Sequence record: OZ035785.1
DNA length: 64,000 nucleotides
Direction: 5' to 3' (one strand)
Source of the DNA: Tequatrovirus BCH953P2
Positions within the stretch are counted from its first letter, which is position 1, and each line of letters opens with the position of its first letter. A program made the position numbers and the translations under genes. The notes beneath the pieces are model-generated. The model was given only the letters and a program-made list of their open reading frames with translations, made no database searches and had not been told where the DNA came from. Positions 1 to 64,000 of this stretch are shown one piece after another.

Positions 1-335
1 CATTCATGTTTTTGTTTAAAAGAAATAACTCGGAAGTTATTAGTTAAATCTTTCATAAAAGTTCTTTGACCAGGAACGATTTCAATAAGTCCCCAATCTT
101 CTAACAGCCATGCAATCGAATCACGACGAACTTCATCTTCTTCTGTCATTTCAACTTGACGACCATCCATACGAAGCATTTCTTTAAAATGAACAATATA
201 GTATAGTCCTTTTTTCTGAAGAATATGACAGGACTGATACAGAACTTTATCTTTATTATTAGCAATTCCCATACGAGTCAAAGTTTCTTTTACTTTCAGA
301 AAATCTTCAGGTTTTTTAAGAGTAATTTCAATCAT
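1..335 (-). CDS. regA: Translational repressor RegA, C-terminal end cut by window edge
   Basis: Reverse complement of 301-335 reads ATGATTGAAATTACTCTTAAAAAACCTGAAGATTT = MIEITLKKPEDF, the remembered T4 RegA N-terminus; ORF runs off the window so it is absent from the ORF track. Confidence 0.85.
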   Translation of the reverse strand, partial: MIEITLKKPEDFLKVKETLTRMGIANNKDKVLYQSCHILQKKGLYYIVHFKEMLRMDGRQVEMTEEDEVRRDSIAWLLEDWGLIEIVPGQRTFMKDLTNNFRVISFKQKHE

Positions 336-336
336 T

Positions 337-900
337 TTACCATTCCAATGCTAGTTTTTTGAGTTGTTTCTGTTCTTTTACGTTCTTAGTCACTTCTTTC
401 AAAAAATCATCCGTGACTAATCCTTTTAGTTCTTTTAATACTAAAGGTAGTTTTCCATTTTTAGTAAGAATTGATTTATAGTTAATTGCATCATTTGTAT
501 TAACTTGATACCGCTTAGCAAGTAACTTAATAATCAATACTTCGGTGGAATCTTCAACCAGTTTTGCCCATTTACCATATCTTTTACCACGAGGAACTGC
601 AGCCATTAGATAATTAAAATGAGCTTCATCACTTAAACCTGATCCAATTAAATTCATAGCATATACAGCTGGCATGCACTCCGGAAATTGTGATAATGCA
701 TTTTCAACCATGAATTTTGAATAATCTTTTTGAGCAATAGAGCATTTAGTTTTATTATTGATAGCTCCAATTATTTCAAAAAATTCATTTTCAGCTTTTT
801 CTTTAAAAGAATCAGCAGCGGATTGGACAGCTGTCCAATCTTTTGAATACCAAGCAACTTGATGCTCGTTTAATTGAATATCATCTTCAAATAAGCTCAT
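337..900 (-). CDS. 62: Clamp loader small subunit gp62
   Basis: ORF 337..921 translation matches remembered T4 gp62 from internal Met MSLFEDDIQ (187 aa); sits immediately downstream of gene 44. Confidence 0.85.
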
Positions 901-901
901 A

Positions 902-1861
902 TCACTTCCACTGCATTTCACATGCTAATTGAATGAAAAGATAAGCTAGATGCAATTCAGTATTAGCTGCAATACCATGATACTGATTATTTTCGCCGAC
1001 AATTTCGTACATACGAATAATACTCTGTGGAGTTACACGTGAATAGATTTCTTCGGCAAGTTTACCAACGAACCACGAATAATCAGCTGCATATTTTGGT
1101 GCTAAAGCTCTGAGTTGTTTAACATCTTTATTTTTGAGAGACTCAAGAACATCATCAATAGCACCACGATCGTTAGTAACCAGTGATAAAATACCAGCAT
1201 CCAAAACACCTTTAGATGAATAACTATCGAGCTCGCCAATAGTTTTACGAAAATCAGGAAAATTCTTTTTAACCAAAGCTGCTACAACTTTCATATCAGC
1301 TATAGCAATTCCTTCATGCTTGCAGATTTCAGTCAATCGACGAATCATCTGCTTCATCATTTCAATTTTATCTTCATCGGTCGGTTGACCGAATGTAATA
1401 ACTCGGCAGCGTGACTGAAGCGGTTTAATAATACCATCAATATTGTTAGCAGTAATAATAATACTACAGTTTGAACTATAAGCTTCCATAAAGGAACGAA
1501 GATGTCGCTGAGACTCTGCTAGCCCTGAACGGTCAAATTCATCAATAACGATTACTTTTTGACGACCATCAAATGAAGCTGCACTGGCAAAATTAGTCAA
1601 AGGACCACGAACGAAATCAATTTTACAATCTGATCCATTCACAAACATCATATCAGCATTTACATCATGACACAATGCTTTCGCTACAGTCGTTTTACCT
1701 GTTCCTGGAGAAGGAGAATGAAGAATAATATGTGGAATCTTACCTTTACTTGTAATAGATTTAAAGGTTTCTTTATCAAAGGCGGGAAGAATACATTCAT
1801 CGATAGTAGATGGACGATATTTCTGTTCAAGAATGTGTTCTTTTTCATTTACAGTAATCAT
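902..1861 (-). CDS. 44: Clamp loader large subunit gp44 (AAA+ ATPase)
   Basis: Walker A GTGKTT, Walker B VIVIDEFD; matches remembered T4 gp44 from MITVNEKEH; start adjusted inward from the ORF-track start. Confidence 0.9.
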
Positions 1862-1912
1862 AATTTCCTCATTCAAGTTTTAGTGTAAATTATAAAGGGC
1901 CGAAGCCCTTTA

Positions 1913-2599
1913 TTAAAAATCGTGGGTAGAATCAGCTTCAAGAGCTACCACATAATTCGCGTGTTCACCTTCAAATTTAGCAGCACCTTGTTTACCTTTT
2001 GCCCAGAGCAGAAGTTTATAATTTCCTGGTTGCATTTTCATATTTGCCATATTGATAATGAAATTAAATGTATTTTCACCATCATAATCACCAAGAGTCA
2101 AAGAATATTTAACACGGGTCAGAGCAGAATCTTCTACTTTATTAAAACCGTTAATTACGATTTTACCTTCTTTTACTGTGATAGCAATTGTATCAATCTG
2201 CAGACCACGAGATACACGCAACAGCTGTTGAAGGTCTTCAGCTTTAATTTCGGTAACAACAGATGCTACCGGGAATGGAATTGGTTTATTAGGAGCAACT
2301 ACTGTACTCGGATCGGCTGCTGGCCAAAAAATTGTTGAGCGAGCATCTGCAATTTTGATATTTCCATCTTCTGATTGCGAAATTTCTGCATCATCATTAA
2401 CTAGAGACAGAATACCGAGAAAACCGTTCAAATCGTAAATTGCTACATCAAAATCAATAACGTCAGAAATATTTGCTTCCGCATAAGTTGTACCATTAAC
2501 TGCGCGAGTCATAATAAATTGACCGGATTTAAGCATAATACCAGAGTTAATAGTAGCGAAATTTTTAAGCAGAGCAGTAGTATCTTTAGACAGTTTCAT
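1913..2599 (-). CDS. 45: Sliding clamp gp45
   Basis: 228 aa, begins MKLSKDTTALLKNFATINSG as in T4 gp45; synteny with 44/62. Confidence 0.9.
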   Translation of the reverse strand: MKLSKDTTALLKNFATINSGIMLKSGQFIMTRAVNGTTYAEANISDVIDFDVAIYDLNGFLGILSLVNDDAEISQSEDGNIKIADARSTIFWPAADPSTVVAPNKPIPFPVASVVTEIKAEDLQQLLRVSRGLQIDTIAITVKEGKIVINGFNKVEDSALTRVKYSLTLGDYDGENTFNFIINMANMKMQPGNYKLLLWAKGKQGAAKFEGEHANYVVALEADSTHDF

Positions 2600-2654
2600 G
2601 TAATTTCCTTCAATTCAAATGAGATTTAATTTTATAACTAATTAAATAAAGCAA

Positions 2655-3044
2655 TTAACGATTAAAATCAGCTGCGATTGTTTCGGCAACAATTTGAGCA
2701 GCAACAATCAGACGTTCATCTGCATTGCCGCAATATTCATCTTCAAGGCGTTCACCACATGAAGTCATAATAAATTTAGCACCGGCGTTTAGGGATTCTG
2801 TAGTATGTTTGCGCATTAGTTCAATCCATTTATTACTTACTTCACGATCGATAGCTTCATAATACGCATGACGAGCAGGTGCAGATTTAATTTTGTTCTG
2901 AATAACTTCCATTGCGTTATCAGAAAGAGACAAAACCCATGCTCGACGAATTTTATTTTGGTTTTGTGGATTTGATTCAGAACGCACGTGTTTTGGCTGA
3001 ATATCTTTTACATCAACAGTATAATTCACAGTAATTTTAGTCAT
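2655..3044 (-). CDS. rpbA: RNA polymerase-binding protein RpbA
   Basis: 129 aa ORF in the T4 rpbA position between genes 45 and 46. Confidence 0.7.
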
Positions 3045-3053
3045 AATACACCT

Positions 3054-3242
3054 TTAGTCATAATAATCAGTAACAGTCCAAGCTTCATTTCTATTGGACA
3101 TTATTTTTGTATATTCTGCTTTAAATGCATTCCTAAGCATAGATTCAGTAACTATATGCTCTTCATTAGAAAAATTATTTCTCAGAATATATCGTTTTAT
3201 TTCAGGAATAGTTAATAGATGTTGTCCAGTTGAATATTCCAT
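3054..3242 (-). CDS. Hypothetical small protein (T4 45.2 position)
   Basis: 62 aa ORF, same strand, compact spacing. Confidence 0.4.
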   Translation of the reverse strand: MEYSTGQHLLTIPEIKRYILRNNFSNEEHIVTESMLRNAFKAEYTKIMSNRNEAWTVTDYYD

Positions 3243-3297
3243 GTTTTTCCTCCACAGAGATTATACTCTAATAAATTAAAGCATAATCTCTTATAAA

Positions 3298-4980
3298 TTA
3301 AACCATTACAGTAAATCGACCAACTTTCTTCATTTGAAGATGCTGACCATATGCTTGCGGGTCATGGTCTCTATGTGAAATAACAAAAACATTAGTATTT
3401 TTTAAACTATCTAAAATAGTTGAAATAGCTTTTACACCTTCAACGTCGGTCGCTGAATCAAAAACTTCATCAAGAATTAGTGTGTTTATTTTAACACCTG
3501 AAACTTTTTCAGCAATATCACGCCAAGTAAATAAAAGAGCAATATCAATTCGTGCTTTTTCACCTTGACTGAATGAAGCATAACTAAAATCTTCGCGACC
3601 ACGGGATTTAATTGTCTCATTAAATTCTTCATCTAATGTAAACACATAATCCGCTTCCATTATTTTAAGATAATGGTTAATCTGCTTATTAAATAATGGA
3701 ATGTACTTTTTAATAATAGCACCTTTAATACCAGAATCTTTGAGCATATCAGTCAAAATTCCTCGGTGGTATTTTTCCATTACTAAATTAGTTTTTGTCT
3801 TAACAATTTTATCAAGTTCTTCTTGAAGCAGTGCTATTTCATCAGCATGGTCAATAAACTCAGAAGATGCTTTTTCTATAGCTGCTTTAACTTTTTTGGC
3901 TTTATCTACCGTCGTGATTAGAGATTGCTTTTTATTGCGAATATCATTTGCCAACGACTGTTGGGTTTTAATATTATCTCGGTATTCATCAACAAGAACT
4001 TTTAAATTATCACGATGTGTTGAAAGCTGTTCAAACGAATGCGTACATTCAGAAACTTTATCTTTAATTTTAGAAACAACTTTATCACCGGAACTCAATT
4101 GTGACAAACAGGTTGGACATAATCCACCTTCGTGATACATATTAATGACTTTATTATACGAGTCAATTTTTGATTTAATTAAAAATGCTTCTTGACCGAT
4201 TTTATTAAATGCATCAGTCGGGTCTTCATCTAAAACAATATTAACTAATCTTTCATTAGCTTCTTCTATTTCCGATTTTAGCGTTCTAGCTTCTTTTGCC
4301 AAATCATCATACATATTTTGTAGACGAGTAAGGTTGTCACCCGTTAATTTTTTCTGGCGTTCAACGTTATCATTATATATTTTAATTTGTTGGATAATAC
4401 TATCTTTTTTAACATCAAGCACTTGGTTTTGTGAATTTAATTCACGTATTAGTGCTTTATTAAGCTTATCCATTTCAGCTAGTGTTCCTACCTCAAGCAG
4501 GTCTTCCACAAGCTTTCTTCGTGCAGGGGTCGACAAACCCATGAAAGGGGTATACCCTGCTGTACCAAGGACAACAATCTGCTTGAAACTGGCATATGAC
4601 ATTCCGATAAGCTGTTCAAATTCTGCTTGGAAATCTTTACTGCTGGCAGATTCATTAAGACGTGTACCGTTAACGGTGATTTCGAAAACGTTCGGTTTTT
4701 GTCCTCTTTTGATATAGTACTTTTTCTCATCATATTCCATCCACAGTTCAACTAAAAGTTCTTTCTTATTTGTGCTGTTTATTAATTGACCTTTCTTTAC
4801 ATCACGAAATGGCTTACCAAAAAGCCCAAATGTGATGGCTTCTAGCATAGTAGACTTACCACCGCCATTTCGTCCAGTAATAAGAGTTTTTTGAACCTTA
4901 TCTAATTGAATGTCAACTCCATTTTGACCAACTGACATTATATTTTTATATTTTACTCTATTAAGTTTAAAATTCTTCAC
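3298..4980 (-). CDS. 46: Recombination endonuclease subunit gp46 (SbcC/Rad50-like ATPase)
   Basis: 560 aa; N-terminal Walker A GRNGGGKST, long central coiled coil, C-terminal LILDEVFD motif. Confidence 0.9.
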   Translation of the reverse strand: MKNFKLNRVKYKNIMSVGQNGVDIQLDKVQKTLITGRNGGGKSTMLEAITFGLFGKPFRDVKKGQLINSTNKKELLVELWMEYDEKKYYIKRGQKPNVFEITVNGTRLNESASSKDFQAEFEQLIGMSYASFKQIVVLGTAGYTPFMGLSTPARRKLVEDLLEVGTLAEMDKLNKALIRELNSQNQVLDVKKDSIIQQIKIYNDNVERQKKLTGDNLTRLQNMYDDLAKEARTLKSEIEEANERLVNIVLDEDPTDAFNKIGQEAFLIKSKIDSYNKVINMYHEGGLCPTCLSQLSSGDKVVSKIKDKVSECTHSFEQLSTHRDNLKVLVDEYRDNIKTQQSLANDIRNKKQSLITTVDKAKKVKAAIEKASSEFIDHADEIALLQEELDKIVKTKTNLVMEKYHRGILTDMLKDSGIKGAIIKKYIPLFNKQINHYLKIMEADYVFTLDEEFNETIKSRGREDFSYASFSQGEKARIDIALLFTWRDIAEKVSGVKINTLILDEVFDSATDVEGVKAISTILDSLKNTNVFVISHRDHDPQAYGQHLQMKKVGRFTVMV

Positions 4981-5240
4981 AAAAGATTCCTTTTAATGTA
5001 TCTTTTAGACCATTCTATCATATCATCATAATCTAAAAAGTATTCATCAAATTCAGCCATGCAAACAACGCCTTGTGCTGCTTTTGATGTGATATAAATT
5101 ATTCCAACATATCTAGAATCTTCTTCGGTATAATCAATGTTTGCTATGAATTCATCATTAATGTCAAATGTCGAAAACTTCACAATACGCATCCTTAATA
5201 CAAGATACAGCCATATCTCGCAATGATTTAGGTGTGTCAT
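4977..5240 (-). CDS. Hypothetical protein (46.1 position)
   Basis: 87 aa ORF, stop overlaps gene 46 start. Confidence 0.4.
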   Translation of the reverse strand: MTHLNHCEIWLYLVLRMRIVKFSTFDINDEFIANIDYTEEDSRYVGIIYITSKAAQGVVCMAEFDEYFLDYDDMIEWSKRYIKRNLL

Positions 5241-5427
5241 TATCTAAAATGTTGAAGTTAAAAGATACAGCCCAATCTGTACAGACCGTAACCTTTTTAA
5301 TACAATTATCTTCAACCTCTAGCGGTTCAAACCAATATTCAATAATTTCTTTATGACCAATATCATCTTTTACTTCGCATTCAAAATGCTGACTCATCAT
5401 AACATTTTTAAATTCATCAAAAGTCAT
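5164..5427 (-). CDS. Hypothetical protein (46.2 position), start uncertain
   Basis: 87 aa ORF overlapping its neighbour in another frame; stop overlaps gene 47 start. Confidence 0.35.
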   Translation of the reverse strand: MTFDEFKNVMMSQHFECEVKDDIGHKEIIEYWFEPLEVEDNCIKKVTVCTDWAVSFNFNILDNDTPKSLRDMAVSCIKDAYCEVFDI

Positions 5428-6443
5428 TGTGTTGCCTCTACATATAACTGATTTGCATATTGAATAAGTGCTTCACGGTCAGAATCAGTGATGTCTGGAA
5501 TTGCATTAATGTATTCTTCCATCAACGTCTGAAGAGATTGAACTTCAACTTCTTCACTGTCATCTGACTCGACAGAGTTATCAATCTTTGACACAACTCG
5601 TAATGAATGCACAACTTTCTCTAGTTCAGATTCGAACTTCGTCAGATTTTTGTCTACTTCAGTTACTATAACACGTACTGATAGATTTGTAAAATCTTTA
5701 TAGTCAATTTTTCCTTTAAATGGATAATGAATTCTACGATGCCAGGTAGTATTGTTTGGAATAAATTCCATTCGTTCTGTTTCTGTATCAAACATCCAGA
5801 ACCCACGAGGGTCATTCTCGTCACCTGCAGTTAGTGTCCATGGTGTCCCAATATATCTGACATTAGCAGCCTCAGAAATAGTATGGAAGTGACCAGACCA
5901 CACTTCTTTATAAGTCTTAAGGAAATCAGGTTCAAGACCATGAGATTTCATTCCTTTATAAAAATAAAATCCATTCAGTTCCCAGTGACCAACACAAAAA
6001 GAAGCAGATGAAGTTTTGATGTGTTCAAGAATTTCACCAGTATTTTCTTCACACATCCAAGGAATTAAATCAATTAAACATCCGTCAAAATCTACCGTAG
6101 TAGGCTTATCATATACTTTAACATTAGGATATTTAGCCAAAAGCTCAGTAGAGGCATTTGGATGCATTACATTTTTGTAGTGGAGATCGTGATTTCCTAC
6201 AATAGTATGTAATGTGATTCCAGCATCATCAAGCATTTGAACTATTTCACGGGCAAACTCCATAGTTTTATGTGTGATCGCTTTTCGTACATCAAAAATA
6301 TCACCATATTGAATCCATACAGTAATTCCATTTTTCTTAGAATATTCTATCGCTTGTTTAATTCCATCAATTTGAATACCGCGAATCCACTCATCATCGG
6401 CTTTAACGCCTAAATGCCAATCACCTAAATTTAAAATTTTCAT
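5424..6443 (-). CDS. 47: Recombination endonuclease subunit gp47 (SbcD/Mre11-like phosphoesterase)
   Basis: 339 aa; calcineurin-like phosphoesterase motifs (GDWH, GDIFD, GNHD); adjacent to gene 46. Confidence 0.9.
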   Translation of the reverse strand: MKILNLGDWHLGVKADDEWIRGIQIDGIKQAIEYSKKNGITVWIQYGDIFDVRKAITHKTMEFAREIVQMLDDAGITLHTIVGNHDLHYKNVMHPNASTELLAKYPNVKVYDKPTTVDFDGCLIDLIPWMCEENTGEILEHIKTSSASFCVGHWELNGFYFYKGMKSHGLEPDFLKTYKEVWSGHFHTISEAANVRYIGTPWTLTAGDENDPRGFWMFDTETERMEFIPNNTTWHRRIHYPFKGKIDYKDFTNLSVRVIVTEVDKNLTKFESELEKVVHSLRVVSKIDNSVESDDSEEVEVQSLQTLMEEYINAIPDITDSDREALIQYANQLYVEATQ

Positions 6444-6580
6444 ATATCAAGAACCGTCATTGAAATGCAAAATAAAATTATTGAAATAAATCCATCTGGA
6501 GTGCTAAAGAACCCAATCCAACATGCTCTAGTGAATAGATAAAATGCAAGAAAAAGTATCACATATCCAAGAAATATCAT
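6440..6580 (-). CDS. Small hydrophobic protein (46 aa), not in ORF track
   Basis: Hand-translated MIFLGYVILFLAFYLFTRACWIGFFSTPDGFISIILFCISMTVLDI; its TGA overlaps the gene 47 ATG. Confidence 0.35.
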   Translation of the reverse strand: MIFLGYVILFLAFYLFTRACWIGFFSTPDGFISIILFCISMTVLDI

Positions 6581-6619
6581 TATATCAAACTCCGTATAAA
6601 GCTAAAGGGCCGAAGCCCT

Positions 6620-7822
6620 TTATTTTGTAATAATGTCAAACTGTTCTTTAAAGCAGAAGCTTGAATCTTGATGCTGATACAAAAATTCATATGCTTTTTC
6701 TCGCTCACGGTCATAAAGAGCTCGGTCAGATGACAGTTCTTTAATACGCTCGAATGTTGATTCCATGTCATTTTCATCAAACCAAACGATACCGCTATCA
6801 TGCGAGGTCAAAGGAGTATTATCAACACGGAATTTTAAATTTTCGCCAGTAGATTTCCAAAATACCGGAATTGTTCCACATGCACCAAGCTCGAGGTGAG
6901 TATATTCTAAAGAGCGCTGTAGATATTTTTTATCCAACTTACTCAACTGATAACCAAATCCAGATTTACTCATACGTTCAAGCATTTCGCTATTTACATA
7001 ACGATCGAGAATTTGCGTTGGTAAATTAGGAGCAATTTTAATTTGGTCTACTTGATGAAGACGATAATACTCGTATGGAATTCCTTTTTCTTTAATAGGA
7101 ATGAACGCTGGAGAACGTTCCAGACCTTCCATAATAGTACTTAGTCCTGCAGGTTTAAGATGTTTTTCGTGAAAATCAAACATCTGATAAAAACCTTTCC
7201 ATGTAGTCGTACGACCAATCCAACGGTTGATATTCATGTTAATTTCAGAAACATCTTTCCAGTAGGTTGATCGAACCTTCGCAATATCCATAGGAGGCTG
7301 AAAGTTGTATACGGTCGGTGCTTCTTCAATATCATCAAACAGAGAAACTGTTTCTGGATACCATTCTTTCATCAGAACTTTATTAAAATCGCCATTATCA
7401 GAATGGCTAAAAATAACATCAGCTCGACGAACAGTTTCTTCTAATCCCAAATTTCGACGCAAAGAAAGAGAAGAATGGTCATGTTGATAAACTACAACAC
7501 GAACCGAAGGTTTAATGTTATCAATAATTTTTTTATAGTTATTAATAGTGTCTTCTTCAACTGAAGTAGCAGGAACTGAATTGATAATTAGAATATCACA
7601 ATCATTTACCAGCTTAAGTGTTTTATCGTATTCTTTTGCCAATAAAACCGGAATTGAAAATGATTTATAATCATGCGCGCAATTACGGGTAAATGATTTA
7701 TCTTTAGCATAAACCAAAGTTACTTCATGACCATTTTTAATAAACCAATCACGCTGCTCAAGAGAAAATTTAGTTACACCACAACCTTCAAGACCTCGAG
7801 CCATAAAAATACATACTTTCAT
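6620..7822 (-). CDS. a-gt: DNA alpha-glucosyltransferase
   Basis: 400 aa; near-identical over most of its length to remembered T4 alpha-glucosyltransferase (CIFMARGLEGCGVTKFSLEQRDWFIKNGHEVTLVYAKDKSF). Confidence 0.9.
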   Translation of the reverse strand: MKVCIFMARGLEGCGVTKFSLEQRDWFIKNGHEVTLVYAKDKSFTRNCAHDYKSFSIPVLLAKEYDKTLKLVNDCDILIINSVPATSVEEDTINNYKKIIDNIKPSVRVVVYQHDHSSLSLRRNLGLEETVRRADVIFSHSDNGDFNKVLMKEWYPETVSLFDDIEEAPTVYNFQPPMDIAKVRSTYWKDVSEINMNINRWIGRTTTWKGFYQMFDFHEKHLKPAGLSTIMEGLERSPAFIPIKEKGIPYEYYRLHQVDQIKIAPNLPTQILDRYVNSEMLERMSKSGFGYQLSKLDKKYLQRSLEYTHLELGACGTIPVFWKSTGENLKFRVDNTPLTSHDSGIVWFDENDMESTFERIKELSSDRALYDREREKAYEFLYQHQDSSFCFKEQFDIITK

Positions 7823-8065
7823 TTAATATCCTCATTGTTTTGGTTTATTTTACCAAAAATTTATAAAGCAATATAGGAGCTGAAGCTCCTATCCGCATAA
7901 TACACCATACAGAGGCTCATTAGAGCTTCTAAATTTTATGCGCTTATATGTTATAGTTCCTTCTGCTTTAGCTTTATCATGAGACTCTTTAAAGAGTCTC
8001 ATGATTTCTACTTTAGAGGAACGAATTTTATTATAATCTATTTCAGAAGTCTGGGTGTTCATCTT

Positions 8066-8272
8066 TCATAACTGCCACCATTTTTTGACTTGATAAGAAT
8101 CAACCCACACTTTCATATTAGGGTCTGCTCTTACAATAGGAGGATTAACTTCTTTAATTGAACTATCATGGTATTCTTTTTCAGAAATTTTCACACAAAG
8201 ATGACCATTCAAAGATTCAGTAAATCCTGCATTAATTTTAAGACGCTTGAATTTTACGTGTGTAAGCATCAA
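8066..8272 (-). CDS. Hypothetical protein
   Basis: 68 aa ORF between a-gt and 55. Confidence 0.35.
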   Translation of the reverse strand: MMLTHVKFKRLKINAGFTESLNGHLCVKISEKEYHDSSIKEVNPPIVRADPNMKVWVDSYQVKKWWQL

Positions 8273-8555
8273 TCATATCCTCAATCTGCGATCTAGTAGT
8301 CTTCCAAAGAATACTGATGAGTTCATCGTTATATGGCTGTTTTAGAATATCCCGACTTTTCTTGATAGCATATTCGTATTGAGCAAAATTATTATTTTCA
8401 GCTGCGATCTGAGCATGCTTATAAAGACGATTCAGTTCGCGTTTGTTTTTAGACAATAACTTATTTGCTTTTCTTTCTGCTTCAAGACGGTTCTTTTCTT
8501 CAATAGAAGAAATAAGCTTTTCCACTTCATCATTAATTTCGGGTTTATCAGTCAT
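8238..8555 (-). CDS. Hypothetical protein
   Basis: 105 aa ORF, helical/charged composition. Confidence 0.4.
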   Translation of the reverse strand: MTDKPEINDEVEKLISSIEEKNRLEAERKANKLLSKNKRELNRLYKHAQIAAENNNFAQYEYAIKKSRDILKQPYNDELISILWKTTRSQIEDMIDAYTRKIQAS

Positions 8556-8556
8556 A

Positions 8557-8775
8557 TTATTTCTCTAATATAAAATAAAAATCATCATCTGTTAAATGAT
8601 ACCGATAGTTTAATTCTACACCATTAGATTTAAAAGCGGTATCATACGGATTTTCTGGATCAATATCAATGTCAAGAGCTAAAACTTCCCTGAGATACAT
8701 TTTAAGTAAATAGGGAATAGCTTCAACTTCAGGTATTTCTTCCAAGAATCCGGAGAGGTTAATCGTTAGCCTCAT
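8557..8775 (-). CDS. Hypothetical protein
   Basis: 72 aa ORF immediately downstream of gene 55. Confidence 0.4.
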
Positions 8776-9316
8776 ATAAAAAATCCAAACTAGGAGAATC
8801 GTCTACAACACTTTTCTTTTCAGCCCCCGGTGTTCTATAGGTTGATTCTTCGTAATGCGTCATTTTATCGTAGATGTCTTGAATAAAAGTTTCATCTACT
8901 AACGCAACCATATCGTCGTCACGACTGTCATAGACATTGTGAACGAAGTAACTATATTTCTTTGCAACTTCCTTACGTTCTTTTTTAATACGTTGGACGA
9001 ATGCATTAAAACAAGCTTGAGTTATATACGCATGTGGGTTTTTATATTTCGTTTCATCAAAATTATGAAGCCCCTTAATAGAAGCTTCTATACCATCTGC
9101 AATCATTTCTTGTTTCCAAGACTGGGTGTATCCTGAAAAGTTGAAACGTTTAGATAAGCCTTCTGCAATAAGCATAATGGCTAATCCGATAGTATCATTC
9201 TGACGAACTACTTTATTTGGGTCTTTATTATTTGCTAATTCTGTTTTCCAATCAATAATAGCTTGTAAAAGCTCTTTATTGTTTACGTAATTATATTTAG
9301 GCTTAGTTTCTGACAT
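8759..9316 (-). CDS. 55: Late-transcription sigma factor gp55
   Basis: Matches remembered T4 gp55 from [23 protein letters not shown]; start placed at that Met. Confidence 0.9.
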
Positions 9317-9398
9317 TTTCACCTCTTAGCTCAATTCATAGATCTATTATATCATAATATTTGAAGATCTATCTTAAAGCATAGAGGATGAATCAATT

Positions 9399-9614
9399 TC
9401 AAGAATTCATCAGCTTAGCCGCTTCAAGAGCTGCATCTAGTGAATCAAATTGGTCAACATATTCAATCAATTCGCCGTAATTGGCATATAACCACCATTG
9501 GCTAAATTCATACTCAAGGATGAATCCATTTCCTTCAATTTGAGTTAAACCAATGCCATTTGTATTTACTTCATATCCGGCAAGACGCAAATCGTTAATA
9601 AGAGCTTCGTTCAT
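9399..9614 (-). CDS. Hypothetical protein
   Basis: 71 aa ORF. Confidence 0.4.
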   Translation of the reverse strand: MNEALINDLRLAGYEVNTNGIGLTQIEGNGFILEYEFSQWWLYANYGELIEYVDQFDSLDAALEAAKLMNS

Positions 9615-9616
9615 AA

Positions 9617-9943
9617 TTATACCTTAGTAATTTTCAGGTCTGCAAATTTTTTCTTGCGTTGATTTTTCATACGACGAATAGTTTTATCGGAAATTTCATG
9701 CTTTTGATAAGCTTTAGATTCTACACCAAAAGCTTTAACATCAAATTCTGACAGGATATATTGAACCAACAATTCACGGATAGTATTGCGTCCAATTTTC
9801 TGATCATTCTGTTTCATCGTCTGATGAAGCTCTTTTTCCCATTTATCCAAAATTTGAGGAGTTACAATATCGCCTTTTTCTAGCAAAGAAACTACTTTAT
9901 CATATGCGTAAGAATTGATGGCGTTTTTAATTTGAATAGTCAT
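9617..9943 (-). CDS. Hypothetical protein
   Basis: 108 aa ORF. Confidence 0.4.
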   Translation of the reverse strand: MTIQIKNAINSYAYDKVVSLLEKGDIVTPQILDKWEKELHQTMKQNDQKIGRNTIRELLVQYILSEFDVKAFGVESKAYQKHEISDKTIRRMKNQRKKKFADLKITKV

Positions 9944-9995
9944 ACATTATCCTCAATTACGTTAAAATTTTATTATCCAAAAAGGGCCGAAGCCC

Positions 9996-10196
9996 TTAGC
10001 TAAACTTTTTGGCACCCTTCCAGCCTTCATACATCATTGCGGCTGATATTAATATTGCTCCTGAGCAACTTGAATATTTGTGATTCCAAAACCAGTTTAG
10101 AAAAACTTCATCATCAATACCTTGGGCTATCATATTTTCAAAGAACTGACGACGAGCTTCGGCAATTCGCTGCGATAATTTAGATTCAGGATTCAT
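9996..10196 (-). CDS. Hypothetical protein
   Basis: 66 aa ORF. Confidence 0.4.
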   Translation of the reverse strand: MNPESKLSQRIAEARRQFFENMIAQGIDDEVFLNWFWNHKYSSCSGAILISAAMMYEGWKGAKKFS

Positions 10197-10412
10197 TTAA
10201 ATTTTCCAATTACCGTTTTCATCAATGAATTTAATCCAGTCATTTACTGACCACTTAGTTGTATCACCTTTTGGAGTAACATTTAAAGTGTATAACCCCT
10301 GCTTAAAAAGCATTCGTTTGATATTCATATTTTCCTCAGCTGTAACGATAACACTCGTTTGATTTACGTTTAGCAACTCGTTGAGAAGTATTATAATCAA
10401 AATCATCGTCAA
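10197..10412 (-). CDS. Hypothetical protein
   Basis: 71 aa ORF. Confidence 0.4.
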   Translation of the reverse strand: MTMILIIILLNELLNVNQTSVIVTAEENMNIKRMLFKQGLYTLNVTPKGDTTKWSVNDWIKFIDENGNWKI

Positions 10413-10629
10413 TGTAAACTGATTTTTTCAACTTTCTTACTTCACCGCGTAATTGACGATTTAACTCATCTTTAACTTCTGAATCAATACCTTTCATTCT
10501 ACGCCATTTATCTGAGCGAAAAATGTTTTCAACCATATCTTTATGACTTACACCGTCTGGAGCTTTACGCTTTCCGAAATAGTCATAATCACGCACTTTT
10601 AAGTCTTTACGACGATACGTTTTACCCAT
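10336..10629 (-). CDS. Hypothetical basic protein, start set at internal MGKTY
   Basis: ORF 10336..10674; internal ATG overlaps the stop of the upstream ORF (ATGGGTAA). Confidence 0.35.
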   Translation of the reverse strand: MGKTYRRKDLKVRDYDYFGKRKAPDGVSHKDMVENIFRSDKWRRMKGIDSEVKDELNRQLRGEVRKLKKSVYIDDDFDYNTSQRVAKRKSNECYRYS

Positions 10630-10804
10630 GGAGTTTAATTTCCTTAGCAACTGAACTAAATACAGCACGATCACAAATCATACGTTTATGTAACTTGAGT
10701 ATAAGATAGTAAACATCAAAACCATTTACATAAGTAACACGAACAACATTACCATTAATAAAATAATACTGTCCCTTTTTAATTTCTTTATCAACCACAA
10801 CCAT
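10622..10804 (-). CDS. Hypothetical protein
   Basis: 60 aa ORF downstream of an early-promoter-like motif at 10835-10864. Confidence 0.4.
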   Translation of the reverse strand: MVVVDKEIKKGQYYFINGNVVRVTYVNGFDVYYLILKLHKRMICDRAVFSSVAKEIKLHG

Positions 10805-10834
10805 ATCAATTCCTCAAAGGTAATTCATATGTTA

Positions 10835-10864
10835 ATAATACCACAGTTTGAGCTCGTTGTAAAC
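10835..10864 (-). promoter_or_regulatory. Early sigma70-type promoter
   Basis: Minus-strand GTTTAC-N18-TATTAT upstream of 10622..10804. Confidence 0.45.
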
Positions 10865-10935
10865 AACTTTGTGAAAAATATTTTAGGGAATGATAAGAAA
10901 GGAACGATAGCTTAGAATGGTAATATACAGAATGT

Positions 10936-10958
10936 GAGAAAGAAAGGCCCAGAGGGCC
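10936..10958 (-). terminator. Rho-independent terminator after nrdH
   Basis: Hairpin GGCCC-AGA-GGGCC followed on the minus strand by a U-rich run. Confidence 0.5.
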
Positions 10959-10962
10959 CGTC

Positions 10963-11271
10963 TTAATCTTCTATGATATCTCTATCATATCCAAGTGAAA
11001 TGAGAGTTTCTTTGAAGTGTTTAATGTTCTTTTGTCTAGAATCATTAATGAAAATGACTGGATAACGAATGTTAAGAGATGTGAATCCAGCGCGTTTAGC
11101 AAGAGATACAATCAGTGGACGATCATACTCAATCTTACCATTATTTGTAAGAACTTTATAGAAAGTAAAAGGAGCATTGAGCTCCTTTAGAAGTTTTGTA
11201 ACTGATTGACATCCAGGACAACGACCTACTTCATCTGGAATTCCATAGACTTCAATCTTATTTTGTTTCAC
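10963..11271 (-). CDS. nrdH: NrdH-type glutaredoxin-like protein
   Basis: 102 aa with CPGC redox motif (VGRCPGCQSV); adjacent to nrdG/nrdD. Confidence 0.75.
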   Translation of the reverse strand: MKQNKIEVYGIPDEVGRCPGCQSVTKLLKELNAPFTFYKVLTNNGKIEYDRPLIVSLAKRAGFTSLNIRYPVIFINDSRQKNIKHFKETLISLGYDRDIIED

Positions 11272-11273
11272 AA

Positions 11274-11486
11274 CTATTCCTTACTAAGAGCAGCATTCAA
11301 CTTATTAGTAATTTTATCCAGACGCTCATTAAACTCACTAGAAGATAAGCCCTTTTCTGGAGAAATTAAACTAATCACGAAAAATATAGCAATAAAAGGA
11401 ATAAGGAAAATAGCTCCAACTGCCATAAACAGAAAGAATGTTACAGTTGTAAGAAAATCAGCTAAACCTTTACGAAATTTATACAT
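11274..11486 (-). CDS. Small membrane protein
   Basis: 70 aa with a strongly hydrophobic segment (FLTTVTFFLFMAVGAIFLIPFIAIFFVISLI). Confidence 0.45.
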   Translation of the reverse strand: MYKFRKGLADFLTTVTFFLFMAVGAIFLIPFIAIFFVISLISPEKGLSSSEFNERLDKITNKLNAALSKE

Positions 11487-11604
11487 TTACCTTTACCTTT
11501 AATTGATTAACCAAGCATTGATAAGCACTAAACTATATTGGGAATAAAATTCTGGACCAAAATGAAAAATCATATCATTTATAGTATCCATAATGTAATT
11601 CAAT

Positions 11605-12075
11605 TTAATCATGTTTCCACACCCCATCGGTATTTGACCAAAGTCGCTGATTATCTGATCCTCGCCACAGCTTTTTAGTCGGAAGATTTTTCTCATACTT
11701 CCCATCAATAATAACATCAACATATTTAAGCATTTCTAGTTGTTTAATATCTTCAAACTTATATCCTGTCCACAACCAAATGCTTTTATTGGGATAAAGA
11801 TTTTTTACTGTTTGAACAATGCAATGAATAACATCCCGGTTATCAGGATAGAGAGGGTCACCTCCGGTTATAGTCAATCCTTCTATATAATCATTATTCA
11901 AACATTCAATTAATTGTTCTAGTGTTTCACCAGTGAATGGAATACCATTTCTAACATTCCATGTTGATTTATTATAACACCCTTCGCATTTATGCAAACA
12001 ACCTGTAACGAAAAGAACGGTCCTGCAGCCAGGGCCATTCACAAAATCACAGGGATAAAATCTATCGTAATTCAT
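11605..12075 (-). CDS. nrdG: Anaerobic ribonucleotide reductase activase NrdG (radical SAM)
   Basis: 156 aa; cysteine cluster CRTVLFVTGCLHKCEGC; stop overlaps the nrdD start. Confidence 0.85.
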   Translation of the reverse strand: MNYDRFYPCDFVNGPGCRTVLFVTGCLHKCEGCYNKSTWNVRNGIPFTGETLEQLIECLNNDYIEGLTITGGDPLYPDNRDVIHCIVQTVKNLYPNKSIWLWTGYKFEDIKQLEMLKYVDVIIDGKYEKNLPTKKLWRGSDNQRLWSNTDGVWKHD

Positions 12076-13889
12076 TGATGCTTAACCCTATGCATGATTT
12101 CTTTATTTTTACCGAGATTAAATCCGCGTTCGTTCGGGTTTCCAAGATATCCGCATGTTCTTCTTATTGTGTTCATCTTTTTAGGATCAGTTTCTCCACA
12201 AATAGAACAAACAAATCCGTTTTCAGTAGGAGTCATTTCATGGGTACTTCCGCATGTAAAACATTTATCTACTGGCATGTTAACACCAAAATAATCTAAA
12301 TGTTGTGCAGCATAATCCCATACGGCCTCAAGACCTTTTAAGTTATTTTTCATATCAGGAAGTTCAACATAAGAAATGTGACCACCTGTCGCAATGAAAT
12401 GATACGGCGCTTCACGAGAAATCTTTTCAAACGGAGTAATATTTTCTTCTACTGAAACGTGGAAACTGTTAGTGTACCAGCCTTTATCGGTAACATCTTT
12501 TACGCTTCCATATTTTTCTGTATCGAGTTTACAGAAGCGATAACAAAGGTTTTCAGCAGGAGTAGAATATAAACTAAAAGCAAATCCGGTTCTTTCAGTC
12601 CACTGTTTAAGATGAGCATTCATTTTAGTTAAAATTTCTCGTCCAATATCACGACCGACAAGAATATTCAATTCGTGAATACCAATGTATCCTAGGGACA
12701 CTGAACTTCTACCGTTTTTAAATAACTCAATTATGTCGTCATCAGGTTTAAGACGAACCCCGAATGCACCTTCTTGGTAAAGAATAGGAGCAACAGTAGC
12801 TTTAACTCCTTTTAAGGAACTAATTCTACACATCAAAGCTTCAAAACACAAATCCATTCGTTCATTGAATAATTCAACAAATTTCTGTTCATTGAACTGT
12901 GTTCCAATATAAGAATCTAACGCGATGCGAGGAAGATTCAATGTTACAACACCAAGATTATTACGTCCATCAAGAATTTCATTACCAGTCGAATCTTTCC
13001 ATACGCTCAAGAAACTACGGCAACCCATTGGAGAAACAGGAACAGATGAACCAGTGATAGCTTTATTGTTCTTAGCTGAAATAATATCAGGATACATCCT
13101 TTTGCTTGCACACTCTAGAGCAAGCTGCTTAATATCATAGTTCGGATCGTCTTTGTAAAGATTAACGCCTTCTTCGACGAACATAACAAGCTTAGGGAAA
13201 ATAGGAGTTATCCCATCACGACCAAGACCTTTAATACGATTTTTCAGAATTGCTTTCTGAATCATTCGTTCAGTCCAGTCAGTTCCCGTACCAAATGTAA
13301 TTGTTACAAAAGGTGTTTGCCCGTTTGAACTAAAGAGAGTATTTACTTCATATTCATAAGCTTGGAATGCATCGTATACGTCTTTTTCTGTTTTAGATTG
13401 AGCATAATTCAACGCATCAGCGATTTGCCATTTTTCTGCATCTTCAATATGTTTTGCATAGGTGCGTTTAACATAAGGAGAAAGTACTTTATCTACATTC
13501 GCAAAAGTCGTTCCGCCATATTGATGGGAAGCAACCTGTGCAGTAATTTGTGCCATAATTGCAGTAGCAACACCGATTGATTTAGGAGTTTCAATCTGTG
13601 CATTACCGAGCTTAAATCCGTTCTCAAGCATTCCTTTTAAATCTACTAAACAACAATTAGTAAAAGGCAATGATATACTGTAATCTAAATCATGAAAATG
13701 AATTAACCCGGCATTATGAGCATTTACAATATGACTTGGAAGAATACTGCAAGCGATATGTTTAGAAACAATACCGGCCATTAAATCTCTTTTTGTTGGA
13801 AAGACACGAGAATCTTTGTTGGCGTTTTCGGTATTTAATTCTTTATCTTTATTTGAAATAAAATTTAAAACATCTTTCTCTAAAGACAT
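12072..13889 (-). CDS. nrdD: Anaerobic ribonucleoside-triphosphate reductase NrdD, uninterrupted
   Basis: 605 aa continuous ORF; C-terminal glycyl-radical motif RRTCGYLG and zinc-ribbon cysteines CFTCGS...CSIC. Confidence 0.9.
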   Translation of the reverse strand: MSLEKDVLNFISNKDKELNTENANKDSRVFPTKRDLMAGIVSKHIACSILPSHIVNAHNAGLIHFHDLDYSISLPFTNCCLVDLKGMLENGFKLGNAQIETPKSIGVATAIMAQITAQVASHQYGGTTFANVDKVLSPYVKRTYAKHIEDAEKWQIADALNYAQSKTEKDVYDAFQAYEYEVNTLFSSNGQTPFVTITFGTGTDWTERMIQKAILKNRIKGLGRDGITPIFPKLVMFVEEGVNLYKDDPNYDIKQLALECASKRMYPDIISAKNNKAITGSSVPVSPMGCRSFLSVWKDSTGNEILDGRNNLGVVTLNLPRIALDSYIGTQFNEQKFVELFNERMDLCFEALMCRISSLKGVKATVAPILYQEGAFGVRLKPDDDIIELFKNGRSSVSLGYIGIHELNILVGRDIGREILTKMNAHLKQWTERTGFAFSLYSTPAENLCYRFCKLDTEKYGSVKDVTDKGWYTNSFHVSVEENITPFEKISREAPYHFIATGGHISYVELPDMKNNLKGLEAVWDYAAQHLDYFGVNMPVDKCFTCGSTHEMTPTENGFVCSICGETDPKKMNTIRRTCGYLGNPNERGFNLGKNKEIMHRVKHQ

Positions 13890-14701
13890 AATTCTAATTT
13901 ATCCTTTTGAAATTCTTCGTCTAAATATGGGTTCCAACCCATTTTAAACCTTTTGATGAAATTATCAATTCTAAATTTCGGTAAGTTTAAATCCGCAAAA
14001 ATAGATGATTTACTTTTAAAATCTGGACCTAAATAATCATATAAAATTTCTGCGTATTTTAACCATAATATATAAGTACCAGATTTAATTGCTCTCGGAG
14101 TTTTCCAAGGTTTTACACCATACATCGGATTTCCACTTCCTTTATGCCTGATAGAAGATGAAATTCCAATTTTAATTTTAGCTTCCTCTGTATGCGAAAA
14201 TCCATGATGTGGATTTTCTTTCCAATATTTTTTAGAAGCTTCTGATATTTTCTTTCTGGCTAAATTAGTATGATGCTTTCCATAAAATCCATGATTTTTA
14301 CCTTTATTACGATTTCTTTTAATCATGGTTATTGATTGCTTTTTTCTAGTTTCTTTAGAAGGAGAAACACCGTACGTTGTAAATTGACCATCAGCATATG
14401 CTAAATTAAAATACTCTTTATTCCATATATCTTTTTCTATATTCTTTTGAAATTCAGCTTCAATGCTAGTTATTTGCTCATCTCCGACTAATTGAAAATA
14501 TAATATTTCAACTTTCGGCGTTTCTTTCAACAGGGCTTTTTGAAATTCGGAAGATGACGAAGACGAATAATAAAATTTACCATTTTTATCAATAATATTC
14601 GTTCCGTCAAAAGCGCAATTAGTTTTACTTCCAATGTAATAATATGGCGGGGTTTTAGCATTAATTCTATTAATAAATGATAGTTTATATACTACATTCA
14701 T
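13880..14701 (-). CDS. Free-standing GIY-YIG homing endonuclease-like protein (seg-like)
   Basis: N-terminal GIY-YIG signature (VYKLSF...YYYIGSK); repeated NUMOD-like modules (GKNHGFYGKHHT, HHGFSHTEEAKIKIG, GSGNPMYG); overlaps nrdD start and gene 49 stop. Confidence 0.65.
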   Translation of the reverse strand: MNVVYKLSFINRINAKTPPYYYIGSKTNCAFDGTNIIDKNGKFYYSSSSSSEFQKALLKETPKVEILYFQLVGDEQITSIEAEFQKNIEKDIWNKEYFNLAYADGQFTTYGVSPSKETRKKQSITMIKRNRNKGKNHGFYGKHHTNLARKKISEASKKYWKENPHHGFSHTEEAKIKIGISSSIRHKGSGNPMYGVKPWKTPRAIKSGTYILWLKYAEILYDYLGPDFKSKSSIFADLNLPKFRIDNFIKRFKMGWNPYLDEEFQKDKLELCL

Positions 14702-15171
14702 TTTAAACTCTTTCTAAGCTGCTTCTTAAATGAAGCTATTAATTGTGTTTTGGTGTCAGATTCATTATATTCAAATCCTCTTTGAAGCATCTCAGCCATC
14801 ATTTCCTCTTTTCCTAAACGAGAAAATTCCTTTGATTTATCTCCAACGAAGTTAGGGTGAATATTATTTTGGGTGTAATCGGATTTTAAATAAGTAAGTA
14901 AATTTTCTAACCATTCAAGATAATCAACACCTTGTCCCTTTAAGCCAGAACGATTAAATTTATGCTTCATTTGACCTTCTGCGGCATTGCAGAGATTACA
15001 AAGCAATCCACGTACCTTTCCTGCTTTTGGTCCATTTAATTCATGGTCATGGTCAAGGTGATTAGCTTGAACGTCAGGATTTAGTTCTCGTTGGCAAATT
15101 AAGCATTTACCATTTTGTGCATCATAAAATTTCTGTTTTTCTTCTTTATATAATTTGCCAGTCAATAACAT
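14698..15171 (-). CDS. 49: Endonuclease VII (Holliday junction resolvase)
   Basis: 157 aa matching remembered T4 endo VII (MLLTGKLYKEEKQKFYDAQNGKCLICQREL...HLDHDH). Confidence 0.9.
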   Translation of the reverse strand: MLLTGKLYKEEKQKFYDAQNGKCLICQRELNPDVQANHLDHDHELNGPKAGKVRGLLCNLCNAAEGQMKHKFNRSGLKGQGVDYLEWLENLLTYLKSDYTQNNIHPNFVGDKSKEFSRLGKEEMMAEMLQRGFEYNESDTKTQLIASFKKQLRKSLK

Positions 15172-15213
15172 AATAAAACCCTTACCTTAAATAGATAAGG
15201 GTATTTATTATTT

Positions 15214-15699
15214 TCAAGTATTGTAAAACATTTGATTCAATCGCTTATATTGCCGAATCTTTTGGTCAGAAAAAGAAATTTGGGTTTCAAGCCATTCAAT
15301 ATATTCTGCCGCAGCTTGCATCAAATTTCCTTCATAGCCATCGTTATTTTCTTGTGCAGCTAATTTAGCTAATGCGTATGAAATACGTTCACCTTGAAAA
15401 TCGGCTTTAGGTATTTGAACATCTTGACTAGTTCTCTCTACAACTTCTTCAATTTCGCCATTTTCAACGGATTCAGTATTCCATAAGCACCAATACGTAA
15501 TTGGCTTATCGTAGATGTTAATAATCTTTCCATCAGAAAGTTCAATTTCAATAATTCCAGTATCAGGTTCTATATCATCTTCGCATTCTTTTGCAAGTTC
15601 ACGAACTTTAAAGACAGTACCTGCACTAAGTTCCGGCCAGTAATTACATAGCCCTGTATCAGCACGATTAATTCTAAACCACTTATCTACTGTAATCAT
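15214..15699 (-). CDS. pin: Protease inhibitor Pin
   Basis: 161 aa from MITVDKWFRINRADTG, in the T4 pin position next to gene 49. Confidence 0.6.
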   Translation of the reverse strand: MITVDKWFRINRADTGLCNYWPELSAGTVFKVRELAKECEDDIEPDTGIIEIELSDGKIINIYDKPITYWCLWNTESVENGEIEEVVERTSQDVQIPKADFQGERISYALAKLAAQENNDGYEGNLMQAAAEYIEWLETQISFSDQKIRQYKRLNQMFYNT

Positions 15700-15822
15700 G
15701 TCCCATCTCCATATCAATTAAGTTATTTATCGTTGGTTCATTATATACTGTTTCTTCATCAGTGTAAACCGGTTCTTCCGGCTCTGGCTCTACAGTTTCC
15801 CATCTAGCCGCCCACCAAGGTT

Positions 15823-16143
15823 TTATAGCGTAATCCATTCTCGTACTGTCTGAGTTACTACACGTTCTCGAAGCTCAACCAGTTCAACGGTAGGAACTGC
15901 ATAATACCAGTCAGAATGGTAAGAACCTGAGCGAGATTCATTTACGGAAACATATACGTAGTGTTTTGGGCTAAAGTAAATTACTCGACGATATTGGCAT
16001 TTGCCTTGTTGAGTCCATTCTTCGGATTCAATCTGAATAAGATAGTCGGAAAAATCGAAATCATAGTTTTCCGAAAATGCATCATGGTCTTCGATGATTT
16101 CGCTCAGAACTGCATCAACATCTAATTTATTTTCAATAGTCAT
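15823..16143 (-). CDS. Hypothetical protein (49.1 position)
   Basis: 106 aa ORF. Confidence 0.4.
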   Translation of the reverse strand: MTIENKLDVDAVLSEIIEDHDAFSENYDFDFSDYLIQIESEEWTQQGKCQYRRVIYFSPKHYVYVSVNESRSGSYHSDWYYAVPTVELVELRERVVTQTVREWITL

Positions 16144-16154
16144 TTTTTCACCAA

Positions 16155-16349
16155 TTAATTTCGCAATTTATTAAGTTCTTCATAATCAATCCAGGATTCT
16201 AATCCTGATGGCAAATCAGATTCAATTTCCCAAAGAAGTTCTTCAATTTTATGAAGACGATCTAATTCTTCAGCTGGAATAGTAACCATTGATGGAGTTC
16301 TTGATACACTAATATCGTAAATCATATTTACCCCAGCTTGACCATGCAA
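16155..16349 (-). CDS. Hypothetical protein (49.2 position)
   Basis: 64 aa ORF. Confidence 0.4.
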   Translation of the reverse strand: MHGQAGVNMIYDISVSRTPSMVTIPAEELDRLHKIEELLWEIESDLPSGLESWIDYEELNKLRN

Positions 16350-16543
16350 TCACCGTATTTCCACTTAGAAATAGACTTTTCACCATTAGAATAATAAACT
16401 TCGAGTTTAGCACGATTATTTTTAATTTGAATAACCTTGGCTGTCATCAAAGTTCCATACCCATAGTAAACTGCAACTTCATCACCTACATATACCGCGC
16501 TTCCGCGGTAGTCATGGATATAATCAGTTCCTTCGAGAATCAT
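16328..16543 (-). CDS. Hypothetical protein (49.3 position)
   Basis: 71 aa ORF; stop overlaps nrdC start. Confidence 0.4.
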   Translation of the reverse strand: MILEGTDYIHDYRGSAVYVGDEVAVYYGYGTLMTAKVIQIKNNRAKLEVYYSNGEKSISKWKYGDCMVKLG

Positions 16544-16803
16544 TTAAAGTATTCCCGCAATTGGTCAAATCCACCAATATGACTTCCATCAGGAGCAAAT
16601 ACCTGAGGCATCGTCAATCCGATTTGAGTATCACGACCTAGTTTAGTCAGAAGCTCAGCGATTTTCTCATCATCAAAAACACCTTTTTCCGGCATAATGT
16701 TGATAAATTCAAACGGCTGTTTCTTCACGGTCAAAAGACGTTTTGCATTATCGCAGTACACACATTTGTGGATGTTGCTATCATAACCATATACTTTAAA
16801 CAT
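16540..16803 (-). CDS. nrdC: Thioredoxin/glutaredoxin NrdC
   Basis: 87 aa, CVYC active site (MFKVYGYDSNIHKCVYCDNAKRLL). Confidence 0.85.
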   Translation of the reverse strand: MFKVYGYDSNIHKCVYCDNAKRLLTVKKQPFEFINIMPEKGVFDDEKIAELLTKLGRDTQIGLTMPQVFAPDGSHIGGFDQLREYFK

Positions 16804-16804
16804 A

Positions 16805-17062
16805 TTATTCCTTAATTCCTAGTACTTGTTTAAAAGTCTCGTCGTAATCAAGACTTTGGCCCGTTTGTTCTTTATGTTTGTATATAATATCACTTACTTC
16901 TGATAGCATATTTTTATATGAACGAGTTAAAGCAGATTTAAGCACGCTGTATCTATCAGGAAATTTACCATGTTCATAATAATAAGCTATTGCTAATTCG
17001 CGGACTGCCATTTCAGCAGTCTTCATATATTCTTTACGCTTTGTCATTTTCTTCTCGGTCAA
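16805..17062 (-). CDS. Hypothetical protein (nrdC.1 position)
   Basis: 85 aa ORF. Confidence 0.45.
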
Positions 17063-17348
17063 ATCGGTGTTTACAATGACGACATTTATAACGAAGATTA
17101 CTAGTCTGCCAATGAACTAATTGTACCTGTTCAGTACCACACTCAGGACAATTAGGAACGTTTTTAGAAGCCCTTTCACGACGTTCAACCATGACCATTA
17201 CAGAATCCCAATTAACAGGAGGGCTATAATCATCACAACCATGAATCTTTCCACGCATTTCCAGATCGTCTTCTTCACCAGCCATAATAATTTTAATTAG
17301 ACTAGAATTACTTGAAGCTGCAATGTCTTCTAATAGACGCTTTTTCAT
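17034..17348 (-). CDS. Zinc-ribbon protein (nrdC.2 position)
   Basis: 104 aa; paired cysteines CPECGTEQ...CRHCKHRF. Confidence 0.45.
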
Positions 17349-18274
17349 TTCAATACCTCAATAGCATTACGTAAACCATTTGCTTTTGCATTAAGAGCTT
17401 TTAACAATTTGGTGTGTTCTGCAATTTGGGCTTCAACTTCAATCAAACGAGCATTGAGATATTCGCGTTCTTCACTCAGATTATCAGCCTTTTCTGCTTT
17501 AGGTTCTTTTACAACTTGCTTATATGTATTAGGGTTCTTCAGTTTAATTAGAATGCGTGAACTGTACAGCATTGAACCATTATCTTCGGTTTCGTCATAC
17601 ATTTCCACTACGTCCATCATCTCCACCATCGTGCAGAGTTTATAAGACAACGAACGAATAATTTTGTTGTGCTTATTAATTTCTCTAGCTGTCATGGTGC
17701 CGAGATTACGTGAGTAATAATAAGGAACCTGGATATTAATTAATACTGATGAACCACCTGGCTTGTGTGTTACTTCATCAGCAATAACCCAATCCTTAAC
17801 ATGAACTGTATTTGTACGGTCATCGCCCGCGGTAAATAGTTTACGAGCATGCTTAAAAAGCATATTCACTTGGTCATTGAATTGACAAGCGAATTTATCA
17901 GCAAATTTAGTTTCGGGAATGGTAGATAACCAATCAGCCAAATGGGTCTTTTTAACATCGTTAACAATAGTAAATTCAACCAAATCGGTTATAGATGTCT
18001 CAGATTTAATGAAGCTCGGCTTCATAAAGTTTTTAATGTTATCACTAGCTACAGTAGAAGATAACAGACGAGAACGTTTAAACCATTGAAGCAAATTGCC
18101 TAACGAATGAGAATAAGCGTTTTGAGTATCTTTACAGATATGATTTTCCTGGCCAACATATTGAAGGAAATCACGAAGAATATTATTGATTACTGCTCTG
18201 TGTCCTATCTGATAATTACGATGTTTAGTAATAAGACTGTCAAAATAATCAATATAATGTTTACGAGTTTTCAT
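17345..18274 (-). CDS. Hypothetical protein with C-terminal coiled coil (nrdC.3 position)
   Basis: 309 aa, starts MKTRKH, ends in heptad-like segment [33 protein letters not shown]. Confidence 0.5.
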   Translation of the reverse strand: MKTRKHYIDYFDSLITKHRNYQIGHRAVINNILRDFLQYVGQENHICKDTQNAYSHSLGNLLQWFKRSRLLSSTVASDNIKNFMKPSFIKSETSITDLVEFTIVNDVKKTHLADWLSTIPETKFADKFACQFNDQVNMLFKHARKLFTAGDDRTNTVHVKDWVIADEVTHKPGGSSVLINIQVPYYYSRNLGTMTAREINKHNKIIRSLSYKLCTMVEMMDVVEMYDETEDNGSMLYSSRILIKLKNPNTYKQVVKEPKAEKADNLSEEREYLNARLIEVEAQIAEHTKLLKALNAKANGLRNAIEVLK

Positions 18275-18326
18275 GTTCTTCTCACTTTGTTAATGATTTG
18301 TACTCCGAGCCATCCTTGGCTTTAAA

Positions 18327-19328
18327 TTACTTAATTAACTGTAAAGCTTGTTCAAGACGATCCAAGCGATTAACAGATTCTTCCCAAATCCTTTTAGCCC
18401 GCTCATATTCTTTCTGCGCTTTATTAGAAATTTCTAGAACTTCTTTATAAGCTTTTTCTAGTGCAATAACTTCTGGACGAATTTCTATCGGTTCAGGTGA
18501 ATCATCAAGACATTCCATTAGTTCCTCAAGGGTAGTTTCTTCTTTAGGAGTATTCACAATTTCATCACATTTTTGTTGGTAAATTTCTTTATCAGTCGGT
18601 GAGTACGCGCACTTTACTTCACGAAGACTAATTACAATTTTATATCCTTCCCAACCGCATATATTCTTAAAAGGATAAGTATGAATATTTTCTACTGTTT
18701 CCATACAAAGTAATGCGGTCTCTAATTGACGAGTTATAGTGCTAGCAATTGAGAAAAATTTATTAATATTCTTTTGGTTAGTTTCTGGTGTAAAAAATCC
18801 ATAATTCACAAAAATAGATACTTTATTTTTATCAAGTTCATATTCTTTTATGATAATCATATCAGAAGCCAAAGGATGAATTTGACGATAATCGCCATAA
18901 CATAATTTAGAAGCTGATTTTAGAATCTGTCCTTTGAAAAGTCTGAAATTACTAATCCAACGACGAGTAAAAATATTCTCAGGGTCTTCTTTATTATTAA
19001 GATGATAAGAATTAACATCACCGAACCAATTATATCCTACTACATCTTTGGTTCGTTTAATTTCTTTCCCAAAATTACCAAGAATATCCCGATTAACCAA
19101 ATATGAAAGAAGACGAGACTCTTTAAAGGTTTTCTTGATAACATCTTTATCTACACGGCTAGAAATTTTACGAATTTCATGAATAAATTTAGCAGAAGAA
19201 ACAATACCTGCATCAACACTATTGAGCCATTGATTGATAATAGAAAGAACGCTATTTTGGCCAAACATCGGTATAGCTTTATCATCAATAACGCTATTGA
19301 ATGATTTGATATATTCGTTACGAGTCAT
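18327..19328 (-). CDS. Hypothetical protein with C-terminal coiled coil (nrdC.4 position)
   Basis: Start set at MTRNEY, preceded by GAGGAG; C-terminal coiled coil. Confidence 0.5.
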   Translation of the reverse strand: MTRNEYIKSFNSVIDDKAIPMFGQNSVLSIINQWLNSVDAGIVSSAKFIHEIRKISSRVDKDVIKKTFKESRLLSYLVNRDILGNFGKEIKRTKDVVGYNWFGDVNSYHLNNKEDPENIFTRRWISNFRLFKGQILKSASKLCYGDYRQIHPLASDMIIIKEYELDKNKVSIFVNYGFFTPETNQKNINKFFSIASTITRQLETALLCMETVENIHTYPFKNICGWEGYKIVISLREVKCAYSPTDKEIYQQKCDEIVNTPKEETTLEELMECLDDSPEPIEIRPEVIALEKAYKEVLEISNKAQKEYERAKRIWEESVNRLDRLEQALQLIK

Positions 19329-19366
19329 ATTAATCTCCTCAGTAGAAAGTAAGAACATTATACCAC

Positions 19367-19386
19367 ATCCTTGTGGCAAAGTAAAC
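19367..19386 (-). promoter_or_regulatory. Early sigma70-type promoter, short spacer
   Basis: Minus-strand GTTTAC and TATAAT but only 8 nt apart, so weaker than the others; upstream of the 18327..19328 start. Confidence 0.3.
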
Positions 19387-20411
19387 TAGTTCAGTGCATT
19401 TAGTGCATTGTTCAGTTTAGAACGTTGCTTTGTCAGATTTTGAACCCTTGACTGAGCTTGTTCTAACGCCTTTTCAGCTTCTAGCACTTCATTGGTCGCT
19501 TTAACGAGTTCATCATCTACTGCCTTAAGGGACTTCTCAATCGCATCCGCGTGCCATTTTTCAACAGGTTTAAGACTCGGATTTTCAATAGGAAGAAAAT
19601 TCACTTTATTGAATTTCCATGCATCCTTATTACCTGAACTATACATCCAAAATTTAGGATCGTTTGATAAGTAATTGGATAAATTTAAATTTAAGTTATC
19701 TTGTACTTCTTGCTTTTTCTCTTGCGGGACTTCGTCCTTTCTCAAAAAATCATATTTAAATGAAACGATCATATCAAGTTCATATGATGTTGTATCTAAC
19801 TTAAATCGTTCAAAACGAGGTAAAATCTTAGATTGAACAGCAGCAACAACATCCATATACTTAAATGCTTCTGTCAACTGTGATTTAAGGCATTCACAAA
19901 TTGAAAGAGAATTTTTTGTATTAGGCTTAAAGCTAATTCGTGCAGTTCTATTATTTTCTTTTAATGGTCTTACTTCCATTTGAAGAGTATAACCATCAAA
20001 TTTCAGATTCTTTAAGTTAATATCAGAACCTTTTAATCGACTAGCAGTAGACAAAATTTGCTTTAATTGTTTACGGAATAGAGCAATAAATCTCCATTCA
20101 AGACGATAATGATTTGGATTAAAAAATCCTGTTGATAAATCGACCTTACTCTGACCAACGCCTTGAACAAATAGAGGATTTTTATAATCAATAGTTTTAC
20201 AGAAATCGGTGAGCTGCTCACGAGCAGTCATTTGTGTAATATACCCCGCTTTACTAAAATGACGTAACCATTCACTGCTATTCATATACTTAAAGTGAAT
20301 ATCACGATTAACTTTATCAGGGTCTAAATTATTTTGGCACAAAAATGTCATAACATCACGAGTATAGCTGGCATTACGAACCATATCTTCAATTTGAGAA
20401 CGAGTTTTCAT
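19386..20411 (-). CDS. Hypothetical protein with C-terminal coiled coil (nrdC.5 position)
   Basis: 341 aa, starts MKTRSQ, ends LEAEKALEQAQSRVQNLTKQRSKLNNALNALN. Confidence 0.5.
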   Translation of the reverse strand: MKTRSQIEDMVRNASYTRDVMTFLCQNNLDPDKVNRDIHFKYMNSSEWLRHFSKAGYITQMTAREQLTDFCKTIDYKNPLFVQGVGQSKVDLSTGFFNPNHYRLEWRFIALFRKQLKQILSTASRLKGSDINLKNLKFDGYTLQMEVRPLKENNRTARISFKPNTKNSLSICECLKSQLTEAFKYMDVVAAVQSKILPRFERFKLDTTSYELDMIVSFKYDFLRKDEVPQEKKQEVQDNLNLNLSNYLSNDPKFWMYSSGNKDAWKFNKVNFLPIENPSLKPVEKWHADAIEKSLKAVDDELVKATNEVLEAEKALEQAQSRVQNLTKQRSKLNNALNALN

Positions 20412-20419
20412 AGTGTTCC

Positions 20420-21322
20420 TTAAGATTTAAGTAAATCAACAATTTTAATTAACTTTTCACGCTCAGATTTAGCTTTACTACTCAATCCAGATAGTCTGAA
20501 AATTTCATCGTCATATTGTTGAATAGAAATATTCAGCTCTTCAATTTGCTTATTAAAATAATCAATTTGTTCAGAATGTTTTTCGTTACTACGAACTGGT
20601 GCAGGTTTTGTAGGTAATTTAGTTGAACTGGATTCATCCGGGCGATAAATTAAAATACAACTTGAACCAATCGGACATTTAGCACCAGACACATATTCTA
20701 ATGTTCCAGCTTCTTTTAAAATTTCAAAAGCTAAACAGAGATGATGACACATATTGACATAATCTGTAGAGTGAGCTCTGACGTAATAATCATCTCCACG
20801 AGTGCTAAATTTAAAGCATTTAAGGTCTTCTGTATTATTAGTTTTAAAAATCATTTGTTTATCTAGACCTTTAGCTAATCGAGCGCCTAATGCTAATAAT
20901 CGTCGTTGATTTTCCCACAAATCTGCGATCATTTGGTCAAATGATAATTTTGGCATTAGTCGACCATAAAGGTCATATCCTTTATTATAATTGCGAAGAA
21001 TTTCACTCGCGTTAATGCGAGACAACGCTCCAATTTTATTAAGGGCTTTCATGATGCGATTAGATAAAAGCATTCCAGACCCGTTTGTTCGTTGTAAATG
21101 TTTTTCTAATCCAAATCCAATATCAACTTTAAACTTATCTAAAATTTCGGCGTGAACATCTTTATCAATAACATTTAAATTTAGTACTGGGTTAAATTTA
21201 TGAAAAAATTTATCTGACTCGTCGCGTTGAAGTACAGTCCATTCATTTGATTTTTTATTAACTAAAGATTTAATTACTGCATTGACATTATTAATTGCTA
21301 CTGACATATTTTCCTCACTCAA
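20420..21322 (-). CDS. Hypothetical protein with C-terminal coiled coil (nrdC.6 position)
   Basis: 300 aa; C-terminal coiled coil; start uncertain. Confidence 0.5.
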   Translation of the reverse strand: MSEENMSVAINNVNAVIKSLVNKKSNEWTVLQRDESDKFFHKFNPVLNLNVIDKDVHAEILDKFKVDIGFGLEKHLQRTNGSGMLLSNRIMKALNKIGALSRINASEILRNYNKGYDLYGRLMPKLSFDQMIADLWENQRRLLALGARLAKGLDKQMIFKTNNTEDLKCFKFSTRGDDYYVRAHSTDYVNMCHHLCLAFEILKEAGTLEYVSGAKCPIGSSCILIYRPDESSSTKLPTKPAPVRSNEKHSEQIDYFNKQIEELNISIQQYDDEIFRLSGLSSKAKSEREKLIKIVDLLKS

Positions 21323-21723
21323 TTTTCAATTTTACTAAATACACAGAATATGATGGAAAAGACTATATAAGCACCGCATACAGATTGAACTAATACCATT
21401 CCAAAGAACCAAATAATATTATCAAACCATGTCTGTTTTACGTCGAAAGGACGTAAACTTACAGTAATATTATCACCTTTTTCTATTGAAGAATACATCT
21501 CTGGCGAAATATATTCGCTAAATCTATAACCGTCTTTGAGTTCATATACGGCAATAAACGATAAACTAGACCCCTTTCCTTGAGTTCCTGTAAGGGTATT
21601 AACTACAGTAACATCATAATCTTTATAATGCATATAATCATTAATAGCATAATAACCATATGCAATTACTATACATAAACAACATATCAATAAATTCAAT
21701 CTTTTAATTATCAACTGTTTCAT
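21319..21723 (-). CDS. Membrane protein (nrdC.7 position)
   Basis: 134 aa with hydrophobic N- and C-terminal segments. Confidence 0.45.
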   Translation of the reverse strand: MKQLIIKRLNLLICCLCIVIAYGYYAINDYMHYKDYDVTVVNTLTGTQGKGSSLSFIAVYELKDGYRFSEYISPEMYSSIEKGDNITVSLRPFDVKQTWFDNIIWFFGMVLVQSVCGAYIVFSIIFCVFSKIEN

Positions 21724-21778
21724 AATAATCTCAATTAAAAGGGCTTAGAACCATTATACCATCCTTGGTATAAAGCGG

Positions 21779-22306
21779 TTATGCGAGTACCGTCTTTAAC
21801 CGTTCTTCAAACTTCCGAAGAGTGTTCTGGCGTTCAGCTCTTTGCTTTTTGTAAGTTTCAATACGCTCTGAAATGAGAGTGTATCGTTCATTTACTGATT
21901 CTTTCATAAAATCAGGAATTTCACGAGAAGCTTTAATCTCATCAAATTTATCAATAACAGCTTGCTCTTCAGCAATTAAGTTATCATACATCAAAATATC
22001 TTTCTTGATGAACTCAATATCTTCTTGAGTTACACGAGATAATTTAGATGCTTTATCCTTTTTGTACTGTTCGTTAGTATCACGAGACCAGTGTAATGTA
22101 CGATTTTTATTCGTATTCTTGTAAATTTCTACAATACCAATCTCATCAATAATAACGATCCAATTCCAACGGGATTTGTAAATTTGTCCTCCATCAACAG
22201 TGATTTCACCTCCGATTGAGATGTCATTAAAGAACTTGCTTTGTGCTTCAGATTTAAATTTACCATCGTTGTAATTTACCAGGTTGAAAATATCTTTAGC
22301 GTTCAT
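21779..22306 (-). CDS. Hypothetical protein (nrdC.8 position)
   Basis: 175 aa; early-promoter-like motif at 22335-22364 upstream. Confidence 0.45.
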   Translation of the reverse strand: MNAKDIFNLVNYNDGKFKSEAQSKFFNDISIGGEITVDGGQIYKSRWNWIVIIDEIGIVEIYKNTNKNRTLHWSRDTNEQYKKDKASKLSRVTQEDIEFIKKDILMYDNLIAEEQAVIDKFDEIKASREIPDFMKESVNERYTLISERIETYKKQRAERQNTLRKFEERLKTVLA

Positions 22307-22334
22307 TTTGTGTTCCTCCGTAGTTGATAGGGTA

Positions 22335-22364
22335 ATAGTACCACGGAAGAACAGTCTTGTAAAC
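22335..22364 (-). promoter_or_regulatory. Early sigma70-type promoter
   Basis: Minus-strand GTTTAC-N18-TACTAT upstream of 21779..22306. Confidence 0.5.
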
Positions 22365-22366
22365 CA

Positions 22367-22681
22367 CTAAAAGAAACTTCTTTCACAATTTTTTCCACTG
22401 AACCAAGCGCTCACTGCTTTCTTAGTCTCAGGAGCAGTGTTATCCATAAACCATTCAAAGGCAGCCTTTTTATGATTCTGGAGGGCTTCTCGGGCTTTAA
22501 TCTGCTCACGGTCTATTAACACTAACATATGAGCCTTTCTTGTCACCAAGGGCTTCTTATGATTTTTTGAATACTCCCAATCATTTGTCCATCGCATCGT
22601 TGTTGCGAATTGAAGTACAGCTTCTTTAATTTTAGTTTCGTAAATTTCACGAGCCTTTGAGTATAACATCACTACCTCCAT
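22367..22681 (-). CDS. Hypothetical protein (nrdC.9 position)
   Basis: 104 aa ORF. Confidence 0.4.
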   Translation of the reverse strand: MEVVMLYSKAREIYETKIKEAVLQFATTMRWTNDWEYSKNHKKPLVTRKAHMLVLIDREQIKAREALQNHKKAAFEWFMDNTAPETKKAVSAWFSGKNCERSFF

Positions 22682-22771
22682 TTACCAGTTTAATTCTAGT
22701 CATCTTTTTGATGGCGGTCCATATAATCTATTTCTGAACTGCCTTTTTGTCATAGAAGTCCTCTTATGAAT

Positions 22772-23752
22772 TTATTTCAGAAGAGTAACCTCAGCGATTT
22801 CTTCCCAACCGTTTTTGTCGGTCATAATAAAGTCAGCAAGATAAAGAGCAGTACGCAGTGAAACATTGCGTAAACGATTAACATTGACTTTCATCCATGA
22901 TAATGCTTTATAAGTTTCTTCATCAGAAAGACCGCGCTTTTGCATCATGTCGGTTGAAAGAATAACATCTTCAACCCTGACCATAATTTCTTCATTAGTG
23001 TGAACACCCAAATCTAAATAAACTGAGCGGGACACTAATGCTTGTAAATGTGGAGCAAGTTTAGTACCACGGTCTAATTCGCGGTCAATGTCAACGTTTG
23101 TGATAAAAACAATCGTTCCTTTAAATTCAAACTCACGCTCAATGCCTTTTTCTTCTAAGTAAGAAGATGCAGTGCTCCAGCAGACTTTACGGGTCTCTCC
23201 AGTGTCCAGAGCAGCTTTTAGAAGATTAAGAATGTCCATATCAGAGAAAACATCCACATCATCAATCAAAAGGACAGAATTCTCTTCACGATTATTCCAA
23301 AGCTGTTCATAAAGACCAATACCAGAGATTTTACCATTAATGCTTTTATATTCAATGTATCCAATATCATTTGCTTTATTTAAAGCTTTATCTAAAGAAT
23401 GCGTTTTACCAATACCTGCTGCACCAGAGATAATTAATGAACGAATGTTTCCGTTAATAATACCATTCGTCATCATTCCCATAACATTAAATCTTTTATT
23501 AATGCGGGTTTTCATATCTTCATACGATTCTTTAACTTCTTCAACTTTTACACCATCATATGAAATGTCTGATTTGTAAACCCAAACACCGCGACGTTTA
23601 CCGTCAATTTCAACAAAAACTTTACCATCTCCTTGTGCATCTACCGGAGCATTATCTGGGAACCATTCACCTAAGAGCTCAAAAGTTCCAGAGATTTCTT
23701 TACCGAAGTAGATACCCTTATTGATAGTTACAGTTTTCATTTTATTCTCCAA
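22772..23752 (-). CDS. P-loop AAA+-type ATPase (nrdC.10 position)
   Basis: 326 aa; Walker A SGAAGIGKTHS and Walker B VLLIDDVD. Confidence 0.6.
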   Translation of the reverse strand: MENKMKTVTINKGIYFGKEISGTFELLGEWFPDNAPVDAQGDGKVFVEIDGKRRGVWVYKSDISYDGVKVEEVKESYEDMKTRINKRFNVMGMMTNGIINGNIRSLIISGAAGIGKTHSLDKALNKANDIGYIEYKSINGKISGIGLYEQLWNNREENSVLLIDDVDVFSDMDILNLLKAALDTGETRKVCWSTASSYLEEKGIEREFEFKGTIVFITNVDIDRELDRGTKLAPHLQALVSRSVYLDLGVHTNEEIMVRVEDVILSTDMMQKRGLSDEETYKALSWMKVNVNRLRNVSLRTALYLADFIMTDKNGWEEIAEVTLLK

Positions 23753-23774
23753 ATCTGTATCAGTTGATAGTTGT

Positions 23775-23804
23775 ATAGTACCATAAAGCTTTATGCTTGT
23801 AAAC
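23775..23804 (-). promoter_or_regulatory. Early sigma70-type promoter upstream of the AAA+ ATPase gene
   Basis: Minus-strand GTTTAC-N18-TACTAT about 23 nt upstream of the 22772..23752 start. Confidence 0.5.
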
Positions 23805-23826
23805 CGTTTTGTGAAAAATTTTTGAA

Positions 23827-23852
23827 ATAAAAAAGGGAGCCCGAAGGCTCCC
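23827..23852 (-). terminator. Rho-independent terminator after the nucleotidyltransferase gene
   Basis: Hairpin GGGAGCC-CGAA-GGCTCCC with a T tract on the minus strand (plus AAAAAA at 23827-23834). Confidence 0.6.
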
Positions 23853-23854
23853 TA

Positions 23855-24868
23855 TCATTTATAATAACTTCGGTGGTTTTCAAGATAAACCCTCTCAAGG
23901 AAGTCATCCCAGAAACCCATGTCTACTTTTTGCTGCATACCGTTCTTAGAAGCTTCAGTAGATGCTGCTTCTACTTGATCGACCACATCTTCCAAAAACT
24001 CTTGAACCATTTTAAATGGATGTTTACCCAACTTCACGTCGAGAATAAATGGAGCGTCTTGAAGTGGATAAACTAAGTCACCAGTTTTGTAAATTTCCAA
24101 TAGTTGAAGTCCACCACGGCAGGCATGGCTCAGAGCTTTCCAATCAATGCCTTCATTGGCTTCGGCCTTACGAGCACGTTCACCGTATTCAGCATCTAAT
24201 TTGTTCAGTGACTGCTTAAGCTCAATAAGAGAAAGCGTTGTCTGATATTTACGACCCAACACAGTGTAGAACGTTTGTGGGCCTGTTTTCTCATGATTAT
24301 GGAACACCCATTCACAGAATTCGTTTTCTGGAAGACGATGCTTAATATCTTCAACTTTAGTGCGACGCTGCTTAATAGAACCATCTTCTTGGTAATCAAC
24401 CCATTGCTCAGGGATTTGATTAACTACTTTCAATACATCACGTAATGCAGCCAAACGAGAACCCTTGACACCGTATTTAGAAGCTTGCTTGCGGACATAT
24501 CCTAAATATGATTTCATGTTAGTCGTATAAAAACGAGAACGGTTGTCTTGAATAAACTTCCACACATCAGGCAAATCAGATTTAACCACTAGTTCAGGTG
24601 GAGTATGAAGCATATCCAATGCTACAGTTTCACCATCTGCTGCTAATTTAAAGAAATACTTAAGACTATACAATTCGTGGTCAATATCATCTTTAGTGTT
24701 TTTAGATGATGTGTTGTTAGTGTTTTTACTCATATGCTCTTTAACATTTCCGATAAGAATATCACGAGCAGGAGGAACAAAAATTTCTTTAAAATCTACA
24801 TCAGATTCTGGGGTAGAAGTTCCATAAAGATGACTACCAAAATAGCTTTTCATTACTGTTTTCATCAT
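23855..24868 (-). CDS. Predicted Pol-beta-superfamily nucleotidyltransferase (nrdC.11 position)
   Basis: 337 aa; N-terminal GSHLYGTSTPESDVDF fits the GS-x(n)-DxD minimal nucleotidyltransferase signature; further acidic residues at DHELY and ALDMLH. Confidence 0.5.
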   Translation of the reverse strand: MMKTVMKSYFGSHLYGTSTPESDVDFKEIFVPPARDILIGNVKEHMSKNTNNTSSKNTKDDIDHELYSLKYFFKLAADGETVALDMLHTPPELVVKSDLPDVWKFIQDNRSRFYTTNMKSYLGYVRKQASKYGVKGSRLAALRDVLKVVNQIPEQWVDYQEDGSIKQRRTKVEDIKHRLPENEFCEWVFHNHEKTGPQTFYTVLGRKYQTTLSLIELKQSLNKLDAEYGERARKAEANEGIDWKALSHACRGGLQLLEIYKTGDLVYPLQDAPFILDVKLGKHPFKMVQEFLEDVVDQVEAASTEASKNGMQQKVDMGFWDDFLERVYLENHRSYYK

Positions 24869-25326
24869 TCAGCCTTATATTCAATAACAGGACATACTTT
24901 AGCTTTACGAGCTTTTAAAAATTCGACGATAATAGATTTCTTGGGTTGAATAGGAGGTAAACCTTTATACGCCCTATCAATATTTTCTACATGTAAAGCA
25001 TAATCCTTTTTCCATTTATAATCTTTATATTTTTCATGCAGTTGTACAGGAATAACAAATGAACCGATAATAAGTAAAACAAGCAAAATGGCAAGTATAA
25101 ATGCTGATGGAATAAGAGTCCATAAACTACCAAAAATAAGCCATTTCTGTATGATTTCTGCGCAGATGATAGTTAGACCTACGAGTATAGTACATCCGAA
25201 AAAAGAAACGAAAAATGTAGGGATAACAATAGACCAAAAGTATGCGCACAGCGTCTTAGGTCGTTGCCATTCATCGTTAAACAATTTGAATAATTTATAG
25301 TGCCAAGAGTTTTCATTAATAATCAT
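24865..25326 (-). CDS. Multi-pass membrane protein
   Basis: 153 aa with three hydrophobic stretches. Confidence 0.45.
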   Translation of the reverse strand: MIINENSWHYKLFKLFNDEWQRPKTLCAYFWSIVIPTFFVSFFGCTILVGLTIICAEIIQKWLIFGSLWTLIPSAFILAILLVLLIIGSFVIPVQLHEKYKDYKWKKDYALHVENIDRAYKGLPPIQPKKSIIVEFLKARKAKVCPVIEYKAE

Positions 25327-25328
25327 AA

Positions 25329-25850
25329 TTATCCTTTCATTGAAGGCGTAACGGTTGTTAAATACTTAATCATAGCTTCAGCTTCTGATTTTGATAATGA
25401 AATTTCTCCATTGTTTTGACGAATAGAAATAAAATCCGGATGACGGTCACCACCAGCTTTTAAAACACACATATAAGTATCAGTTTCACCTTCAATATTT
25501 GAAATGATTGAAGCAGTTCCGCATGAATGTGGTTTTTGATAAATCAATACAGCTTTTCTTCCACCATTTGACTGCTCATAGGCTTTTAATACATCAAACA
25601 AATCAGTTCTTTTATCAATAGCTAAGATGTTATTTTCATCTTCAATGTTAAATCCTTCGGATACTTCATAAAGCGTTACCCATAAATCACCGATGTCAAT
25701 AACAGCATTTACTTTTCCACGGCTTTCAAGAGTATGACAAATTTTCTTGATTTCATCATAACTCATTTTAATAATATCATCTCCTTGAATAAGGAAGATG
25801 TCATTTTTAAATTCAACGCGAATTAAACCGCTTCCACTTGAAATAAACAT
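25329..25850 (-). CDS. Hypothetical protein, tandem paralogue A
   Basis: 173 aa; C-terminus SKSEAEAMIKYLTTVTPSMKG resembles the neighbour's C-terminus. Confidence 0.45.
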   Translation of the reverse strand: MFISSGSGLIRVEFKNDIFLIQGDDIIKMSYDEIKKICHTLESRGKVNAVIDIGDLWVTLYEVSEGFNIEDENNILAIDKRTDLFDVLKAYEQSNGGRKAVLIYQKPHSCGTASIISNIEGETDTYMCVLKAGGDRHPDFISIRQNNGEISLSKSEAEAMIKYLTTVTPSMKG

Positions 25851-25856
25851 ATTTCC

Positions 25857-26390
25857 TCACTTTGAAATCATAGTTGGAATGACAGAATCAAGATAAGTCT
25901 TTAGCGCAATAGCTTCGTCTTTGTTTAATGTAATGATATGTGATCGAAAATCGTCAATTTGACGAATAGATACTACATCTCCCTCTTCATAGCATTTTGA
26001 CACATTTAAAATAGTTTCATCATTCTGATTACAGGAGTTAGTAATAATAGCATTACATTTTTTAAACCATTTTAAATTATGTTTTCTTTTAGTAGAATCA
26101 TAAAAATATTTAATCTTAGTTATAAAATTATCCCAATTATTAATTGATAAGCACATTGACTCACTTTTAATATTAAATCCTGGGCATGAAGAATAAAAAT
26201 GAATTTTGTGCTCATCATTGATGCTTACTATTTTATCAGTATAAGCATATTCAATTTGGGTTAAACGAACAATTTCACTAGGCGTAAAATATAACATATC
26301 ATCTTCTTGCGTCAAACGATACATATTATTTACTTTTTCTATAGCCAATTCACCAAAAAGTGAACTAACTTCTAATACTAATCGTTTCAT
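25857..26390 (-). CDS. Hypothetical protein, tandem paralogue B
   Basis: 177 aa; C-terminus NKDEAIALKTYLDSVIPTMISK. Confidence 0.45.
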   Translation of the reverse strand: MKRLVLEVSSLFGELAIEKVNNMYRLTQEDDMLYFTPSEIVRLTQIEYAYTDKIVSINDEHKIHFYSSCPGFNIKSESMCLSINNWDNFITKIKYFYDSTKRKHNLKWFKKCNAIITNSCNQNDETILNVSKCYEEGDVVSIRQIDDFRSHIITLNKDEAIALKTYLDSVIPTMISK

Positions 26391-26391
26391 A

Positions 26392-26670
26392 TTAATCCTT
26401 TTTATTTGCGCTGATTTGTTCTAAAATTTTAGAGTATTCCTTTTTATCGGATTTACGTACAATCGATACACAATAAGGCATACTGTCGGTGTCTTTAATA
26501 AAACGTTCTAAATGGCACTTTAATAAAATTTCTGGATTATAAAGAGTATACATCAAATTCCCAGTCGCTCCGCGATATTGACAAATTTCCACGGATTTGA
26601 CATCATTCCATAAATTTGTTAAAACTAAGTCACCTACTTCTAATTTAGGAAAACTCATATTATTCACCAA
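26392..26670 (-). CDS. Hypothetical protein
   Basis: 92 aa ORF. Confidence 0.4.
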   Translation of the reverse strand: MVNNMSFPKLEVGDLVLTNLWNDVKSVEICQYRGATGNLMYTLYNPEILLKCHLERFIKDTDSMPYCVSIVRKSDKKEYSKILEQISANKKD

Positions 26671-26842
26671 TTAAAGTTTCAACAAAATTCACTAAATCGT
26701 TCTGGCGAGCGTCAACCTGTTTTTCATAGAAATCAGCAGCGCCATCATTTACTGCGTGATAAGCCACATCATTTAAATCGGTATCGGCTTCACGTAAGTC
26801 ATGAATAAGGTCCATCAACTTATTGGCTTGTTCACGGGTCAT
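26660..26842 (-). CDS. Small helical protein, family member 1
   Basis: 60 aa, MTREQANKLMDLIHDLREAD...DLVNFVETLIGE. Confidence 0.45.
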   Translation of the reverse strand: MTREQANKLMDLIHDLREADTDLNDVAYHAVNDGAADFYEKQVDARQNDLVNFVETLIGE

Positions 26843-26974
26843 TACATACTCCTTTGAATAATATCAATAATGTTGTTCACCAGATTATAGGTAAACAAAG
26901 GATAATTATATTGAATCATCACATACACAACAAACAAAATTTTCATTCTCTTCTCCCCAGCAGTTGACAAGATT

Positions 26975-27004
26975 ACTATACCATAACCTTATCAACTTGT
27001 AAAC
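26975..27004 (-). promoter_or_regulatory. Early sigma70-type promoter
   Basis: Minus-strand GTTTAC-N18-TATAGT in the 26843-27006 intergenic gap. Confidence 0.45.
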
Positions 27005-27006
27005 CA

Positions 27007-27180
27007 TTAAATGACGTTTTCAATAAAATTCTGAAGCTTTGTGTGAGCATCAACCATGATTTTCATTTCTTCCTTTGCGAAAGCTGTACCTCTTTCCCGA
27101 GCAGAATACTCATAGTCAGAAACTGCATTAGCATATTCTTCAATTAGCTTCATTAAAAACATCTGCTTTTCAGTTTTCAT
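27007..27180 (-). CDS. Small helical protein, family member 2 (not in ORF track)
   Basis: Hand-translated 57 aa MKTEKQMFLMKLIEEYANAVSDYEYSARERGTAFAKEEMKIMVDAHTKLQNFIENVI; start overlaps the stop of the 27170..27364 ORF. Confidence 0.4.
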   Translation of the reverse strand: MKTEKQMFLMKLIEEYANAVSDYEYSARERGTAFAKEEMKIMVDAHTKLQNFIENVI

Positions 27181-27364
27181 TATTCCACCTAATCATTTCA
27201 AGATATTGAACTAATTTAGCTTTAGATTTATCCAAATCCCTTTTAGCTGCTTCTATACCATCGTATGAATATCCTTCACAATGCTCAACTGCTAATTGAT
27301 ATGAATCTATTTCAATATCACGTGCTAATTTAATGATTTTTTCAAACTGATCGCATGTTAGCAT
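27170..27364 (-). CDS. Small helical protein, family member 3
   Basis: 64 aa, MLTCDQFEKIIKLARDIEID...KLVQYLEMI. Confidence 0.45.
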   Translation of the reverse strand: MLTCDQFEKIIKLARDIEIDSYQLAVEHCEGYSYDGIEAAKRDLDKSKAKLVQYLEMIRWNNEN

Positions 27365-27366
27365 AC

Positions 27367-27570
27367 TTACACTCTCGTATTATGATCGATAATTTCATCA
27401 AGAAACATATCTAACGCTTCTAAAGCATTATCCACTTTAGTTTCAAAGTCTTTAATGCCTTTATTCGAAATACCCGATGAATACCAAGCAAAGTTAATGC
27501 GCTCCTCATCTGCTTTACGAATTAAAGCTACCAATTCCTTAATTTTATCAGCTTGTTCGATACTAATCAT
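27367..27570 (-). CDS. Small helical protein, family member 4
   Basis: Start set at [23 protein letters not shown]; TAATG overlap with the upstream gene. Confidence 0.45.
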   Translation of the reverse strand: MISIEQADKIKELVALIRKADEERINFAWYSSGISNKGIKDFETKVDNALEALDMFLDEIIDHNTRV

Positions 27571-27758
27571 TATTCCACCACATATGAAAGAGAGAATATT
27601 GCACACGCCATGTGAGTTGCAACTTCATCACACATATTATAACGTTTCTTAAGAAGTTCTACAAGTTCTTCACTAGTAACTTCATCCATGTCGACGAAAA
27701 AATCACCATTAATGATGACGTAGATATTTCCTTCTTGATTGAGTGCTTCAATTTTCAT
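27570..27758 (-). CDS. Hypothetical small protein
   Basis: 62 aa from [27 protein letters not shown] 8 nt upstream; early-promoter-like motif at 27787-27816. Confidence 0.45.
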
Positions 27759-27786
27759 GATGTTCTCCTCTTTATCCGATGGTTGT

Positions 27787-27816
27787 ATAGTACCACAGCT
27801 CAAACGGAAAGTAAAC
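27787..27816 (-). promoter_or_regulatory. Early sigma70-type promoter
   Basis: Minus-strand GTTTAC-N18-TACTAT upstream of the 27570..27758 ORF. Confidence 0.5.
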
Positions 27817-27824
27817 CGGTAAAA

Positions 27825-27847
27825 TGAAAAAGTCTCCCGAAGGAGAC
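27825..27847 (-). terminator. Rho-independent terminator
   Basis: Hairpin GTCTCC-CGAA-GGAGAC with minus-strand T tract, just after the 27853..28239 stop. Confidence 0.55.
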
Positions 27848-27852
27848 TAATG

Positions 27853-28239
27853 TTATTCGAGGGAAAGAAGATACTTACTCTGGTAAAACATTCCAGTAAT
27901 ATCATCTATCGTGCTTTGGATGGCTGGAGGCATTTCTTTATAAATGCTGTTAGATTGGTCTAGTATGCGATCAATCATTTTAATTGTGTCGGTAGGAAGT
28001 TTACTGGCATCTGGAATTGAAGGCGTGTATTTTCTACCAGAATACCCCAAATATTGCTCACCAAATTTATCAATCAAATCTGGCAACTCGGAGAAAATAA
28101 AATCGTATGCTTTGTGTCTAGCATAATTTTTAGTTTCAAAATGTGCAGAATGAAAATAAGCTTGTGCAGCCATTAATAAACCTAAGTATTCATCTGCCTT
28201 TGAAGGTTTTCCACTTTGTGAAAAGTCGCTGAATTTCAT
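27853..28239 (-). CDS. Hypothetical protein (rI.-1 position)
   Basis: 128 aa ORF immediately upstream of rI. Confidence 0.45.
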
Positions 28240-28529
28240 TCAGTCTCCAATTTAATGTTCATAATTCTAGCGTATGATTGTGCCATCTCCGTGCCTCGTT
28301 CTATACATTCAAAATCAGAAGAGCACGGGTCATTTTTATAGGTCGTTCTCATAAAACTATAGAATTGTTCAGACGATTCTACGCTTTTATTTTCAAAAAG
28401 CATATAAACGTGCCTAATACCAGATTCCATAAATTTATCAAAATGAGGATCGACATTCGCTTCAATCGATGGAGATAAAACAAATGACAATCCTAGCATG
28501 GCAAAAAGTGCCGTTGCTTTTAAGGCCAT
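28236..28529 (-). CDS. rI: Lysis-inhibition regulator RI
   Basis: 97 aa matching remembered T4 RI (MALKATALFAMLGLSFVLSPSIEANVDPHFDKFMESG), signal-anchor N-terminus. Confidence 0.85.
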   Translation of the reverse strand: MALKATALFAMLGLSFVLSPSIEANVDPHFDKFMESGIRHVYMLFENKSVESSEQFYSFMRTTYKNDPCSSDFECIERGTEMAQSYARIMNIKLETE

Positions 28530-28541
28530 AAAGGCCTCCTA

Positions 28542-28754
28542 TCATTTTTGTCCTGTATTTACTTTATGCCGATGCACGGCCTTAACTTTATCAAGGTATT
28601 TTTCAAAATTTCGCAATCTAGTATAGTCTGCCGGAGATTGGTTGAGTGATACTTCTCGACGCAAAGCTGAAATGATATTTCCAACTTCCCTACGAATTTC
28701 ATCTAATTGAAGCACAGTAAGATTGCGAAGTTGCTTTTCAGTTAATTGTAGCAT
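28542..28754 (-). CDS. Hypothetical protein (rI.1 position)
   Basis: 70 aa ORF. Confidence 0.4.
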
Positions 28755-28779
28755 ATATACCCCTTTAGTTAGATAAACC

Positions 28780-28787
28780 TATTTATA
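28780..28787 (-). promoter_or_regulatory. Late-promoter-like TATAAATA upstream of the rI.1/rI region
   Basis: Plus-strand TATTTATA 26 nt upstream of the 28542..28754 ORF start. Confidence 0.4.
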
Positions 28788-28796
28788 ACTTTTGCA

Positions 28797-29378
28797 CTAA
28801 CCAAGCTTTTTAGTTAATTCATTCCAATGTTTTCTACACAAAGAAACATAAATTTCATCACCAATACAGATTTGATTACCTTCTTTAACTGGTGTTCCAT
28901 CTTCCATTAATCGAGCTGTCATAATCGCTTTTTTACCGCAATGACAAACTGCCTTTAGTTCAATAAGTTTATCTGCAATCGCTAAAAGTTCTTTAGAACC
29001 TTCAAACAATTTTCCAGCGAAATCAGTCCTTAGCCCATAAGCCATAACAGGAACATTATATGTATCAACAATTCGACTTAATTGATGCACCTGTTCAGTT
29101 TTTAAAAACTGAGCTTCATCTACAAATACGCAATGAATATCTTTTTGTGCTTCAGCCCATTTATAGAACTCGAAAATATCCATATCATCTGTAATAATAT
29201 TCGCTTCCTGCTTAATTCCAATGCGAGAAACTACTTCACAGACAGAATCGCGAGTATCAATAGCAGGCTTAAGAACTAATACACTCATTCCGCGTTCTTT
29301 ATAATTATGTGCAGCAGTCAAAAGAGAAGCAGATTTTCCAGCATTCATTGCTGCATAAGTAAAAATTAAACTCGCCAT
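28797..29378 (-). CDS. tk: Thymidine kinase
   Basis: 193 aa; P-loop AAMNAGKSASLL and C-terminal zinc-binding cysteines typical of type II thymidine kinases. Confidence 0.85.
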   Translation of the reverse strand: MASLIFTYAAMNAGKSASLLTAAHNYKERGMSVLVLKPAIDTRDSVCEVVSRIGIKQEANIITDDMDIFEFYKWAEAQKDIHCVFVDEAQFLKTEQVHQLSRIVDTYNVPVMAYGLRTDFAGKLFEGSKELLAIADKLIELKAVCHCGKKAIMTARLMEDGTPVKEGNQICIGDEIYVSLCRKHWNELTKKLG

Positions 29379-29379
29379 C

Positions 29380-29568
29380 TTAGTCCTTAGTTAAATTTTC
29401 TAAATATGTTTCTAAATCATTTTCAGCTTTATCGATAGATTTTACTAATTCGTAATATGTTTCGGCATCTCCATAATCAGAAGATAATTCAAAAGACAAA
29501 TCCTTTTCTAAACTAATAATTTCACCAACTAAAAATAATATTTCGTTCTTTTGTTCGCGAGTAATCAT
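29380..29568 (-). CDS. Small helical protein, family member 5
   Basis: 62 aa, MITREQKNEILFLVGEIISLEKD...DLETYLENL. Confidence 0.45.
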   Translation of the reverse strand: MITREQKNEILFLVGEIISLEKDLSFELSSDYGDAETYYELVKSIDKAENDLETYLENLTKD

Positions 29569-29756
29569 AAGGAATTTATATAATTAATAAGTTCTTGTTC
29601 TTTATTATCGAATTCTTTAGAAAGTTCTTCGTACTCGTTTGCACTAAAAGGACCGCATTCATTACAAACTTTTTCCAATTCACTATTTTTATCCATAACT
29701 TCGTGGATAAGAGAAAAGAGTTTGTCTTTTTGTTCTTTGCTTAAACTCATAACCAT
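29565..29756 (-). CDS. Small helical protein, family member 6
   Basis: 63 aa, MVMSLSKEQKDKLFSLIHEVMDK...ELINYINSL. Confidence 0.45.
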   Translation of the reverse strand: MVMSLSKEQKDKLFSLIHEVMDKNSELEKVCNECGPFSANEYEELSKEFDNKEQELINYINSL

Positions 29757-29974
29757 GTCACCTTTAAGCAGTATTCTTCTACATGCTGTTTACGACCTTT
29801 CTTATCAATAAAGGTATATTCAACGAATGTTCCAATGTAGTCTTTATCTACATCATGTGGACTATTAATTGGACATTTAGTACGGCAAATGCGTTCCCAT
29901 TGACGAATAATTACTGCTTTATTCTTTGGGTCATATGGATGTGGATAATGTATATTCATAATAACGGTTCCCAA
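29747..29974 (-). CDS. Hypothetical protein
   Basis: 75 aa ORF. Confidence 0.4.
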   Translation of the reverse strand: MGTVIMNIHYPHPYDPKNKAVIIRQWERICRTKCPINSPHDVDKDYIGTFVEYTFIDKKGRKQHVEEYCLKVTWL

Positions 29975-30423
29975 TCAACAATCACAATTTCTAATTTAGA
30001 GGAATACGTATCTAAAATCCCCTCAATAATATCCCAGTTCCCTTTACCTATGCCTGCACCAATCCTAGGCATATAGATTGTAGGTTTAATTAGTTTATTT
30101 TCACCAAACTCATTTAATTCTAACATACAATTCATTAAAGCGGAATACTCAAAATTTGGCCCTGGTTGAAATTGAGTATAAAGATTAAAGCAATACGCTT
30201 TATGAGTCCTAAAGTATTTTTCATAGACTGAGTAAGAACCGAGTTTAGTTACATCACCCCATTCAGTCTGTGATTTATCAGCTTCCAAAATTTTAGGGAA
30301 AGCTTTAGTTAATTGACCTGCGACTCCAGCTTTCATCATGTGAAAACAATTACATCCATGCGCAATATTTTTACCTTCAGTGAAAAGGGCGACAATATCG
30401 CCCTTGATATATTTTACAATCAT
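29956..30423 (-). CDS. Macro-domain-like protein
   Basis: 155 aa; GDIV...NIAHGCNCFHMMKAGVAGQL and PRIGAGIGKGNW resemble the macro-domain motifs GDIT...VNAAN...GGGV.GAI and P.I.TG.YG as seen in E. coli YmdB. Confidence 0.5.
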   Translation of the reverse strand: MIVKYIKGDIVALFTEGKNIAHGCNCFHMMKAGVAGQLTKAFPKILEADKSQTEWGDVTKLGSYSVYEKYFRTHKAYCFNLYTQFQPGPNFEYSALMNCMLELNEFGENKLIKPTIYMPRIGAGIGKGNWDIIEGILDTYSSKLEIVIVDWEPLL

Positions 30424-30767
30424 CTAGTACTCAATCCTCGATTATAAGAATCTACCAAACGGTCAACCATTGAATGACAAGCGGCTTTATCTTTCTCCTC
30501 CGCAACTGAGCATTCTAAGGTATTCCACTTTTTAGCATATCGTTTTAATAATGTATCGTTTTTGTATCTGCTTGATTTATCTCTTTCTCCGTCTTTATAT
30601 GCATATATTAATTTCTGCGCAAATTCAGCTTGGCATGCTTTATTTTTCCCACAATAATCTGCCGCAGTGCGATTTACATATTCTCTAATTTCAGTATATG
30701 ATGTATCTGCTGACGCAGAAGCAGAAAATGAAATTAATCCTATACATAAAACCAAAATTTTAGTCAT
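30420..30767 (-). CDS. Secreted/periplasmic small protein (vs position)
   Basis: 115 aa with N-terminal signal peptide MTKILVLCIGLISFSASASA. Confidence 0.45.
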   Translation of the reverse strand: MTKILVLCIGLISFSASASADTSYTEIREYVNRTAADYCGKNKACQAEFAQKLIYAYKDGERDKSSRYKNDTLLKRYAKKWNTLECSVAEEKDKAACHSMVDRLVDSYNRGLSTR

Positions 30768-31305
30768 TTACTATTTCCAAAAGTTTATTATTTTTAAGGT
30801 AATTAGCCTTTTCTAGGACTTCAGAAGCATATTTAGAACCAGCTTTAACATTCCATCCCGAATTATAAGAGGATATTGCTTTTCTTATATCGCCCTTATG
30901 TATATTTAACCAATAAGAAAGTTCAATGTACGCCCAGGAAGCTGAATTGGATCGTTTATTCAACATTCTTTTTATTTCAGCATCGGTCATATTATAACCA
31001 AGTTCCTTAACTCTCGCTCGCATAGTAGGCAAATAATTTTGGAACATTCCGTAGGCGTGATGCTTTGGTTTAGATTTTAAATTAACTCCGCCAGAGCTTT
31101 CTTGCCATAAAATGGCTGCCATTATATGGCCCAATCCGCTCTTGTGGATGTTTTTGTGTGTTTTATATTTTCCATCCTTAGAAAATTGTTCCCCGAATTG
31201 ATATGCGTAGCGCATGTTATCGAGTTGGACATTACTGAAAGTATGCTCGGAGCTATGTGCCATCATTGAAATGGCCAATAGACCAGCGAGTAGTGCTTTT
31301 CTCAT
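30760..31305 (-). CDS. Periplasmic lytic transglycosylase-like protein
   Basis: 181 aa; signal peptide MRKALLAGLLAISMMAHS; ILWQESSGG...AYGMFQ resembles the SLT catalytic E-S...GLMQ motif. Confidence 0.5.
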   Translation of the reverse strand: MRKALLAGLLAISMMAHSSEHTFSNVQLDNMRYAYQFGEQFSKDGKYKTHKNIHKSGLGHIMAAILWQESSGGVNLKSKPKHHAYGMFQNYLPTMRARVKELGYNMTDAEIKRMLNKRSNSASWAYIELSYWLNIHKGDIRKAISSYNSGWNVKAGSKYASEVLEKANYLKNNKLLEIVND

Positions 31306-31312
31306 GCTTACC

Positions 31313-31774
31313 TCATTGAGTTTTAATTACTGCTTTAGAAGCCTTTCCTGGTAAACGACGACTGTTGATAATTGCCATCCTACATTGAAGCGACGGGTCT
31401 TTGAACTTCGCATTAGGTTTACAAACTGTAAATCCAAGCCAAAGATTTCCATCTGTGATTTCTAAACGTCCAGGGCGATATTCAACCCCATCAATAAAAT
31501 CCTCGTCAATGTCAGGACGCGGAGGCATACTCAGGAATTCATTAACTTCTAAAACATGGTCTTTTATTTTGTGGAATAATTCAAAAACATATGTCTCATC
31601 AATCTCCCGTTGAATTGCACGATCAAGAAGATGCTGAGAATATTTTAGATGAAACGATGAGACCCCTGCTGCTTTTGATGCCTCACGAATCTCATTGTTA
31701 ATTTGACGAAACTCCGACTCAAAGTGACGACGAAGCTTATTTCGACGGATAAAAACTTCTGTGTTGATAGTCAT
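31313..31774 (-). CDS. regB: Endoribonuclease RegB
   Basis: 153 aa matching remembered T4 RegB (MTINTEVFIRRNKLRRHFESEFRQINNEIREASKAAG). Confidence 0.85.
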   Translation of the reverse strand: MTINTEVFIRRNKLRRHFESEFRQINNEIREASKAAGVSSFHLKYSQHLLDRAIQREIDETYVFELFHKIKDHVLEVNEFLSMPPRPDIDEDFIDGVEYRPGRLEITDGNLWLGFTVCKPNAKFKDPSLQCRMAIINSRRLPGKASKAVIKTQ

Positions 31775-31801
31775 GTTATTCTCCTCTTAACTGATAGAAA
31801 A

Positions 31802-31831
31802 ATTATACCACAGTCAAGAGGAAAAGTAAAC
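31802..31831 (-). promoter_or_regulatory. Early sigma70-type promoter upstream of regB
   Basis: Minus-strand GTTTAC-N18-TATAAT about 28 nt upstream of the regB start. Confidence 0.55.
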
Positions 31832-31833
31832 AG

Positions 31834-32154
31834 TTATTCTTTAAATCTAATCAATTTATTCATAGACTTTGTAACTTCTGCACGAACCTCATGTAGATTT
31901 TTGAGCTGTTCAAGACGCTGCTCATAGTAAGCAATTTCATCTTCTTCGAGACAGTCCTGTGAATCTTCTTTAAGATAACGTGCATAGTCCTGGAAAGCGT
32001 TACGAACTACTTCCTGAAAGTCATCAAGACTTTGAATTTTCTTAGGAGCAACAGATACACGACGAGGGGCAGTATAATACTCATAACCAAACCCTGCGCT
32101 TAATTGAGCCATTAATATTTTTCCTCTGGTTGGAACACAGCACGACAAGCCCAC
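31834..32154 (-). CDS. Hypothetical protein (vs.3 position)
   Basis: 106 aa ORF. Confidence 0.4.
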
Positions 32155-32414
32155 ATACTGGCTTCTTTGAGTTTCGTTTTAGCAATAGTTAACTGATCGA
32201 GGCTTTCGGCATAATTCTTCGCGAATTCACAGTCTTCACAATTATCTAGTGCTTCCCAGAATTCATCGTATAAAGCATCAAAGATAAGTCCTAAACGAAC
32301 TTCAGCGTCTTTGATGGCATTCACTTTACCGATTTTCTTTTCAGTATGCGGCTTATAACCCTTAATATCTTCAATCATATTTGACTTCCTCACCAGTACA
32401 TAAATCATATTCAA
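32112..32414 (-). CDS. Hypothetical protein (vs.4 position; candidate Acb2-like cyclic-oligonucleotide sponge by position only)
   Basis: 100 aa ORF, third gene upstream of regB; assignment rests on synteny, not on a recognised motif; start uncertain. Confidence 0.35.
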
Positions 32415-32592
32415 CTAAACGAATAGGTTCATGAATGCCATATCCCTGAACAGAAATTTCTGTAGTAGGATAAATTCCATCAATATCACCCATGTTCCAT
32501 GCTTCGTTAAATTGCTGTTCGCCTGAATTACTAAACCATTCGGCAAAAGCATTTAGCACATCTTCAGAACCTTCAATAATTATCTTTGCCAT
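32371..32592 (-). CDS. Hypothetical protein (vs.5 position)
   Basis: 73 aa ORF. Confidence 0.4.
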   Translation of the reverse strand: MAKIIIEGSEDVLNAFAEWFSNSGEQQFNEAWNMGDIDGIYPTTEISVQGYGIHEPIRLVEYDLCTGEEVKYD

Positions 32593-32954
32593 TACAAACT
32601 CTCGGTAAAGGTACGAGCGATAACATCGCGCTGCTGTTCCGGAGTCAGAGAGTTAAAGCGAACTGCATAACCTGATACACGGATGGTCAGCTGCGGATAT
32701 TTTTCCGGATGCTTAACTGCATCTTCCAGAGTTTCACGACGCAGAACGTTAACGTTCAGGTGTTGACCACCTTCAATTTTAACTGTAGGCTGTTGCTCAA
32801 TTTCAATTTCACGGGCATGCAAACCGTAGAAAATTTCTGGGTCTACAAAAGAGTCCTCTTTAAAGGTTTTAGAGACAATAATTCGTGCTTGAATACCATC
32901 TTCAAAATAAATAGTACCTTTATGTGTGCCTTCAAGAATTTGATATGCTTTCAT
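32592..32954 (-). CDS. Autonomous glycyl-radical cofactor (GrcA/YfiD-like)
   Basis: 120 aa; C-terminal ~60 residues ([60 protein letters not shown]) match the remembered E. coli GrcA C-terminus including the radical glycine in RVSGYAV. Confidence 0.8.
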
Positions 32955-32961
32955 ATAAACC

Positions 32962-33342
32962 TCAATTAGAAAATAAATTTATCCAAGATTGTTCTTTAAT
33001 TAAAAATGGCTCAGAATCATATGCCATTAAACTCTGTGTGATTAGTCCTTTAAAAGGCCCATCAATAAATTCCATGGTAAAATATGGAATTTTATTCATT
33101 AGCCGTGCATTAGGAGCAGTACATAAAACTCTGCATCCTTTGAATACACCCTTTTGTAATTTGTATTGCTTGGGATAAAATTCGCTCAAAATGTTATTAT
33201 TCGCTAAAATTTCAAAATGATTCACCAATTTATTTTTAATAGTTTTTGGTGAAAAATAGAGATATTCGAAAAGCTGTGCGTCTGTCATCATTGCATTCCG
33301 ATTACGAAAAACTGTGGACGAGTAATACCACCAATGCAACAT
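32962..33342 (-). CDS. Hypothetical protein (vs.7 position)
   Basis: 126 aa ORF. Confidence 0.4.
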
Positions 33343-33827
33343 TTACTATTGCAACAGTACTGTACAGTGTCAATATGAGCATCATAAATCTTATCCATAT
33401 CAGGAGATTTGACAGGCTCATCAATTATATACAAAATTCGCGAAAGCGATAAACCTCTGAACTTGCTTCCTTTATTACCAATAAAACTGCGCACAGAATC
33501 AGTAAATAAACGAAAACGTATATCATCATTAGAATAACGCGAAAATTCCTTTTTAATGTTATTTGCAGAAATTTTAGCGTAAGCTGAAGTATTAGAAAGA
33601 ACAATAACTGTTCCACCGTCATACAACCAATTAGCGGCAAAATTAGTTACTGCAGTTGATTTACCGGATTGACGTCCACCATCTAGTCGAAGTGTGCAAT
33701 ACTGCTTAAGTAAGTCTTCAAATGGTGGGATATAATCGTTTTTACAAATTTCTTCTACTCTAGCGTCAGAATGGTGTGTAAAAGCATTCATCAGGGATAG
33801 ATAAGGACCAGTTAAAAATGTTCTCAT
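33288..33827 (-). CDS. P-loop NTPase-like protein
   Basis: 179 aa; Walker A GGRQSGKST and Walker B-like ILYIIDEP. Confidence 0.45.
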   Translation of the reverse strand: MRTFLTGPYLSLMNAFTHHSDARVEEICKNDYIPPFEDLLKQYCTLRLDGGRQSGKSTAVTNFAANWLYDGGTVIVLSNTSAYAKISANNIKKEFSRYSNDDIRFRLFTDSVRSFIGNKGSKFRGLSLSRILYIIDEPVKSPDMDKIYDAHIDTVQYCCNSKCCIGGITRPQFFVIGMQ

Positions 33828-33981
33828 TTTTGTTCTCTCTAGGTTTGGGCCATTCCATGGCGCATGAATTGTCCATTTCTGTATTTACCCATTACCGCAC
33901 TTGGGCTCGACCTTATTACAGGTTGGCGGGAATCCCTCACAGAATCATGAGGTCCAGCTTGTTCCCATATTTCTTATTTGC

Positions 33982-34455
33982 TTATTTGAATGATTTAACG
34001 TACTGAATAGAACCTTTACTATTCACAAAGGCAATTTTACCATTTTTGTTATACATGGTAGCAGTACGCTGATAGCCATAAGTTTGTTTACCAGATTGAT
34101 AACCAACTAATGCAAAATTATCTTCACCCATTTTATTCTGTTTAGCGCGAATGCGTTCATGGCCATGTGCCATAAGAACCTTAGCATCACCAGTTGCAAT
34201 GGATCTACGAGTTTTTTCATCTTCAACTGTATTAACAAAGTCGTCAAATGAATCAAATTTAGCATGAGATTTATTATACAGTTTTCCATCTACTGCATAA
34301 TTATATCCCTGTACATCCATCTCAACTTCTGTACCATCATCCAATACAGCAGTGATTTTTTGACCTTTTTTAAATTTCAAAAGATCAGTAAAAGATTCAG
34401 CAATAATTTGAGAATTAATAGCTGCTTCAGTGATAAATTCTTGATATGTTTTCAT
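33982..34455 (-). CDS. Internal (head-packaged) protein with capsid-targeting N-terminus
   Basis: 157 aa beginning MKTYQEFITEA, the conserved T4 internal-protein targeting sequence ending in Glu-Ala. Confidence 0.65.
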   Translation of the reverse strand: MKTYQEFITEAAINSQIIAESFTDLLKFKKGQKITAVLDDGTEVEMDVQGYNYAVDGKLYNKSHAKFDSFDDFVNTVEDEKTRRSIATGDAKVLMAHGHERIRAKQNKMGEDNFALVGYQSGKQTYGYQRTATMYNKNGKIAFVNSKGSIQYVKSFK

Positions 34456-34464
34456 ATGTTTCCT

Positions 34465-34881
34465 TTAAATGTAAATATTTTTACCGTAATACTTATACCA
34501 ATGTGGTTTCATTAAAATTTTTTCATCAAGTCGTTGTTGACTCAATTTAATAGCTGATTTGCATGGATTATAATCATTTTTCCATTCTACTGGAATATCG
34601 CTGATGTCAGGAACTTCAGTATCTTTTATACTGAACCCTCGTTTTAAGCATTCCGTTATAATGTCCGATTGACGCTTTCGCAAAAATTCTAACTTATCGT
34701 AAAAGAAAGTAACATGACCAGAACCTAAAATAAATTTAGAAGATATTTTAAAATCTTTAACGCGCTTACCATTTGCCACATGCTTACGAACTATACCAAA
34801 AACACGTGGCAATTCACGATATTCTGCGATTAAATGTTGATCAGCAAGTTCAGATACTAAAGTCAAATTAATACGAGTCAT
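34465..34881 (-). CDS. denV: Endonuclease V (pyrimidine-dimer DNA glycosylase)
   Basis: 138 aa matching remembered T4 endo V ([28 protein letters not shown]). Confidence 0.9.
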
Positions 34882-34906
34882 TTTATCCCTCCAAGTAACT
34901 GTGAAT

Positions 34907-34936
34907 ATACTATCACAATTCTAGGAGAAAGTAAAC
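34907..34936 (-). promoter_or_regulatory. Early sigma70-type promoter upstream of denV
   Basis: Minus-strand GTTTAC-N18-TAGTAT about 25 nt upstream of the denV start. Confidence 0.5.
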
Positions 34937-34940
34937 AACT

Positions 34941-35910
<970 letters not shown>

Positions 35911-35914
<4 letters not shown>

Positions 35915-36273
35915 TTTAATTTCCTGCAATCACTCACAAACTCTTTCATTGATTCATTTTCAATATAAGACATGTAGCTATTATATTCTTTTAATTGTAT
36001 TTTGTAATCCTTTTTTCTTTGCCAATTTATTTTAAAATTATCATAATGAAAATATAACATGGTACCAAAGAATGAAAATAATGAAATAATTTTAGTATAG
36101 TGAAGTTCACTCCAAACTTCTGTTATATTTACTGTGCCGTCGATGTTTAAAATAAGACAGTCAATTAACAATCCAAAAAGACTACCCGCAAGAGCTGCAG
36201 CCAACGCCACAGCAAAAATTAAAAATGACTCAGGAAGAGAATATTTGACTTTATTTAGTTTTGGCTTTTGCAT
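35911..36273 (-). CDS. Membrane protein, tandem paralogue 1
   Basis: 120 aa, two hydrophobic segments, C-terminus MKEFVSDCRKLK. Confidence 0.45.
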
Positions 36274-36647
36274 CGTGATTCCTTAACAAATTTCATAATT
36301 TCATCAAATTCGTATGCAGCAAGTTTAAGCTGGTGTTCCTTTTTAATCTTTTTACACTGTGCTTTCCAATCACGTACGCGTTTACGATAATGTCTTCCTT
36401 GATACCAGTATCCTACCCAATTTACCGGTACTAATAAAAGTGGAACTACCAATGGAAGAATTAGCATTAACACAAGTATTTCGCCAGAATCAATATCAGT
36501 CATAACATCTAAAACACCTCCAATAATCAATAGAATTACAAATGATATAAGTATAACAGGACCTATTAATACATCGGTAGAAATTATCTGGTGCTTTGAT
36601 TCATACTTCAAAGGTTTACTTGGAAGGTATAGTGATGGTTTTGACAT
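36255..36647 (-). CDS. Membrane protein, tandem paralogue 2
   Basis: Start set at MSKPSLYL; two hydrophobic segments, C-terminus IMKFVKESRCKSQN. Confidence 0.45.
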   Translation of the reverse strand: MSKPSLYLPSKPLKYESKHQIISTDVLIGPVILISFVILLIIGGVLDVMTDIDSGEILVLMLILPLVVPLLLVPVNWVGYWYQGRHYRKRVRDWKAQCKKIKKEHQLKLAAYEFDEIMKFVKESRCKSQN

Positions 36648-37227
36648 ATTCTCTACATTCCTTAACAAATTTTTCTAATAATAAATCGCTTTCAAAATTG
36701 GGGTTTTCTACGAATTTATCAAAAAGATCATCAACAATAGTTAAGATATTCTTTTTACTAAGAATACGTTTATTTTCATGCTTCGTTTCAGAATCAACTA
36801 TAAGAGTAAAGAAATATTTCTTTCCCTGAAATTTTACTGTAGTATCAATATAGAATAAATTTGACTTTTGTAAGTTACGTTTAAACCATGCGTCACTTAA
36901 ACTATAAACACCGAGATAATCAAAATCGTCGTTTAAATAACATACTGTCCATTCAGGAGAAATGAAATCAGTAAATTCAACATCAAAATCACACGTCAAT
37001 GAATGAATTGATTCAATACTGTTAATAAGTATTCCAGGACGTATTAAAGACTTTTTACCTCTAGAAAATCTTCCAAAAAGACTTTCATCAGTTTCATATG
37101 AAGAACCCCAATAATAATTACGTCCTTCTGCCATACGTTTAAGAGCATTTAATAATTGGTCTGGAACATCAACTTGTCTTTGGAATTCTTCAAACATTGA
37201 ATTGAAATCAATTTGCATTCTTCTCAT
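36616..37227 (-). CDS. Hypothetical protein
   Basis: 203 aa ORF. Confidence 0.45.
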   Translation of the reverse strand: MRRMQIDFNSMFEEFQRQVDVPDQLLNALKRMAEGRNYYWGSSYETDESLFGRFSRGKKSLIRPGILINSIESIHSLTCDFDVEFTDFISPEWTVCYLNDDFDYLGVYSLSDAWFKRNLQKSNLFYIDTTVKFQGKKYFFTLIVDSETKHENKRILSKKNILTIVDDLFDKFVENPNFESDLLLEKFVKECREYVKTITIPSK

Positions 37228-37268
37228 TCCTATTTACTCCAAGTAATAGGGGCCGAAGCCCCTTATCA

Positions 37269-37862
37269 TTATTTCAGAGAATTAATATATTCCTGAACAT
37301 CGGCAGAGGTAGTTTCAACCCCAGAAATATTACCGTTAAAGGTTTCAACTCGAGCAAGAGTATCTTCAATATCAACCTTAGTCAGCGCTGCAATTTCAAC
37401 TACATCATCGGCAGTACTAATTCCAAGGGCATTTGCTGCACGAGTTTCACGGATATATTCCAATTTAACTGCAAGTTCTTGGCGAGCATCATCCAATTCA
37501 ACTACTTTCTTGGCGATTTCAATTCGCATTTCAGCATAACCATCAGCTTTAGTAGTCAACTGTTCAGCTGTTCGACGATATAGCAAACCGAGTTTAGCAT
37601 GCATTGTTACATCTTGACCTTCAGAAAGAAGCTTGCGAATTTCACGCTCTTTTGATTCGGCCTGCTTATTCTTTTCAATAACAAGTTCACGAATACGTTT
37701 TTCTTCATTAATAGATTTAACAGAAGCAGTTTTTAGGTCTTTAATTTTATCAAGCAGTTTTGCTGCTGCGGCAGTATACTGTTCTTCAACAGATAGATTT
37801 TTAGCCATAGCAGAACCAAGTTTAGTGCGAATAAACTCAACAATTTTCTTCAGTGTGTTCAT
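37269..37862 (-). CDS. Coiled-coil protein
   Basis: 197 aa, extended charged helical sequence; hairpin GGGGCCGAAGCCCC just downstream. Confidence 0.45.
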
Positions 37863-38152
37863 AGTATTTCCTTTAGTTAATTAAGGGTTTTATAATCCGT
37901 GGGAGTATTATACTCCGGATAGTTTGTAAACTATTTCAACATCGCCTTTTGCTGCTTTATAACCTTCAGCCCAAGATACAACCGAGTTTTTATCCGAAGA
38001 TTCAAATTCTGGCATTGGGCTTTCGCCAATGTTCACGCAGTATGTTTCTTCATTTTCGTCGAACCAAATAATTAAAGTAGTCATTTATTTCTCCGTTTCT
38101 GTATTTGTTTTGATAAGTCTATAATAACACCGTCCTTGGTGTTTGTACACAA

Positions 38153-38428
38153 TTATTTCATATTATTGAAATATTCTTCTGCGATTTCGTCGTTATCATG
38201 GTAAACTTTAGAAGACAGTTTAACATAACTTTCAGCAGTGAACATGTTAATCACAACCTTTACAGTATACCACTGACCATCTTCATTACCCATTACTGCG
38301 TAAGTTTCAAACATCGGATGATCAGGACCGATAACTTTAATATCATTCACTGTACGACCGAAATCTTCTGAAACACATTTCATAAAGAAGTTGAACAGTT
38401 CGCCGTAATTATCCATTTCATTCTCCAA
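38153..38428 (-). CDS. Hypothetical protein
   Basis: 91 aa ORF downstream of an early-promoter-like motif at 38462-38491. Confidence 0.45.
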   Translation of the reverse strand: MENEMDNYGELFNFFMKCVSEDFGRTVNDIKVIGPDHPMFETYAVMGNEDGQWYTVKVVINMFTAESYVKLSSKVYHDNDEIAEEYFNNMK

Positions 38429-38461
38429 ATTGTTTTCTGTATCAGTAGTTGATAGTTGTAT

Positions 38462-38491
38462 AGTACCATGGAAGAACAGGGATGTAAACAG
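38462..38491 (-). promoter_or_regulatory. Early sigma70-type promoter
   Basis: Minus-strand GTTTAC-N18-TACTAT upstream of the 38153..38428 ORF. Confidence 0.5.
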
Positions 38492-38622
38492 TTTTGTGAA
38501 AAAATTTTTTAAAAAGTTTTAGGGAATTCTAGGGTCAGGAGGGACAATTAAAAGGTAGGATAATATATTATAAAGGGTATAAACTAAATGATGCCCAGAG
38601 AGGCCCGGAAAGGCCTAGATAC

Positions 38623-38655
38623 CAAAAAGCCCCAACCTTTCGGCTGGGGCTAAGA
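38623..38655 (-). terminator. Terminator hairpin (repeat copy 1) after the internal-protein-like gene
   Basis: AGCCCCAACC-TTTC-GGCTGGGGCT with minus-strand T5 tail. Confidence 0.6.
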
Positions 38656-38658
38656 ATG

Positions 38659-39132
38659 TTATTTGATTTGTTTAGCAGACCAAATGCGGTCTTTAATAAT
38701 TTTTTGGATGTCTTCAACATATTCAAGAGAGTGAACATGTGGGTTATCTTTGAAACTATAAGCACGAGCTAGCTTTTGGCCTTCAGTTTTGATTATCAAA
38801 AGTTCTTTAAGAATTGCTTCATACCTAGAGATAATTCCTTTAGCAATATTTTTTTCTTGTGCTGCTTTAGGATCAGCCTTAGGAGCAGGTTTACCTGAAG
38901 CCTTTGCAAAAGCAGCTCCAGTAGCAACTAAACTTTTCCAAGCCATACTAACTGCATTCCCTGTAAATCCTTCGGCTTTCATATCACGAGCAAATTGGAA
39001 TCGTGATTCATCGGAAGCATCTTTATAGGAATATTTACCCGCGGCAATGGCAGCTTTTGCAACAGCTTGAATTTCAGTGCTAGATGCTTCATTTAACACC
39101 GCTTCATTTAAAAATTGAGCATATGATTTCAT
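38659..39132 (-). CDS. Internal-protein-like protein with capsid-targeting N-terminus
   Basis: 157 aa beginning MKSYAQFLNEA; late promoter TATAAATA (plus 39169-39176) upstream; bracketed by two near-identical terminator hairpins. Confidence 0.55.
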   Translation of the reverse strand: MKSYAQFLNEAVLNEASSTEIQAVAKAAIAAGKYSYKDASDESRFQFARDMKAEGFTGNAVSMAWKSLVATGAAFAKASGKPAPKADPKAAQEKNIAKGIISRYEAILKELLIIKTEGQKLARAYSFKDNPHVHSLEYVEDIQKIIKDRIWSAKQIK

Positions 39133-39168
39133 CTTATTTCCTGTTTTAATTCGTGGTTTTAATATACT

Positions 39169-39176
39169 TATTTATA
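39169..39176 (-). promoter_or_regulatory. Late promoter for the internal-protein-like gene
   Basis: Plus-strand TATTTATA 37 nt upstream of the 38659..39132 start, immediately after a terminator hairpin. Confidence 0.55.
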
Positions 39177-39179
39177 CTA

Positions 39180-39212
39180 AAAAGCCCCAACCTTTCGGTC
39201 GGGGCTAAGCCT
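39180..39212 (-). terminator. Terminator hairpin (repeat copy 2) closing the tRNA/stable-RNA transcription unit
   Basis: AGCCCCAACC-TTTC-GGTCGGGGCT with minus-strand T tract; near-identical to the copy at 38623-38655. Confidence 0.6.
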
Positions 39213-39254
39213 TGCGGCAACCTTGTCGGGGTTCCACCTGCTAAGGCAAGTGTT

Positions 39255-39420
39255 TGTGCGAAACGCCGGGACTTGAACCCGGTTATTAAGTAGTTGACGC
39301 TACTCAATATTTTTAAAAGGCCATATCTCGACCATATCCGAACGTTCCGTCAAAAACGCTACTCGGCTTACGGCAAAGATATTTCCTCGAATCGATAATT
39401 CGGTGCGCCGTTTCTGCTGT
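39255..39420 (-). ncRNA. Candidate small stable RNA with tRNA-like T arm
   Basis: No ORF across 39213-39493; minus-strand T-arm-like CCGGG-TTCAAGT-CCCGG (plus 39266-39282) with possible acceptor pairing about 150 nt upstream; T4 makes two small stable RNAs from its tRNA region. Confidence 0.25.
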
Positions 39421-39493
39421 GATGTAAGAGGACATCAATAAACGCAAAGATTATTAACGCAATTCCTTACTCAGGGAACATCAGTCCGACGAC

Positions 39494-40048
39494 TTACCGG
39501 TAGCGACCCGGTTTCTCATTTGGTATTTCAAATTGTGTAGATTTAGTATCTAATTTTTTAACTATGGAACTTATGTCATGAAAGAAAAACCATTCACCAT
39601 TTATATGGTCCTGATTATAAATGCTGTGCATATATTTTTCAAGTTCTACTGCATCCTGGGAATATCTAAATGATACTATTTTAAAACTTTTAAACGGTGA
39701 AAATGTATTTGCTGTTATAACTCTAACATCAGGTTCTATACTTCTTCCTATTTTATAATAATTAGGATTTGTAGTATCTACCATTATGTATACGAAAGCC
39801 TGTCGATAGCTTTTTTCTATATCAAATTCATCTTTAAATTTCAAAAGATTTAGGGCGGCAGTCCTACAAAATACTTTCCATTTTGACAAGCGTTTGGCTT
39901 CAGTCATAGAAAAGAATTTTTTCTTATCTGTTATTTTAAGAAAAGCAACATTTTCAATTAGTTCTTGTGTTATTTCAAAATTACCATGGTATATTAATCC
40001 AGCTTTTATAGCCAAATTAATTTGGTCCCAGTCTACATCACTTCTCAT
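39494..40048 (-). CDS. GIY-YIG-like (T5orf172-type) domain protein embedded beside the tRNA genes
   Basis: 184 aa; central FVYIMVDTTNPNYYKIGRS followed by E and YNQDHINGEWFFF resembles the GIY-YIG/T5orf172 core; T4 carries the homing endonuclease segB in this neighbourhood. Confidence 0.45.
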   Translation of the reverse strand: MRSDVDWDQINLAIKAGLIYHGNFEITQELIENVAFLKITDKKKFFSMTEAKRLSKWKVFCRTAALNLLKFKDEFDIEKSYRQAFVYIMVDTTNPNYYKIGRSIEPDVRVITANTFSPFKSFKIVSFRYSQDAVELEKYMHSIYNQDHINGEWFFFHDISSIVKKLDTKSTQFEIPNEKPGRYR

Positions 40049-40069
40049 AATATTATTCTCTCAATAATT

Positions 40070-40146
40070 TGGTCAGGGTGAAAGGATTCTAACCTTTAAC
40101 CTGCGGTTTAGAGGACCGCTACTCTATACAATTGAGTTACACCCCG
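40070..40146 (-). tRNA. tRNA-like element, anticodon UCU (Arg) if folded as tRNA; atypical
   Basis: Hand fold: acceptor CGGGGTG/CACCCTG, anticodon stem GCGGT/ACCGC, loop CCUCUAA, T arm AAAGG-TTAGAAT-CCTTT, 3-prime CCA encoded; D loop lacks GG and position 33 is C. Confidence 0.35.
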
Positions 40147-40272
40147 TAATTAGTTCACAGCAATACCTACTCCAACAATCAAGATGTCTTCACACGAAAT
40201 TAAGAGAAGTGTGATCAGTTCAACCCCTATAATCGCGTCAAGTAGATATTAATGTGACAACTGTCACAAGTT

Positions 40273-40347
40273 TGGCGGACATGCATGGATTCGAACCATG
40301 GACCAATTGATTAACAGTCAACTGCTCTACCACTGAGCTACACATCC
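40273..40347 (-). tRNA. tRNA-Asn (anticodon GUU)
   Basis: Hand fold of reverse complement GGATGTGTAGCTCAGTGGTAGAGCAGTTGACTGTTAATCAATTGGTCCATGGTTCGAATCCATGCATGTCCGCCA; loop CUGUUAA; CCA encoded. Confidence 0.7.
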
Positions 40348-40351
40348 AAAT

Positions 40352-40438
40352 TGGTGGGGAGTGGTGGAGTCGAACCACCCGAGTCGCAATGACAATGAAT
40401 TTACAGTCCACCCCGCTACCCCTACCGGATAACTCCCC
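40352..40438 (-). tRNA. tRNA-Tyr (anticodon GUA), long variable arm
   Basis: Acceptor GGGGAGT/ACTCCCC, loop CUGUAAA, long variable arm, T arm GGTGG-TTCGACT-CCACC, CCA encoded; 5-prime end lies in a C12 run. Confidence 0.6.
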
Positions 40439-40458
40439 CCCCCCCCTAATTCTTAATT

Positions 40459-40533
40459 TGGTGGCCCTGGGTGGAATTGAACCACCATCTGGCGATTATG
40501 AGTCGCTTGCTTGAACCTTCCAGCTACAGGGCC
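40459..40533 (-). tRNA. tRNA with CAU anticodon (Ile2 lysidine-type or Met)
   Basis: Acceptor GGCCCTG/CAGGGCC, anticodon loop CUCAUAA, T arm GGTGG-TTCAATT-CCACC, CCA encoded. Confidence 0.6.
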
Positions 40534-40534
40534 T

Positions 40535-40610
40535 TGGTGCTGATTGACGGAATCGAACCGCCGACCTTCTCATTACAAGTGAGTTGCTCTACCTACTGAG
40601 CTAAATCAGC
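40535..40610 (-). tRNA. tRNA-Thr (anticodon UGU)
   Basis: Acceptor GCTGATT/AATCAGC, D arm GCTC-AGTAGGTA-GAGC, loop CUUGUAA, CCA encoded. Confidence 0.7.
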
Positions 40611-40615
40611 AAAAC

Positions 40616-40705
40616 TGGCGGAGGCGATAGGATTTGAACCTATGAGTCGCCGGAGCGACTGCCGGTTTTCAAGACCGGTGCATTAAACCACTCTGCCACG
40701 CCTCC
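40616..40705 (-). tRNA. tRNA-Ser (anticodon UGA), long variable arm
   Basis: Acceptor GGAGGCG/CGCCTCC, anticodon stem CCGGT/ACCGG with loop CUUGAAA, long variable arm, CCA encoded. Confidence 0.75.
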
Positions 40706-40707
40706 AG

Positions 40708-40781
40708 TCTCCGCGGCAGGATTTGAACCTACGACATTCTGCTCCCAAAGCAGACGCTCTACCAAACTGAGCTACACGGAG
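40708..40781 (-). tRNA. tRNA-Pro (anticodon UGG)
   Basis: Acceptor CTCCGTG/CGCGGAG, anticodon stem TCTGC/GCAGA, loop UUUGGGA; CCA not encoded; 2 nt spacer to tRNA-Ser. Confidence 0.7.
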
Positions 40782-40791
40782 TAAATTAAAT

Positions 40792-40865
<74 letters not shown>

Positions 40866-40870
40866 AAATT

Positions 40871-40957
40871 TGGTGCGAGAAGTGGGACTCGAACCCACAA
40901 GGAAATCATTCCGCAGCATTTTAAGTGCTGTGCCTTTACCAATTTGACCATTCTCGC
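40871..40957 (-). tRNA. tRNA-Leu (anticodon UAA), long variable arm
   Basis: Acceptor GCGAGAA/TTCTCGC, anticodon stem CAGCA/TGCTG with loop CUUAAAA, long variable arm, CCA encoded. Confidence 0.75.
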
Positions 40958-40958
40958 G

Positions 40959-41031
40959 CTGGGAATAAAGGACTCGAACCTTTGCATCTAGCAGTCAAAG
41001 TGCTATGCCTTACCAACTTGGCTAATTCCCA
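40959..41031 (-). tRNA. tRNA-Gln (anticodon UUG)
   Basis: Reverse complement begins TGGGAATTAGCCAAGTTGGTAAGGCATAGCACTTTGACTGCTAG, agreeing with remembered T4 tRNA-Gln; CCA not encoded; 1 nt spacer to tRNA-Leu. Confidence 0.8.
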
Positions 41032-41128
41032 ATTATTAACAAAGGCTCTCAAACAAGAACCCTTGATGATAGAGGGTATTAATCAGTGCGGTATGAGTTA
41101 ATAATAACAAATAATTCTTAAAGCATAT

Positions 41129-41416
41129 TTACCATTTATGATGATACATACTTACGATGCATTCAAGACCTAAAGGATTCTTGAAAATATCATATTCAAG
41201 AGGACCTTTTTCTGTTTCAATAAAGAAATCAAAATTTACTGTATTAAATTTACGGTCTTCCTTTACTAATTTAACTTGAGAAGATGAACGGTCAATGTAA
41301 ACCTTTTCAACTTCAAAACATGTTAAAACGCCATAATCATCAATCAAGGCTTTAGCTGCGTCTTGATCATATTTATATCCATTTTCAATGGATGATACTT
41401 TAGCATAAAGAATCAT
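41129..41416 (-). CDS. Hypothetical protein
   Basis: 95 aa ORF downstream of the tRNA cluster. Confidence 0.4.
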   Translation of the reverse strand: MILYAKVSSIENGYKYDQDAAKALIDDYGVLTCFEVEKVYIDRSSSQVKLVKEDRKFNTVNFDFFIETEKGPLEYDIFKNPLGLECIVSMYHHKW

Positions 41417-41418
41417 TA

Positions 41419-41799
41419 TCAGCCTTCATCAACAATAGTATGAGTGTGGGCATTTACAATTTGCCACCAATCAAAGCGATTAGAACCATACATCGGTTTG
41501 TTTTCATTTTCTTTGATAATATCACGGAGTTCATCTTCGGTAGCGGCTTTCGCGATTAAATCAGCATATCCACCACGAGGATAATAATTATCACCTGCAA
41601 AAAGTAAAAAGTTTGGTTTAATATTATTAAACTCTTCAAGAGTAATAACTGTTCCACCAGGTTGAACAATCTCTACATAACTATATCCTAATTTTTGAGC
41701 AGCATCTACTGCTTCAAGCAGGGTATCATGAGCCCATCCAATTTGGCAATCTGGCTTTTCAGATGGATTAGCCTGATAATCCGCGTACACTTTATACAT
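41419..41799 (-). CDS. Hypothetical protein
   Basis: Start set at MYKVYADYQ with AAAGGTGAA upstream; ORF track gives a longer 41419..41838 version. Confidence 0.4.
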   Translation of the reverse strand: MYKVYADYQANPSEKPDCQIGWAHDTLLEAVDAAQKLGYSYVEIVQPGGTVITLEEFNNIKPNFLLFAGDNYYPRGGYADLIAKAATEDELRDIIKENENKPMYGSNRFDWWQIVNAHTHTIVDEG

Positions 41800-41800
41800 T

Positions 41801-41986
41801 CTATTCACCTTTAGAAATTTTATCCATAACGATAGCAATTAAACCAATTAAAAATGCTACTACAAGTGAAAAAACATTTTCTGCTGTAGTCAATAATCCG
41901 CATATAAATCCAACAAACATTGAAAAACTAAAAGCGGAAGCAGAAATTGCAATAGCAACATTTCGAATTAATTCACAACGTTTCAT
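41801..41986 (-). CDS. Small membrane protein
   Basis: 61 aa, hydrophobic (FSMFVGFICGLLTTAENVFSLVVAFLIGLIAIV); early-promoter-like motif at 42015-42044. Confidence 0.4.
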   Translation of the reverse strand: MKRCELIRNVAIAISASAFSFSMFVGFICGLLTTAENVFSLVVAFLIGLIAIVMDKISKGE

Positions 41987-42014
41987 TTTATTCTCCTCAG
42001 TAGTAGATAGGGTA

Positions 42015-42044
42015 ATAGTATCACTACCCTATCTAAAAGTAAAC
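42015..42044 (-). promoter_or_regulatory. Early sigma70-type promoter
   Basis: Minus-strand GTTTAC-N18-TACTAT just downstream of the ipI stop. Confidence 0.5.
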
Positions 42045-42278
42045 TTATTTTTTACGAAAAATTGATTTATTTTCTGCTGCCCATTTTTCAATAACTGCAG
42101 CCGGACCAGTAACAACAATTTTATCACCGTAATCTTCTGCGGCGAGTTGACCGAAATTATCTAATGCATCACGAAGAACTCCATGAGGCATTTCACCCAT
42201 TTTATCTTTCTTGCCAGTGTAAATAAACTCAACTTTTACATCAGAAGATTCAGCGATAAATTCTTTAAACGTTTTCAT
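42045..42278 (-). CDS. ipI: Internal protein I (head-packaged anti-restriction protein)
   Basis: 77 aa beginning MKTFKEFIAES (capsid-targeting consensus), positioned before 57B/57A as in T4; early promoter at 42309-42338. Confidence 0.6.
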   Translation of the reverse strand: MKTFKEFIAESSDVKVEFIYTGKKDKMGEMPHGVLRDALDNFGQLAAEDYGDKIVVTGPAAVIEKWAAENKSIFRKK

Positions 42279-42308
42279 TTTATTTTCCTAATTAATTTTG
42301 ATGAGATA

Positions 42309-42338
42309 ATAGTATCACTACCTCATCAGCATGTAAAC
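42309..42338 (-). promoter_or_regulatory. Early sigma70-type promoter for ipI
   Basis: Minus-strand GTTTAC, 18 nt spacer, TACTAT, about 30 nt upstream of the ipI start. Confidence 0.55.
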
Positions 42339-42350
42339 AACTTTATGAAA

Positions 42351-43047
<697 letters not shown>

Positions 43048-43048
<1 letters not shown>

Positions 43049-43773
43049 TATAGTACCTTTAGTGTATTTTTAATTTTAGAAAAAAGTTCTTCAAGAGAAC
43101 CATCGTTTGTAATTACTAAATCGCCATCACGAATTGGCAATCCAGCTTCTGTAATATGTGTATCATTGGATTTTTGACCAGGACGAACTACATGAATTAC
43201 TGTAGCACCCATCGCCCTAGCCGCATCCATTTCATGATCTTGACGAGTATCAGGAACGATATAATAATCATAACCTGAGTTAAATTTATCAAGATAATCT
43301 AAAGCAAATAATTTTACCCAGTACATGCGATCGAAGTTATTAACAATCAAATCCGTACCTAGGGCTTGCATCAGACGACGGACTGACCATTGATCTTCAA
43401 TATTATTTATAACGTCAATAATCTTGTTAAACGCTACGGAATTAACTGATTCTTGTCCTTCGTCATCAAAAACAAACACACCTTTAATTGGGCTTTTACC
43501 ATTAAGATAGCAAAATGCTTGTTCCATAATCGTGATTACTTCTGATTTAGTCAGATTTAAATTAGTCTCACGATCATAGTCAATTCCTTCAAACTCTTTA
43601 CGAGTTAAGCAAGGATAGTCAGTGTTTTCTGCAAATACGCCCCATGCATAAGCCAATGCATCCTTAATAGGACCAGCAAGTTGGTATTTAACTGCAGAAT
43701 AATTGCTCATGATAAAATCAGCAGTAGTATCTTTTCCACTACGCTTTACACCGCTTAAAAAGATTAGTTTCAT
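43048..43773 (-). CDS. 1: Deoxynucleoside monophosphate kinase
   Basis: 241 aa from MKLIFLSGVKRSGKDTTADFI (P-loop), matching remembered T4 gp1; ORF track has a longer upstream version. Confidence 0.9.
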
Positions 43774-43822
43774 GTGTTTCTCCTCAAATTTAATTAAGAT
43801 TATAACACACAAAACTGAAGCA

Positions 43823-44353
43823 TTAAACTTCTGCTATAATTTTTCCATCTTTTTCTACTTGAAAATACGTATAAGGAATCGTTGCAGTACATACTAAAGC
43901 TGGGTCTGAATCTTCCGTATAGCTAAATTCTACTTCAGATAGGTCAGAAACCCAAGGCTTATAAAAATTTATTGACATCACGATTTCAGTTTTGCTATTA
44001 TCTAAAATGTAAAGCGTAATGTACTCAGGACCTGTTTTTTGGGCAGTATTTTCACCTGTAAGATAGTTGCTAGTTCCTAGCATCCATTCATACATTCCTA
44101 TCCACGACTTAAGTTCTTCATCAACTATAAATCTCACGATGAGTGGATCGTACTCAAATGTAGCACCCGGTCGTTGTGCTCGACCTAGTCCAAACGGCCC
44201 AGTCACGGTATCAGTAACAGGTATTCTAATTCCTGGAATAGGAACTGACTGAGCATTTAAAGTAAAAGCAGATGTAGTATTACTGTGTGGTATTGATACT
44301 ACAAAGTTAGTTGTATTTGCTTGGTTAAAAATTTGTTGCAGAGCTTGCGACAT
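43823..44353 (-). CDS. 3: Tail completion / sheath terminator gp3
   Basis: 176 aa from MSQALQQIFNQANTTNFVVSIP; T4 gene order 1-3-2-4. Confidence 0.8.
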   Translation of the reverse strand: MSQALQQIFNQANTTNFVVSIPHSNTTSAFTLNAQSVPIPGIRIPVTDTVTGPFGLGRAQRPGATFEYDPLIVRFIVDEELKSWIGMYEWMLGTSNYLTGENTAQKTGPEYITLYILDNSKTEIVMSINFYKPWVSDLSEVEFSYTEDSDPALVCTATIPYTYFQVEKDGKIIAEV

Positions 44354-44459
44354 ATATTCCTCATAATGCTTTATAATTGTTGGTGGTATAATGGGTCTAA
44401 GTCCCTTCCATTCAATTCCATTTAGAAAAAACAACAGAAAAGAATGGAAGATAATAGAA

Positions 44460-45284
44460 TTAAATATTTGACCAGACTTTGTTTGCAGAGAAACGTTTTC
44501 CTTTTGAAACGAACTGCTGAAGTGGCATCAACACAACGTTCGCCCAGTCTTTCGGGGCGATTTCAACAAGGCTACCCATAATATTACCAGGTATATATGC
44601 CTTAATCATTTGGTCTGCACCCCTAAATCCTTTCACTTGACTCCAATCAATTTTTAATTTCGTTTTATTAGTAATAGTAGGTGTATTTGCATATTGCTTT
44701 AAAAGCTCTTCTAGGAATTGCTGACGAGCTTTAGGTGGAATATAGTGCAAGTTTAATCCGTACATTAAATTATGCTTACCTAAACCAAGGTAAATTATCA
44801 AAGGAAATTTATCCCAGTAAGGAAGAGTTTCCTTGTGTTTAGCATCATAAGCAAAAGCATATATTCGTCCCGGCTGCGGGCGAACAACTTTATGTCCTTT
44901 TACTTGCTTAATAGTTTCAGCAAACCACTTTCTGGTTTTATTATTAATTGCTGCACCTTCATTACGAATTTTATCGCGCAATGTTTGCCTGAATGAATTT
45001 ATCATAAGCAGTTGTCTTTCTTGCTTATTGAGTTTATTCATTGGTTTTGATTCAAGTTTTTGAATCTTTTCAGCCGTTTTAATTCCTGAAGCATATTTTG
45101 ACATTGCCGAAGTAAACGTGGAGTATTTGATTCCTCTTTCTTCAGCAAATTGCTTTCCTGTCATTCCTTTTGCTTTGGCCTTTTTATATTCAAGACCTAT
45201 TTGAATCCATTTCTTTTCGTTTAATGATTGCTTAACCTTTGGAACTTGGGGAGTGCTTTCATTAATTATTTGAAAAATAGCCAT
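44460..45284 (-). CDS. 2: DNA end-protector protein gp2
   Basis: 274 aa ORF in the T4 gene 2 position. Confidence 0.8.
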
Positions 45285-45736
45285 TATGCCCCCTTAAAGC
45301 CAAGAGCTCGTAATCCATCTTCTGTTAGAATTCTAAATTTTATTCCACGCTTTTCAGCTAAAGATTGCGCTGCTTTCCATTTGTCGGTATTAACGGAATA
45401 TGTATAAATTTCATTCATAAATCTTTTCTTCGCTGCGGTTGTTAGATGCGCTGGTTTAACTGGTGGTTGTGTTTCTTTTTTAGGTTTTATTTCAATAAAA
45501 AATTCTTGTCCAGAAGAATCTTTCATCCAAATATCCATGAAGTATCTACGTTTTTTCCCTTCTGCATTACAAAAATAAGGAATTACTGCTGTTTCACTAC
45601 CCCATGCAATAATTTCTGGATTTTTATCTAACCATTCAAAAAAGAATTTTTCCCAATTTGATCTATACGTAATTTTTTTAGGGTCACCTCTATACTTTGA
45701 TATATTTTTAGGAACCCATTTTCCAGAATATGCCAT
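45284..45736 (-). CDS. 4: Head completion protein gp4
   Basis: 150 aa; minus-strand late promoter 27 nt upstream. Confidence 0.8.
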
Positions 45737-45747
45737 TGGATTCTCCT

Positions 45748-45755
45748 TATAAATA
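45748..45755 (+). promoter_or_regulatory. Late promoter TATAAATA for gene 53
   Basis: Exact TATAAATA about 28 nt upstream of the gene 53 ATG. Confidence 0.7.
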
Positions 45756-45762
45756 GATAATA

Positions 45763-45770
45763 TATTTATA
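45763..45770 (-). promoter_or_regulatory. Late promoter TATAAATA (minus strand) for genes 4-2-3
   Basis: Plus-strand TATTTATA about 27 nt upstream of the gene 4 start; divergent partner of the gene 53 promoter. Confidence 0.65.
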
Positions 45771-45783
45771 AACAGGAGGGCCC

Positions 45784-46374
45784 ATGCTCTTTACATTTTT
45801 TGATCCGATTGAATATGCGGCCAAAACGGTGAATAAAAACGCGCCGACTATTCCTATGACAGATATTTTTAGAAACTATAAAGACTATTTTAAACGCGCT
45901 CTTGCGGGATACCGCTTACGTACTTATTATATCAAAGGTTCACCACGCCCGGAAGAATTAGCAAATACTATATATGGAAATCCACAGTTGTATTGGGTTT
46001 TATTGATGTGTAATGATAATTATGATCCGTATTATGGATGGATTACTTCGCAAGAAGCTGCTTATCAAGCATCTATACAAAAATACAAAAATGTAGGTGG
46101 AGACCAAATAGTATATCATGTGAATGAGAACGGTGAAAAATTTTATAATTTAATATCATACGATGATAATCCATATGTTTGGTATGATAAAGGTGATAAA
46201 GCTAGAAAATATCCTCAATATGAAGGAGCACTTGCTGCTGTTAATACGTATGAAGATGCTGTTCTTGAAAATGAAAAACTTCGTCAAATAAAAATAATAG
46301 CAAAATCAGACATTAATTCATTTATGAACGACCTTATACGTATAATGGAGAAATCTTATGGAAATGATAAGTAA
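45784..46374 (+). CDS. 53: Baseplate wedge protein gp53
   Basis: 196 aa; plus-strand late promoter TATAAATA at 45748-45755; first gene of the plus-strand baseplate block. Confidence 0.85.
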   Translation: MLFTFFDPIEYAAKTVNKNAPTIPMTDIFRNYKDYFKRALAGYRLRTYYIKGSPRPEELANTIYGNPQLYWVLLMCNDNYDPYYGWITSQEAAYQASIQKYKNVGGDQIVYHVNENGEKFYNLISYDDNPYVWYDKGDKARKYPQYEGALAAVNTYEDAVLENEKLRQIKIIAKSDINSFMNDLIRIMEKSYGNDK

Positions 46375-48085
46375 TAACCTTAATTGGTTTGTTGGTGTTG
46401 TTGAAGATAGAATGGACCCATTAAAATTAGGTCGTGTTCGTGTTCGTGTGGTTGGTCTGCATCCACCTCAAAGAGCACAAGGTGATGTAATGGGTATTCC
46501 AACTGAAAAATTACCATGGATGTCAGTTATTCAACCTATAACTTCTGCAGCAATGTCTGGAATTGGAGGTTCTGTTACTGGACCGGTAGAAGGAACTAAA
46601 GTTTATGGTCATTTTTTAGACAAATGGAAAACTAACGGAATTGTCCTTGGCACGTATGGTGGAATAGTTCGCGAAAAACCGAATAGACTTGAAGGATTTT
46701 CTGACCCAACCGGGCAGTATCCTAGACGTTTAGGAAATGATACTAACGTACTAAACCAAGGCGGAGAAGTAGGATATGATTCCTCTTCTAATATTATCCA
46801 AGATAGTAACCTAGACACCGCAATAAATCCCGATGATAGACCACTATCAGAGATTCCAACCGATGATAATCCAAATATGTCAATGGCTGAAATGCTTCGC
46901 CGTGATGAAGGATTAAGACTAAAAGTTTATTGGGATACCGAAGGATATCCGACAATTGGTATTGGTCATCTTATCATGAAGCAGCCAGTTCGTGATATGG
47001 CTCAAATTAATAAAGTTTTATCGAAACAAGTTGGTCGTGAAATTACAGGAAATCCAGGTTCTATTACAATGGAAGAAGCGGTAACTTTATTTGAACGTGA
47101 TTTAGCTGATATGCAACGTGACATTAAATCACATTCTAAAGTAGGACCAGTCTGGCAAGCTGTCAACCGTTCTCGTCAAATGGCGTTAGAAAATATGGCA
47201 TTTCAGATGGGTGTTGGCGGTGTAGCTAAATTTAACACAATGTTAACTGCTATGTTAGCAGGAGATTGGGAAAAAGCATATAAAGCCGGTCGTGATTCAT
47301 TGTGGTATCAACAAACAAAAGGCCGTGCATCCCGTGTTACTATGATTATTCTTACGGGAAATTTGGAATCATATGGTGTTGAAGTGAAAACCCCAGCTAG
47401 GTCTCTATCAGCAATGGCTGCTACTGTAGCTAAATCTTCTGACCCTGCTGATCCTCCTATTCCAAATGACTCGAGAATTTTATTCAAAGAACCAGTTTCT
47501 TCATATAAAGGTGAATATCCTTATGTGCATACAATGGAAACTGAAAGCGGACATATTCAGGAATTTGATGATACCCCTGGGCAAGAACGATATAGATTAG
47601 TTCATCCAACTGGAACTTATGAAGAAGTATCACCGTCAGGAAGAAGAACAAGAAAAACTGTTGATAATTTGTATGATATAACCAACGCTGATGGTAATTT
47701 TTTGGTAGCCGGTGATAAAAAGACTAACGTCGGTGGTTCAGAAATTTATTATAACATGGATAATCGTCTTCACCAGATAGATGGAAGCAATACAATATTT
47801 GTGCGCGGCGATGAAACTAAGACGGTTGAAGGTAATGGAACTATCCTAGTTAAAGGTAATGTTACCATTGTAGTTGAAGGTAATGCTGACATTACAGTTA
47901 AAGGAGATGCTACCACTTTAGTTGAAGGAAATCAAACTAATACAGTAAATGGAAATCTTTCTTGGAAAGTTGCTGGGACAGTTGATTGGGACGTTGGTGG
48001 TGATTGGACAGAAAAAATGGCATCTATGAGTTCTATTTCATCTGGTCAATACACAATTGATGGATCGAGGATTGACATTGGCTAA
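46358..48085 (+). CDS. 5: Baseplate hub / tail lysozyme gp5
   Basis: 575 aa; central lysozyme domain MAEMLRRDEGLRLKVYWDTEGYPTIGIGHL parallels the e lysozyme; C-terminal VxGxxxxxV beta-helix repeats. Confidence 0.95.
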   Translation: MEMISNNLNWFVGVVEDRMDPLKLGRVRVRVVGLHPPQRAQGDVMGIPTEKLPWMSVIQPITSAAMSGIGGSVTGPVEGTKVYGHFLDKWKTNGIVLGTYGGIVREKPNRLEGFSDPTGQYPRRLGNDTNVLNQGGEVGYDSSSNIIQDSNLDTAINPDDRPLSEIPTDDNPNMSMAEMLRRDEGLRLKVYWDTEGYPTIGIGHLIMKQPVRDMAQINKVLSKQVGREITGNPGSITMEEAVTLFERDLADMQRDIKSHSKVGPVWQAVNRSRQMALENMAFQMGVGGVAKFNTMLTAMLAGDWEKAYKAGRDSLWYQQTKGRASRVTMIILTGNLESYGVEVKTPARSLSAMAATVAKSSDPADPPIPNDSRILFKEPVSSYKGEYPYVHTMETESGHIQEFDDTPGQERYRLVHPTGTYEEVSPSGRRTRKTVDNLYDITNADGNFLVAGDKKTNVGGSEIYYNMDNRLHQIDGSNTIFVRGDETKTVEGNGTILVKGNVTIVVEGNADITVKGDATTLVEGNQTNTVNGNLSWKVAGTVDWDVGGDWTEKMASMSSISSGQYTIDGSRIDIG

Positions 48086-48614
48086 TATACTTCCAATGAG
48101 CGCTGATTTAGGAGAATCCATGGAAGGTTCTTCTATCGACGTCACCTTTACCGCTCAATTAGAAACAGGTGAAACGTTAGTATCTATAAATATAACTAGT
48201 TACGAAGAAACTCCTGGGGTTTTAGTAGAAGAAAATCGCTTATATGGAACATATGAATCTGTATTTGGTTTCGGAAATGACGCGTTAAAATATCGTTTAG
48301 GTGATGAATTTAAAACTGCTGCTTCATGGGAAGAACTTCCTACTGATTCTGATACTCAGTTGTATTTGTGGAAAGCTCCTCAGAATCTCCAGAAGACATT
48401 CACTTACGAAGTAACATTAATATATGACTACCAAGAACAGAGTGAATCTGGAGGTTCTGGCAGTAATTCTAGGTCATCTTCTGATATTACTGAACCGACG
48501 AATCCTCCTGCTCCAGTAAGAAAAACTCTCGTTAAAAATTATACTAAAACTATAGTTGGAAATTGGAGTCGTTGGGCTAATAAATTGAGAAGCTATGTGT
48601 ATGAGAGGTCATAA
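48057..48614 (+). CDS. 5.1: gp5.1, start uncertain
   Basis: 185 aa ORF overlapping the gene 5 end; T4 gene order 5-5.1-5.4-6. Confidence 0.6.
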   Translation: MMDRGLTLANILPMSADLGESMEGSSIDVTFTAQLETGETLVSINITSYEETPGVLVEENRLYGTYESVFGFGNDALKYRLGDEFKTAASWEELPTDSDTQLYLWKAPQNLQKTFTYEVTLIYDYQEQSESGGSGSNSRSSSDITEPTNPPAPVRKTLVKNYTKTIVGNWSRWANKLRSYVYERS

Positions 48615-48908
48615 ATGCCAGGATTAAGTTATGATAAGTGTGTTACTGCTGGACATGAAGCATGGCCTCCAACAGTTGTGAATGCTACACAAAGTAAAGT
48701 ATTCACTGGAGGAATTGCTGTTCTCGTAGCAGGCGATCCAATTACAGAACATACAGAAATTAAAAAGCCATATGAAACACATGGCGGAGTGACACAACCT
48801 AGAACTTCTAAGGTATATGTCACTGGAAAGAAAGCTGTTCAAATGGCTGATCCAATATCATGCGGTGATACTGTGGCTCAGGCATCATCTAAAGTATTCA
48901 TTAAATAG
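48615..48908 (+). CDS. 5.4: Spike-tip protein gp5.4 (PAAR-like)
   Basis: 97 aa ORF with Cys/His residues, immediately before gene 6. Confidence 0.75.
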
Positions 48909-48916
48909 GATTTAAA

Positions 48917-50899
48917 ATGGCAAATACCCCTGTAAATTATCAATTAACAAGAACAGCAAATGCTATTCCCGAGATATTCGTCGGGGGTACGTTTGCTGAA
49001 ATAAAACAAAACCTCATTGAATGGCTTAATGGCCAAAATGAATTTTTGGATTATGATTTTGAAGGCTCAAGATTAAACGTTCTGTGCGACCTTTTGGCTT
49101 ATAATACATTATACATTCAGCAGTTTGGTAATGCTGCTGTGTATGAAAGCTTTATGCGTACTGCTAACTTACGAAGTTCAGTTGTTCAAGCTGCGCAAGA
49201 TAACGGATATTTACCTACTTCAAAATCCGCTGCGCAGACCGAAATTATGTTAACATGCACCGACGCATTGAATAGGAATTACATTACAATTCCTCGCGGA
49301 ACTCGCTTTTTAGCATATGCAAAAGATACTTCTGTTAATCCATATAACTTCGTTTCTACCGAAGACGTTATTGCTATTCGTGATAAAAATAACCAATATT
49401 TTCCGCGTTTAAAATTGGCCCAGGGACGTATAGTAAGAACTGAAATCATTTATGATAAATTAACACCTATTATCATTTATGATAAAAATATTGATAGAAA
49501 CCAGGTTAAATTATATGTTGATGGAGCGGAATGGATTAACTGGACGAGAAAGTCAATGGTTCATGCTGGTTCAACATCAACGATTTACTATATGCGTGAA
49601 ACTATTGATGGAAACACTGAATTTTATTTTGGCGAAGGTGAAATTTCTGTTAATGCTTCTGAAGGAGCTTTGACCGCTAATTATATCGGAGGTCTTAAAC
49701 CTACTCAGAACTCTACAATTGTTATTGAGTACATCAGTACTAATGGTGCTGACGCGAACGGAGCAGTCGGATTTTCATACGCAGATACATTAACAAATAT
49801 AACTGTCATCAATATTAATGAAAATCCAAACGATGACCCAGATTTTGTTGGGGCAGATGGCGGCGGTGATCCAGAAGATATTGAGCGTATTCGCGAATTG
49901 GGTACTATTAAACGCGAAACCCAGCAACGCTGCGTAACTGCAACTGACTATGATACATTCGTTTCAGAAAGATTTGGTTCTATTATTCAAGCAGTTCAGA
50001 CTTTCACTGATTCTACTAAACCTGGTTATGCATTTATTGCTGCTAAACCTAAATCAGGTCTGTATCTAACTACTGTACAACGTGAAGATATTAAAAATTA
50101 TCTCAAAGACTATAATTTAGCTCCTATTACGCCATCAATTATTTCTCCTAATTATCTTTTTATTAAGACTAATTTAAAAGTCACATATGCTTTAAATAAG
50201 CTACAAGAATCCGAACAGTGGCTTGAAGGTCAAATAATTGATAAAATTGATCGCTATTATACCGAAGATGTAGAAATTTTTAACTCGTCTTTTGCCAAGT
50301 CTAAGATGTTAACTTATGTAGATGATGCAGATCATTCTATAATTGGCTCATCGGCGACAATTCAAATGGTACGTGAAGTACAAAACTTCTATAAAACGCC
50401 TGAAGCAGGTATTAAATACAATAATCAAATAAAAGATCGTTCTATGGAATCTAATACGTTTTCATTTAATTCTGGGCGAAAGGTTGTAAATCCTGATACT
50501 GGTTTAGAAGAAGATGTATTATACGACGTTCGCATAGTATCAACAGACCGAGATTCTAAAGGAATTGGTAAAGTTATTATTGGTCCATTTGCTTCTGGTG
50601 ATGTTACAGAAAATGAAAACATTCAGCCGTATACAGGCAATGATTTTAACAAATTAGCAAATTCTGATGGACGCGACAAATACTATGTTATCGGTGAAAT
50701 AAATTATCCAGCTGACATGATTTATTGGAATATCGCTAAAATTAATTTAACATCTGAAAAATTTGAGGTTCAGACTATTGAATTATATTCTGACCCAACT
50801 GATGATGTTATCTTTACTCGCGATGGTTCACTGATTGTATTTGAAAATGACTTACGTCCACAATACTTAACTATCGATTTGGAGCCTATATCACAATGA
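48917..50899 (+). CDS. 6: Baseplate wedge protein gp6
   Basis: 660 aa, T4 length and position. Confidence 0.9.
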   Translation: MANTPVNYQLTRTANAIPEIFVGGTFAEIKQNLIEWLNGQNEFLDYDFEGSRLNVLCDLLAYNTLYIQQFGNAAVYESFMRTANLRSSVVQAAQDNGYLPTSKSAAQTEIMLTCTDALNRNYITIPRGTRFLAYAKDTSVNPYNFVSTEDVIAIRDKNNQYFPRLKLAQGRIVRTEIIYDKLTPIIIYDKNIDRNQVKLYVDGAEWINWTRKSMVHAGSTSTIYYMRETIDGNTEFYFGEGEISVNASEGALTANYIGGLKPTQNSTIVIEYISTNGADANGAVGFSYADTLTNITVININENPNDDPDFVGADGGGDPEDIERIRELGTIKRETQQRCVTATDYDTFVSERFGSIIQAVQTFTDSTKPGYAFIAAKPKSGLYLTTVQREDIKNYLKDYNLAPITPSIISPNYLFIKTNLKVTYALNKLQESEQWLEGQIIDKIDRYYTEDVEIFNSSFAKSKMLTYVDDADHSIIGSSATIQMVREVQNFYKTPEAGIKYNNQIKDRSMESNTFSFNSGRKVVNPDTGLEEDVLYDVRIVSTDRDSKGIGKVIIGPFASGDVTENENIQPYTGNDFNKLANSDGRDKYYVIGEINYPADMIYWNIAKINLTSEKFEVQTIELYSDPTDDVIFTRDGSLIVFENDLRPQYLTIDLEPISQ

Positions 50900-53800
50900 C
50901 AGTAAAAGCACCTTCAGTCACTAGTCTCAGAATTTCCAAGTTATCCGCAAATCAGGTGCAAGTACGCTGGGATGACGTTGGTGCTAATTTCTACTATTTT
51001 GTAGAAATCGCTGAGACAAAAACAAACTCGGGGGAAAATCTCCCGAGTAATCAATACAGATGGATTAACTTAGGATATACAGCAAATAATAGTTTCTTTT
51101 TTGATGATGCTGATCCATTAACAACATACATTATTAGAGTAGCTACAGCTGCGCAAGATTTTGAGCAGTCTGATTGGATTTATACCGAAGAGTTTGAAAC
51201 TTTTGCTACAAATGCTTATACATTTCAAAACATGATTGAAATGCAATTAGCTAATAAATTCATTCAGGAAAAATTTACTCTTAATAATTCTGATTATGTT
51301 AATTTTAATAATGACACTATAATGGCTGCATTGATGAATGAATCATTTCAATTCAGCCCATCATATGTTGATGTTTCATCAATCAGTAATTTTATTATTG
51401 GTGAAAATGAGTATCATGAAATACAAGGTTCCATTCAGCAAGTATGTAAGGATATTAACCGTGTTTATTTGATGGAATCAGAAGGGATTCTATATCTTTT
51501 TGAGCGTTATCAGCCTGTAGTTAAAGTATCTAATGATAAAGGACAAACCTGGAAAGCTGTAAAGCTCTTCAATGACCGTGTAGGATATCCTTTATCTAAG
51601 ACAGTATATTACCAATCTGCGAACACAACATACGTTCTAGGATACGACAAGATTTTCTATGGCCGCAAATCTACTGATGTTAGATGGTCAGCCGATGATG
51701 TCAGATTTAGTTCCCAGGATATAACATTTGCTAAACTTGGCGACCAGTTACATTTAGGATTTGATGTAGAAATCTTCGCTACTTATGCTACTTTACCAGC
51801 GAATGTATACCGTATAGCTGAGGCTATTACTTGCACGGATGATTATATCTATGTTGTTGCCAGAGATAAAGTTAGATACATAAAAACGAGTAATGCACCC
51901 ATAGATTCTGATCCATTATCCCCAACATATTCGGAAAGACTTTTTGAACCTGACACAATGACTATAACCGGAAATCCTAAAGCAGTATGCTATAAAATGG
52001 ATTCTGTTGGTGATAAAGTTTTTGCTCTTATTATTGGTGAAGTTGAAACATTAAATGCCAATCCGAGAACTTCAAAAATAATTGATTCCGCTGATAAAGG
52101 AATATATGTTTTAAATCATGACGAAAAGACATGGAAAAGAGTTTTCGGTAATACCGAAGAAGAAAGAAGACGTATTCAACCCGGATATGCGAATATGTCA
52201 ACTGATGGTAAATTAGTTTCTCTGTCTTCGAGTAATTTTAAATTTTTAAGTGATAATGTTGTTAATGACCCTGAAACTGTGGTGAAATATCAGTTAATCG
52301 GTGCTGTTAAATATGAATTTCCTCGTGAATGGTTAACTGATAAGCATTATCATATGATGGCATTTATAGCGGATGAAACATCTGATTGGGAGACTTTTAC
52401 TCCTCAACCAATGAAATACTACGCAGAACCATTCTTTAACTGGTCTAAAAAATCTAACACGCGTTGTTGGATAAACAACTCTGATAGAGTTGTAGTAGTT
52501 TATGCTGATTTAAAATACACCAAAGTTATAGAAAATATTCCGGAAACATCACCAGATAGATTAGTTCATGAATACTGGGATGATGGTGATTGCACTATAG
52601 TAATGCCAAATGTTAAATTCACTGGATTTAAAAAATACGCATCAGGAATGCTTTTCTACAAAGCCTCCGGTGAAATAATTTCTTACTATGATTTTAACTA
52701 TCGTGTGAGAGATACAGTAGAAATTATTTGGAAACCTACTGAAGTATTTTTGAAAGCATTTTTACAAAACCAAGAGCATGAGACTCCTTGGTCACCAGAA
52801 GAAGAGCGTGGACTAGCTGACCCCGATTTAAGACCATTAATTGGCACAATGATGCCTGATTCTTATTTGCTACAGGATTCGAATTTTGAAGCATTTTGCG
52901 AAGCATATATTCAGTATCTTTCTGATGGATATGGAACTCAATACAATAATTTACGAAATTTAATTCGTAACAAATATCCACGAGAAGAGCATGCATGGGA
53001 ATATTTGTGGTCAGAGATATATAAAAGAAACATTTATTTAAATGCTGATAAACGCGATGCTGTTGCGAGATTCTTTGAATCACGTAGCTACGATTTTTAT
53101 TCTACTAAAGGAATTGAAGCATCATACAAGTTTCTTTTTAAAGTTCTTTATAATGAAGAAGTTGAAATTGAAATTGAATCTGGGGCTGGTACTGAATATG
53201 ATATAATCGTTCAATCTGATTCTTTGACTGAAGATTTAGTAGGACAAACGATTTATACAGCTACAGGAAGATGTAATGTTACTTATATAGAAAGAAGCTA
53301 TTCTAATGGTAAATTGCAATGGACCGTAACTATTCATAATCTTTTGGGACGATTAATTGCTGGTCAAGAAGTTAAAGCAGAAAGACTCCCTAGTTTTGAA
53401 GGCGAAATTATTCGTGGCGTTAAAGGAAAGGATTTGCTTCAAAACAATATAGACTATATTAATAGAAGTAGATCATACTATGTAATGAAAATTAAATCCA
53501 ATTTACCTTCTTCCCGCTGGAAATCTGACGTTATTCGTTTTGTTCATCCAGTAGGATTTGGATTTATAGCAATTACCCTTTTAACAATGTTTATTAATGT
53601 TGGTTTAACTCTTAAACATACAGAGACTATAATTAATAAATACAAAAACTATAAATGGGATTCTGGATTGCCTACTGAATACGCTGATAGAGTAGCTAAA
53701 TTAACTCCAGCTGGTGAAATTGAACATGATCCAGTAACAGGCGAAGCAATTTATGAACCTGGTCCAAAGGCTGGTGTAAAATATCCTCTTCCTGATGACT

Positions 53801-53994
53801 ATAATGCTGAAAATAATAATTCAATATTTCAAGGTCAATTGCCGTCTGAACGACGTAAATTAATGAGTCCTTTATTTGATGCATCTGGAACAACATTTGC
53901 GCAATTTAGAGATTTAGTTAATAAACGTCTAAAAGATAATATAGGAAATCCAAGAGACCCTGAAAATCCAACACAGGTTAAAATAGATGAATGA
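50896..53994 (+). CDS. 7: Baseplate wedge protein gp7
   Basis: 1032 aa, T4 length and position; start overlaps gene 6 stop. Confidence 0.9.
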   Translation: MTVKAPSVTSLRISKLSANQVQVRWDDVGANFYYFVEIAETKTNSGENLPSNQYRWINLGYTANNSFFFDDADPLTTYIIRVATAAQDFEQSDWIYTEEFETFATNAYTFQNMIEMQLANKFIQEKFTLNNSDYVNFNNDTIMAALMNESFQFSPSYVDVSSISNFIIGENEYHEIQGSIQQVCKDINRVYLMESEGILYLFERYQPVVKVSNDKGQTWKAVKLFNDRVGYPLSKTVYYQSANTTYVLGYDKIFYGRKSTDVRWSADDVRFSSQDITFAKLGDQLHLGFDVEIFATYATLPANVYRIAEAITCTDDYIYVVARDKVRYIKTSNAPIDSDPLSPTYSERLFEPDTMTITGNPKAVCYKMDSVGDKVFALIIGEVETLNANPRTSKIIDSADKGIYVLNHDEKTWKRVFGNTEEERRRIQPGYANMSTDGKLVSLSSSNFKFLSDNVVNDPETVVKYQLIGAVKYEFPREWLTDKHYHMMAFIADETSDWETFTPQPMKYYAEPFFNWSKKSNTRCWINNSDRVVVVYADLKYTKVIENIPETSPDRLVHEYWDDGDCTIVMPNVKFTGFKKYASGMLFYKASGEIISYYDFNYRVRDTVEIIWKPTEVFLKAFLQNQEHETPWSPEEERGLADPDLRPLIGTMMPDSYLLQDSNFEAFCEAYIQYLSDGYGTQYNNLRNLIRNKYPREEHAWEYLWSEIYKRNIYLNADKRDAVARFFESRSYDFYSTKGIEASYKFLFKVLYNEEVEIEIESGAGTEYDIIVQSDSLTEDLVGQTIYTATGRCNVTYIERSYSNGKLQWTVTIHNLLGRLIAGQEVKAERLPSFEGEIIRGVKGKDLLQNNIDYINRSRSYYVMKIKSNLPSSRWKSDVIRFVHPVGFGFIAITLLTMFINVGLTLKHTETIINKYKNYKWDSGLPTEYADRVAKLTPAGEIEHDPVTGEAIYEPGPKAGVKYPLPDDYNAENNNSIFQGQLPSERRKLMSPLFDASGTTFAQFRDLVNKRLKDNIGNPRDPENPTQVKIDE

Positions 53995-54991
53995 TTCAAG
54001 TGTTATCTATCGTGCGATAGTTACTTCAAAATTTAGAACAGAAAAAATGTTGAATTTTTATAATTCAATTGGAAGTGGTCCGGATAAAAACACTATCTTT
54101 ATCACATTTGGAAGATCAGAACCGTGGTCATCAAATGAAAATGAGGTGGGCTTTGCCCCACCTTATCCAACCGATTCTGTATTAGGCGTAACTGACATGT
54201 GGACGCATATGATGGGAACAGTAAAAGTTCTTCCATCAATGCTTGATGCAGTTATTCCTCGTAGAGATTGGGGAGATACTCGATATCCTGATCCATACAC
54301 ATTTAGAATTAATGACATTGTAGTGTGTAACTCAGCTCCTTACAACGCTACTGAATCCGGCGCAGGCTGGTTAGTATATCGTTGTTTAGACGTTCCTGAT
54401 ACTGGAATGTGCTCAATAGCATCTTTAACTGATAAGGATGAATGCCTTAAATTAGGCGGAAAATGGACACCTTCTGTTAGATCAATGACTCCTCCTGAAG
54501 GTCGAGGAGATGCTGAAGGAACAATTGAACCCGGAGACGGGTATGTGTGGGAATATCTATTTGAGATTCCGCCTGATGTATCTATAAATAGATGCACGAA
54601 TGAATATATCGTGGTTCCTTGGCCTGAGGAATTAAAAGAAGACCCGACTAGATGGGGGTATGAAGATAATCTCACTTGGCAACAAGATGATTTTGGATTA
54701 ATTTACCGTGTTAAGGCAAATACTATCCGTTTTAAAGCATATTTAGATTCAGTTTATTTTCCTGAAGCTGCATTGCCAGGAAATAAAGGATTTAGACAAA
54801 TATCAATAATCACGAATCCTCTTGAAGCTAAAGCTCATCCAAATGACCCAAACGTTAAAGCTGAAAAGGATTATTATGATCCGGAAGATTTAATGAGGCA
54901 TTCGGGTGAAATGATTTATATGGAAAATAGGCCACCTATTATTATGGCAATGGATCAGACAGAAGAAATCAATATTCTGTTTACATTTTAA
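53987..54991 (+). CDS. 8: Baseplate wedge protein gp8
   Basis: 334 aa; followed by a terminator hairpin. Confidence 0.9.
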   Translation: MNDSSVIYRAIVTSKFRTEKMLNFYNSIGSGPDKNTIFITFGRSEPWSSNENEVGFAPPYPTDSVLGVTDMWTHMMGTVKVLPSMLDAVIPRRDWGDTRYPDPYTFRINDIVVCNSAPYNATESGAGWLVYRCLDVPDTGMCSIASLTDKDECLKLGGKWTPSVRSMTPPEGRGDAEGTIEPGDGYVWEYLFEIPPDVSINRCTNEYIVVPWPEELKEDPTRWGYEDNLTWQQDDFGLIYRVKANTIRFKAYLDSVYFPEAALPGNKGFRQISIITNPLEAKAHPNDPNVKAEKDYYDPEDLMRHSGEMIYMENRPPIIMAMDQTEEINILFTF

Positions 54992-54997
54992 ATTAAG

Positions 54998-55019
54998 GGA
55001 GCCCATGGGCTCCCTTTTT
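54998..55019 (+). terminator. Rho-independent terminator after gene 8
   Basis: GGGAGCCC-ATG-GGCTCCC hairpin followed by TTTTTC. Confidence 0.7.
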
Positions 55020-55022
55020 CTT

Positions 55023-55030
55023 TATAAATA
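55023..55030 (+). promoter_or_regulatory. Late promoter TATAAATA for gene 9
   Basis: Exact TATAAATA 25 nt upstream of the gene 9 ATG, after the gene 8 terminator. Confidence 0.7.
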
Positions 55031-55054
55031 CTATAAACTCATAAGGAAACCGCT

Positions 55055-55921
55055 ATGTTCATTCAAGAACCAAAGAAATTGATTGATACCGGCGAAATTG
55101 GTAACGCTTCTACTGGTGATATCTTATTCGACGGTGGTAATAAAATTAATAGTGATTTTAACGCAATTTATAATGCGTTTGGCGATCAACGTAAAATGGC
55201 AGTAGCAAATGGCACCGGAGCAGATGGTCAAATTATCCATGCTACTGGATATTATCAAAAACACTCTATTACAGAGTACGCAACTCCAGTGAAAGTTGGC
55301 ACTAGACATGATATTGATACCTCTACTGTAGGTGTTAAAGTTATCATTGAAAGAGGCGAACTTGGCGATTGTGTTGAATTTATTAACTCTAATGGATCAA
55401 TATCAGTTACTAATCCTTTGACAATTCAAGCTATTGATTCAATTAAAGGTGTTTCAGGTAATTTAGTAGTAACTAGCCCATATAGTAAAGTAACTTTACG
55501 CTGTATTTCATCTGATAATTCCACGTCGGTTTGGAATTATTCTATTGAAAGTATGTTTGGACAAAAGGAATCACCGGCTGAAGGTACATGGAATATTTCT
55601 ACATCTGGATCAGTTGATATTCCACTATTTCATCGCACTGAATACAATATGGCTAAATTGCTAGTTACATGCCAATCGGTAGATGGAAGAAAAATTAAAA
55701 CAGCAGAAATAAATATTCTTGTGGATACTGTCAATTCAGAGGTAATTTCTTCTGAATATGCTGTCATGCGAGTTGGGAATGAAACCGAAGAAGACGAAAT
55801 CGCTAATATTGCATTTAGTATTAAAGAAAATTATGTAACGGCGACTATAAGTTCTTCAACTGTCGGTATGAGAGCAGCAGTTAAAGTTATCGCTACGCAG
55901 AAAATCGGGGTGGCTCAATAA
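55055..55921 (+). CDS. 9: Baseplate protein gp9 (long tail fibre socket)
   Basis: 288 aa; late promoter TATAAATA at 55023-55030. Confidence 0.9.
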   Translation: MFIQEPKKLIDTGEIGNASTGDILFDGGNKINSDFNAIYNAFGDQRKMAVANGTGADGQIIHATGYYQKHSITEYATPVKVGTRHDIDTSTVGVKVIIERGELGDCVEFINSNGSISVTNPLTIQAIDSIKGVSGNLVVTSPYSKVTLRCISSDNSTSVWNYSIESMFGQKESPAEGTWNISTSGSVDIPLFHRTEYNMAKLLVTCQSVDGRKIKTAEINILVDTVNSEVISSEYAVMRVGNETEEDEIANIAFSIKENYVTATISSSTVGMRAAVKVIATQKIGVAQ

Positions 55922-57729
55922 TGAAACAAAATATTAATATCGGTAATGTTGTAGATGATGGTACCGGTGACTACCTGCGTAAAGGTGGTATAAAAATAAA
56001 TGAAAACTTTGATGAGCTTTATTATGAACTTGGTGATGGTGATGTTCCATATTCAGCCGGTGCCTGGAAAACTTATAATGCTTCATCAGGACAAACATTA
56101 ACAGCAGAATGGGGAAAATCATACGCTATTAATACATCTTCTGGAAGAGTGACTATAAATCTTCCAAAGGGTACAGTTAATGATTACAACAAGGTAATTA
56201 GAGCTAGAGACGTATTTGCTACATGGAACGTCAACCCAGTTACACTAGTAGCTGCTTCCGGCGATACGATTAAAGGGTCTGCAGTACCAGTTGAAATTAA
56301 TGTTCAATTCAGCGATTTAGAACTAGTGTATTGTGCCCCAGGACGTTGGGAATATGTCAAAAATAAACAAATTGACAAAATTACCAGTTCAGACATTAGT
56401 AATGTAGCTCGTAAAGAATTTTTAGTTGAAGTTCAAGGACAAACAGACTTTTTAGATGTTTTCCGTGGAACTAGTTATAATGTAAATAACATCAGAGTAA
56501 AACACCGCGGTAACGAATTGTATTACGGTGATGTATTTAGCGAAAACAGCGATTTTGGCTCTCCGGGCGAAAATGAAGGAGAACTAGTTCCTCTTGATGG
56601 ATTTAATATTCGATTAAGACAGCCTTGTAATATTGGTGACACTGTTCAAATTGAAACATTTATGGATGGTGTGTCGCAGTGGAGAAGTTCATATACAAGA
56701 CGTCAAATTAGATTGTTAGATTCAAAATTAACGTCAAAAACTTCTTTAGAAGGAAGTATTTACGTTACTGATTTATCAACAATGAAATCAATTCCGTTTT
56801 CTGCCTTTGGATTAATTCCAGGAGAACCTATTAATCCTAATTCTCTTGAGGTTCGTTTTAATGGAATTTTACAAGAATTGGCTGGAACAGTTGGAATGCC
56901 ATTATTTCATTGTGTTGGTGCCGATTCAGACGATGAAGTAGAATGCTCTGTTTTAGGTGGAACTTGGGAACAATCTCATACCGATTATTCAGTTGAAACT
57001 GATGAAAACGGCATACCAGAAATTTTACATTTCGATAGAGTATTTGAGCATGGTGACATTATCAATATCACCTGGTTTAATAATGATTTGGGTACATTAT
57101 TAACAAAAGACGAGATTATTGATGAAACTGATAATCTTTATGTATCGCAAGGGCCGGGAGTAGATATTTCTGGTGATGTAAATTTAACAGACTTCGATAA
57201 AATTGGTTGGCCAAATGTAGAAGCAGTTCAATCTTATCAACGCGAATTTAATGCTGTTTCAAATATCTTTGATACGATTTATCCTATTGGAACTATATAT
57301 GAAAACGCTGTTAATCCAAACAACCCTGTTACATATATGGGATTCGGCTCATGGAAATTATTTGGGCAAGGAAAAGTTTTAGTTGGATGGAATGAAGATA
57401 TTTCGGATCCGAATTTTGCTCTAAATAACAACGATTTAGATTCTGGTGGAAATCCTTCGCATACTGCGGGTGGAACAGGTGGTTCTACTTCTGTTACATT
57501 GGAAAATGCTAATCTTCCTGCAACTGAAACAGATGAAGAAGTTCTAATAGTTGATGAAAATGGATCAGTCATTGTTGGTGGGTGTCAATACGATCCAGAT
57601 GAATCCGGTCCAATTTATACTAAATACCGTGAAGCTAAAGCATCTACTAACTCTACTCACACTCCGCCAGCATCAATAACTAACATTCAACCATATATTA
57701 CAGTTTATCGTTGGATAAGGATTGCATAA
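55921..57729 (+). CDS. 10: Baseplate wedge / short tail fibre attachment protein gp10
   Basis: 602 aa; N-terminal module shared with gp9. Confidence 0.9.
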
Positions 57730-58388
57730 TGAGTTTACTTAATAACAAAGCGGGAGTTATTTCCCGCTTAGCCGATTTTCTTGGTTTTAGACCTAAAACT
57801 GGCGACATTGATGTAATGAATCGTCAATCAGTCGGGTCAGTGACAATATCTCAATTAGCGAAAGGATTTTATGAACCAAACGTAGAATCAGCTATTAATG
57901 ACGTTCATAATTTTTCTATAAAAGACGTTGGTACAATTATTACTAATAAAACTGGTGTTTCTCCTGAGGGTGTTTCTCAAACTGATTATTGGGCATTTTC
58001 TGGAACTGTAACAGACGATTCTCTTCCTCCAGGTTCTCCTGTTACGGTATTAGTATTTGGTCTTCCAGTTTCAGCAACTACTGGAATGACGGCAATTGAG
58101 TTTGTCGCCAAAGTTCGTGTTGCCCTTCAAGAAGCTATTGCGTCATTTACTGCTATCAACTCATATAAAGACCATCCAACAGATGGTAGTAAATTAGAAG
58201 TTACTTATTTAGATAATCAAAAACATGTATTAAGCACATATTCTACATATGGAATAACTATTTCGCAGGAAATTATTTCTGAGTCTAAACCTGGCTATGG
58301 TACATGGAATTTATTAGGCGCACAAACTGTAACTTTAGATAATCAGCAGACTCCTACAGTATTTTATCATTTTGAGAGAACAGCATGA
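57729..58388 (+). CDS. 11: Baseplate wedge protein gp11
   Basis: 219 aa from [20 protein letters not shown]; ATG overlaps the gene 10 TAA (TAATG). Confidence 0.85.
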
Positions 58389-59968
58389 GTAATAATACAT
58401 ATCAACACGTTTCTAATGAATCTCGTTATGTAAAATTTGATCCTACCGATACGAATTTTCCACCAGAGATTACTGATGTTCAGGCTGCTATAGCAGCCAT
58501 TTCTCCTGCTGGCGTAAATGGAGTTCCTGATGCATCGTCAACAACAAAGGGAATTTTATTTCTTGCCACTGAACAGGAAGTTATTGATGGAACTAATAAT
58601 ACCAAAGCAGTTACACCAGCAACGTTGGCAACAAGATTATCTTATCCAAATGCAACTGAAACTGTTTACGGATTAACAAGATATTCAACCAATGATGAAG
58701 CCATTGCCGGAGTTAATAATGAATCTTCTATAACTCCAGCTAAATTTACTGTTGCTCTTAATAATGCGTTTGAAACTCGTGTTTCAACTGAATCCTCGAA
58801 TGGTGTTATTAAAATTTCATCTCTACCGCAAGCATTAGCTGGTGCAGATGATACTACTGCAATGACTCCATTAAAAACACAGCAGTTAGCTATTAAATTA
58901 ATTGCGCAAATTGCTCCTTCTGAAACCACAGCTACTGAATCGGACCAAGGTGTTGTTCAATTAGCAACAGTAGCGCAGGTTCGTCAGGGAACTTTGAGAG
59001 AAGGCTATGCAATTTCTCCTTATACGTTTATGAATTCATCTGCTACTGAAGAATATAAAGGCGTAATTAAATTAGGAACACAATCAGAAGTTAACTCGAA
59101 TAATGCTTCTGTTGCGGTTACTGGCGCAACTCTTAATGGTCGTGGTTCTACAACGTCAATGAGAGGCGTAGTTAGATTAACAACAACGGCCGGTTCACAG
59201 AGTGGAGGAGATGCTTCATCAGCCTTAGCTTGGAATGCTGACGTTATCCACCAAAGAGGCGGTCAAACTATCAATGGAACACTTCGCATTAATAACACGC
59301 TTACAATAGCTTCAGGTGGAGCAAATATTACCGGAACAGTTAACATGACCGGTGGTTATATTCAAGGTAAGCGTGTCGTAACACAAAATGAAATTGATAG
59401 AACTATTCCTGTCGGAGCTATTATGATGTGGGCGGCTGATAGCCTTCCTAGTGATGCTTGGCGATTCTGTCATGGCGGAACTGTTTCAGCATCAGATTGT
59501 CCATTATATGCTTCTAGAATTGGAACAAGATATGGCGGAAGCTCATCAAATCCCGGATTACCTGACATGCGTGGTCTTTTTGTTCGTGGTTCTGGTCGTG
59601 GCTCTCACTTAACAAATCCAAATGTTAATGGTAATGACCAATTTGGTAAACCTAGATTAGGTGTAGGTTGTACTGGTGGATATGTTGGTGAAGTACAGAA
59701 ACAGCAGATGTCTTATCATAAACATGCTGGTGGATTTGGCGAACAGGATGATGCTGGAGCATTTGGTAATACCCGCAGATCAAATTTTGTCGGTACACGC
59801 AAAGGACTTGACTGGGATAACCGTTCATACTTCACTAATGACGGATATGAAATTGACCCAGAATCGCAGCGTAATTCCAAATATACATTAAATCGTCCTG
59901 AATTAATTGGAAATGAAACACGCCCATGGAACATTTCTTTAAACTACATAATTAAGGTAAAAGAATGA
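58385..59968 (+). CDS. 12: Short tail fibre protein gp12
   Basis: 527 aa, T4 length and position. Confidence 0.9.
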
Positions 59969-61428
59969 CAGATATTGTACTGAATGACTTACCATTCGTT
60001 GACGGCCCTCCTGCAGAGGGCCAGAGCCGCATTTCCTGGATTAAAAACGGCGAAGAAATATTAGGAGCTGACACACAGTATGGAAGTGAAGGTTCAATGA
60101 ATAGACCTACAGTTTCTGTACTAAGAAATGTTGAAGTTCTTGATAAAAATCTTGGAATACTTAAAACATCTTTAGAAACCGCACATAGTGATATTAAAAC
60201 AATTCAAGGTGTCTTAGATGTATCTGGCGATATTGAAGCTTTGACTCAAATAAGTATCAATAAAAAGGATATTTCTGACCTCAAAACGCTAACCAGTGAA
60301 CACACAGAAATATTAAATGGAACTAATAGCACGGTTGACAATATTCTTGCCGATATTGGTCCATTTAACGCCGAGGCTAACTCTGTATACAGAACGATCA
60401 GAAATGATTTACTATGGATAAAGCGTGAACTTGGACAATACCCAGGTCAAGATATTAATGGTCTTCCTGTTGTAGGAAATCCTAGTAGTGGAATAAAGCA
60501 TCGCATTATTAATAATACTGATGTCATTACTTCACAGGGAATACGTTTAAGCGAATTAGAAACAAAATTTATTGAATCTGATGTAGGTTCTTTGACTATT
60601 GAAGTTGGTAATCTTCGCGAAGAGCTTGGACCGAAACCGCCGTCATTTTCCCAAACTGTTTATAGTCGTTTAAATGAAATTGACACTAAACAAACAACAT
60701 TTGAATCTGACATTAGTGCTATTAAGACCTCAATAGGATATCCGGGAAATAATTCGATTATTACGAGTGTTAATACAAACACTGATAATATTGCATCTAT
60801 TAATTTAGAGCTAAATCAAAGTGGAGGTATTAAACAGCGTTTAACCGTTATTGAAACTTCTATTGGTTCAGATGATATTCCTTCGAGTATTAAAGGCCAA
60901 ATCAAAGATCATACAACTTTAATCGAATCTCTAAATGGAATCGTCGGTGAAAACACTTCATCTGGTTTAAGAGCGAATGTTTCATGGTTAAACCAAATTG
61001 TTGGAACTGATTCTAGCGGTGGACAACCTTCTCCTTCTGGGTCTCTTTTAAACCGAGTTTCTACAATTGAAACTTCTGTTTCAGGATTGAATAACGATGT
61101 TCAAAACCTACAAGTAGAGATTGGTAATAACAGCGCAGGAATTAAAGGGCAAGTTGTAGAGTTAAATACTTTAGTAAATGGAACTAATCCAAACGGTTCA
61201 ACTGTTGAAGAACGCGGATTAACCAATTCATTAAAAGCTAACGAAACTAACATTGCATCAGTTACACAAGAAGTGAATACAGCTAAAGGCAATATATCTT
61301 CTTTACAAGGCGATGTTCAAGCTCTCCAAGAAGCCGGTTATATTCCTGAAGCTCCAAGAGATGGGCAAGCTTACGTTCGTAAAGACGGCGAATGGGTATT
61401 GCTTTCTACCTTTTTATCACCAGCATAA
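59965..61428 (+). CDS. wac: Fibritin (whisker antigen control)
   Basis: 487 aa; repetitive coiled-coil segments and C-terminal foldon-like [27 protein letters not shown]. Confidence 0.95.
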
Positions 61429-61459
61429 CATGGGGCCGCAAGGCCCCAAAGGATTTTAA

Positions 61460-63161
<1,702 letters not shown>

Positions 63162-63202
63162 TAAATATTATAAACTAATTAAAGCCCAGATTAGGAGAAG
63201 TC

Positions 63203-64000
63203 ATGTTTGGTTATTTTTATAATTCGTCTTTTAGACGATATGCTACCTTGATGGGCGATTTGTTTTCAAATATCCAAATCAAACGTCAGTTAGAATCTGG
63301 TGATAAGTTTATACGTGTTCCTATTACATATGCGTCAAAGGAACACTTCATGATGAAATTAAATAAATGGACATCAATAAATTCACAAGAAGATGTAGCT
63401 AAAGTTGAAACTATTCTACCTCGTATAAATTTACATTTAGTTGATTTTAGCTATAATGCTCCATTTAAAACAAACATTTTAAATCAGAATTTACTGCAAA
63501 AAGGTGCAACTTCTGTAGTATCGCAGTATAATCCATCTCCTATTAAAATGATTTATGAATTGAGTATCTTTACTCGCTACGAAGATGATATGTTTCAAAT
63601 AGTTGAACAGATTCTTCCATATTTTCAACCTCATTTTAATACAACTATGTACGAGCAGTTTGGAAATGATATTCCATTTAAAAGGGATATTAAAATTGTA
63701 CTGATGTCTGCTGCTATAGACGAAGCTATAGATGGAGATAATTTATCTCGTCGTAGAATTGAATGGTCATTAACATTTGAAGTAAATGGATGGATGTATC
63801 CTCCAGTAGATGATGCAGAAGGATTAATTCGTACTACTTATACAGATTTTCATGCTAATACAAGAGATTTGCCTGATGGCGAAGGTGTTTTTGAATCTGT
63901 CGATAGCGAAGTTGTTCCTCGAGATATTGACCCAGAAGACTGGGATGGAACAGTAAAACAAACTTTCACTAGTAATGTAAATAGACCAACACCGCCAGAA
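63203..64000 (+). CDS. 15: Tail sheath stabiliser/terminator gp15, 3-prime end beyond window
   Basis: ATG at 63203 preceded by AGGAGAAG; open frame to window end; not in ORF track because no stop in window. Confidence 0.8.
   Translation, partial: MFGYFYNSSFRRYATLMGDLFSNIQIKRQLESGDKFIRVPITYASKEHFMMKLNKWTSINSQEDVAKVETILPRINLHLVDFSYNAPFKTNILNQNLLQKGATSVVSQYNPSPIKMIYELSIFTRYEDDMFQIVEQILPYFQPHFNTTMYEQFGNDIPFKRDIKIVLMSAAIDEAIDGDNLSRRRIEWSLTFEVNGWMYPPVDDAEGLIRTTYTDFHANTRDLPDGEGVFESVDSEVVPRDIDPEDWDGTVKQTFTSNVNRPTPPE

What the first reader, a model, noticed from the sequence alone, without database searches (positions are those of the whole stretch)
12072..14701. Uninterrupted nrdD with a free-standing GIY-YIG endonuclease gene wedged between gene 49 and nrdD
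Seen in sequence: nrdD is a single 605-codon ORF; the 273 aa GIY-YIG ORF (VYKLSF...YYYIGSK plus repeated NUMOD-like modules) overlaps the nrdD start by 10 nt and the gene 49 stop by 4 nt. Established: T4 nrdD carries a group I intron encoding I-TevII, and free-standing seg-type endonucleases spread by targeting neighbouring genes in phages that lack them. Inference: this may be an intron-less lineage in which a free-standing endonuclease targets the nrdD region.
Basis: partly seen in the sequence, partly recalled or inferred. Interest (0 to 1): 0.45.

Follow-up and report, generated by a model that had tools for sequence, protein, structure and literature searches.

The report
SegG-like homing endonuclease beside nrdD
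This T4-like phage carries an uncharacterised, apparently mobile selfish endonuclease gene between gene 49 and the anaerobic ribonucleotide reductase gene nrdD, together with a foreign first 240 bases of nrdD; it is a new member of a well-known kind, not a new kind.

Summary
On the minus strand, gene 49 (14698-15171), a 273-codon ORF (13880-14701) and an uninterrupted 605-codon nrdD (12072-13889) overlap by 4 and 10 nt. T4 has no gene here: its nrdD ATG sits in the same ATGA overlap with the gene 49 stop.

The ORF is a paralogue of T4 SegG, a free-standing GIY-YIG homing endonuclease. It is 40% identical in the catalytic domain and has a homologous C-terminal domain, with three NUMOD3 modules in between.

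It occurs in 48 of about 690 related phage records at 97-99.8% identity. All 48 also carry a diverged first ~240 nt of nrdD (35% nt difference from T4, versus ~2% in the rest of the gene). No other record has this allele except one that keeps a deletion scar of the endonuclease gene.

The sequences on both sides are closest to phages that lack the gene (T2, RB27). Decayed, truncated and deleted copies exist elsewhere.

The gene coexists with the nrdD intron and with nrdG/nrdD endonucleases in some relatives, so "intron-less lineage" is not the explanation.

The most likely mechanism is homing into the 5' part of T4-type nrdD, with the linked foreign nrdD segment giving immunity. Cleavage has not been tested.

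The parts
13880..14701 (-). Free-standing SegG-family GIY-YIG homing endonuclease gene (273 codons)
   Evidence: ORF. Its only T4 hit is SegG: 40% identity over aa 1-126, E 5e-26. PHROG 7504 'homing endonuclease', 6e-34. Found in 48 phage records at 96.8-99.8% identity. pN/pS is mostly below 0.4.
14396..14701 (-). Catalytic domain (aa 1-102): VYK...YYIGSK motif, invariant E81 and N99
   Evidence: AlphaFold model with pLDDT 92.8 and beta-beta-alpha-beta-alpha-alpha topology plus insertions. The only PDB match with TM above 0.5 is the I-TevI catalytic domain 1LN0, at TM 0.52/0.57, but E is 2.9, which is not significant. hhalign against a canonical Seg/I-TevI profile gives 89.8% probability and E 1.8e-6, pairing E81 with E75 and N99 with N90.
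14123..14320 (-). Central linker with NUMOD3 repeats (about aa 128-193)
   Evidence: Pfam NUMOD3 at 1.1e-8, three stretches at a permissive threshold. The family profile hits the I-TevI DNA-binding domain 1I3J at E 1.1e-5.
13883..14119 (-). C-terminal domain (aa 195-273), homologous to the SegG C-terminus; presumed DNA-binding specificity domain
   Evidence: Local alignment to the T4 SegG C-terminal region (KPWKT..RA...GW.P..D.E...ELC) scores 77.5, against shuffles of 27.8 +/- 5.8 with a maximum of 52. The match to SegG-like P0004 is stronger. There is no Pfam hit. The DNA-binding role is inferred.
13650..13889 (-). Foreign or diverged 5' tract of nrdD (first ~240 nt, 80 codons) that always travels with the endonuclease gene
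   Evidence: 85 of 240 nt and 29 of 80 aa differ from T4, against about 2% difference downstream. The tract ends at the same point in all six alleles compared. At 95% identity or more it occurs only in the 48 records with the gene, plus OLB35. The next-best protein identity in any phage is 68%.
12072..13889 (-). nrdD, uninterrupted and chimeric: foreign 5' 240 nt plus ordinary Tequatrovirus remainder
   Evidence: Pfam NRDD at 4.7e-171. The 3' 1275 nt are 97.3-98.4% identical to phages lacking the gene, such as T2 and RB27.
13880..13889 (-). 10-nt overlap between the nrdD ATG and the endonuclease stop codon (probable translational coupling)
   Evidence: Sequence read. The nearest Shine-Dalgarno-like AAGGA lies 12 nt upstream of the ATG. 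A similar overlap is kept in the distant locus L014. Coupling is inferred.
14698..14701 (-). ATGA overlap of the gene 49 stop with the endonuclease start, the position held by the nrdD start in T4, HP3.2 and RB69
   Evidence: Junction alignment; annotations.
14698..15171 (-). Gene 49 (endonuclease VII), the upstream flank. Homology to phages lacking the gene runs right up to its stop codon.
   Evidence: Pfam. BLAST against T4 and HP3.2 resumes exactly at 14698. The nearest relatives of this flank lack the endonuclease gene.
13325..13365 (-). Empty nrdD intron insertion site (after nrdD nt 538, window 13352|13351), ordinary intron-less allele
   Evidence: identical to the intron-less HP3.2 allele. 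The intron-containing T4 and G8 carry 6-7 silent changes just downstream.
12072..12075 (-). Empty nrdG/nrdD junction (the slot holding mobC in T4, and HNH or Seg-type genes in relatives)
   Evidence: nrdG start and nrdD stop overlap. T4 mobC. Bas43, F26, FL18 and HP3.2.

Best explanation
The 273-codon ORF is a free-standing homing endonuclease gene of the SegG branch of the GIY-YIG family. It forms one mobile cassette of about 1.05 kb (window 13650-14701) with a foreign copy of the first ~240 nt of nrdD.

Proposed mechanism (inferred, by analogy with SegG, SegF and SegE):
1. In a mixed infection the enzyme cuts the T4-type nrdD of a co-infecting phage that lacks the gene. The cut is probably within the first ~240 nt, possibly around nt 165-240.
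2. The break is repaired from the genome that carries the gene, using homology in the conserved 3' end of gene 49 and in nrdD downstream of nt ~240.
3. This copies the endonuclease gene together with the diverged nrdD 5' end.
4. The diverged tract would no longer contain the recognition sequence, so the carrier would be immune.

The gene has no promoter of its own. Its ATG takes over the ATGA-coupled start site that nrdD uses in T4. nrdD is then started from an ATG 10 nt inside the 3' end of the endonuclease gene, probably by termination-reinitiation coupling.

Shown: the anatomy, the family relationship, the complete linkage with the nrdD tract, the patchy distribution, and the decayed, truncated and deleted copies elsewhere.

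Inferred: enzymatic activity, the target site, immunity and translational coupling.
For: 1. Family. The only T4 relative is SegG (40% identity, E 5e-26). The C-terminal domain is also SegG-like (z about 8.6). There are NUMOD3 modules like those of I-TevI. The catalytic-domain model has the GIY-YIG topology, and its only TM>0.5 hit is I-TevI. hhalign gives 89.8% probability.

2. Absence from T4, HP3.2 and RB69, where nrdD starts in the same ATGA overlap.

3. Patchy distribution. There are 48 records at 96.8-99.8% identity, among about 690 records whose nrdD 3' part is at least 90% identical. The nearest relatives of both flanks lack the gene.

4. Complete linkage. The same 48 records, and no intact-nrdD phage without a trace of the gene, carry the diverged 240-nt nrdD tract. 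The tract ends at the same point in all six alleles compared. Synonymous divergence within it is very high, for example 13 nt changes but 1 aa change in nt 61-120. This indicates an imported segment, not recent mutation.

5. Transfer across genera. Mosigvirus FL18 has the gene at 97% identity, and Mosigvirus OLB35 has the tract at 98%. Their gene 49 is only 81-82% identical to the window.

6. Life-cycle relics.
- OLB35 nrdD begins MNVVYKL, the endonuclease's first 7 codons, fused to the linked nrdD allele.
- FL18 has endonuclease aa 1-203 fused to the last ~15 aa of NrdD.
- Metagenomic L014 has gene 49, then a relic of nrdD codons 1-55, then a broken homologue (58% identity), then a complete nrdD.

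7. Purifying selection on intact copies.
Against: - No cleavage, inheritance or expression data exist for this protein. I found no paper on it in the held library.
- The Pfam GIY-YIG model does not match, and the Foldseek E-values are not significant.
- The canonical catalytic Arg of I-TevI cannot be aligned. The family has other invariant basic residues, R12 and K26.
- Some free-standing endonucleases cut their own genome as well. I recall this for SegH and Hef from the abstract of Sandegren et al. 2005, which is not held, so it is unverified here. If so, a diverged tract need not mean immunity. It could simply be the footprint of one old illegitimate insertion that recombination cannot separate from the gene because the tract is 35% diverged.
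- The pN/pS estimates rest on few substitutions, and two close pairs give 0.84 and 1.44.
- OLB35 is an 'UNVERIFIED' GenBank record.
Confidence: 0.7

Rival explanations
1. The gene is a real SegG-like endonuclease gene but is now inactive or domesticated, like T4 mobA or I-TevIII. It persists by linkage. Its distribution reflects one old insertion followed by ordinary recombination and repeated loss, not ongoing homing.
For: The identical junctions and tract end in all copies point to a single insertion event. Decay and loss are documented. The atypical catalytic motif is missed by Pfam. There is no experimental evidence.
Against: All 48 full-length copies keep an intact 273-codon frame, and pN/pS is mostly 0.04-0.36. 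The cassette is 97-99.8% identical in backgrounds whose flanks are closer to phages lacking the gene, and it occurs in two genera. That pattern is hard to obtain without active spread. SegG, with the same atypical motif, is recorded as an active endonuclease in the T4 review.
Confidence: 0.15
2. The endonuclease targets the nrdD intron insertion site or its neighbourhood, about 540 bp away. It would either compete with I-TevII or mobilise the intron in trans, as in mobE/I-TevIII trans-homing or the free-standing enzyme that cuts the psbA intron site in cyanophages.
For: Free-standing endonucleases can cut hundreds of bp from their gene, and co-conversion in T4 reaches up to about 2 kb (PMC2790892). 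The gene lies 538 nt from the intron site and coexists with the intron in G8 and F26.
Against: The window's intron-site sequence is the same as in intron-less phages that lack the gene. The sequence that co-varies with the gene is nrdD nt 1-240, not the intron site. Most carriers have no intron. The protein shows no similarity to I-TevII. In L014 the insertion point is nrdD codon 55.
Confidence: 0.07
3. The protein's main role is not homing. It could be a DNA-binding regulator of 49/nrdD expression, or a nuclease used against competing phages or in defence evasion, kept because it benefits the phage.
For: I-TevI doubles as a transcriptional autorepressor (PMC2988022). A 2026 paper reports SegB helping immune evasion (PMC13096335 abstract). 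nrdD translation here appears tied to the endonuclease reading frame.
Against: Only about 7% of relatives carry the gene. It decays and is lost in several lineages. Nothing in the locus suggests a regulatory target. All features fit the selfish-element pattern.
Confidence: 0.06

Closest known systems
SegG of phage T4 (free-standing GIY-YIG homing endonuclease between genes 32 and 59; Liu et al. 2003, cited in PMC2790892)
   Same: The same unusual catalytic domain (MN.VY...PPYYYIGSK..NC, 40% identity). The C-terminal domain is homologous. Both are free-standing, promoter-less cassettes between conserved genes. In both, a cleavage site some distance inside the neighbouring gene is reported (SegG) or expected (here).
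   Different: The locus is 49/nrdD, not 32/59. It is 63 aa longer, with three NUMOD3 modules inserted between the two domains. The C-terminal domain is strongly diverged, so a different target is expected. It carries a replacement 5' end of its target gene. It is untested biochemically.
SegH and mobC (endonuclease genes in the nrdG/nrdD gap; Sandegren et al. 2005, paper not held; T4 table in PMC2988022)
   Same: Free-standing endonuclease genes flanking nrdD in T-even phages, patchily distributed. [quoted passage not shown]
   Different: They occupy the other end of nrdD. The Seg-type gene found there in F26 and FL18 (probably SegH) belongs to the SegA-E branch and shows no BLAST similarity to this ORF. 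mobC is an HNH enzyme. The window has that slot empty.
I-TevII (GIY-YIG endonuclease in the T4 nrdD group I intron)
   Same: The same host gene and the same superfamily. Both are absent from many T-even phages.
   Different: I-TevII is intron-encoded, 538 nt into nrdD. It has no detectable pairwise similarity to this ORF. The two elements occur independently and sometimes together.
SegF and SegE 'intronless homing' / localized marker exclusion; 'nuclease genes occupy boundaries of genetic exchange' (PMC10448857)
   Same: A selfish endonuclease gene with a tightly linked tract of divergent flanking sequence. It sits at a sharp switch in sequence relatedness, and there is evidence of transfer between related phages.
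   Different: Here the linked tract is a 35%-diverged replacement of the target gene's first 80 codons. The element also takes over the target gene's translation start.
Illegitimate double-strand-break repair during intron acquisition (Parker, Belisle and Belfort 1999, cited in PMC2790892)
   Same: The L014 arrangement (relic nrdD 5' end, endonuclease gene, complete nrdD) looks like homology-driven repair on one side of the break only, which leaves a duplication.
   Different: This is seen in a natural metagenomic phage with a free-standing gene. It is inferred from sequence only.

Membership tests
GIY-YIG nuclease superfamily | N-terminal GIY ... YIG motif pair on two beta strands | tested here: met
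   The motif is VYK (Y5) ... YYIG (Y22, G24). Both lie on predicted strands 2-8 and 21-26. The spacing is 17 aa, not the usual 10-11, because of an inserted helix.
GIY-YIG nuclease superfamily | Catalytic Glu and Asn (I-TevI E75, N90) and catalytic Arg (R27) | tested here: inconclusive
   E81 and N99 are invariant and pair with E75 and N90 in hhalign. No residue aligns with R27. The family has invariant R12 and K26 at other positions.
GIY-YIG nuclease superfamily | The fold and curated profile recognise the domain | tested here: inconclusive
   Pfam PF01541 gives no hit at E<=10. Foldseek finds nothing at E<=0.001, but I-TevI 1LN0 is the only hit with TM above 0.5, at 0.52/0.57. hhalign probability is 89.8%. 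TIGR01453 'group I intron endonuclease' scores 23.6 bits, below its cut-off of 56.
SegG subfamily of T4-type Seg endonucleases | Sequence homology to SegG over the catalytic and C-terminal domains | tested here: met
   BLASTP gives 40% identity over 126 aa, E 5e-26, and the best T4 hit is reciprocal. The C-terminal alignment scores 77.5, against shuffles of 27.8 +/- 5.8.
Free-standing homing endonuclease gene (functional class) | Extra gene between conserved neighbours, sporadically present among close relatives, not following flank phylogeny | tested here: met
Free-standing homing endonuclease gene (functional class) | Linked divergent flank (co-conversion or immunity tract) next to the gene | tested here: met
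   The 240-nt nrdD tract is linked in 48 of 48 records.
Free-standing homing endonuclease gene (functional class) | Site-specific cleavage of the allele lacking the gene, and super-Mendelian inheritance in mixed infection | not testable with these tools
   This needs cleavage assays and phage crosses. No report was found in the held literature.
Intron-encoded endonuclease (I-TevII type) | [quoted passage not shown] | tested here: not met
   Rfam finds no Intron_gpI in the window, and the positive control G8 scores 105 bits. The ORF lies between genes. It has no similarity to I-TevII.
SegH (Sandegren et al. 2005) | Seg-type gene replacing mobC between nrdG and nrdD | tested here: not met
   In the window nrdG and nrdD overlap, so that slot is empty, and the ORF is at the 49/nrdD end. 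The Seg-type gene in that slot in F26 and FL18 is unrelated by BLAST. The published SegH sequence itself could not be retrieved.

The most novel reading that the evidence does not exclude
The element is more than an inserted endonuclease gene. It is a 'target-gene 5'-end replacement cassette': it brings its own, cleavage-resistant copy of the first 80 codons of nrdD, takes over nrdD's translation start, and makes nrdD translation depend on reading through the endonuclease frame. The host gene would then be partly hostage to the selfish gene, and clean loss would require an in-frame fusion such as the MNVVYKL-NrdD scar in OLB35. The relic in L014 would place the cleavage site at about nrdD nt 165-240. 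The conservation of that T4-type sequence in both Tequatrovirus and Mosigvirus would explain spread between genera.
Probability: 0.25. Interest if true: 0.55.

Novelty: new member of a known kind. Interest (0 to 1): 0.38.

Why it matters
This adds a third independent homing-endonuclease niche around T-even nrdD: the 49/nrdD junction, alongside the intron and the nrdG/nrdD gap. It also adds a second locus for the little-studied SegG branch.

The public genomes already hold a natural series of life-cycle stages:
- intact copies (the window and 47 other records);
- a copy coexisting with the intron (G8);
- a truncated copy with nrdD deleted (FL18);
- a precise-loss scar (OLB35);
- a pseudogene with a duplicated target 5' end (L014).

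That series makes the locus a convenient test bed for how free-standing endonucleases pick target sites, gain immunity and are lost.

There is also a practical point. NrdD in these phages is a chimera whose first 80 residues are 36% different from T4 NrdD.

None of this changes current concepts. It is a well-behaved example of known biology.

Tried and rejected
- Pfam and NCBIfam could not confirm GIY-YIG. Pfam gave only NUMOD3, and TIGR01453 scored below its cut-off.
- Foldseek with the full-length model gave only noise, because the model is an extended multi-domain chain with pTM 0.41. I repeated it with the catalytic domain alone.
- I looked for a donor lineage of the diverged nrdD tract by blastn and tblastn against 50,697 phage records. 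None was found: the next-best hit is 68% aa identity. The L014 allele is only slightly closer to the window than T4 is, 51 versus 45 identities over 80 aa.
- At first I read OLB35 and FL18 as having imported the whole nrdG-nrdD block from a Tequatrovirus. I rejected this after comparison with RB69. nrdG-nrdD is about 92% identical between the two genera anyway, and only the first ~300 nt of OLB35 nrdD are window-like.
- I searched for a T4 late promoter (TATAAATA) or a convincing sigma-70 promoter for the endonuclease gene. There is none near it, and promoter-like hits are at chance level. The 'promoter' annotated by a depositor in phage Lutter lies across the ORF's start codon and is only a prediction.
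- The short DNA hit in Proteus phage Pm5461 is another SegG-like gene, located in the uvsX region. It is not an nrdD-linked copy.
- The SegH paper (PMC1275590) is not in the held library.
- I considered identity with SegH and rejected it on position and sequence.
Full report
**Observation**

The window is from a T4-like phage, about 93-98% identical to T4 along its length. On the minus strand, one search lists:
- nrdG, 11605-12075
- nrdD, 12072-13889 (605 codons, one ORF)
- a 273-codon ORF, 13880-14701
- gene 49, 14698-15171

The sequence shows AAAATGAATG, where the gene 49 stop and the ORF's ATG share 4 nt. It also shows ATGTCTTTAG, the nrdD ATG to the ORF's stop, a 10-nt overlap. Pfam confirms NrdD, endonuclease VII and the NrdG activase. 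For the ORF it finds NUMOD3 only.

**No intron**

Window nrdD aligns codon for codon with spliced T4 nrdD (577 of 606 translated positions, counting the stop, are identical). The T4 intron site falls after nt 538, which is window 13352|13351. The sequence there is the ordinary intron-less allele, also seen in the intron-less phage HP3.2. The intron-containing T4 and G8 carry 6-7 silent changes just downstream. Rfam finds no group I intron in the 64-kb window, but finds one at 105 bits in the G8 locus used as a positive control.

**What T4 and other relatives have at this locus**

In T4 the order is nrdG, mobC, nrdD (with intron and I-TevII), gene 49. The nrdD ATG lies in an ATGA overlap with the gene 49 stop. 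HP3.2 and RB69 have the same 49/nrdD junction. In the window the extra ORF's ATG occupies exactly that position. nrdD then starts 10 nt before the ORF ends.

All combinations of the three nrdD-associated elements exist:

| Phage | Gene at 49/nrdD | nrdD intron | nrdG/nrdD gap |
|---|---|---|---|
| Window, PTE-Eco15, MLP2 | yes | no | empty |
| G8 | yes | yes, ORF 99.6% identical to I-TevII | empty |
| Bas43 | yes | no | 279-aa HNH gene |
| F26 | yes | yes | Seg-type gene |
| T4 | no | yes | mobC |
| HP3.2 | no | no | mobC |

The ORF is therefore independent of the intron. It does not mark an intron-less lineage.

**What the protein is**

- Against all T4 Seg, Mob and I-Tev proteins, it hits only SegG: 40% identity over aa 1-126, E 5e-26. 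SegG in turn hits only this ORF and its truncated FL18 copy.
- The last ~80 residues are also homologous to the SegG C-terminus (score 77.5, against shuffles of 27.8 +/- 5.8).
- The middle of the protein carries three NUMOD3 modules. As a family profile, it matches the I-TevI DNA-binding domain 1I3J at E 1e-5.
- A search of 5.8 billion proteins found a small family sharing the MN.VY...PPYYYIGSK..NC catalytic domain, joined to varied C-terminal parts.
- Invariant residues in that domain include Y5, Y22, G24, E81 and N99.
- The domain model is confident (pLDDT 92.8) and has GIY-YIG topology.
- Foldseek gives no significant E-value, but the only PDB hit with TM above 0.5 is the I-TevI catalytic domain.
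- A profile-profile comparison with canonical Seg/I-TevI domains gives 89.8% probability and pairs E81/N99 with I-TevI E75/N90.
- The Pfam GIY-YIG model does not match, and the canonical Arg cannot be placed.

I therefore file it as a SegG-family member with confidence. Within the GIY-YIG superfamily some features are inconclusive.

**Distribution**

- The ORF's DNA is in 48 phage records at full length, at 96.8-99.8% identity. About 42 are distinct phages. There is also a truncated copy in FL18.
- About 690 records have an nrdD 3' part at least 90% identical to the window. Roughly 7% of relatives therefore carry the gene.
- The 59 best matches to the window's nrdD 3' 1275 nt all lack the gene (T2, RB27, D5505 and others). 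The first carrier ranks 60th.
- Of the 60 best matches to the 49-pin flank, only one is a carrier.
- Carriers are therefore not a clade by flanking sequence.
- Among six alleles, pN/pS is mostly 0.04-0.36, and all frames are intact.

**The linked nrdD tract**

Compared with T4, the first 240 nt of window nrdD have 85 mismatches and 29 aa changes. The remaining 1578 nt have about 2% mismatches and no aa change. Synonymous differences inside the tract are dense, so it is an old, imported sequence, not a product of recent mutation.

All six carriers compared switch from 'foreign' to 'ordinary' at the same point, about nt 240, at the conserved PFTNCCLVDLK codons. In the phage collection the tract occurs at 95% identity or more in exactly the same 48 records, plus OLB35. 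The next-best protein identity anywhere is 68%, so no donor is known.

On the gene 49 side, homology to phages lacking the gene runs right up to the stop codon. The mobile unit is therefore about 1.05 kb: the endonuclease gene plus 240 nt of foreign nrdD.

**Relics elsewhere**

1. OLB35 (Mosigvirus, an 'UNVERIFIED' record) has no endonuclease gene, but its nrdD begins ATGAATGTAGTATATAAACTAT. These are the endonuclease's first 7 codons (MNVVYKL), fused in frame to the linked nrdD allele (98% identity). Its gene 49 is 82% identical to the window, and its nrdD beyond nt ~300 is as RB69-like as it is window-like. This is a deletion scar.
2. FL18 (Mosigvirus) has endonuclease aa 1-203 fused to the last ~15 residues of NrdD. 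nrdD is gone, and a Seg-type gene sits next to nrdG.
3. A metagenomic contig from a distant T4-like phage (L014, about 68% nt identity) has this order: gene 49; a 55-codon relic of an nrdD 5' end, starting in the usual ATGA overlap; a homologue of the endonuclease (58% identity), broken by a stop after codon 50; then a complete nrdD whose ATG again overlaps the endonuclease 3' end.

So the pairing of the endonuclease gene with an nrdD 5' end is old and occurs in very different phages. In L014 the element sits inside nrdD.

**Mechanism**

The best-supported reading is classical intron-less homing.
- The enzyme cuts T4-type nrdD near its 5' end. The L014 relic suggests a site between about nt 165 and 240.
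- Repair from the carrier genome uses homology in the conserved end of gene 49 and in nrdD beyond nt 240.
- The gene and its diverged nrdD 5' end are copied together.
- The diverged tract would protect the carrier.

The T4-type 5' sequence is conserved in Tequatrovirus and Mosigvirus. This fits the presence of the cassette in both genera.

No late promoter lies near the gene, and sigma-70-like matches in the region are no more frequent than in shuffled sequence. The gene thus appears to be a promoter-less cassette, translated from nrdD's former start site. nrdD is probably translated by coupling.

Activity, target, immunity and coupling are all inferences.

**Comparison with known systems, and novelty**

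SegG is the closest relative. The review of T4 mobile elements lists it as an active free-standing GIY-YIG enzyme. SegH and mobC occupy the other end of nrdD, and I-TevII occupies the intron.

No paper in the held library describes an endonuclease gene at the 49/nrdD junction. GenBank depositors label it 'homing endonuclease', 'hypothetical protein' or, once, 'SegG homing endonuclease'.

It is a new, uncharacterised member of a known kind. Its special points are the replacement of the target gene's 5' end, the takeover of the start site, and the unusually complete set of natural life-cycle stages.

Noticed in passing
L012 (Escherichia phage FL18, PP400780.1) 2617-4108: nrdD is entirely deleted. 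The 49-side endonuclease (aa 1-203) is fused in frame to the last ~15 residues of NrdD (...NLGKMKEMVKRVKHA). A 276-aa SegA-E-type endonuclease gene lies directly next to nrdG. This phage has therefore lost the anaerobic reductase catalytic subunit but kept nrdG.
   Followed up: partly
L011 (Escherichia phage OLB35, MH992122.1, 'UNVERIFIED') 3219-3240: nrdD starts with the endonuclease's first seven codons (MNVVYKL), fused to the endonuclease-linked nrdD allele. This is an in-frame deletion scar of the endonuclease gene in a Mosigvirus background.
   Followed up: yes
L014 (Logan SRR27536177 contig) 1718-4712: An unknown distant T4-like phage has this order: gene 49; a 55-codon relic of the nrdD 5' end; a broken homologue of the endonuclease (stop after codon 50, then P0002); and a complete nrdD. 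It looks like one-sided homologous repair that left a duplicated target 5' end.
   Followed up: partly
window 39494-40048 (-), among tRNA genes 40073-41031: A 184-aa ORF with MUG113/T5orf172 domains (a GIY-YIG-related nuclease family) sits beside the tRNA cluster, about where T4 has segB. Rfam finds 10 tRNA genes here, whereas the T4 record annotates 8.
   Followed up: partly
window 7813-7838, 12055-12075, 24869-25832, 48611-48616 versus T4: Compared with T4, the window lacks mobB, mobC, mobD and segC (plus gene 5.3). The mobD position holds unrelated ORFs of 153 and 173 aa. This genome's set of endonuclease genes is largely different from T4's.
   Followed up: partly
window 33970-34892 versus T4 64942-66454: The denV region is only 78.6% identical to T4. 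The T4 internal protein genes ipII and ipIII have no counterpart, and about 620 bp of unrelated sequence is present.
   Followed up: no
L010 2066-2905, L008 2073-2807, L013 1590-2222 (nrdG/nrdD gap in relatives): The nrdG/nrdD gap holds at least three unrelated endonuclease genes in different phages. HP3.2 and T4 have mobC. Bas43 has a 279-aa HNH protein whose N-terminus copies the first residues of NrdG (MNYDRFYPCDFVN). F26 and FL18 have a Seg-type gene, probably SegH. The F26 copy is annotated as N-terminally shortened, without the GIY-YIG motif.
   Followed up: partly
window 11286-13830 versus L019 (RB69) 6663-9203: nrdG-nrdD is about 92% identical between Tequatrovirus and Mosigvirus, while neighbouring genes (49, nrdH side) are 77-81% identical. 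The anaerobic reductase module is much more conserved, or more often exchanged, than its surroundings.
   Followed up: no
window 13290-13350 (nrdD nt 540-600): Intron-containing alleles (T4, G8) differ from intron-less ones (the window, HP3.2) by 6-7 silent substitutions within about 25 nt downstream of the intron site. F26, which has the intron, has an intermediate pattern.
   Followed up: partly

What the first reader, a model, noticed from the sequence alone, without database searches (positions are those of the whole stretch)
17345..21322. Four consecutive 300-350 aa proteins each ending in a coiled coil
Seen in sequence: ORFs 17345..18274, 18327..19328, 19386..20411 and 20420..21322 are similar in length, three begin M-(K/T)-T-R, and all end in a ~35-residue heptad-like segment rich in L, A, K, E, Q and N. 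Inference: a tandem paralogue array of unknown function; diversified arrays in phage early regions often act on host targets.
Basis: seen in the sequence. Interest (0 to 1): 0.45.

Follow-up and report, generated by a model that had tools for sequence, protein, structure and literature searches.

The report
Tandem coiled-coil anti-defence gene family
The four genes are the T4-type early genes nrdC.3 to nrdC.6: very diverged copies of one phage-only protein (a variable head, a floppy linker and a conserved coiled-coil tail), one of which (nrdC.5) is already known to switch off the bacterial Dsr1 immune protein, so the other three are good candidates for new immune-evasion factors.

Summary
The window is a T4-like (Tequatrovirus) genome, and the four minus-strand ORFs are nrdC.3, nrdC.4, nrdC.5 and nrdC.6. 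Their C-termini rank 1, 2, 3 and 5 of 70 window ORFs for heptad character. AlphaFold2 gives single 48- and 50-residue terminal helices for NrdC.4 and NrdC.6.

They are true but old paralogues. NrdC.3 and NrdC.4 match directly (E 2e-7). With the coiled coil trimmed off, an A+B profile matches NrdC.5 (HHalign 92.9%, P 4e-7) and an A+B+C profile matches NrdC.6 (77%, P 2e-5). The NrdC.4 and NrdC.6 models hit the same uncharacterised proteins of other T4-like phages, and nothing in the PDB.

Function is known for one member only: T4 nrdC.5 overcomes the Dsr1 sirtuin defence (Srikant et al. 2022). The neighbours 49.2 (anti-OLD) and nrdC.1 (anti-Septu) make this an anti-defence island. All four genes are non-essential in T4. 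Copy number varies from 1 to 4, with deletions, frameshifts and in-frame chimeras. Heads evolve fast while tails are conserved.

Best reading: a modular family of immune-sensor inhibitors. The mechanism, and the targets of nrdC.3, nrdC.4 and nrdC.6, are inferred, not shown.

The parts
17345..18274 (-). nrdC.3 (protein A, 309 aa): family member, phrog_1435
   Evidence: ORF; T4 annotation; PHROG 1435 E 2.7e-115; homologous to NrdC.4
18327..19328 (-). nrdC.4 (protein B, 333 aa): family member, phrog_1435 / PF26897; ATG start with GAGGAG RBS
   Evidence: AlphaFold2 model pLDDT 83.7
19386..20411 (-). nrdC.5 (protein C, 341 aa): DUF7235 / phrog_2351; orthologue (95.5% identical over residues 1-332) of the T4 gene shown to overcome Dsr1
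   Evidence: Pfam PF23882 E 1.8e-121; tblastn to T4 95.5%; function in T4: PMC9391042
   Evidence: AlphaFold2 model pLDDT 78.2
17348..17476 (-). NrdC.3 C-terminal heptad helix (about residues 267-309)
   Evidence: heptad score rank 3 of 70; register; 86% identical to the T4 allele where the body is 58%
18330..18476 (-). NrdC.4 C-terminal helix (residues 285-333)
   Evidence: AlphaFold2 helix 285-332; rank 2 of 70; tail 59-69% against body 35-38% identity in distant orthologues
19389..19565 (-). NrdC.5 C-terminal heptad helix (about residues 283-341)
   Evidence: best heptad score in the window, 0 of 200 shuffles reach it; tail 64% against body 37% in P0057
20423..20575 (-). NrdC.6 C-terminal helix (residues 245-295)
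   Evidence: AlphaFold2 helix 245-294; rank 5 of 70; tail dN/dS about 0 against body 0.14
19357..19385 (-). promoter-like site TTTACT-17-TATAAT (with TG) in the nrdC.5/nrdC.4 intergenic gap; resembles a T4 early promoter
   Evidence: consensus scan only; the total number of sites in the region is not above the shuffle expectation, so this is a lead, not a finding
15823..17047 (-). context: 49.2 (15823-16143), nrdC (16540-16803) and nrdC.1 (16805-17047); 49.2 and nrdC.1 are reported anti-OLD and anti-Septu genes in T6/T4
   Evidence: ORFs; T4 map; PMC13096335; bioRxiv 10.1101/2025.11.20.689424

Best explanation
The region is the T4-type early-gene array nrdC.3-nrdC.4-nrdC.5-nrdC.6: four anciently duplicated, strongly diverged copies of one protein family restricted to T4-like phages. 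Each protein has a head of about 220-245 residues (N-terminal helices plus an alpha/beta core: long helix, beta-hairpin, helix, beta-hairpin). This is followed by a 20-50 residue flexible linker and a 45-50 residue amphipathic heptad helix that ends at the C-terminus. Proposed mechanism (inferred): the proteins are made early in infection. The tail makes paralogue-specific homo-oligomers that display several heads. Each head binds and blocks a different host immune protein. For NrdC.5 the target is the Dsr1 sirtuin NADase, most likely by occupying its sensor before the late-made capsid protein can trigger it. What is shown: gene identity, paralogy, architecture, non-essentiality in T4, anti-Dsr1 activity of the T4 orthologue, fast-evolving heads and constrained tails. 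What is inferred: oligomerisation, direct binding, and anti-defence roles for NrdC.3, NrdC.4 and NrdC.6.
For: Identity: 98.5% DNA identity to a Tequatrovirus and collinear with T4 nrdC.3-nrdC.6. Paralogy: (coil-free profiles: A+B vs C 92.9%, P 3.7e-7; A+B+C vs D 77%, P 2e-5; reversed controls score about 15-16; unrelated window ORFs score at most 24). The B and D models share nine BFVD hits, and 9 of 9 secondary-structure elements map. Architecture. Function: T4 nrdC.5 expressed from a plasmid restores plating of a T4 deletion mutant on Dsr1-carrying cells (PMC9391042); the window protein is 95.5% identical over residues 1-332. Island context: 49.2 anti-OLD, nrdC.1 anti-Septu, pin. Accessory behaviour: all four are non-essential in T4. 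Copy number is 1-4, with frameshifts, deletions, an internal duplication and in-frame chimeras. dN/dS is 0.14-0.28 against 0.01-0.10 for nrdC, nrdC.1, nrdC.8-nrdC.11 and pin. Tails are 1.5-2.5 times more conserved than heads within orthologue groups but only 7-19% identical between paralogues. Dsr1 senses major capsid protein through a dedicated sensor domain (PMC13581612), which makes sensor blocking plausible.
Against: No experiment links nrdC.3, nrdC.4 or nrdC.6 to any defence system, and the one HIDEN-SEQ comparison I saw shows no effect for them (q = 1). The mechanism of NrdC.5 against Dsr1 is unpublished in the searched library; it could be indirect. Oligomerisation was not tested. dN/dS is below 1 everywhere, so positive selection is not demonstrated. 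Frequent loss could also mean dispensability rather than an arms race. The extent of the deletion in the mutant rescued by nrdC.5 is not given in the text I read.
Confidence: 0.6

Rival explanations
1. Only NrdC.5 is an anti-defence protein. NrdC.3, NrdC.4 and NrdC.6 share its scaffold but do something else early in infection (for example binding host housekeeping proteins for takeover), or are redundant or decaying copies.
For: No phenotype is reported for them. They are often deleted, frameshifted or fused in viable phages. The heads are so diverged (A-D and B-D have no pairwise sequence signal) that functions may differ.
Against: Gene-wide dN/dS of 0.14-0.28 and strongly constrained tails argue for maintained function. 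Each type is kept in 553-741 phage genomes. They lie in an island where three other genes have proven anti-defence roles.
Confidence: 0.22
2. The four tails assemble with each other into one hetero-oligomeric complex, so the array encodes subunits of a single machine rather than four independent inhibitors.
For: The tails have the same length and the same heptad register measured from the C-terminus. The genes are adjacent and on the same strand. A natural in-frame NrdC.6-head/NrdC.4-tail chimera exists in a deposited phage genome.
Against: Related phages carry 1, 2 or 3 members in different combinations. Klebsiella, Enterobacter and Acinetobacter phages have one copy. nrdC.5 alone from a plasmid is enough to rescue. 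The tails are only 7-19% identical between paralogues but highly conserved within each, which is the pattern expected for avoiding cross-pairing.
Confidence: 0.08
3. The four proteins are unrelated, and the similar C-terminal coiled coils arose by convergence or are compositional chance.
For: BLASTP finds only the A-B pair. An exhaustive HMMER search with an A+B profile did not retrieve C- or D-type proteins. They are filed in three PHROGs and three Pfam families.
Against: Coil-free profile-profile matches are far above the reversed and unrelated controls. B and D share Foldseek hits, and their secondary-structure elements correspond. A, B, C and an Acinetobacter homologue share the N-terminal M(K/T)TR motif.
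Confidence: 0.03

Closest known systems
T4 NrdC.5 (anti-Dsr1 accessory protein; Pfam DUF7235, PF23882)
   Same: Protein C is its orthologue (95.5% identical over residues 1-332, same position, full-length Pfam match). A, B and D are remote paralogues with the same head-linker-helix plan.
   Different: Only the T4 protein was tested, and only genetically. A, B and D belong to other sequence families (phrog_1435/PF26897, phrog_2257/PF26899) and have no known target.
DSAD1, the SPbeta-phage inhibitor of the DSR2 sirtuin defence
   Same: It works like the proposed model: a phage protein that binds the sensor region of a defence sirtuin and prevents activation by a phage structural protein (abstracts listed).
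   Different: No sequence match between C and any PDB chain. No significant match of the B model in the PDB fold library. I did not check that DSAD1 chains are in these PDB copies. Different phage group, and no coiled-coil tail is known to me. This is analogy only.
T4 anti-defence islands (dmd-tifA-adfA 'anti-TA island'; 49.2 anti-OLD; nrdC.1 anti-Septu)
   Same: Clusters of small, non-essential early genes that each neutralise one host defence and are gained, lost or amplified by recombination.
   Different: Those genes are unrelated singletons. Here four neighbours are diverged copies of one larger (about 300 aa) modular protein.
Uncharacterised 300-375 aa proteins of other T4-like phages (e.g. 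BFVD A0A7G3KGN9 of Enterobacter phage IME523, A0A0A0PZG4 of Pectobacterium phage PM2, E5E4A1/E5E4A2 of Acinetobacter phage Acj61)
   Same: Same predicted fold at full length (Foldseek E 1e-4 to 3e-8 for both the B and D models). In the genomes I fetched, a protein of the same size class with a C-terminal heptad helix sits next to nrdC.
   Different: Only 10-16% identical. One or two copies rather than four. No function known.

Membership tests
Pfam DUF7235 (PF23882) = NrdC.5 family | Full-length match to the family HMM above the gathering score (30 bits) | tested here: met
   Protein C: 405.8 bits, E 1.8e-121, residues 1-341 on profile positions 1-307 of 307. A, B and D do not match this model.
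T4 NrdC.5 anti-Dsr1 function | Orthology to the tested T4 gene (high identity, same genomic position) | tested here: met
   95.5% identity to T4 over residues 1-332; position between nrdC.6 and nrdC.4 as in T4.
T4 NrdC.5 anti-Dsr1 function | Restores phage growth on Dsr1-carrying cells | not testable with these tools
   Shown only for the T4 allele, by plasmid complementation (PMC9391042).
PHROG 1435 (NrdC.3/NrdC.4) | Significant full-length match to the PHROG profile | tested here: met
   A: E 2.7e-115; B: E 3.8e-168. C hits phrog_2351 and D hits phrog_2257 instead.
One NrdC.3-NrdC.6 superfamily (proposed here) | Homology of the globular heads independent of the coiled coil | tested here: met
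   Coil-trimmed HHalign: A-B 98.6%; A+B vs C 92.9% (P 3.7e-7); A+B+C vs D 77.1% (P 2e-5); reversed controls score 15-16. The D link is weaker by sequence.
One NrdC.3-NrdC.6 superfamily (proposed here) | Same three-dimensional fold | tested here: inconclusive
   Met for B and D: both models share nine Foldseek hits and 9 of 9 secondary-structure elements map. B also hits a 308-aa BFVD model from Yersinia phage fPS-65, probably an NrdC.3-type protein judging by its length (A0A449C4K0). No model could be made for C or A, and no direct B-D superposition was possible.
Coiled-coil proteins | Uninterrupted helix with a 3-4 hydrophobic repeat over at least 4 heptads | tested here: met
   Helices 285-332 (B) and 245-294 (D) in AlphaFold2; heptad ranks 1, 2, 3 and 5 of 70; shared register.
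Coiled-coil proteins | Actual oligomerisation through the helix | not testable with these tools
   Only monomer predictions were available.
DSAD1-like anti-DSR proteins | Sequence or fold similarity to DSAD1 | tested here: not met
   No PDB sequence hit for C or for the B and D profiles. No significant PDB fold hit for B. I did not confirm that DSAD1 chains are present in these PDB copies.
Thioredoxin / glutaredoxin (the label many GenBank records give these genes) | Match to a thioredoxin-fold family | tested here: not met
   No thioredoxin or glutaredoxin family in Pfam or NCBIfam for any of the four. The label is carried over from the neighbouring nrdC gene name.

The most novel reading that the evidence does not exclude
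The NrdC.3-NrdC.6 proteins, with their one- or two-copy relatives next to nrdC in other T4-like phages, are a modular family of immune-sensor blockers. A paralogue-specific, conserved coiled-coil stalk oligomerises a rapidly evolving head. Each paralogue neutralises a different bacterial defence protein (NrdC.5 acts on Dsr1), and heads and tails can be recombined in nature. That would give three unassigned anti-defence proteins in T4 itself and a new fold for immune evasion.
Probability: 0.3. Interest if true: 0.65.

Novelty: new member of a known kind. Interest (0 to 1): 0.45.

Why it matters
T4 is the best-studied lytic phage, yet these four genes (about 4 kb) are still annotated as hypothetical or wrongly as 'thioredoxin'. 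Three things follow from showing that they are one family with a defined head-linker-coiled-coil plan, and that one member is the known anti-Dsr1 gene. First, NrdC.3, NrdC.4 and NrdC.6 become specific, testable candidates for inhibitors of other defence systems. Second, there is now a structural frame (which part is variable, which is constrained) for working out how NrdC.5 stops Dsr1. [quoted passage not shown]

Tried and rejected
1. My first HHalign and hmmsearch runs gave an odd non-collinear match between NrdC.5 (259-318) and NrdC.3 (127-190). This was an artefact. The NrdC.5 profile contained P0056, a natural NrdC.5/NrdC.3 fusion protein. All later profiles exclude it.

2. An exhaustive HMMER search of 1.84 billion representatives with an A+B profile found only 9 proteins and no C or D types. 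HMMER alone cannot join the families.

3. The PDB fold search for NrdC.4 gave nothing significant (best E 0.044, TRAPP Bet3, TMq about 0.17). PDB sequence searches gave only designed helical repeats on residues 11-71, or nothing. NCBIfam gave only far-sub-threshold hits.

4. I tested whether NrdC.8 (rank 4 heptad C-terminus) is a short fifth member. HHalign gives P 0.03-0.4, so this is not supported.

5. I tried to identify a BFVD representative of NrdC.5 through Yersinia phage fHe-Yen9-01. That phage is a Tegunavirus with a different layout, so this was uninformative.

6. Aeromonas, Cronobacter and Vibrio T4-like loci anchored on NrdC.10 are not syntenic here, and no clear member was seen.

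7. The promoter scan is not enriched over shuffles (38 against 31.2 ± 5.6). Individual sites are leads only.

8. There are no long DNA repeats between the paralogues, so no sign of recent duplication or gene conversion.

9. The conditional tables in the HIDEN-SEQ supplement were not read in full. The one comparison I saw shows no effect.
Full report
**What the region is.** The window is a T4-like phage genome. The 3,978-bp region is 98.5% identical to Escherichia phage vB_EcoM_PTE-Eco15, and 650 phage records match it, nearly all Tequatrovirus and relatives. All genes here are on the minus strand. Comparison with the annotated T4 record identifies the four ORFs as nrdC.3 (17345-18274, 309 aa), nrdC.4 (18327-19328, 333 aa), nrdC.5 (19386-20411, 341 aa) and nrdC.6. 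Many GenBank records label these genes 'thioredoxin'. That label comes from the neighbouring nrdC gene name. No thioredoxin-type family matches any of them.

**Check of the observation.** The sizes and the N-termini (MKTR, MTR, MKTR; the fourth is MSVA) are as described. I scored the last 35 residues of all 70 ORFs of at least 100 aa in the window for heptad character. The four proteins rank 1, 2, 3 and 5; rank 4 is NrdC.8, two genes upstream. For NrdC.5, no shuffle out of 200 reaches the observed score. Aligned from the C-terminus, positions that are hydrophobic in at least three of the four proteins follow a 3-4 spacing over most of about 44 residues, in a single register. AlphaFold2 models built on family alignments give one unbroken terminal helix for NrdC.4 (285-332; mean pLDDT 83.7) and NrdC.6 (245-294; mean pLDDT 78.2). 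In each case the helix follows a low-confidence linker. Whether the helices actually form coiled coils (oligomers) could not be tested.

**Are they paralogues?**
- BLASTP finds only one pair, NrdC.3-NrdC.4 (E 2e-7, 26% over 226 residues). PHROGs also puts these two in one family (phrog_1435), with NrdC.5 in phrog_2351 (Pfam DUF7235) and NrdC.6 in phrog_2257.
- An exhaustive HMMER search of 1.84 billion representative proteins with an NrdC.3+NrdC.4 profile found only nine proteins, none of the NrdC.5 or NrdC.6 type.
- An early non-collinear NrdC.5-NrdC.3 match was an artefact. My first NrdC.5 profile contained P0056, a natural NrdC.5/NrdC.3 fusion.
- I rebuilt the profiles without P0056, enriched them with divergent orthologues from Mosigvirus and Dhakavirus, and trimmed off the coiled coil. 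HHalign then gives A-B 98.6%, B-C score 37.3 (P 1.6e-4), A-C 28.4 and C-D 29.4. Reversed-profile controls score 12.6-17.7, and 13 unrelated window proteins score a mean of 13-16 with a maximum of 24.
- Merging the established relatives makes the result clear. A+B against C gives 92.9% probability, P 3.7e-7, with 228 collinear columns. A+B+C against D gives 77.1%, P 2e-5, with 212 collinear columns. The reversed controls score 15.5-16.
- Structure agrees. The NrdC.4 and NrdC.6 models, searched separately against BFVD, hit the same nine uncharacterised proteins of 304-374 aa from T4-like phages of Enterobacter, Pectobacterium, Acinetobacter, Erwinia, Klebsiella, Yersinia and Serratia (E 3e-8 to 2e-3).
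- The B-D sequence alignment is not significant by score. It still places all nine of B's secondary-structure elements from helix 61-69 onward onto elements of the same type in D's independent model.
- I conclude that the four are old, strongly diverged paralogues. The link to NrdC.6 rests more on structure, and the link to NrdC.5 rests only on profiles, because no model could be made for it.

**Architecture.** The head has N-terminal helices and then a core: a long helix carrying the shared motif (NrdC.4 RRWISNFRLFKGQILKSAS, NrdC.5 EWRFIALFRKQLKQILSTAS), a beta-hairpin, a helix and a second beta-hairpin. A linker of 20-50 residues with low confidence follows, then the terminal helix. The NrdC.4 model has no significant match among solved structures (best E 0.044), and no profile or sequence matches a PDB chain meaningfully. 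As far as these libraries show, the head is a fold known only from T4-like phages.

**What is known about function.** Full-text searches found no paper on nrdC.3, nrdC.4 or nrdC.6 beyond genome lists. For nrdC.5 there is direct genetic evidence. A T4 deletion mutant could not plate on E. coli ECOR17, or on MG1655 carrying the ECOR17 dsr1 gene, and expression of T4 nrdC.5 from a plasmid restored plating. The authors call it an uncharacterised early gene (Srikant, Guegler and Laub 2022, PMC9391042). The window protein is 95.5% identical to T4 NrdC.5 over residues 1-332.
- Dsr1 is a sirtuin NADase whose sensor domain, shared with Avs7, recognises phage major capsid proteins (PMC13581612).
- The neighbourhood holds other counter-defence genes: 49.2 inhibits OLD (PMC13096335), nrdC.1 inhibits Septu (bioRxiv 10.1101/2025.11.20.689424), and pin is annotated as a protease inhibitor, with other records naming host Lon as the target.
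- In the HIDEN-SEQ transposon data, nrdC.3 to nrdC.6 are all classed non-essential in T4 (insertion saturation of at least 96%).

**Evolutionary behaviour.**
- Distribution: tblastn finds NrdC.3, NrdC.4, NrdC.5 and NrdC.6 types in 653, 553, 581 and 741 phage records respectively, against 1,309 records for the conserved neighbour NrdC.10.
- Copy number by lineage: Tequatrovirus typically has four. Mosigvirus has three (NrdC.6-like, NrdC.5-like and NrdC.3-like). Dhakavirus JS98 has three (NrdC.6, an NrdC.5-like orf86, and NrdC.4).
- Single-copy lineages: Klebsiella (Jiaodavirus), Enterobacter (Karamvirus) and Acinetobacter (Lazarusvirus) phages each have one protein of 324-343 aa with a C-terminal heptad helix just upstream of their nrdC-type redoxin gene. 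The Klebsiella protein matches the A+B+C profile at 95.4%.
- Erosion within Tequatrovirus: a frameshifted nrdC.4; a deletion in ACG-C40 that leaves only nrdC.6 intact; loss of nrdC.6 in Pinarejo; an 83-residue in-frame duplication in Sf25; the NrdC.5/NrdC.3 fusion P0056, joined at 6-8 nt microhomologies; and an intact in-frame NrdC.6-head/NrdC.4-tail chimera in Salmonella phage Manna.
- No long DNA repeats link the paralogues, so the duplications are old.
- Selection: pairwise dN/dS among seven Tequatrovirus genomes is 0.14-0.28 for the four genes. It is 0.01-0.10 for nrdC, nrdC.1, nrdC.8, nrdC.9, nrdC.10, nrdC.11 and pin. The variable neighbours nrdC.2 (0.23) and nrdC.7 (0.33) are as high as the array genes. 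Tails are lower than heads (NrdC.4 0.09 against 0.21; NrdC.6 0.00 against 0.14).
- Head versus tail: in distant orthologues the tail is 1.5-2.5 times more conserved than the head (for example NrdC.4 59-69% against 35-38%). Between paralogues the tails are only 7-19% identical.

**How it most likely works.** Shown: four homologous early-region, non-essential genes; a head-linker-helix plan; one member that defeats Dsr1; fast heads and constrained, paralogue-specific tails; frequent gain and loss. Inferred: the tail forms paralogue-specific homo-oligomers, and divergence of the tails after duplication would prevent cross-pairing. These oligomers present several heads, and each head binds a particular host immune protein. 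For NrdC.5 the simplest model is early occupation of the Dsr1 sensor, so that the late-made capsid protein cannot activate the NADase. This is analogous to DSAD1 blocking DSR2 (abstracts), but there is no sequence or fold relationship to DSAD1. I give this overall picture about 0.6.

**Rivals.**
- Only NrdC.5 is anti-defence and the others do something else or are decaying (0.22).
- The tails build one hetero-complex (0.08). This is disfavoured by the variable copy number, by the single-copy lineages, and by rescue with nrdC.5 alone.
- The proteins are unrelated and the tails are convergent (0.03). This is contradicted by the coil-free profile matches and the shared fold hits.

**Novelty and verdict.** The genes themselves and the anti-Dsr1 role of nrdC.5 are known. 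I could not find the following in the searched literature: that nrdC.3 to nrdC.6 form one family with relatives next to nrdC in several genera of T4-like phages; the modular head/conserved-tail pattern; and the natural chimeras. I rate it a new member of a known kind (phage anti-defence accessory proteins), of moderate interest (0.45). It is not surprising in principle, but it turns three 'hypothetical' T4 genes into concrete candidates and gives a frame for the Dsr1 mechanism.

Noticed in passing
window 21779-22306 (-), nrdC.8: NrdC.8 (175 aa) also ends in a heptad-like helix (rank 4 of 70 C-termini). A 175-aa Klebsiella phage protein appeared weakly in both fold searches. HHalign shows no similarity to the four families (P 0.03-0.4).
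   Followed up: yes
window 17345-18274 (-) compared with L001 4001-4927 (T4), L007 and L008: nrdC.3 exists as two deeply diverged alleles within Tequatrovirus (60% amino-acid identity; linker 19%, tail 86%), while most other genes of the region are 90-100% identical. This looks like allelic replacement or strong diversification. nrdC.2 next to it is also unusually variable (58-79%, different lengths).
   Followed up: partly
window 13880-14701 (-): A 273-aa ORF between gene 49 (endonuclease VII) and nrdD carries a NUMOD3 homing-endonuclease motif. It is present in L002 and L007 but absent from L004 and L008, so it is probably a mobile homing-endonuclease gene.
   Followed up: partly
L019 3715-4752 (Salmonella phage Manna); P0056; P0121 (Shigella phage Sf25): Natural rearrangements inside the array: an in-frame NrdC.6-head/NrdC.4-tail chimera joined at a shared DEI; an NrdC.5/NrdC.3 fusion joined at TTCAAT/AAGTGAAT microhomology; and an 83-residue in-frame duplication in NrdC.6.
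   Followed up: yes
window 17345-18274 (-), residues 30-86 of NrdC.3: Weak sub-threshold match of the N-terminal helices to the N-terminal region of XerD-type tyrosine recombinases (NCBIfam E 0.0015, 17.9 bits against a cut-off of 279). Probably chance; not seen by Foldseek for NrdC.4.
   Followed up: no
window 23834-23853 (both strands): A strong GC-rich hairpin (8 bp stem, 6 GC pairs) with a T-run on the minus strand lies immediately after the nrdC.11 stop. It is likely an intrinsic terminator, and a TTTACA-17-TACTAT promoter-like site follows at 23803-23775 upstream of nrdC.10.
   Followed up: no
window about 44000-48000: GC skew changes sign near 46 kb (negative before, positive after), consistent with a switch in the direction of transcription between gene blocks.
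   Followed up: no
window 15823-16143 (-) and 16805-17047 (-): These are homologues of 49.2 and nrdC.1, recently reported as inhibitors of the OLD and Septu defence systems (in T6 and T4 respectively). 49.2 was not detected in some related loci (L002, L007, L008).
   Followed up: partly

Follow-up and report, generated by a model that had tools for sequence, protein, structure and literature searches.

Although T4 is the best-studied virulent phage, a role has been assigned to only about half of its genes. One protein family accounts for five or six of the small early ones; it is already catalogued in Pfam as DUF7438 and takes in T4 mobD.2a, mobD.3, mobD.4, tk.1 and tk.2 as well as RB69 Tk.1. 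In T4, early RNA is accompanied by early protein for mobD.3 and mobD.4 and by middle protein for tk.1 and tk.2 (PMC9697503 supplement). T4 deleted from nrdC.11 to mobD.3 is viable (PMC9825161), indicating that mobD.2a and mobD.3 are dispensable in this phage. Full-text literature searches revealed no functional study of DUF7438 members. To this record we add the fold, the selection regime and a copy-number map, and two misleading database labels are removed.

The window analyzed here, a 64-kb stretch of DNA (OZ035785.1), comes from a Tequatrovirus and carries six family ORFs on the minus strand, namely orthologues of the five T4 genes and a sixth gene that is absent from T4. They are listed below as members A to F with their DUF7438 matches, together with two candidate regulatory sites.

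26660..26842, minus strand: member A, 60 aa, RB69 'Tk.1'-type allele that T4 lacks (55.7 bits, E 6.3e-15)
26975..27003, minus strand: early-promoter-like site, (G)TTTACA-17-TATAGT with TG extension, between mobD.2a and mobD.2
27007..27180, minus strand: member B, 57 aa, orthologue of T4 mobD.2a (59.8 bits, E 3.5e-16)
27170..27364, minus strand: member C, 64 aa, orthologue of T4 mobD.3 (56.3 bits, E 4.1e-15)
27367..27570, minus strand: member D, 67 aa, orthologue of T4 mobD.4, in a long-loop form in the source phage (59.8 bits, E 3.3e-16)
27787..27848, minus strand: terminator-like hairpin (27848-27831) and T run, followed by the promoter-like elements GTTTAC (27816-27811) and TACTAT (27792-27787)
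29380..29568, minus strand: member E, 62 aa, orthologue of T4 tk.1 (56.2 bits, E 4.6e-15)
29565..29756, minus strand: member F, orthologue of T4 tk.2 (69.0 bits, E 4.4e-19)

The six ORFs do exist at the coordinates of the original prediction, all on the minus strand, but its description of their surroundings needs correction. Two members had been said to flank tk, whereas E and F both lie directly upstream of tk in the direction of transcription; in the same direction, the other four, said to lie upstream of rI, come after rI, rI.-1 and mobD.5. Nor are these four strictly in tandem, as the early-promoter-like site and the 34-codon mobD.2 ORF separate 27007-27180 from 26660-26842.

Behind early-promoter-like sites, the family genes lie close together and are translationally coupled. 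The starts of members A and D overlap the stops of mobD.2 and mobD.5, respectively (TAATG in both cases), mobD.3 and mobD.2a share 11 nt, at the 3' end of the former and the start of the latter, tk.2 and tk.1 overlap by ATGA, and tk starts 1 nt past the tk.1 stop. The true start of member F is probably the ATG at 29750 (MSLSK..., 61 aa), judging from its position 7 nt downstream of GGTGA, an arrangement that is the same in orthologues. The site at 26975..27003 (10/12 promoter matches) would drive mobD.2, member A and downstream genes, and may belong to the T4 early-promoter class. The module at 27787..27848, which lies upstream of mobD.5, mobD.4, mobD.3 and mobD.2a, resembles a PeSL-type terminator/early-promoter module (for the PeSL concept, see PMC4122927), its promoter part being putative.

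The six ORFs were predicted to form a duplicated, diverging family, and this is borne out by their homology. All six match PF24219, a 57-position model with a curated gathering threshold of 25 bits, over its full length (from position 1 or 2 to 56 or 57) at 55.7-69.0 bits and E values of 4e-19 to 6e-15; they are single-domain proteins of about 60 aa, and the DUF is their only Pfam match at E ≤ 1. Nothing essential sets them apart from PF24219; the source phage simply has six intact copies, whereas in the T4 reference the sixth gene is missing, mobD.2a is frameshifted and the other four are intact. Deposited Tequatrovirus or Mosigvirus proteins are 95-100% identical to the six ORFs, member A being 100% identical to P0005 of Shigella phage vb_GEC_SH_GT. 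Identity of the other five members to member A is only 17-31%.

Pairwise Smith-Waterman scores were compared with those of 1000 shuffles. Pairs A-B, A-D, A-E, A-F, E-F, C-E, C-F and B-F gave z values of 3.4-14, the real score being reached by 0-11 of the 1000 shuffles; pairs B-C, B-D, A-C, D-E and D-F were not individually significant. Because the significant pairs form a connected network, the homology of the six is transitive. Leave-one-out HMMs were run against the 919 six-frame ORFs of the window, and the omitted ORF was always the top non-training ORF (A 48, tk.1 32, tk.2 26, mobD.4 16, mobD.3 13 and mobD.2a 11 bits), the mobD.2a match being marginal when taken alone (E 0.02). An HMM scan of the window found no seventh member. 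The 'central Tyr' of the predicted shared pattern does not fall in one conserved alignment column. No DNA-level repeats were found between the paralogues, and their N-terminal motif is conserved in protein but not in codons, so recent duplication is rejected.

Those pairs that do no better than shuffles, the low leave-one-out score of mobD.2a and the frameshift of this gene in T4 might be read as signs that the shared pattern is generic amphipathic-helix composition, or that the ORFs are non-functional remnants in a plastic region. That reading is already refuted, and the probability we leave it is minute: the connected pairs beat their shuffles, a single Pfam model matches all six at E < 1e-14, and each omitted ORF ranks first among 919. 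In addition, four of the T4 orthologues have been detected as proteins, orthologues are kept across genera at 46-88% identity, and purifying selection acts on each orthologue (pN/pS 0.07-0.18, not above the values of neighbouring genes). These same ratios reject positive selection gene-wide.

The family is small and confined in its distribution. About 34 true family clusters were found among 1.84 billion representatives, and every located member lies on a T4-like phage contig, either a contig of 160-171 kb or a named Tevenvirinae phage. The search of other T4-like genomes that was proposed with the original prediction shows that copy number does vary: T4-like genera have between 0 and 6 members, and near-identical Tequatroviruses between 4 and 6. 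Allelic replacement has occurred at two loci, and chimeric tk.2/tk.1 genes exist. The paralogue types nevertheless predate the genus splits and are recognizable across genera. A scan of T4 (1-32, 53.5-61.5 and 120-169 kb) found no member beyond the known five; pseT.1, a weak HMM match in T4 without Pfam confirmation, was rejected, and ORFs of the RB32ORF110c/111c type, which adjoin tk.2, are non-members.

Labels attached to the family in databases are of little help. PHROGs offers groups without function, plus an unsupported 'helicase loader' label (PHROG 4859, also in some GenBank records). No T4 gp59, DnaC/IstB or lambda P domain was detected at a Pfam E ≤ 1, and T4 gp59 scores 0.9 bits against the family HMM; to our knowledge, all known helicase loaders are far larger than a 60-aa hairpin. 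The RefSeq name 'molybdopterin-guanine dinucleotide biosynthesis protein MobD' is likewise rejected, there being no MobA/MobB-type match in Pfam or NCBIfam; it stems from the T4 gene name mobD, which denotes a homing endonuclease. Searches of NCBIfam and PADLOC gave no match to the family, PADLOC covering defence proteins and not inhibitors.

Structure prediction agrees with the helical nature proposed from the sequence. AlphaFold (AF2) models of members A and B, the two that were modelled, are confident 60-residue two-helix hairpins (pLDDT 91.6 and 95.6, respectively). Hydrophobic residues are conserved in columns 9, 12, 13, 16 and 23 and in columns 43, 50, 53, 54 and 57, as are T2, E4 and Q5, and the remaining columns vary. 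The hydrophobic stripe comprises three positions per heptad, more than a two-helix hairpin on its own would require. Residues shared by all paralogues concentrate at the 'open' end, at which the N- and C-termini come together, whereas the surface elsewhere and the loop end differ between paralogues while being conserved within each orthologue, where variation is found mainly near the loop end. The proteins are acidic, with a pI of 4.05-5.29 across 34 family representatives and net charges of -2 to -10.

In size and hairpin geometry, the best match among same-size proteins is ColE1 Rop, and on that ground the family members could be thought to bind RNA as Rop does, acting on RNA-RNA or mRNA interactions in early infection. 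We consider this improbable. The hairpin fold is generic, neither Pfam (E ≤ 1) nor the profile search of PDB sequences (E ≤ 10) returned Rop, and the strongly negative net charges also argue against it. Moreover, the helix-1 surface positions that we take to correspond to the strip through which Rop contacts RNA kissing complexes vary across the family.

The reading that we prefer instead, though we hold it tentatively and at slightly less than even odds, is that the six are dispensable modulators of host takeover or counter-defence, dimeric hairpins that bind distinct host or phage targets. The six paralogous early accessory genes encode acidic proteins of about 60 residues, predicted to fold as antiparallel two-helix hairpins on a shared scaffold composed of a heptad core with hydrophobic a/d/e positions, small Ala layers and an N-terminal M-I-T-x-E-Q cap. 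Each hairpin might pair with itself or with a sibling to give a Rop-like four-helix bundle, and the surface peculiar to each paralogue could then bind a different macromolecule of host or phage and modulate it, the outcome being dispensable host-takeover or counter-defence modulators. Dimerization, protein binding and the host-interaction role are what we infer, the hydrophobic a/d/e stripe being suggestive only. A more elaborate version is a 'hairpin toolkit', in which the open end would form homo- or heterodimer bundles, the loop ends would act as combinatorial binders of host defence or housekeeping proteins, and gain, loss, swaps and chimeras would tune T-even host range; we think it unlikely.

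Gene order next to tk bears on a different proposal, to which we likewise assign a low probability, namely that the paralogues cooperate through the open end, as hetero-oligomers or on one common partner. This partner could be a phage enzyme, for example thymidine kinase or the dNTP-synthesis machinery, which the hairpins would serve as small subunits or adaptors and not as effectors in their own right. In Tequatrovirus, Mosigvirus, Gelderlandvirus, Jiaodavirus and the unclassified Yersinia phage P8, one member directly adjoins the start codon of tk. Further, tk.1 and tk.2 are jointly present or jointly absent in the sampled Tequatrovirus contigs, and the genes are co-transcribed as well as translationally coupled. 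The clustering at the N-/C-terminal open end of the only residues conserved in all paralogues points the same way, but most of the conserved positions belong to the core, and conservation of the scaffold is enough to account for them. Against such cooperation also speak Karamvirus and Krischvirus, in which tk is kept but no member could be detected up to 9 kb away from it, the free variation between 4 and 6 copies among near-identical phages, and the tolerance of T4 for the loss of mobD.2a and mobD.3. The tk-adjoining member in five lineages could indicate a housekeeping link with nucleotide metabolism instead of host-takeover or counter-defence modulation.

The suggestion that the six are small effectors under host-driven diversification is only partly supported. 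An early, plastic accessory region with 0-6 copies, allelic replacement and chimeras fits it; gene-wide purifying selection, old paralogue types and variation mainly at the loop end do not look like a fast arms race.

As early, dispensable and polymorphic accessory genes, DUF7438 members share traits with anti-defence genes. Solved anti-defence proteins gave no significant match in the PDB profile search, the best being AcrIIC5 (E 3.7), that search returned nothing credible at E ≤ 10, and a literature search found nothing on DUF7438 inhibiting a defence system. A screen of 45 early Mosigvirus proteins, which may or may not include DUF7438 members, speaks against the preferred reading in that only six inhibited growth, and the four of these inhibitors described in detail are not described as DUF7438. 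Should the hairpins turn out to bind host factors or defence proteins specifically, a new and very compact inhibitor scaffold would be gained, and host-range differences among nearly identical T-even phages would be easier to explain.

Compared with the nearest described systems, DUF7438 shares features with three. With ColE1 Rop/Rom it has in common a predicted helix-loop-helix hairpin of about 60 residues, a likeness of shape only; Rop, whose antiparallel homodimer forms a four-helix bundle, is a plasmid copy-number regulator, whereas DUF7438 proteins are phage-encoded and expressed early. Aqs1 of Pseudomonas phage DMS3 (PDB 6v7u) is, like them, very small, helical and made early, and phage hairpin inhibitors of this type bind host proteins; they have no sequence similarity to DUF7438, and Aqs1 is among the structural matches at a weak, non-significant level (TM 0.67, E 1.4). 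The T-even Ip family resembles DUF7438 in being multi-copy and T-even-specific, with presence/absence and allele polymorphism in close relatives (PMC12373910). However, Ips are injected proteins with a capsid-targeting signal and demonstrated anti-restriction targets, whereas DUF7438 proteins have no such signal, are made after infection and evolve under purifying selection.

Hundreds of Tequatrovirus genomes match the 3.7 kb around the six ORFs at 95-97% identity, the best match being Shigella phage vb_GEC_SH_GT (97.1% identity). Gene names in the window were assigned by reference to the RB14 and T4 annotations. Read in transcriptional order, the minus strand carries vs, tk.4 (macro domain), tk.3, tk.2, tk.1, tk, rI.1, rI and rI.-1, followed by mobD.5, mobD.4, mobD.3, mobD.2a, mobD.2, an extra small gene, a phage tudor-domain gene and two mobD.1-like genes. 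The six ORFs are located as follows, names other than member A being mapped via the RB14/T4 annotation:

29565-29756, minus strand: tk.2 (F), true start most likely ATG 29750
29380-29568, minus strand: tk.1 (E)
27367-27570, minus strand: mobD.4 (D)
27170-27364, minus strand: mobD.3 (C)
27007-27180, minus strand: mobD.2a (B)
26660-26842, minus strand: member A, without a T4 counterpart, matching RB69 'Tk.1' (database protein P0071, 82% identity)

This map corrects the original prediction in its positional details. The genes tk.1 and tk.2 do not flank tk but are both upstream of it, and the four ORFs placed in tandem upstream of rI are downstream of it in the direction of transcription, mobD.2a and member A being set apart by the 34-codon mobD.2 ORF and an early-promoter-like site. 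Stop and start codons of neighbouring genes overlap (TAATG, ATGA and, in one case, 11 nt), indicating translational coupling. The mobD-side genes are preceded by a terminator hairpin and a GTTTAC...TACTAT motif (27787-27848, minus strand) at the boundary of the mobD.5-mobD.2a unit; a second early-promoter-like site on this side reads GTTTACA-17-TATAGT. Judged by sequence, the hairpin and early-promoter-like motif form a putative promoter-early stem-loop (PeSL) as in the hyperplastic regions of T4-like phages, where PeSLs were proposed to mediate module shuffling (PMC4122927). Adjoining the hairpin-gene cluster is a second tandem duplication, consisting of two adjacent paralogous mobD.1-like genes (25329-25850 and 25857-26390, minus strand; 173 and 177 aa) that both carry Pfam T4_y05I_N and T4_y05I_C domains in related contigs.

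All six ORFs match Pfam PF24219 (DUF7438) end to end (E 4e-19 to 6e-15). As T4 orthologues probably served as seeds for this model, homology tests restricted to the window were run as well. Smith-Waterman scores compared with 1000 shuffles gave z values of 3.4-14 for A-B, A-D, A-E, A-F, E-F, C-E, C-F and B-F; several remaining pairs are singly at chance level, but the significant pairs form a connected network and homology is transitive. When HMMs were built leaving out one ORF at a time, the omitted ORF was always the top non-training match among the 919 six-frame ORFs of the window, with scores from 48 bits (member A) down to 11 bits (mobD.2a, the weakest member). A profile of all six detected no seventh copy in the 64-kb window. 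The proposal of a single family is thus borne out, and pairwise scores no better than those of shuffled controls, the outcome named as speaking against it, are not what was found overall. An explanation by chance resemblance or by junk ORFs is extremely improbable, being rejected by the shuffles, the leave-one-out HMMs, the PF24219 matches and other tests. The central Tyr ascribed to all members does not occupy a single aligned column.

AlphaFold2 predicts confident helix-loop-helix hairpins for the two most different members, member A (pLDDT 91.6, helices 3-28 and 33-59) and mobD.2a (pLDDT 95.6). In an alignment of 34 diverse family representatives, conservation falls on hydrophobic heptad positions of helix 1 (9, 12, 13, 16, 23) and helix 2 (43, 50, 53, 54, 57), on small Ala residues at positions 19 and 46, and on the N-terminal M-I-T-x-E-Q; other positions are free to vary. 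The codons of the N-terminal motif differ from paralogue to paralogue, so it is the protein that is constrained. Within orthologue groups, variation is concentrated around the loop, including mobD.4 indels, and the open end of the hairpin, where the termini meet, is nearly invariant within each group. All members are acidic (pI 4.05-5.29; net charge -2 to -10 for the six window proteins). The a/d/e hydrophobic stripe exceeds in width what a single hairpin would require, and we tentatively infer that hairpins would pair, giving Rop-like four-helix bundles. RNA binding in the manner of Rop, for which the hairpin shape and nothing else speaks, is quite unlikely, given that the candidate contact positions vary across the family and the charge is strongly negative.

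The family genes encode functional proteins under purifying selection and are not racing at whole-gene level. Nei-Gojobori pN/pS, pooled over the window, RB14 and ten Tequatrovirus contigs, is 0.07 for mobD.2a and tk.2, 0.08 for mobD.3 and 0.18 for mobD.4 (tk.1 was left out, having too few sequences); the neighbouring genes give 0.01 (tk), 0.13 (rI), 0.09 (rI.1 and mobD.5) and 0.07 (tk.3). In time-resolved omics of T4, mobD.3 and mobD.4 are classed as early in both RNA and protein; for tk.1 and tk.2 the RNA is early and the protein middle, and truncated mobD.2a has early RNA with protein undetected (PMC9697503). Genome-reduced T4 tolerates a large deletion, nrdC.11-mobD.3, that arose spontaneously (PMC9825161).

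When 1.84 billion representative proteins were searched exhaustively with a profile, just 35 clusters reached E <= 1e-3. One is a false positive, a repeat protein; the others measure 49-76 residues (mostly 57-67 aa), and the majority begin MIT.EQ. Matches from the indexed search come from phage contigs of 160-171 kb or from named Tevenvirinae phages. Copy number varies among T4-like genomes from 0 to 6 within tk +/- 9 kb: scanning representative genera with the family HMM gave six copies in this window and in RB14 (Tequatrovirus), three in Mosigvirus JN02, two each in Gelderlandvirus NP4 and Yersinia phage P8, one in Jiaodavirus KP179 and none in Karamvirus VPA32 or two Krischvirus genomes. 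One member adjoins the tk start codon in every scanned lineage with the family, which favours a cooperative or adaptor role around a common partner such as Tk; some genera, however, keep tk without a member nearby, and we consider such a role unlikely. The paralogue types are old, being recognisable in other genera: tk.2 in Mosigvirus and Yersinia P8 (48-49% identity), tk.1 in Gelderlandvirus (64%), mobD.3 in Yersinia P8 (61%), and mobD.2a and A in Mosigvirus (46% and 88%). No DNA-level repeats link the paralogues.

Among close relatives, ten further Tequatrovirus contigs carry four, five or six copies. The tk.2-tk.1 pair is often swapped in them for a single tk.2-like allele (54-56% identical to tk.2), and database proteins P0032 and P0098 are chimeras that begin as tk.2 and end as tk.1. 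The member-A position holds the window allele, an unrelated-looking RB14ncORF101c-type DUF7438 allele (32% identical) or nothing. The T4 reference has four intact genes, no member A and a frameshifted mobD.2a (region L019, 4497-4678), whose annotated 38-aa protein is the N-terminal half, while the C-terminal half can be read in a different frame; the missing MobD.2a protein in T4 proteomics fits this.

Member A and its Mosigvirus JN02 homologue (L002 11047-11238) are far closer than the other shared paralogue types (46-48%) and exceed Tk (82%); set against the 32% allele of other Tequatroviruses, this sequence comparison suggests lateral exchange or an old balanced polymorphism. The macro-domain gene tk.4 (29956-30423, minus strand) likewise has two alleles (55-56% protein identity) among otherwise ~97%-identical Tequatrovirus contigs, another allelic replacement in the hairpin-gene region. 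Between tk.2 and tk.3 (~29750), the window is without two small ORFs of RB14, T6 and most sampled contigs (L001 4950-5326; L009-L018 ~1230-1610). One encodes a Phage_zn_bind protein (PF23895), the other is 57-58 aa long, and neither is a DUF7438 member. T4 pseT.1 (T4 region L021, 14908-15135; 75 aa), whose N-terminus reads MISWHQFEHLKGLI... and whose C-terminus reads ...DLHDYIQSLVEKK, gives a weak split match to the family HMM (E 0.004) but none to Pfam DUF7438; it may belong to the family distantly, with a longer loop.

No credible match for the family was obtained in a PDB-sequence profile search or in NCBIfam and PADLOC, and full-text literature searches found no functional study of it. Two existing labels are artefacts. 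'Helicase loader', carried by PHROG 4859, by GenBank annotations derived from it and by Pharokka-style records, is unsupported, as no loader domain was found and T4 gp59 scores only 0.9 bits against the family HMM. The RefSeq label 'molybdopterin-guanine dinucleotide biosynthesis protein MobD' is a mix-up with mobD, the name of a homing endonuclease gene in T4. Both have propagated to homologues of 26660-26842 and 27367-27570, ~60-aa hairpins, without supporting homology.

The data show an old, phage-restricted family of paralogous acidic helical hairpins, made early, each constrained, dispensable in the laboratory, and gained, lost or swapped between close relatives. For their function we tentatively favour, at somewhat less than an even chance, Rop-like bundles in which each paralogue's own conserved surface would bind a different host or phage macromolecule, the proteins acting as accessory host-takeover or counter-defence modulators; the remaining probability falls to some role outside the readings considered.

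Added here are the confirmation of paralogy by independent tests, the fold prediction, the scaffold-versus-surface conservation pattern, the selection regime, the copy-number and allele map, and the correction of two misleading labels. Overall, this is a sound but ordinary finding on a family that is already known: it is present in Pfam and PHROGs, the six proteins are near-identical to deposited ones, and the five T4 copies have been annotated for decades.

What the first reader, a model, noticed from the sequence alone, without database searches (positions are those of the whole stretch)
29956..30423. Macro-domain-like protein in the tk-regB accessory block
Seen in sequence: the 155 aa ORF has GDIV near the N-terminus, then NIAHGCNCFHMMKAGVAGQL and PRIGAGIGKGNW, which parallel the ADP-ribose-binding motifs of macro domains (GDIT, VNAAN...GGGV.GAI, P.I.TG.YG in E. 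coli YmdB). Established: macro domains bind or hydrolyse ADP-ribose derivatives, and several bacterial defences act through ADP-ribosylation or ADP-ribose-derived signals. Inference: this may reverse a host ADP-ribosylation defence or cooperate with the phage's own ADP-ribosyltransferases.
Basis: partly seen in the sequence, partly recalled or inferred. Interest (0 to 1): 0.6.

Follow-up and report, generated by a model that had tools for sequence, protein, structure and literature searches.

The report
Phage macrodomain that counters DarTG2

Summary
The ORF at 29956..30423 (- strand) is real, and the quoted motifs are at residues 8-11, 19-38 and 119-130. The window comes from a Tequatrovirus (T6/T2/T4-like). 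The ORF is the ortholog of T4 tk.4: 150 of 155 residues are identical and the gene order tk / tk.1-3 / tk.4 / vs / vs.1 / regB is the same.

It is a macrodomain:
- Pfam PF01661 scores 26 bits against a cut-off of 22.
- The AlphaFold model has pLDDT 94.9.

The T4 GenBank record already notes an "A1pp phosphatase motif". A November 2025 preprint (HIDEN-SEQ) found tk.4 to be the only T4 gene that becomes necessary on a DarTG2 host, showed that a knockout is sensitised, and named the gene adfM.

One refinement comes from this work. The protein is not a DarG-type enzyme. The catalytic lysine of DarG and TARG1 is replaced by an invariant glutamine (Q84, in 200 of 200 relatives). This matches Streptomyces SCO6735, a stand-alone hydrolase of thymidine-linked ADP-ribose on DNA in which that glutamine is essential. 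PhiKZ "AdfM" is a separate, lysine-type lineage. The biochemistry of Tk.4 itself remains untested.

The parts
29956..30423 (-). tk.4 / adfM coding sequence, 155 aa, a single macrodomain
30319..30360 (-). Codons 22-35 (HGCNCFHMMKAGVA): loop 1 of the ADP-ribose pocket. It includes H22, G23 and N25, the equivalents of SCO6735 His24, Val25 and Asn27, and the G-x-G-type loop ending in G33 and A35.
   Evidence: Profile alignment to SCO6735 5e3b and TARG1. N25, G33 and A35 are invariant in 58/58 relatives and N25 in 142/142 further relatives. Residue roles are from PMC9411070. PhiKZ AdfM N23A, the same column, reduces activity.
30172..30174 (-). Codon 84 (CAA, Gln). It occupies the position of the catalytic Lys84 of TARG1 and Lys80 of DarG, and equals Gln85 of SCO6735.
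   Evidence: Alignments. Invariant in 58/58 and 142/142. SCO6735 Q85A is inactive (PMC9411070). Codon read directly.
30034..30069 (-). Codons 119-130 (PRIGAGIGKGNW): loop 2, the phosphate-binding loop. G122 and G124 correspond to SCO6735 Gly126 and Gly128. G126 stands where TARG1 has Asp125.
   Evidence: alignments. P119, G122 and G124 are invariant. SCO6735 G128E loses activity.
30420..30423 (-). ATGA overlap: the stop of vs and the start of tk.4
   Evidence: Read from the sequence and ORF coordinates. Suggests co-transcription and translational coupling (inference).
29956..29959 (-). ATGA overlap: the stop of tk.4 and the ATG start of tk.3 (tk.3 = 29747..29959, DUF7202)
   Evidence: Sequence. 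T4 tk.3 has the same 213-nt length. Pfam DUF7202 over 70/70 positions.

Best explanation
The ORF is the T-even phage gene tk.4, now called adfM (anti-DarT factor, macrodomain). It is a stand-alone, single-domain ADP-ribosyl glycohydrolase made from the early leftward transcription unit regB-vs.1-vs-tk.4-tk.3. When the host's DarT2 toxin attaches ADP-ribose to thymidines in single-stranded phage DNA and so blocks replication, the protein most likely binds the ADP-ribose in its macrodomain pocket and cleaves the ribose-N3-thymine bond. This would release ADP-ribose and restore replicable DNA. In effect the phage would carry its own 'antitoxin' without the toxin-binding domain of DarG.

Shown:
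- Orthology to T4 tk.4.
- The macrodomain fold.
- Conservation of the pocket.
- For the T4 ortholog only, the genetic requirement on DarTG2 hosts.

Inferred:
- That the window's allele behaves as T4's does.
- That protection is by hydrolysis.
- That catalysis follows the SCO6735 scheme, in which Gln84, held by Asn25, positions the distal ribose and a water molecule is the reactant, rather than the lysine chemistry of DarG and TARG1.
- Early expression.
For: - Orthology: 150/155 identity to T4 Tk.4 and identical gene order. T2, T6 and NIC06P2 orthologs are 97-99% identical.
- Defence libraries: the only PADLOC hit is DarG (E = 3e-8, model positions 2-145 of 329). The only NCBIfam hit is antitoxin DarG, again the macrodomain part only.
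- Function in T4: tk.4 was the single significant HIDEN-SEQ hit on DarTG2, and a knockout was sensitised (10.1101/2025.11.20.689424). T4 and T2 lacking adfA and adfN stay DarTG2-resistant, which had predicted such a factor (PMC11825919).
- Mechanism: Gln84, Asn25, His22, Gly122 and Gly124 align with SCO6735 Gln85, Asn27, His24, Gly126 and Gly128. Gln84, Asn25, Gly122 and Gly124 are invariant and His22 nearly so (57/58 and 136/142). SCO6735 removes thymidine-linked ADP-ribose from DNA and protects against DarT, and its Q85A mutant is dead and N27S nearly dead (PMC9411070).
- Precedent: a phage macrodomain has been shown in vitro to remove DarT2 marks from a TNTC oligonucleotide (PhiKZ gp104, PMC13309987).
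Against: - The genetic evidence is from one preprint, on T4 and not on this phage.
- The window's allele differs from T4's at 5 residues, three of them in loop 1 (M29/T, K31/G, A32/S). K31 and A32 are shared with T6, and K31 occurs in other family members (6/58).
- No biochemical assay of any Tk.4-family protein was found in the searchable literature.
- The DNA-contacting lysines of SCO6735 (Lys34, Lys89) and its long mobile loop are not conserved.
- Catalytically dead SCO6735 still inhibits DarT by binding, so hydrolysis is not the only possible route to protection.
Confidence: 0.85

Rival explanations
1. It neutralises DarT2 mainly by binding the toxin or its DNA substrate stoichiometrically, and catalysis is dispensable.
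For: Catalytically inactive SCO6735 (Q85A), DarG (K80A) and TARG1 (K84A) all reduce DarT activity in vitro, SCO6735 most strongly (PMC9411070). The T4 genetics do not separate binding from hydrolysis.
Against: The protein lacks the C-terminal DarT-binding domain of DarG; it matches only positions 2-146 of the 338-position model. Every pocket residue needed for SCO6735 catalysis is invariant across 200 relatives, which is what selection for catalysis predicts. PhiKZ AdfM acts catalytically.
Confidence: 0.08
2. It is a small-molecule ADP-ribose-derivative hydrolase, an ADP-ribose-1''-phosphate phosphatase or O-acetyl-ADP-ribose deacetylase, as the database names 'phosphatase' and 'Poa1p-like' imply. 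On this view it serves nucleotide or RNA-repair by-product clean-up.
Against: These names are transferred from the Pfam/CDD family, not from assays. Poa1p Ser30 (mutated in 6lft) aligns with position 29, which is variable here (T/A/V/L/M). The T4 mutant phenotype is specific to DarTG2. This activity could coexist with DNA de-ADP-ribosylation.
Confidence: 0.05
3. Its main substrates are ADP-ribosylated proteins or RNAs. Candidates are marks made by host defence transferases other than DarT2, or by the phage's own Alt, ModA and ModB enzymes.
For: TARG1 and SCO6735 both also remove ADP-ribose from proteins (PMC9411070). T-even phages encode three ADP-ribosyltransferases (established knowledge).
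Against: Alt, ModA and ModB modify arginine, a linkage that macrodomains are not known to cleave (established knowledge, not tested here). In T4 the gene is dispensable on plain K-12 and was picked up only with DarTG2 among the systems screened. No ADP-ribosyltransferase gene lies next to it.
Confidence: 0.05

Closest known systems
T4 Tk.4 = AdfM (anti-DarT factor macrodomain; bioRxiv 10.1101/2025.11.20.689424)
   Same: 97% identical (150/155), same length, same neighbours (vs upstream, tk.3 downstream), same ATGA-overlapped arrangement.
   Different: Five substitutions (T15A, M29T, K31G, A32S, S51L when written window to T4). The loop-1 'MKAG' variant is shared with T6 and NIC06P2, while T4 and T2 have 'MGSG'. 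The phenotype was tested only for the T4 allele.
SCO6735 (Streptomyces coelicolor, PDB 5e3b) and its Bacteroides homolog BT1257 (PDB 2fg1/2afc)
   Different: Only 26-29% identity. Tk.4 lacks the mobile loop that is 5-6 residues longer in SCO6735 and carries Lys89, and has A/S where SCO6735 has Lys34. It is phage-borne rather than a cellular DNA-damage-regulon gene.
DarG antitoxin of DarTG2 (PDB 5m3i, 5m3e, 7omu; NCBIfam NF048014)
   Different: No C-terminal DarT-binding domain. Gln instead of catalytic Lys80. Not next to a darT gene. 26.7 bits against a 250-bit family cut-off.
PhiKZ gp104, also named AdfM (Cell Rep 2026, PMC13309987)
   Same: A phage-encoded stand-alone macrodomain that counters DarTG2. 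The conserved Asn (N23 there, N25 here) lies in the same column.
   Different: A separate lineage. Pairwise BLASTP is not significant (E = 3.9) and only the profile detects it (40 bits). It carries the DarG-type lysine ('FPTK') where Tk.4 has Gln84. It is imported into the phage nucleus. One name therefore covers two independently recruited enzymes.
Human TARG1/OARD1 (PDB 4j5r) and yeast Poa1p (PDB 6lfq)
   Same: Same ALC1-like macrodomain class. Top Foldseek hits. Residue numbering is almost collinear.
   Different: The TARG1 catalytic dyad Lys84/Asp125 corresponds to Gln84/Gly126 here. Poa1p acts on ADP-ribose-1''-phosphate.
AdfN (T4 30.3, a NADAR-fold anti-DarTG1 factor; PMC11825919)
   Same: Same strategy in the same phages: an orphan antitoxin-like ADP-ribosyl glycohydrolase that erases the toxin's DNA mark.
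   Different: Unrelated fold. Specific for guanosine-linked ADP-ribose (DarT1) and does not protect against DarTG2. Encoded elsewhere in the genome.

Membership tests
Macro domain (Pfam PF01661) | Profile score above Pfam's gathering cut-off | tested here: met
   26 bits against cut-off 22, E = 9.7e-6, residues 22-132 on profile positions 2-113 of 118
Macro domain (Pfam PF01661) | Three-layer alpha/beta/alpha fold with a central mixed sheet | tested here: met
Macro domain (Pfam PF01661) | Two glycine-rich ADP-ribose-binding loops and the conserved Asn | tested here: met
   N25, G33, A35, P119, G122 and G124 are invariant in 58 relatives; N25, A35, G122 and G124 are also invariant and G33 and P119 are 141/142 in 142 further relatives. 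They align with the loops of TARG1 and SCO6735.
ALC1-like (TARG1 / DarG / Poa1p / SCO6735) macrodomain class | Closer in sequence and structure to this class than to MacroD, viral or PARG classes | tested here: met
SCO6735-type (glutamine) DNA ADP-ribosyl hydrolase | Gln at the position of TARG1 Lys84 / DarG Lys80, with the Asn that holds it | tested here: met
   Q84 and N25 align with Gln85 and Asn27. Both are invariant in 200/200.
SCO6735-type (glutamine) DNA ADP-ribosyl hydrolase | DNA-contacting Lys34 and Lys89 and the extended mobile loop | tested here: not met
   Lys34 aligns with A32 (S32 in T4). Lys89 aligns with G88, and the loop is 5-6 residues shorter. The window has K31 and K127 nearby, but their role is unknown.
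SCO6735-type (glutamine) DNA ADP-ribosyl hydrolase | Hydrolysis of thymidine-N3-linked ADP-ribose on single-stranded DNA | not testable with these tools
   Needs an enzyme assay. No published assay for any Tk.4-family protein was found.
DarG antitoxin (NCBIfam NF048014 equivalog) | Full-length score above the curated cut-off | tested here: not met
   26.7 bits against 250
DarG antitoxin (NCBIfam NF048014 equivalog) | C-terminal DarT-binding domain | tested here: not met
   The protein is 155 aa and covers model positions 2-146 of 338, or 2-145 of 329 in PADLOC.
DarG antitoxin (NCBIfam NF048014 equivalog) | Catalytic lysine (Lys80) | tested here: not met
   Gln84 occupies that column (with the equivalence stated in PMC9411070).
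DarG antitoxin (NCBIfam NF048014 equivalog) | Encoded next to a darT toxin gene | tested here: not met
   The neighbours are vs (no Pfam hit) and tk.3 (DUF7202).
T-even AdfM (tk.4) | Orthology to T4 tk.4: high identity and conserved position | tested here: met
   150/155 identical. Order tk, tk.1, tk.2, tk.3, tk.4, vs, vs.1, regB in both.
T-even AdfM (tk.4) | Needed for growth on DarTG2-expressing hosts | not testable with these tools
   Shown for T4 only (preprint).

The most novel reading that the evidence does not exclude
T-even AdfM (Tk.4) is not a captured DarG antitoxin. It is a member of a very large, mostly phage-borne clade of glutamine-type ALC1-like macrodomains (at least 1,257 clusters at 50% identity with E <= 1e-30) whose nearest cellular relatives are the stand-alone 'genome protector' SCO6735/BT1257 enzymes. 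If so, phages recruited anti-DarT2 macrodomains at least twice, as the Gln type in T4-like phages and the Lys type in PhiKZ-like phages. The Gln type may, like SCO6735, also strip ADP-ribose from proteins, which would give it a wider anti-defence range than DarTG2 alone. Loop-1 allelic variation among T-even phages (MGSG or MKAG) could tune this.
Probability: 0.4. Interest if true: 0.35.

Novelty: already known. Interest (0 to 1): 0.15.

Why it matters
It confirms that raw-sequence reading can pick out a true counter-defence gene, but the gene is already annotated and has been assigned a function. The T4 GenBank record notes the 'A1pp' motif. The 2025 HIDEN-SEQ preprint assigned the anti-DarTG2 role and the name adfM.

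What remains open is the chemistry. The T-even enzyme has the SCO6735-type glutamine rather than the DarG/TARG1 lysine, and it differs in lineage from the biochemically characterised PhiKZ AdfM. A direct assay would establish whether the water-mediated glutamine mechanism operates in a very widespread phage enzyme family, and how broad its substrate range is. This is useful for annotating the 'phosphatase' entries seen among the 2,812 matching phage records, but it is not a surprise to specialists.

Tried and rejected
- The sigma-70 promoter and terminator scan of 28500-33500 was uninformative: 18 promoter-like sites against 19.3 expected. The only plausible site is the TTTACT-17-TATAAT match with an extended TG at 31830..31802 (-), upstream of regB. 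I use it only as a weak hint that tk.4 lies in an early transcript.
- I tested whether the Tk.4 family and PhiKZ AdfM are the same family. Pairwise BLASTP gave E = 3.9 and only the profile linked them, so I treat them as distinct lineages.
- I looked for cellular homologs next to darT. Two 'MAG' proteins labelled Bacilli and Culicoidibacterales (P0060, P0073) turned out to sit on T4-like phage contigs. They say nothing about a cellular toxin-antitoxin origin.
- I looked for clustering of substitutions among T-even alleles as a sign of an arms race. Three of the five window-to-T4 differences lie in loop 1, but the sample is small and more divergent alleles vary elsewhere, so I make no claim.
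- The CmdTAC paper (an mRNA ADP-ribosylating defence active against T-even phages) was checked for a macrodomain link. The word occurs only in its reference list.
- I could not read the coordinates of the predicted model, so the Gln84-Asn25 geometry was not measured. The equivalences rest on HMM alignments.
- The first literature query failed because a two-character term was not accepted.

Full report
**Observation**

The window carries a 155-codon ATG ORF at 29956..30423 on the - strand. Its translation contains the three quoted motifs: GDIV at residues 8-11, NIAHGCNCFHMMKAGVAGQL at 19-38 and PRIGAGIGKGNW at 119-130. The ORF is packed between two others with four-base ATGA overlaps. The stop of the upstream gene (vs, 30420..30767) overlaps its start at 30420-30423. 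Its own stop overlaps the ATG of the downstream gene (tk.3, 29747..29959) at 29956-29959.

**Where the window comes from**

- Megablast of 29000-31400 finds 668 phage records. The best are T6, Shigella phage SH7, Yersinia phage PST and T2, at 98.0-98.6% identity.
- The ends of the window correspond to regA/62/44/45/rpbA and to fibritin and neck protein genes. The window is therefore about 64 kb of a Tequatrovirus genome.
- In the annotated T2, T4 and T6 records the ORF is tk.4, between tk.3 and vs, in the order tk, tk.1, tk.2, tk.3, tk.4, vs, vs.1, regB.
- The protein is 150/155 identical to T4 Tk.4, NP_049723.
- The five differences are T15A, M29T, K31G, A32S and S51L, written window to T4. 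The loop variant 'MKAG' is shared with T6 and Tequatrovirus NIC06P2, while T4 and T2 have 'MGSG'.

**Is it a macrodomain?**

Yes.
- Pfam PF01661 is matched above the curated cut-off: 26 bits against 22, E = 9.7e-6.
- A single-sequence search of PDB sequences finds BT1257 (E = 2.7e-8), yeast Poa1p, human TARG1/OARD1, Streptomyces SCO6735 and the DarG macrodomains.
- I built a profile from 58 relatives. It raises these matches to E = 1e-21 (BT1257), 1e-17 (SCO6735), 5e-17 (TARG1), 1e-15 (Poa1p) and 4e-14 and 7e-13 (DarG). Other macrodomain classes start at E = 0.003.
- The AlphaFold2 model is confident (pLDDT 94.9, pTM 0.90) with alternating strands and helices.
The motif parallel is therefore generic to macrodomains and not specific to YmdB.

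**What is already known**

RefSeq-style re-annotations call the protein 'phosphatase', 'Poa1p-like' or 'macro domain-containing protein'.
- The AdfN paper (PMC11825919) showed that T4 and T2 lacking adfA and adfN remain resistant to DarTG2. It predicted a further anti-DarTG factor.
- The HIDEN-SEQ preprint (10.1101/2025.11.20.689424, November 2025) found it. With a saturated T4 transposon library on a DarTG2 host, tk.4 was the single significant hit. A clean knockout was sensitised. The authors named the gene adfM and proposed enzymatic removal of ADP-ribose from DNA.
The finding is correct but not new.

**How it most likely works, and one refinement**

The preprint compares Tk.4 with the M. 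tuberculosis DarG macrodomain. My alignments show that Tk.4 is not of the DarG/TARG1 catalytic type.
- The column holding TARG1 Lys84 (equivalent to DarG Lys80) holds Gln84 in Tk.4.
- TARG1 Asp125 corresponds to Gly126.
- Gln84 is invariant in all 58 aligned relatives. It is also invariant in 142 further representatives of 50%-identity clusters from an exhaustive search.

This is the arrangement of SCO6735. Hloušek-Kasun et al. (PMC9411070) showed that SCO6735 removes thymidine-linked ADP-ribose from DNA and protects against DarT. They also showed that it lacks the Lys/Asp residues and depends on Gln85 (Q85A inactive), Asn27 (N27S nearly inactive) and Gly128. They proposed a water-mediated mechanism, with the backbone of Val25 holding the water.

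After allowing for the 20-residue tag in 5e3b, the Tk.4 equivalents are His22, Gly23, Asn25, Gln84, Gly122 and Gly124. All are invariant or nearly so. Not conserved are the SCO6735 DNA-contact lysines: Lys34 aligns with A32 (S32 in T4), and Lys89 lies in a loop that is 5-6 residues shorter here.

The protein has no counterpart of the DarT-binding C-terminal domain of DarG. It covers positions 2-146 of a 338-position model and scores 26.7 bits against a 250-bit cut-off.

My reading is that the protein acts as an orphan, SCO6735-like hydrolase that erases DarT2's thymidine marks from replicating phage DNA. I put about 0.85 on the anti-DarT2 role for this allele and about 0.65 on the specific Gln-type hydrolytic mechanism. 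Protection by binding alone cannot be excluded, because dead SCO6735 still inhibits DarT in vitro.

**Two different 'AdfM' proteins**

A 2026 Cell Reports paper (PMC13309987) uses the same name for PhiKZ gp104. That macrodomain is imported into the phage nucleus, removes DarT2 marks from a TNTC oligonucleotide in vitro, and is weakened by N23A. I translated the construct given in that paper and compared it with Tk.4.
- Pairwise BLASTP is not significant (E = 3.9).
- The Tk.4 profile detects it at 40 bits.
- It has the DarG-type lysine ('FPTK') in the Gln84 column.
- Its Asn23 aligns with Tk.4 Asn25.

T4-like and PhiKZ-like phages therefore appear to have recruited different branches of the same macrodomain class against the same defence.

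**Distribution**

- tblastn finds the family in 2,812 of 50,697 phage records. These span Tequatrovirus and other T4-like genera and many other phages of Escherichia, Klebsiella, Salmonella, Pseudomonas, Vibrio, Acinetobacter and Aeromonas.
- The exhaustive profile search gives 1,257 clusters at E <= 1e-30 and 10,499 at E <= 1e-10.
- Two 'bacterial MAG' homologs lie on T4-like phage contigs, next to RNA ligase 1, PNKP, a Dda-like helicase, a spanin and dCMP deaminase.
- This agrees with the survey of Iyer et al. (PMC9503650), in which macro domains are the commonest ADP-ribose-processing domain of viruses and occur in 41% of myoviruses.

**Rivals**

1. Stoichiometric inhibition of DarT2 without catalysis. 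This is possible but fits poorly with a fully conserved catalytic pocket.
2. Small-molecule Appr1p phosphatase or OAADPr deacetylase. This is the source of the 'phosphatase' label, but the label is transferred, not tested.
3. Reversal of protein or RNA ADP-ribosylation, including the phage's own Alt/Mod marks. There is no supporting evidence. The arginine linkage is not a known macrodomain substrate (my own knowledge). The gene is dispensable on plain K-12.

These activities could coexist with the main one. None explains the DarTG2-specific phenotype better.

**Verdict**

Interest is low (0.15). The only added value here is the assignment to the glutamine (SCO6735/BT1257-like) subtype and the distinction from PhiKZ AdfM. 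Both are alignment-based and need an enzyme assay.

Noticed in passing
window 30420..30767 (-), gene vs: The protein annotated 'valyl-tRNA synthetase modifier' begins MTKILVLCIGLISFSASASA|D. This looks like a cleavable Sec signal peptide, and four cysteines follow in the mature part. It has no Pfam hit. A secreted protein would be odd for a factor said to bind a cytoplasmic synthetase. The HIDEN-SEQ preprint reports that vs is needed in minimal medium.
   Followed up: no
window 29380..29568 (-) and 29565..29756 (-), tk.1 and tk.2: The two small genes downstream of tk.3 are tandem paralogs. Both match DUF7438 over their full length (E = 4.6e-15 and 4.4e-19).
   Followed up: partly
window 29756..29747 region, between tk.2 and tk.3: T2 and T6 carry two extra small ORFs here (RB32ORF110c/111c, about 370 bp), which the window and T4 lack. 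Yet the Tk.4 loop-1 allele of the window is the T6 type. This is local mosaicism within a few hundred bases.
   Followed up: partly
window 40070..41031 (-): A cluster of 10 tRNA genes: Arg, Asn, Tyr, Met/Ile2(CAT), Thr, Ser, Pro, Gly, Leu, Gln. From memory, T4 has eight and lacks Tyr and Asn. A 2026 paper links phage T6 tRNA-Tyr to evasion of the Septu defence (PMC13096335, abstract seen).
   Followed up: no
window residues K31 and K127 of Tk.4 (codons at 30331..30333 and 30043..30045, - strand): Both binding loops carry lysines that are rare in the family. K31 occurs in 6/58 and 3/142 relatives, and K127 in 4/58 and 1/142, where the consensus is Gly. K127 is shared by all five T-even alleles compared, and K31 only by the T6-type alleles. 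They might replace the DNA-contact lysines of SCO6735, but this is untested.
   Followed up: partly
L005 and L006 (NCBI MAG contigs JBOFGC010000414.1 and JBOFQK010000158.1): Contigs binned as Bacilli and Culicoidibacterales MAGs are T4-like phage DNA, carrying Rnl1, PNKP, a Dda-like helicase, a T4 spanin and dCMP deaminase. In L006 the macrodomain gene is again followed, two genes later, by an SLT transglycosylase, as in tk.4-vs-vs.1.
   Followed up: partly
window 30385..30405 (+ strand, inside tk.4 codons 7-13): A terminator-like hairpin, AAGGGCGACAATATCGCCCTT followed by a T-run, lies on the strand antisense to tk.4. It is probably chance: 5 such sites were found against 2.7 expected in shuffles.
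   Followed up: no
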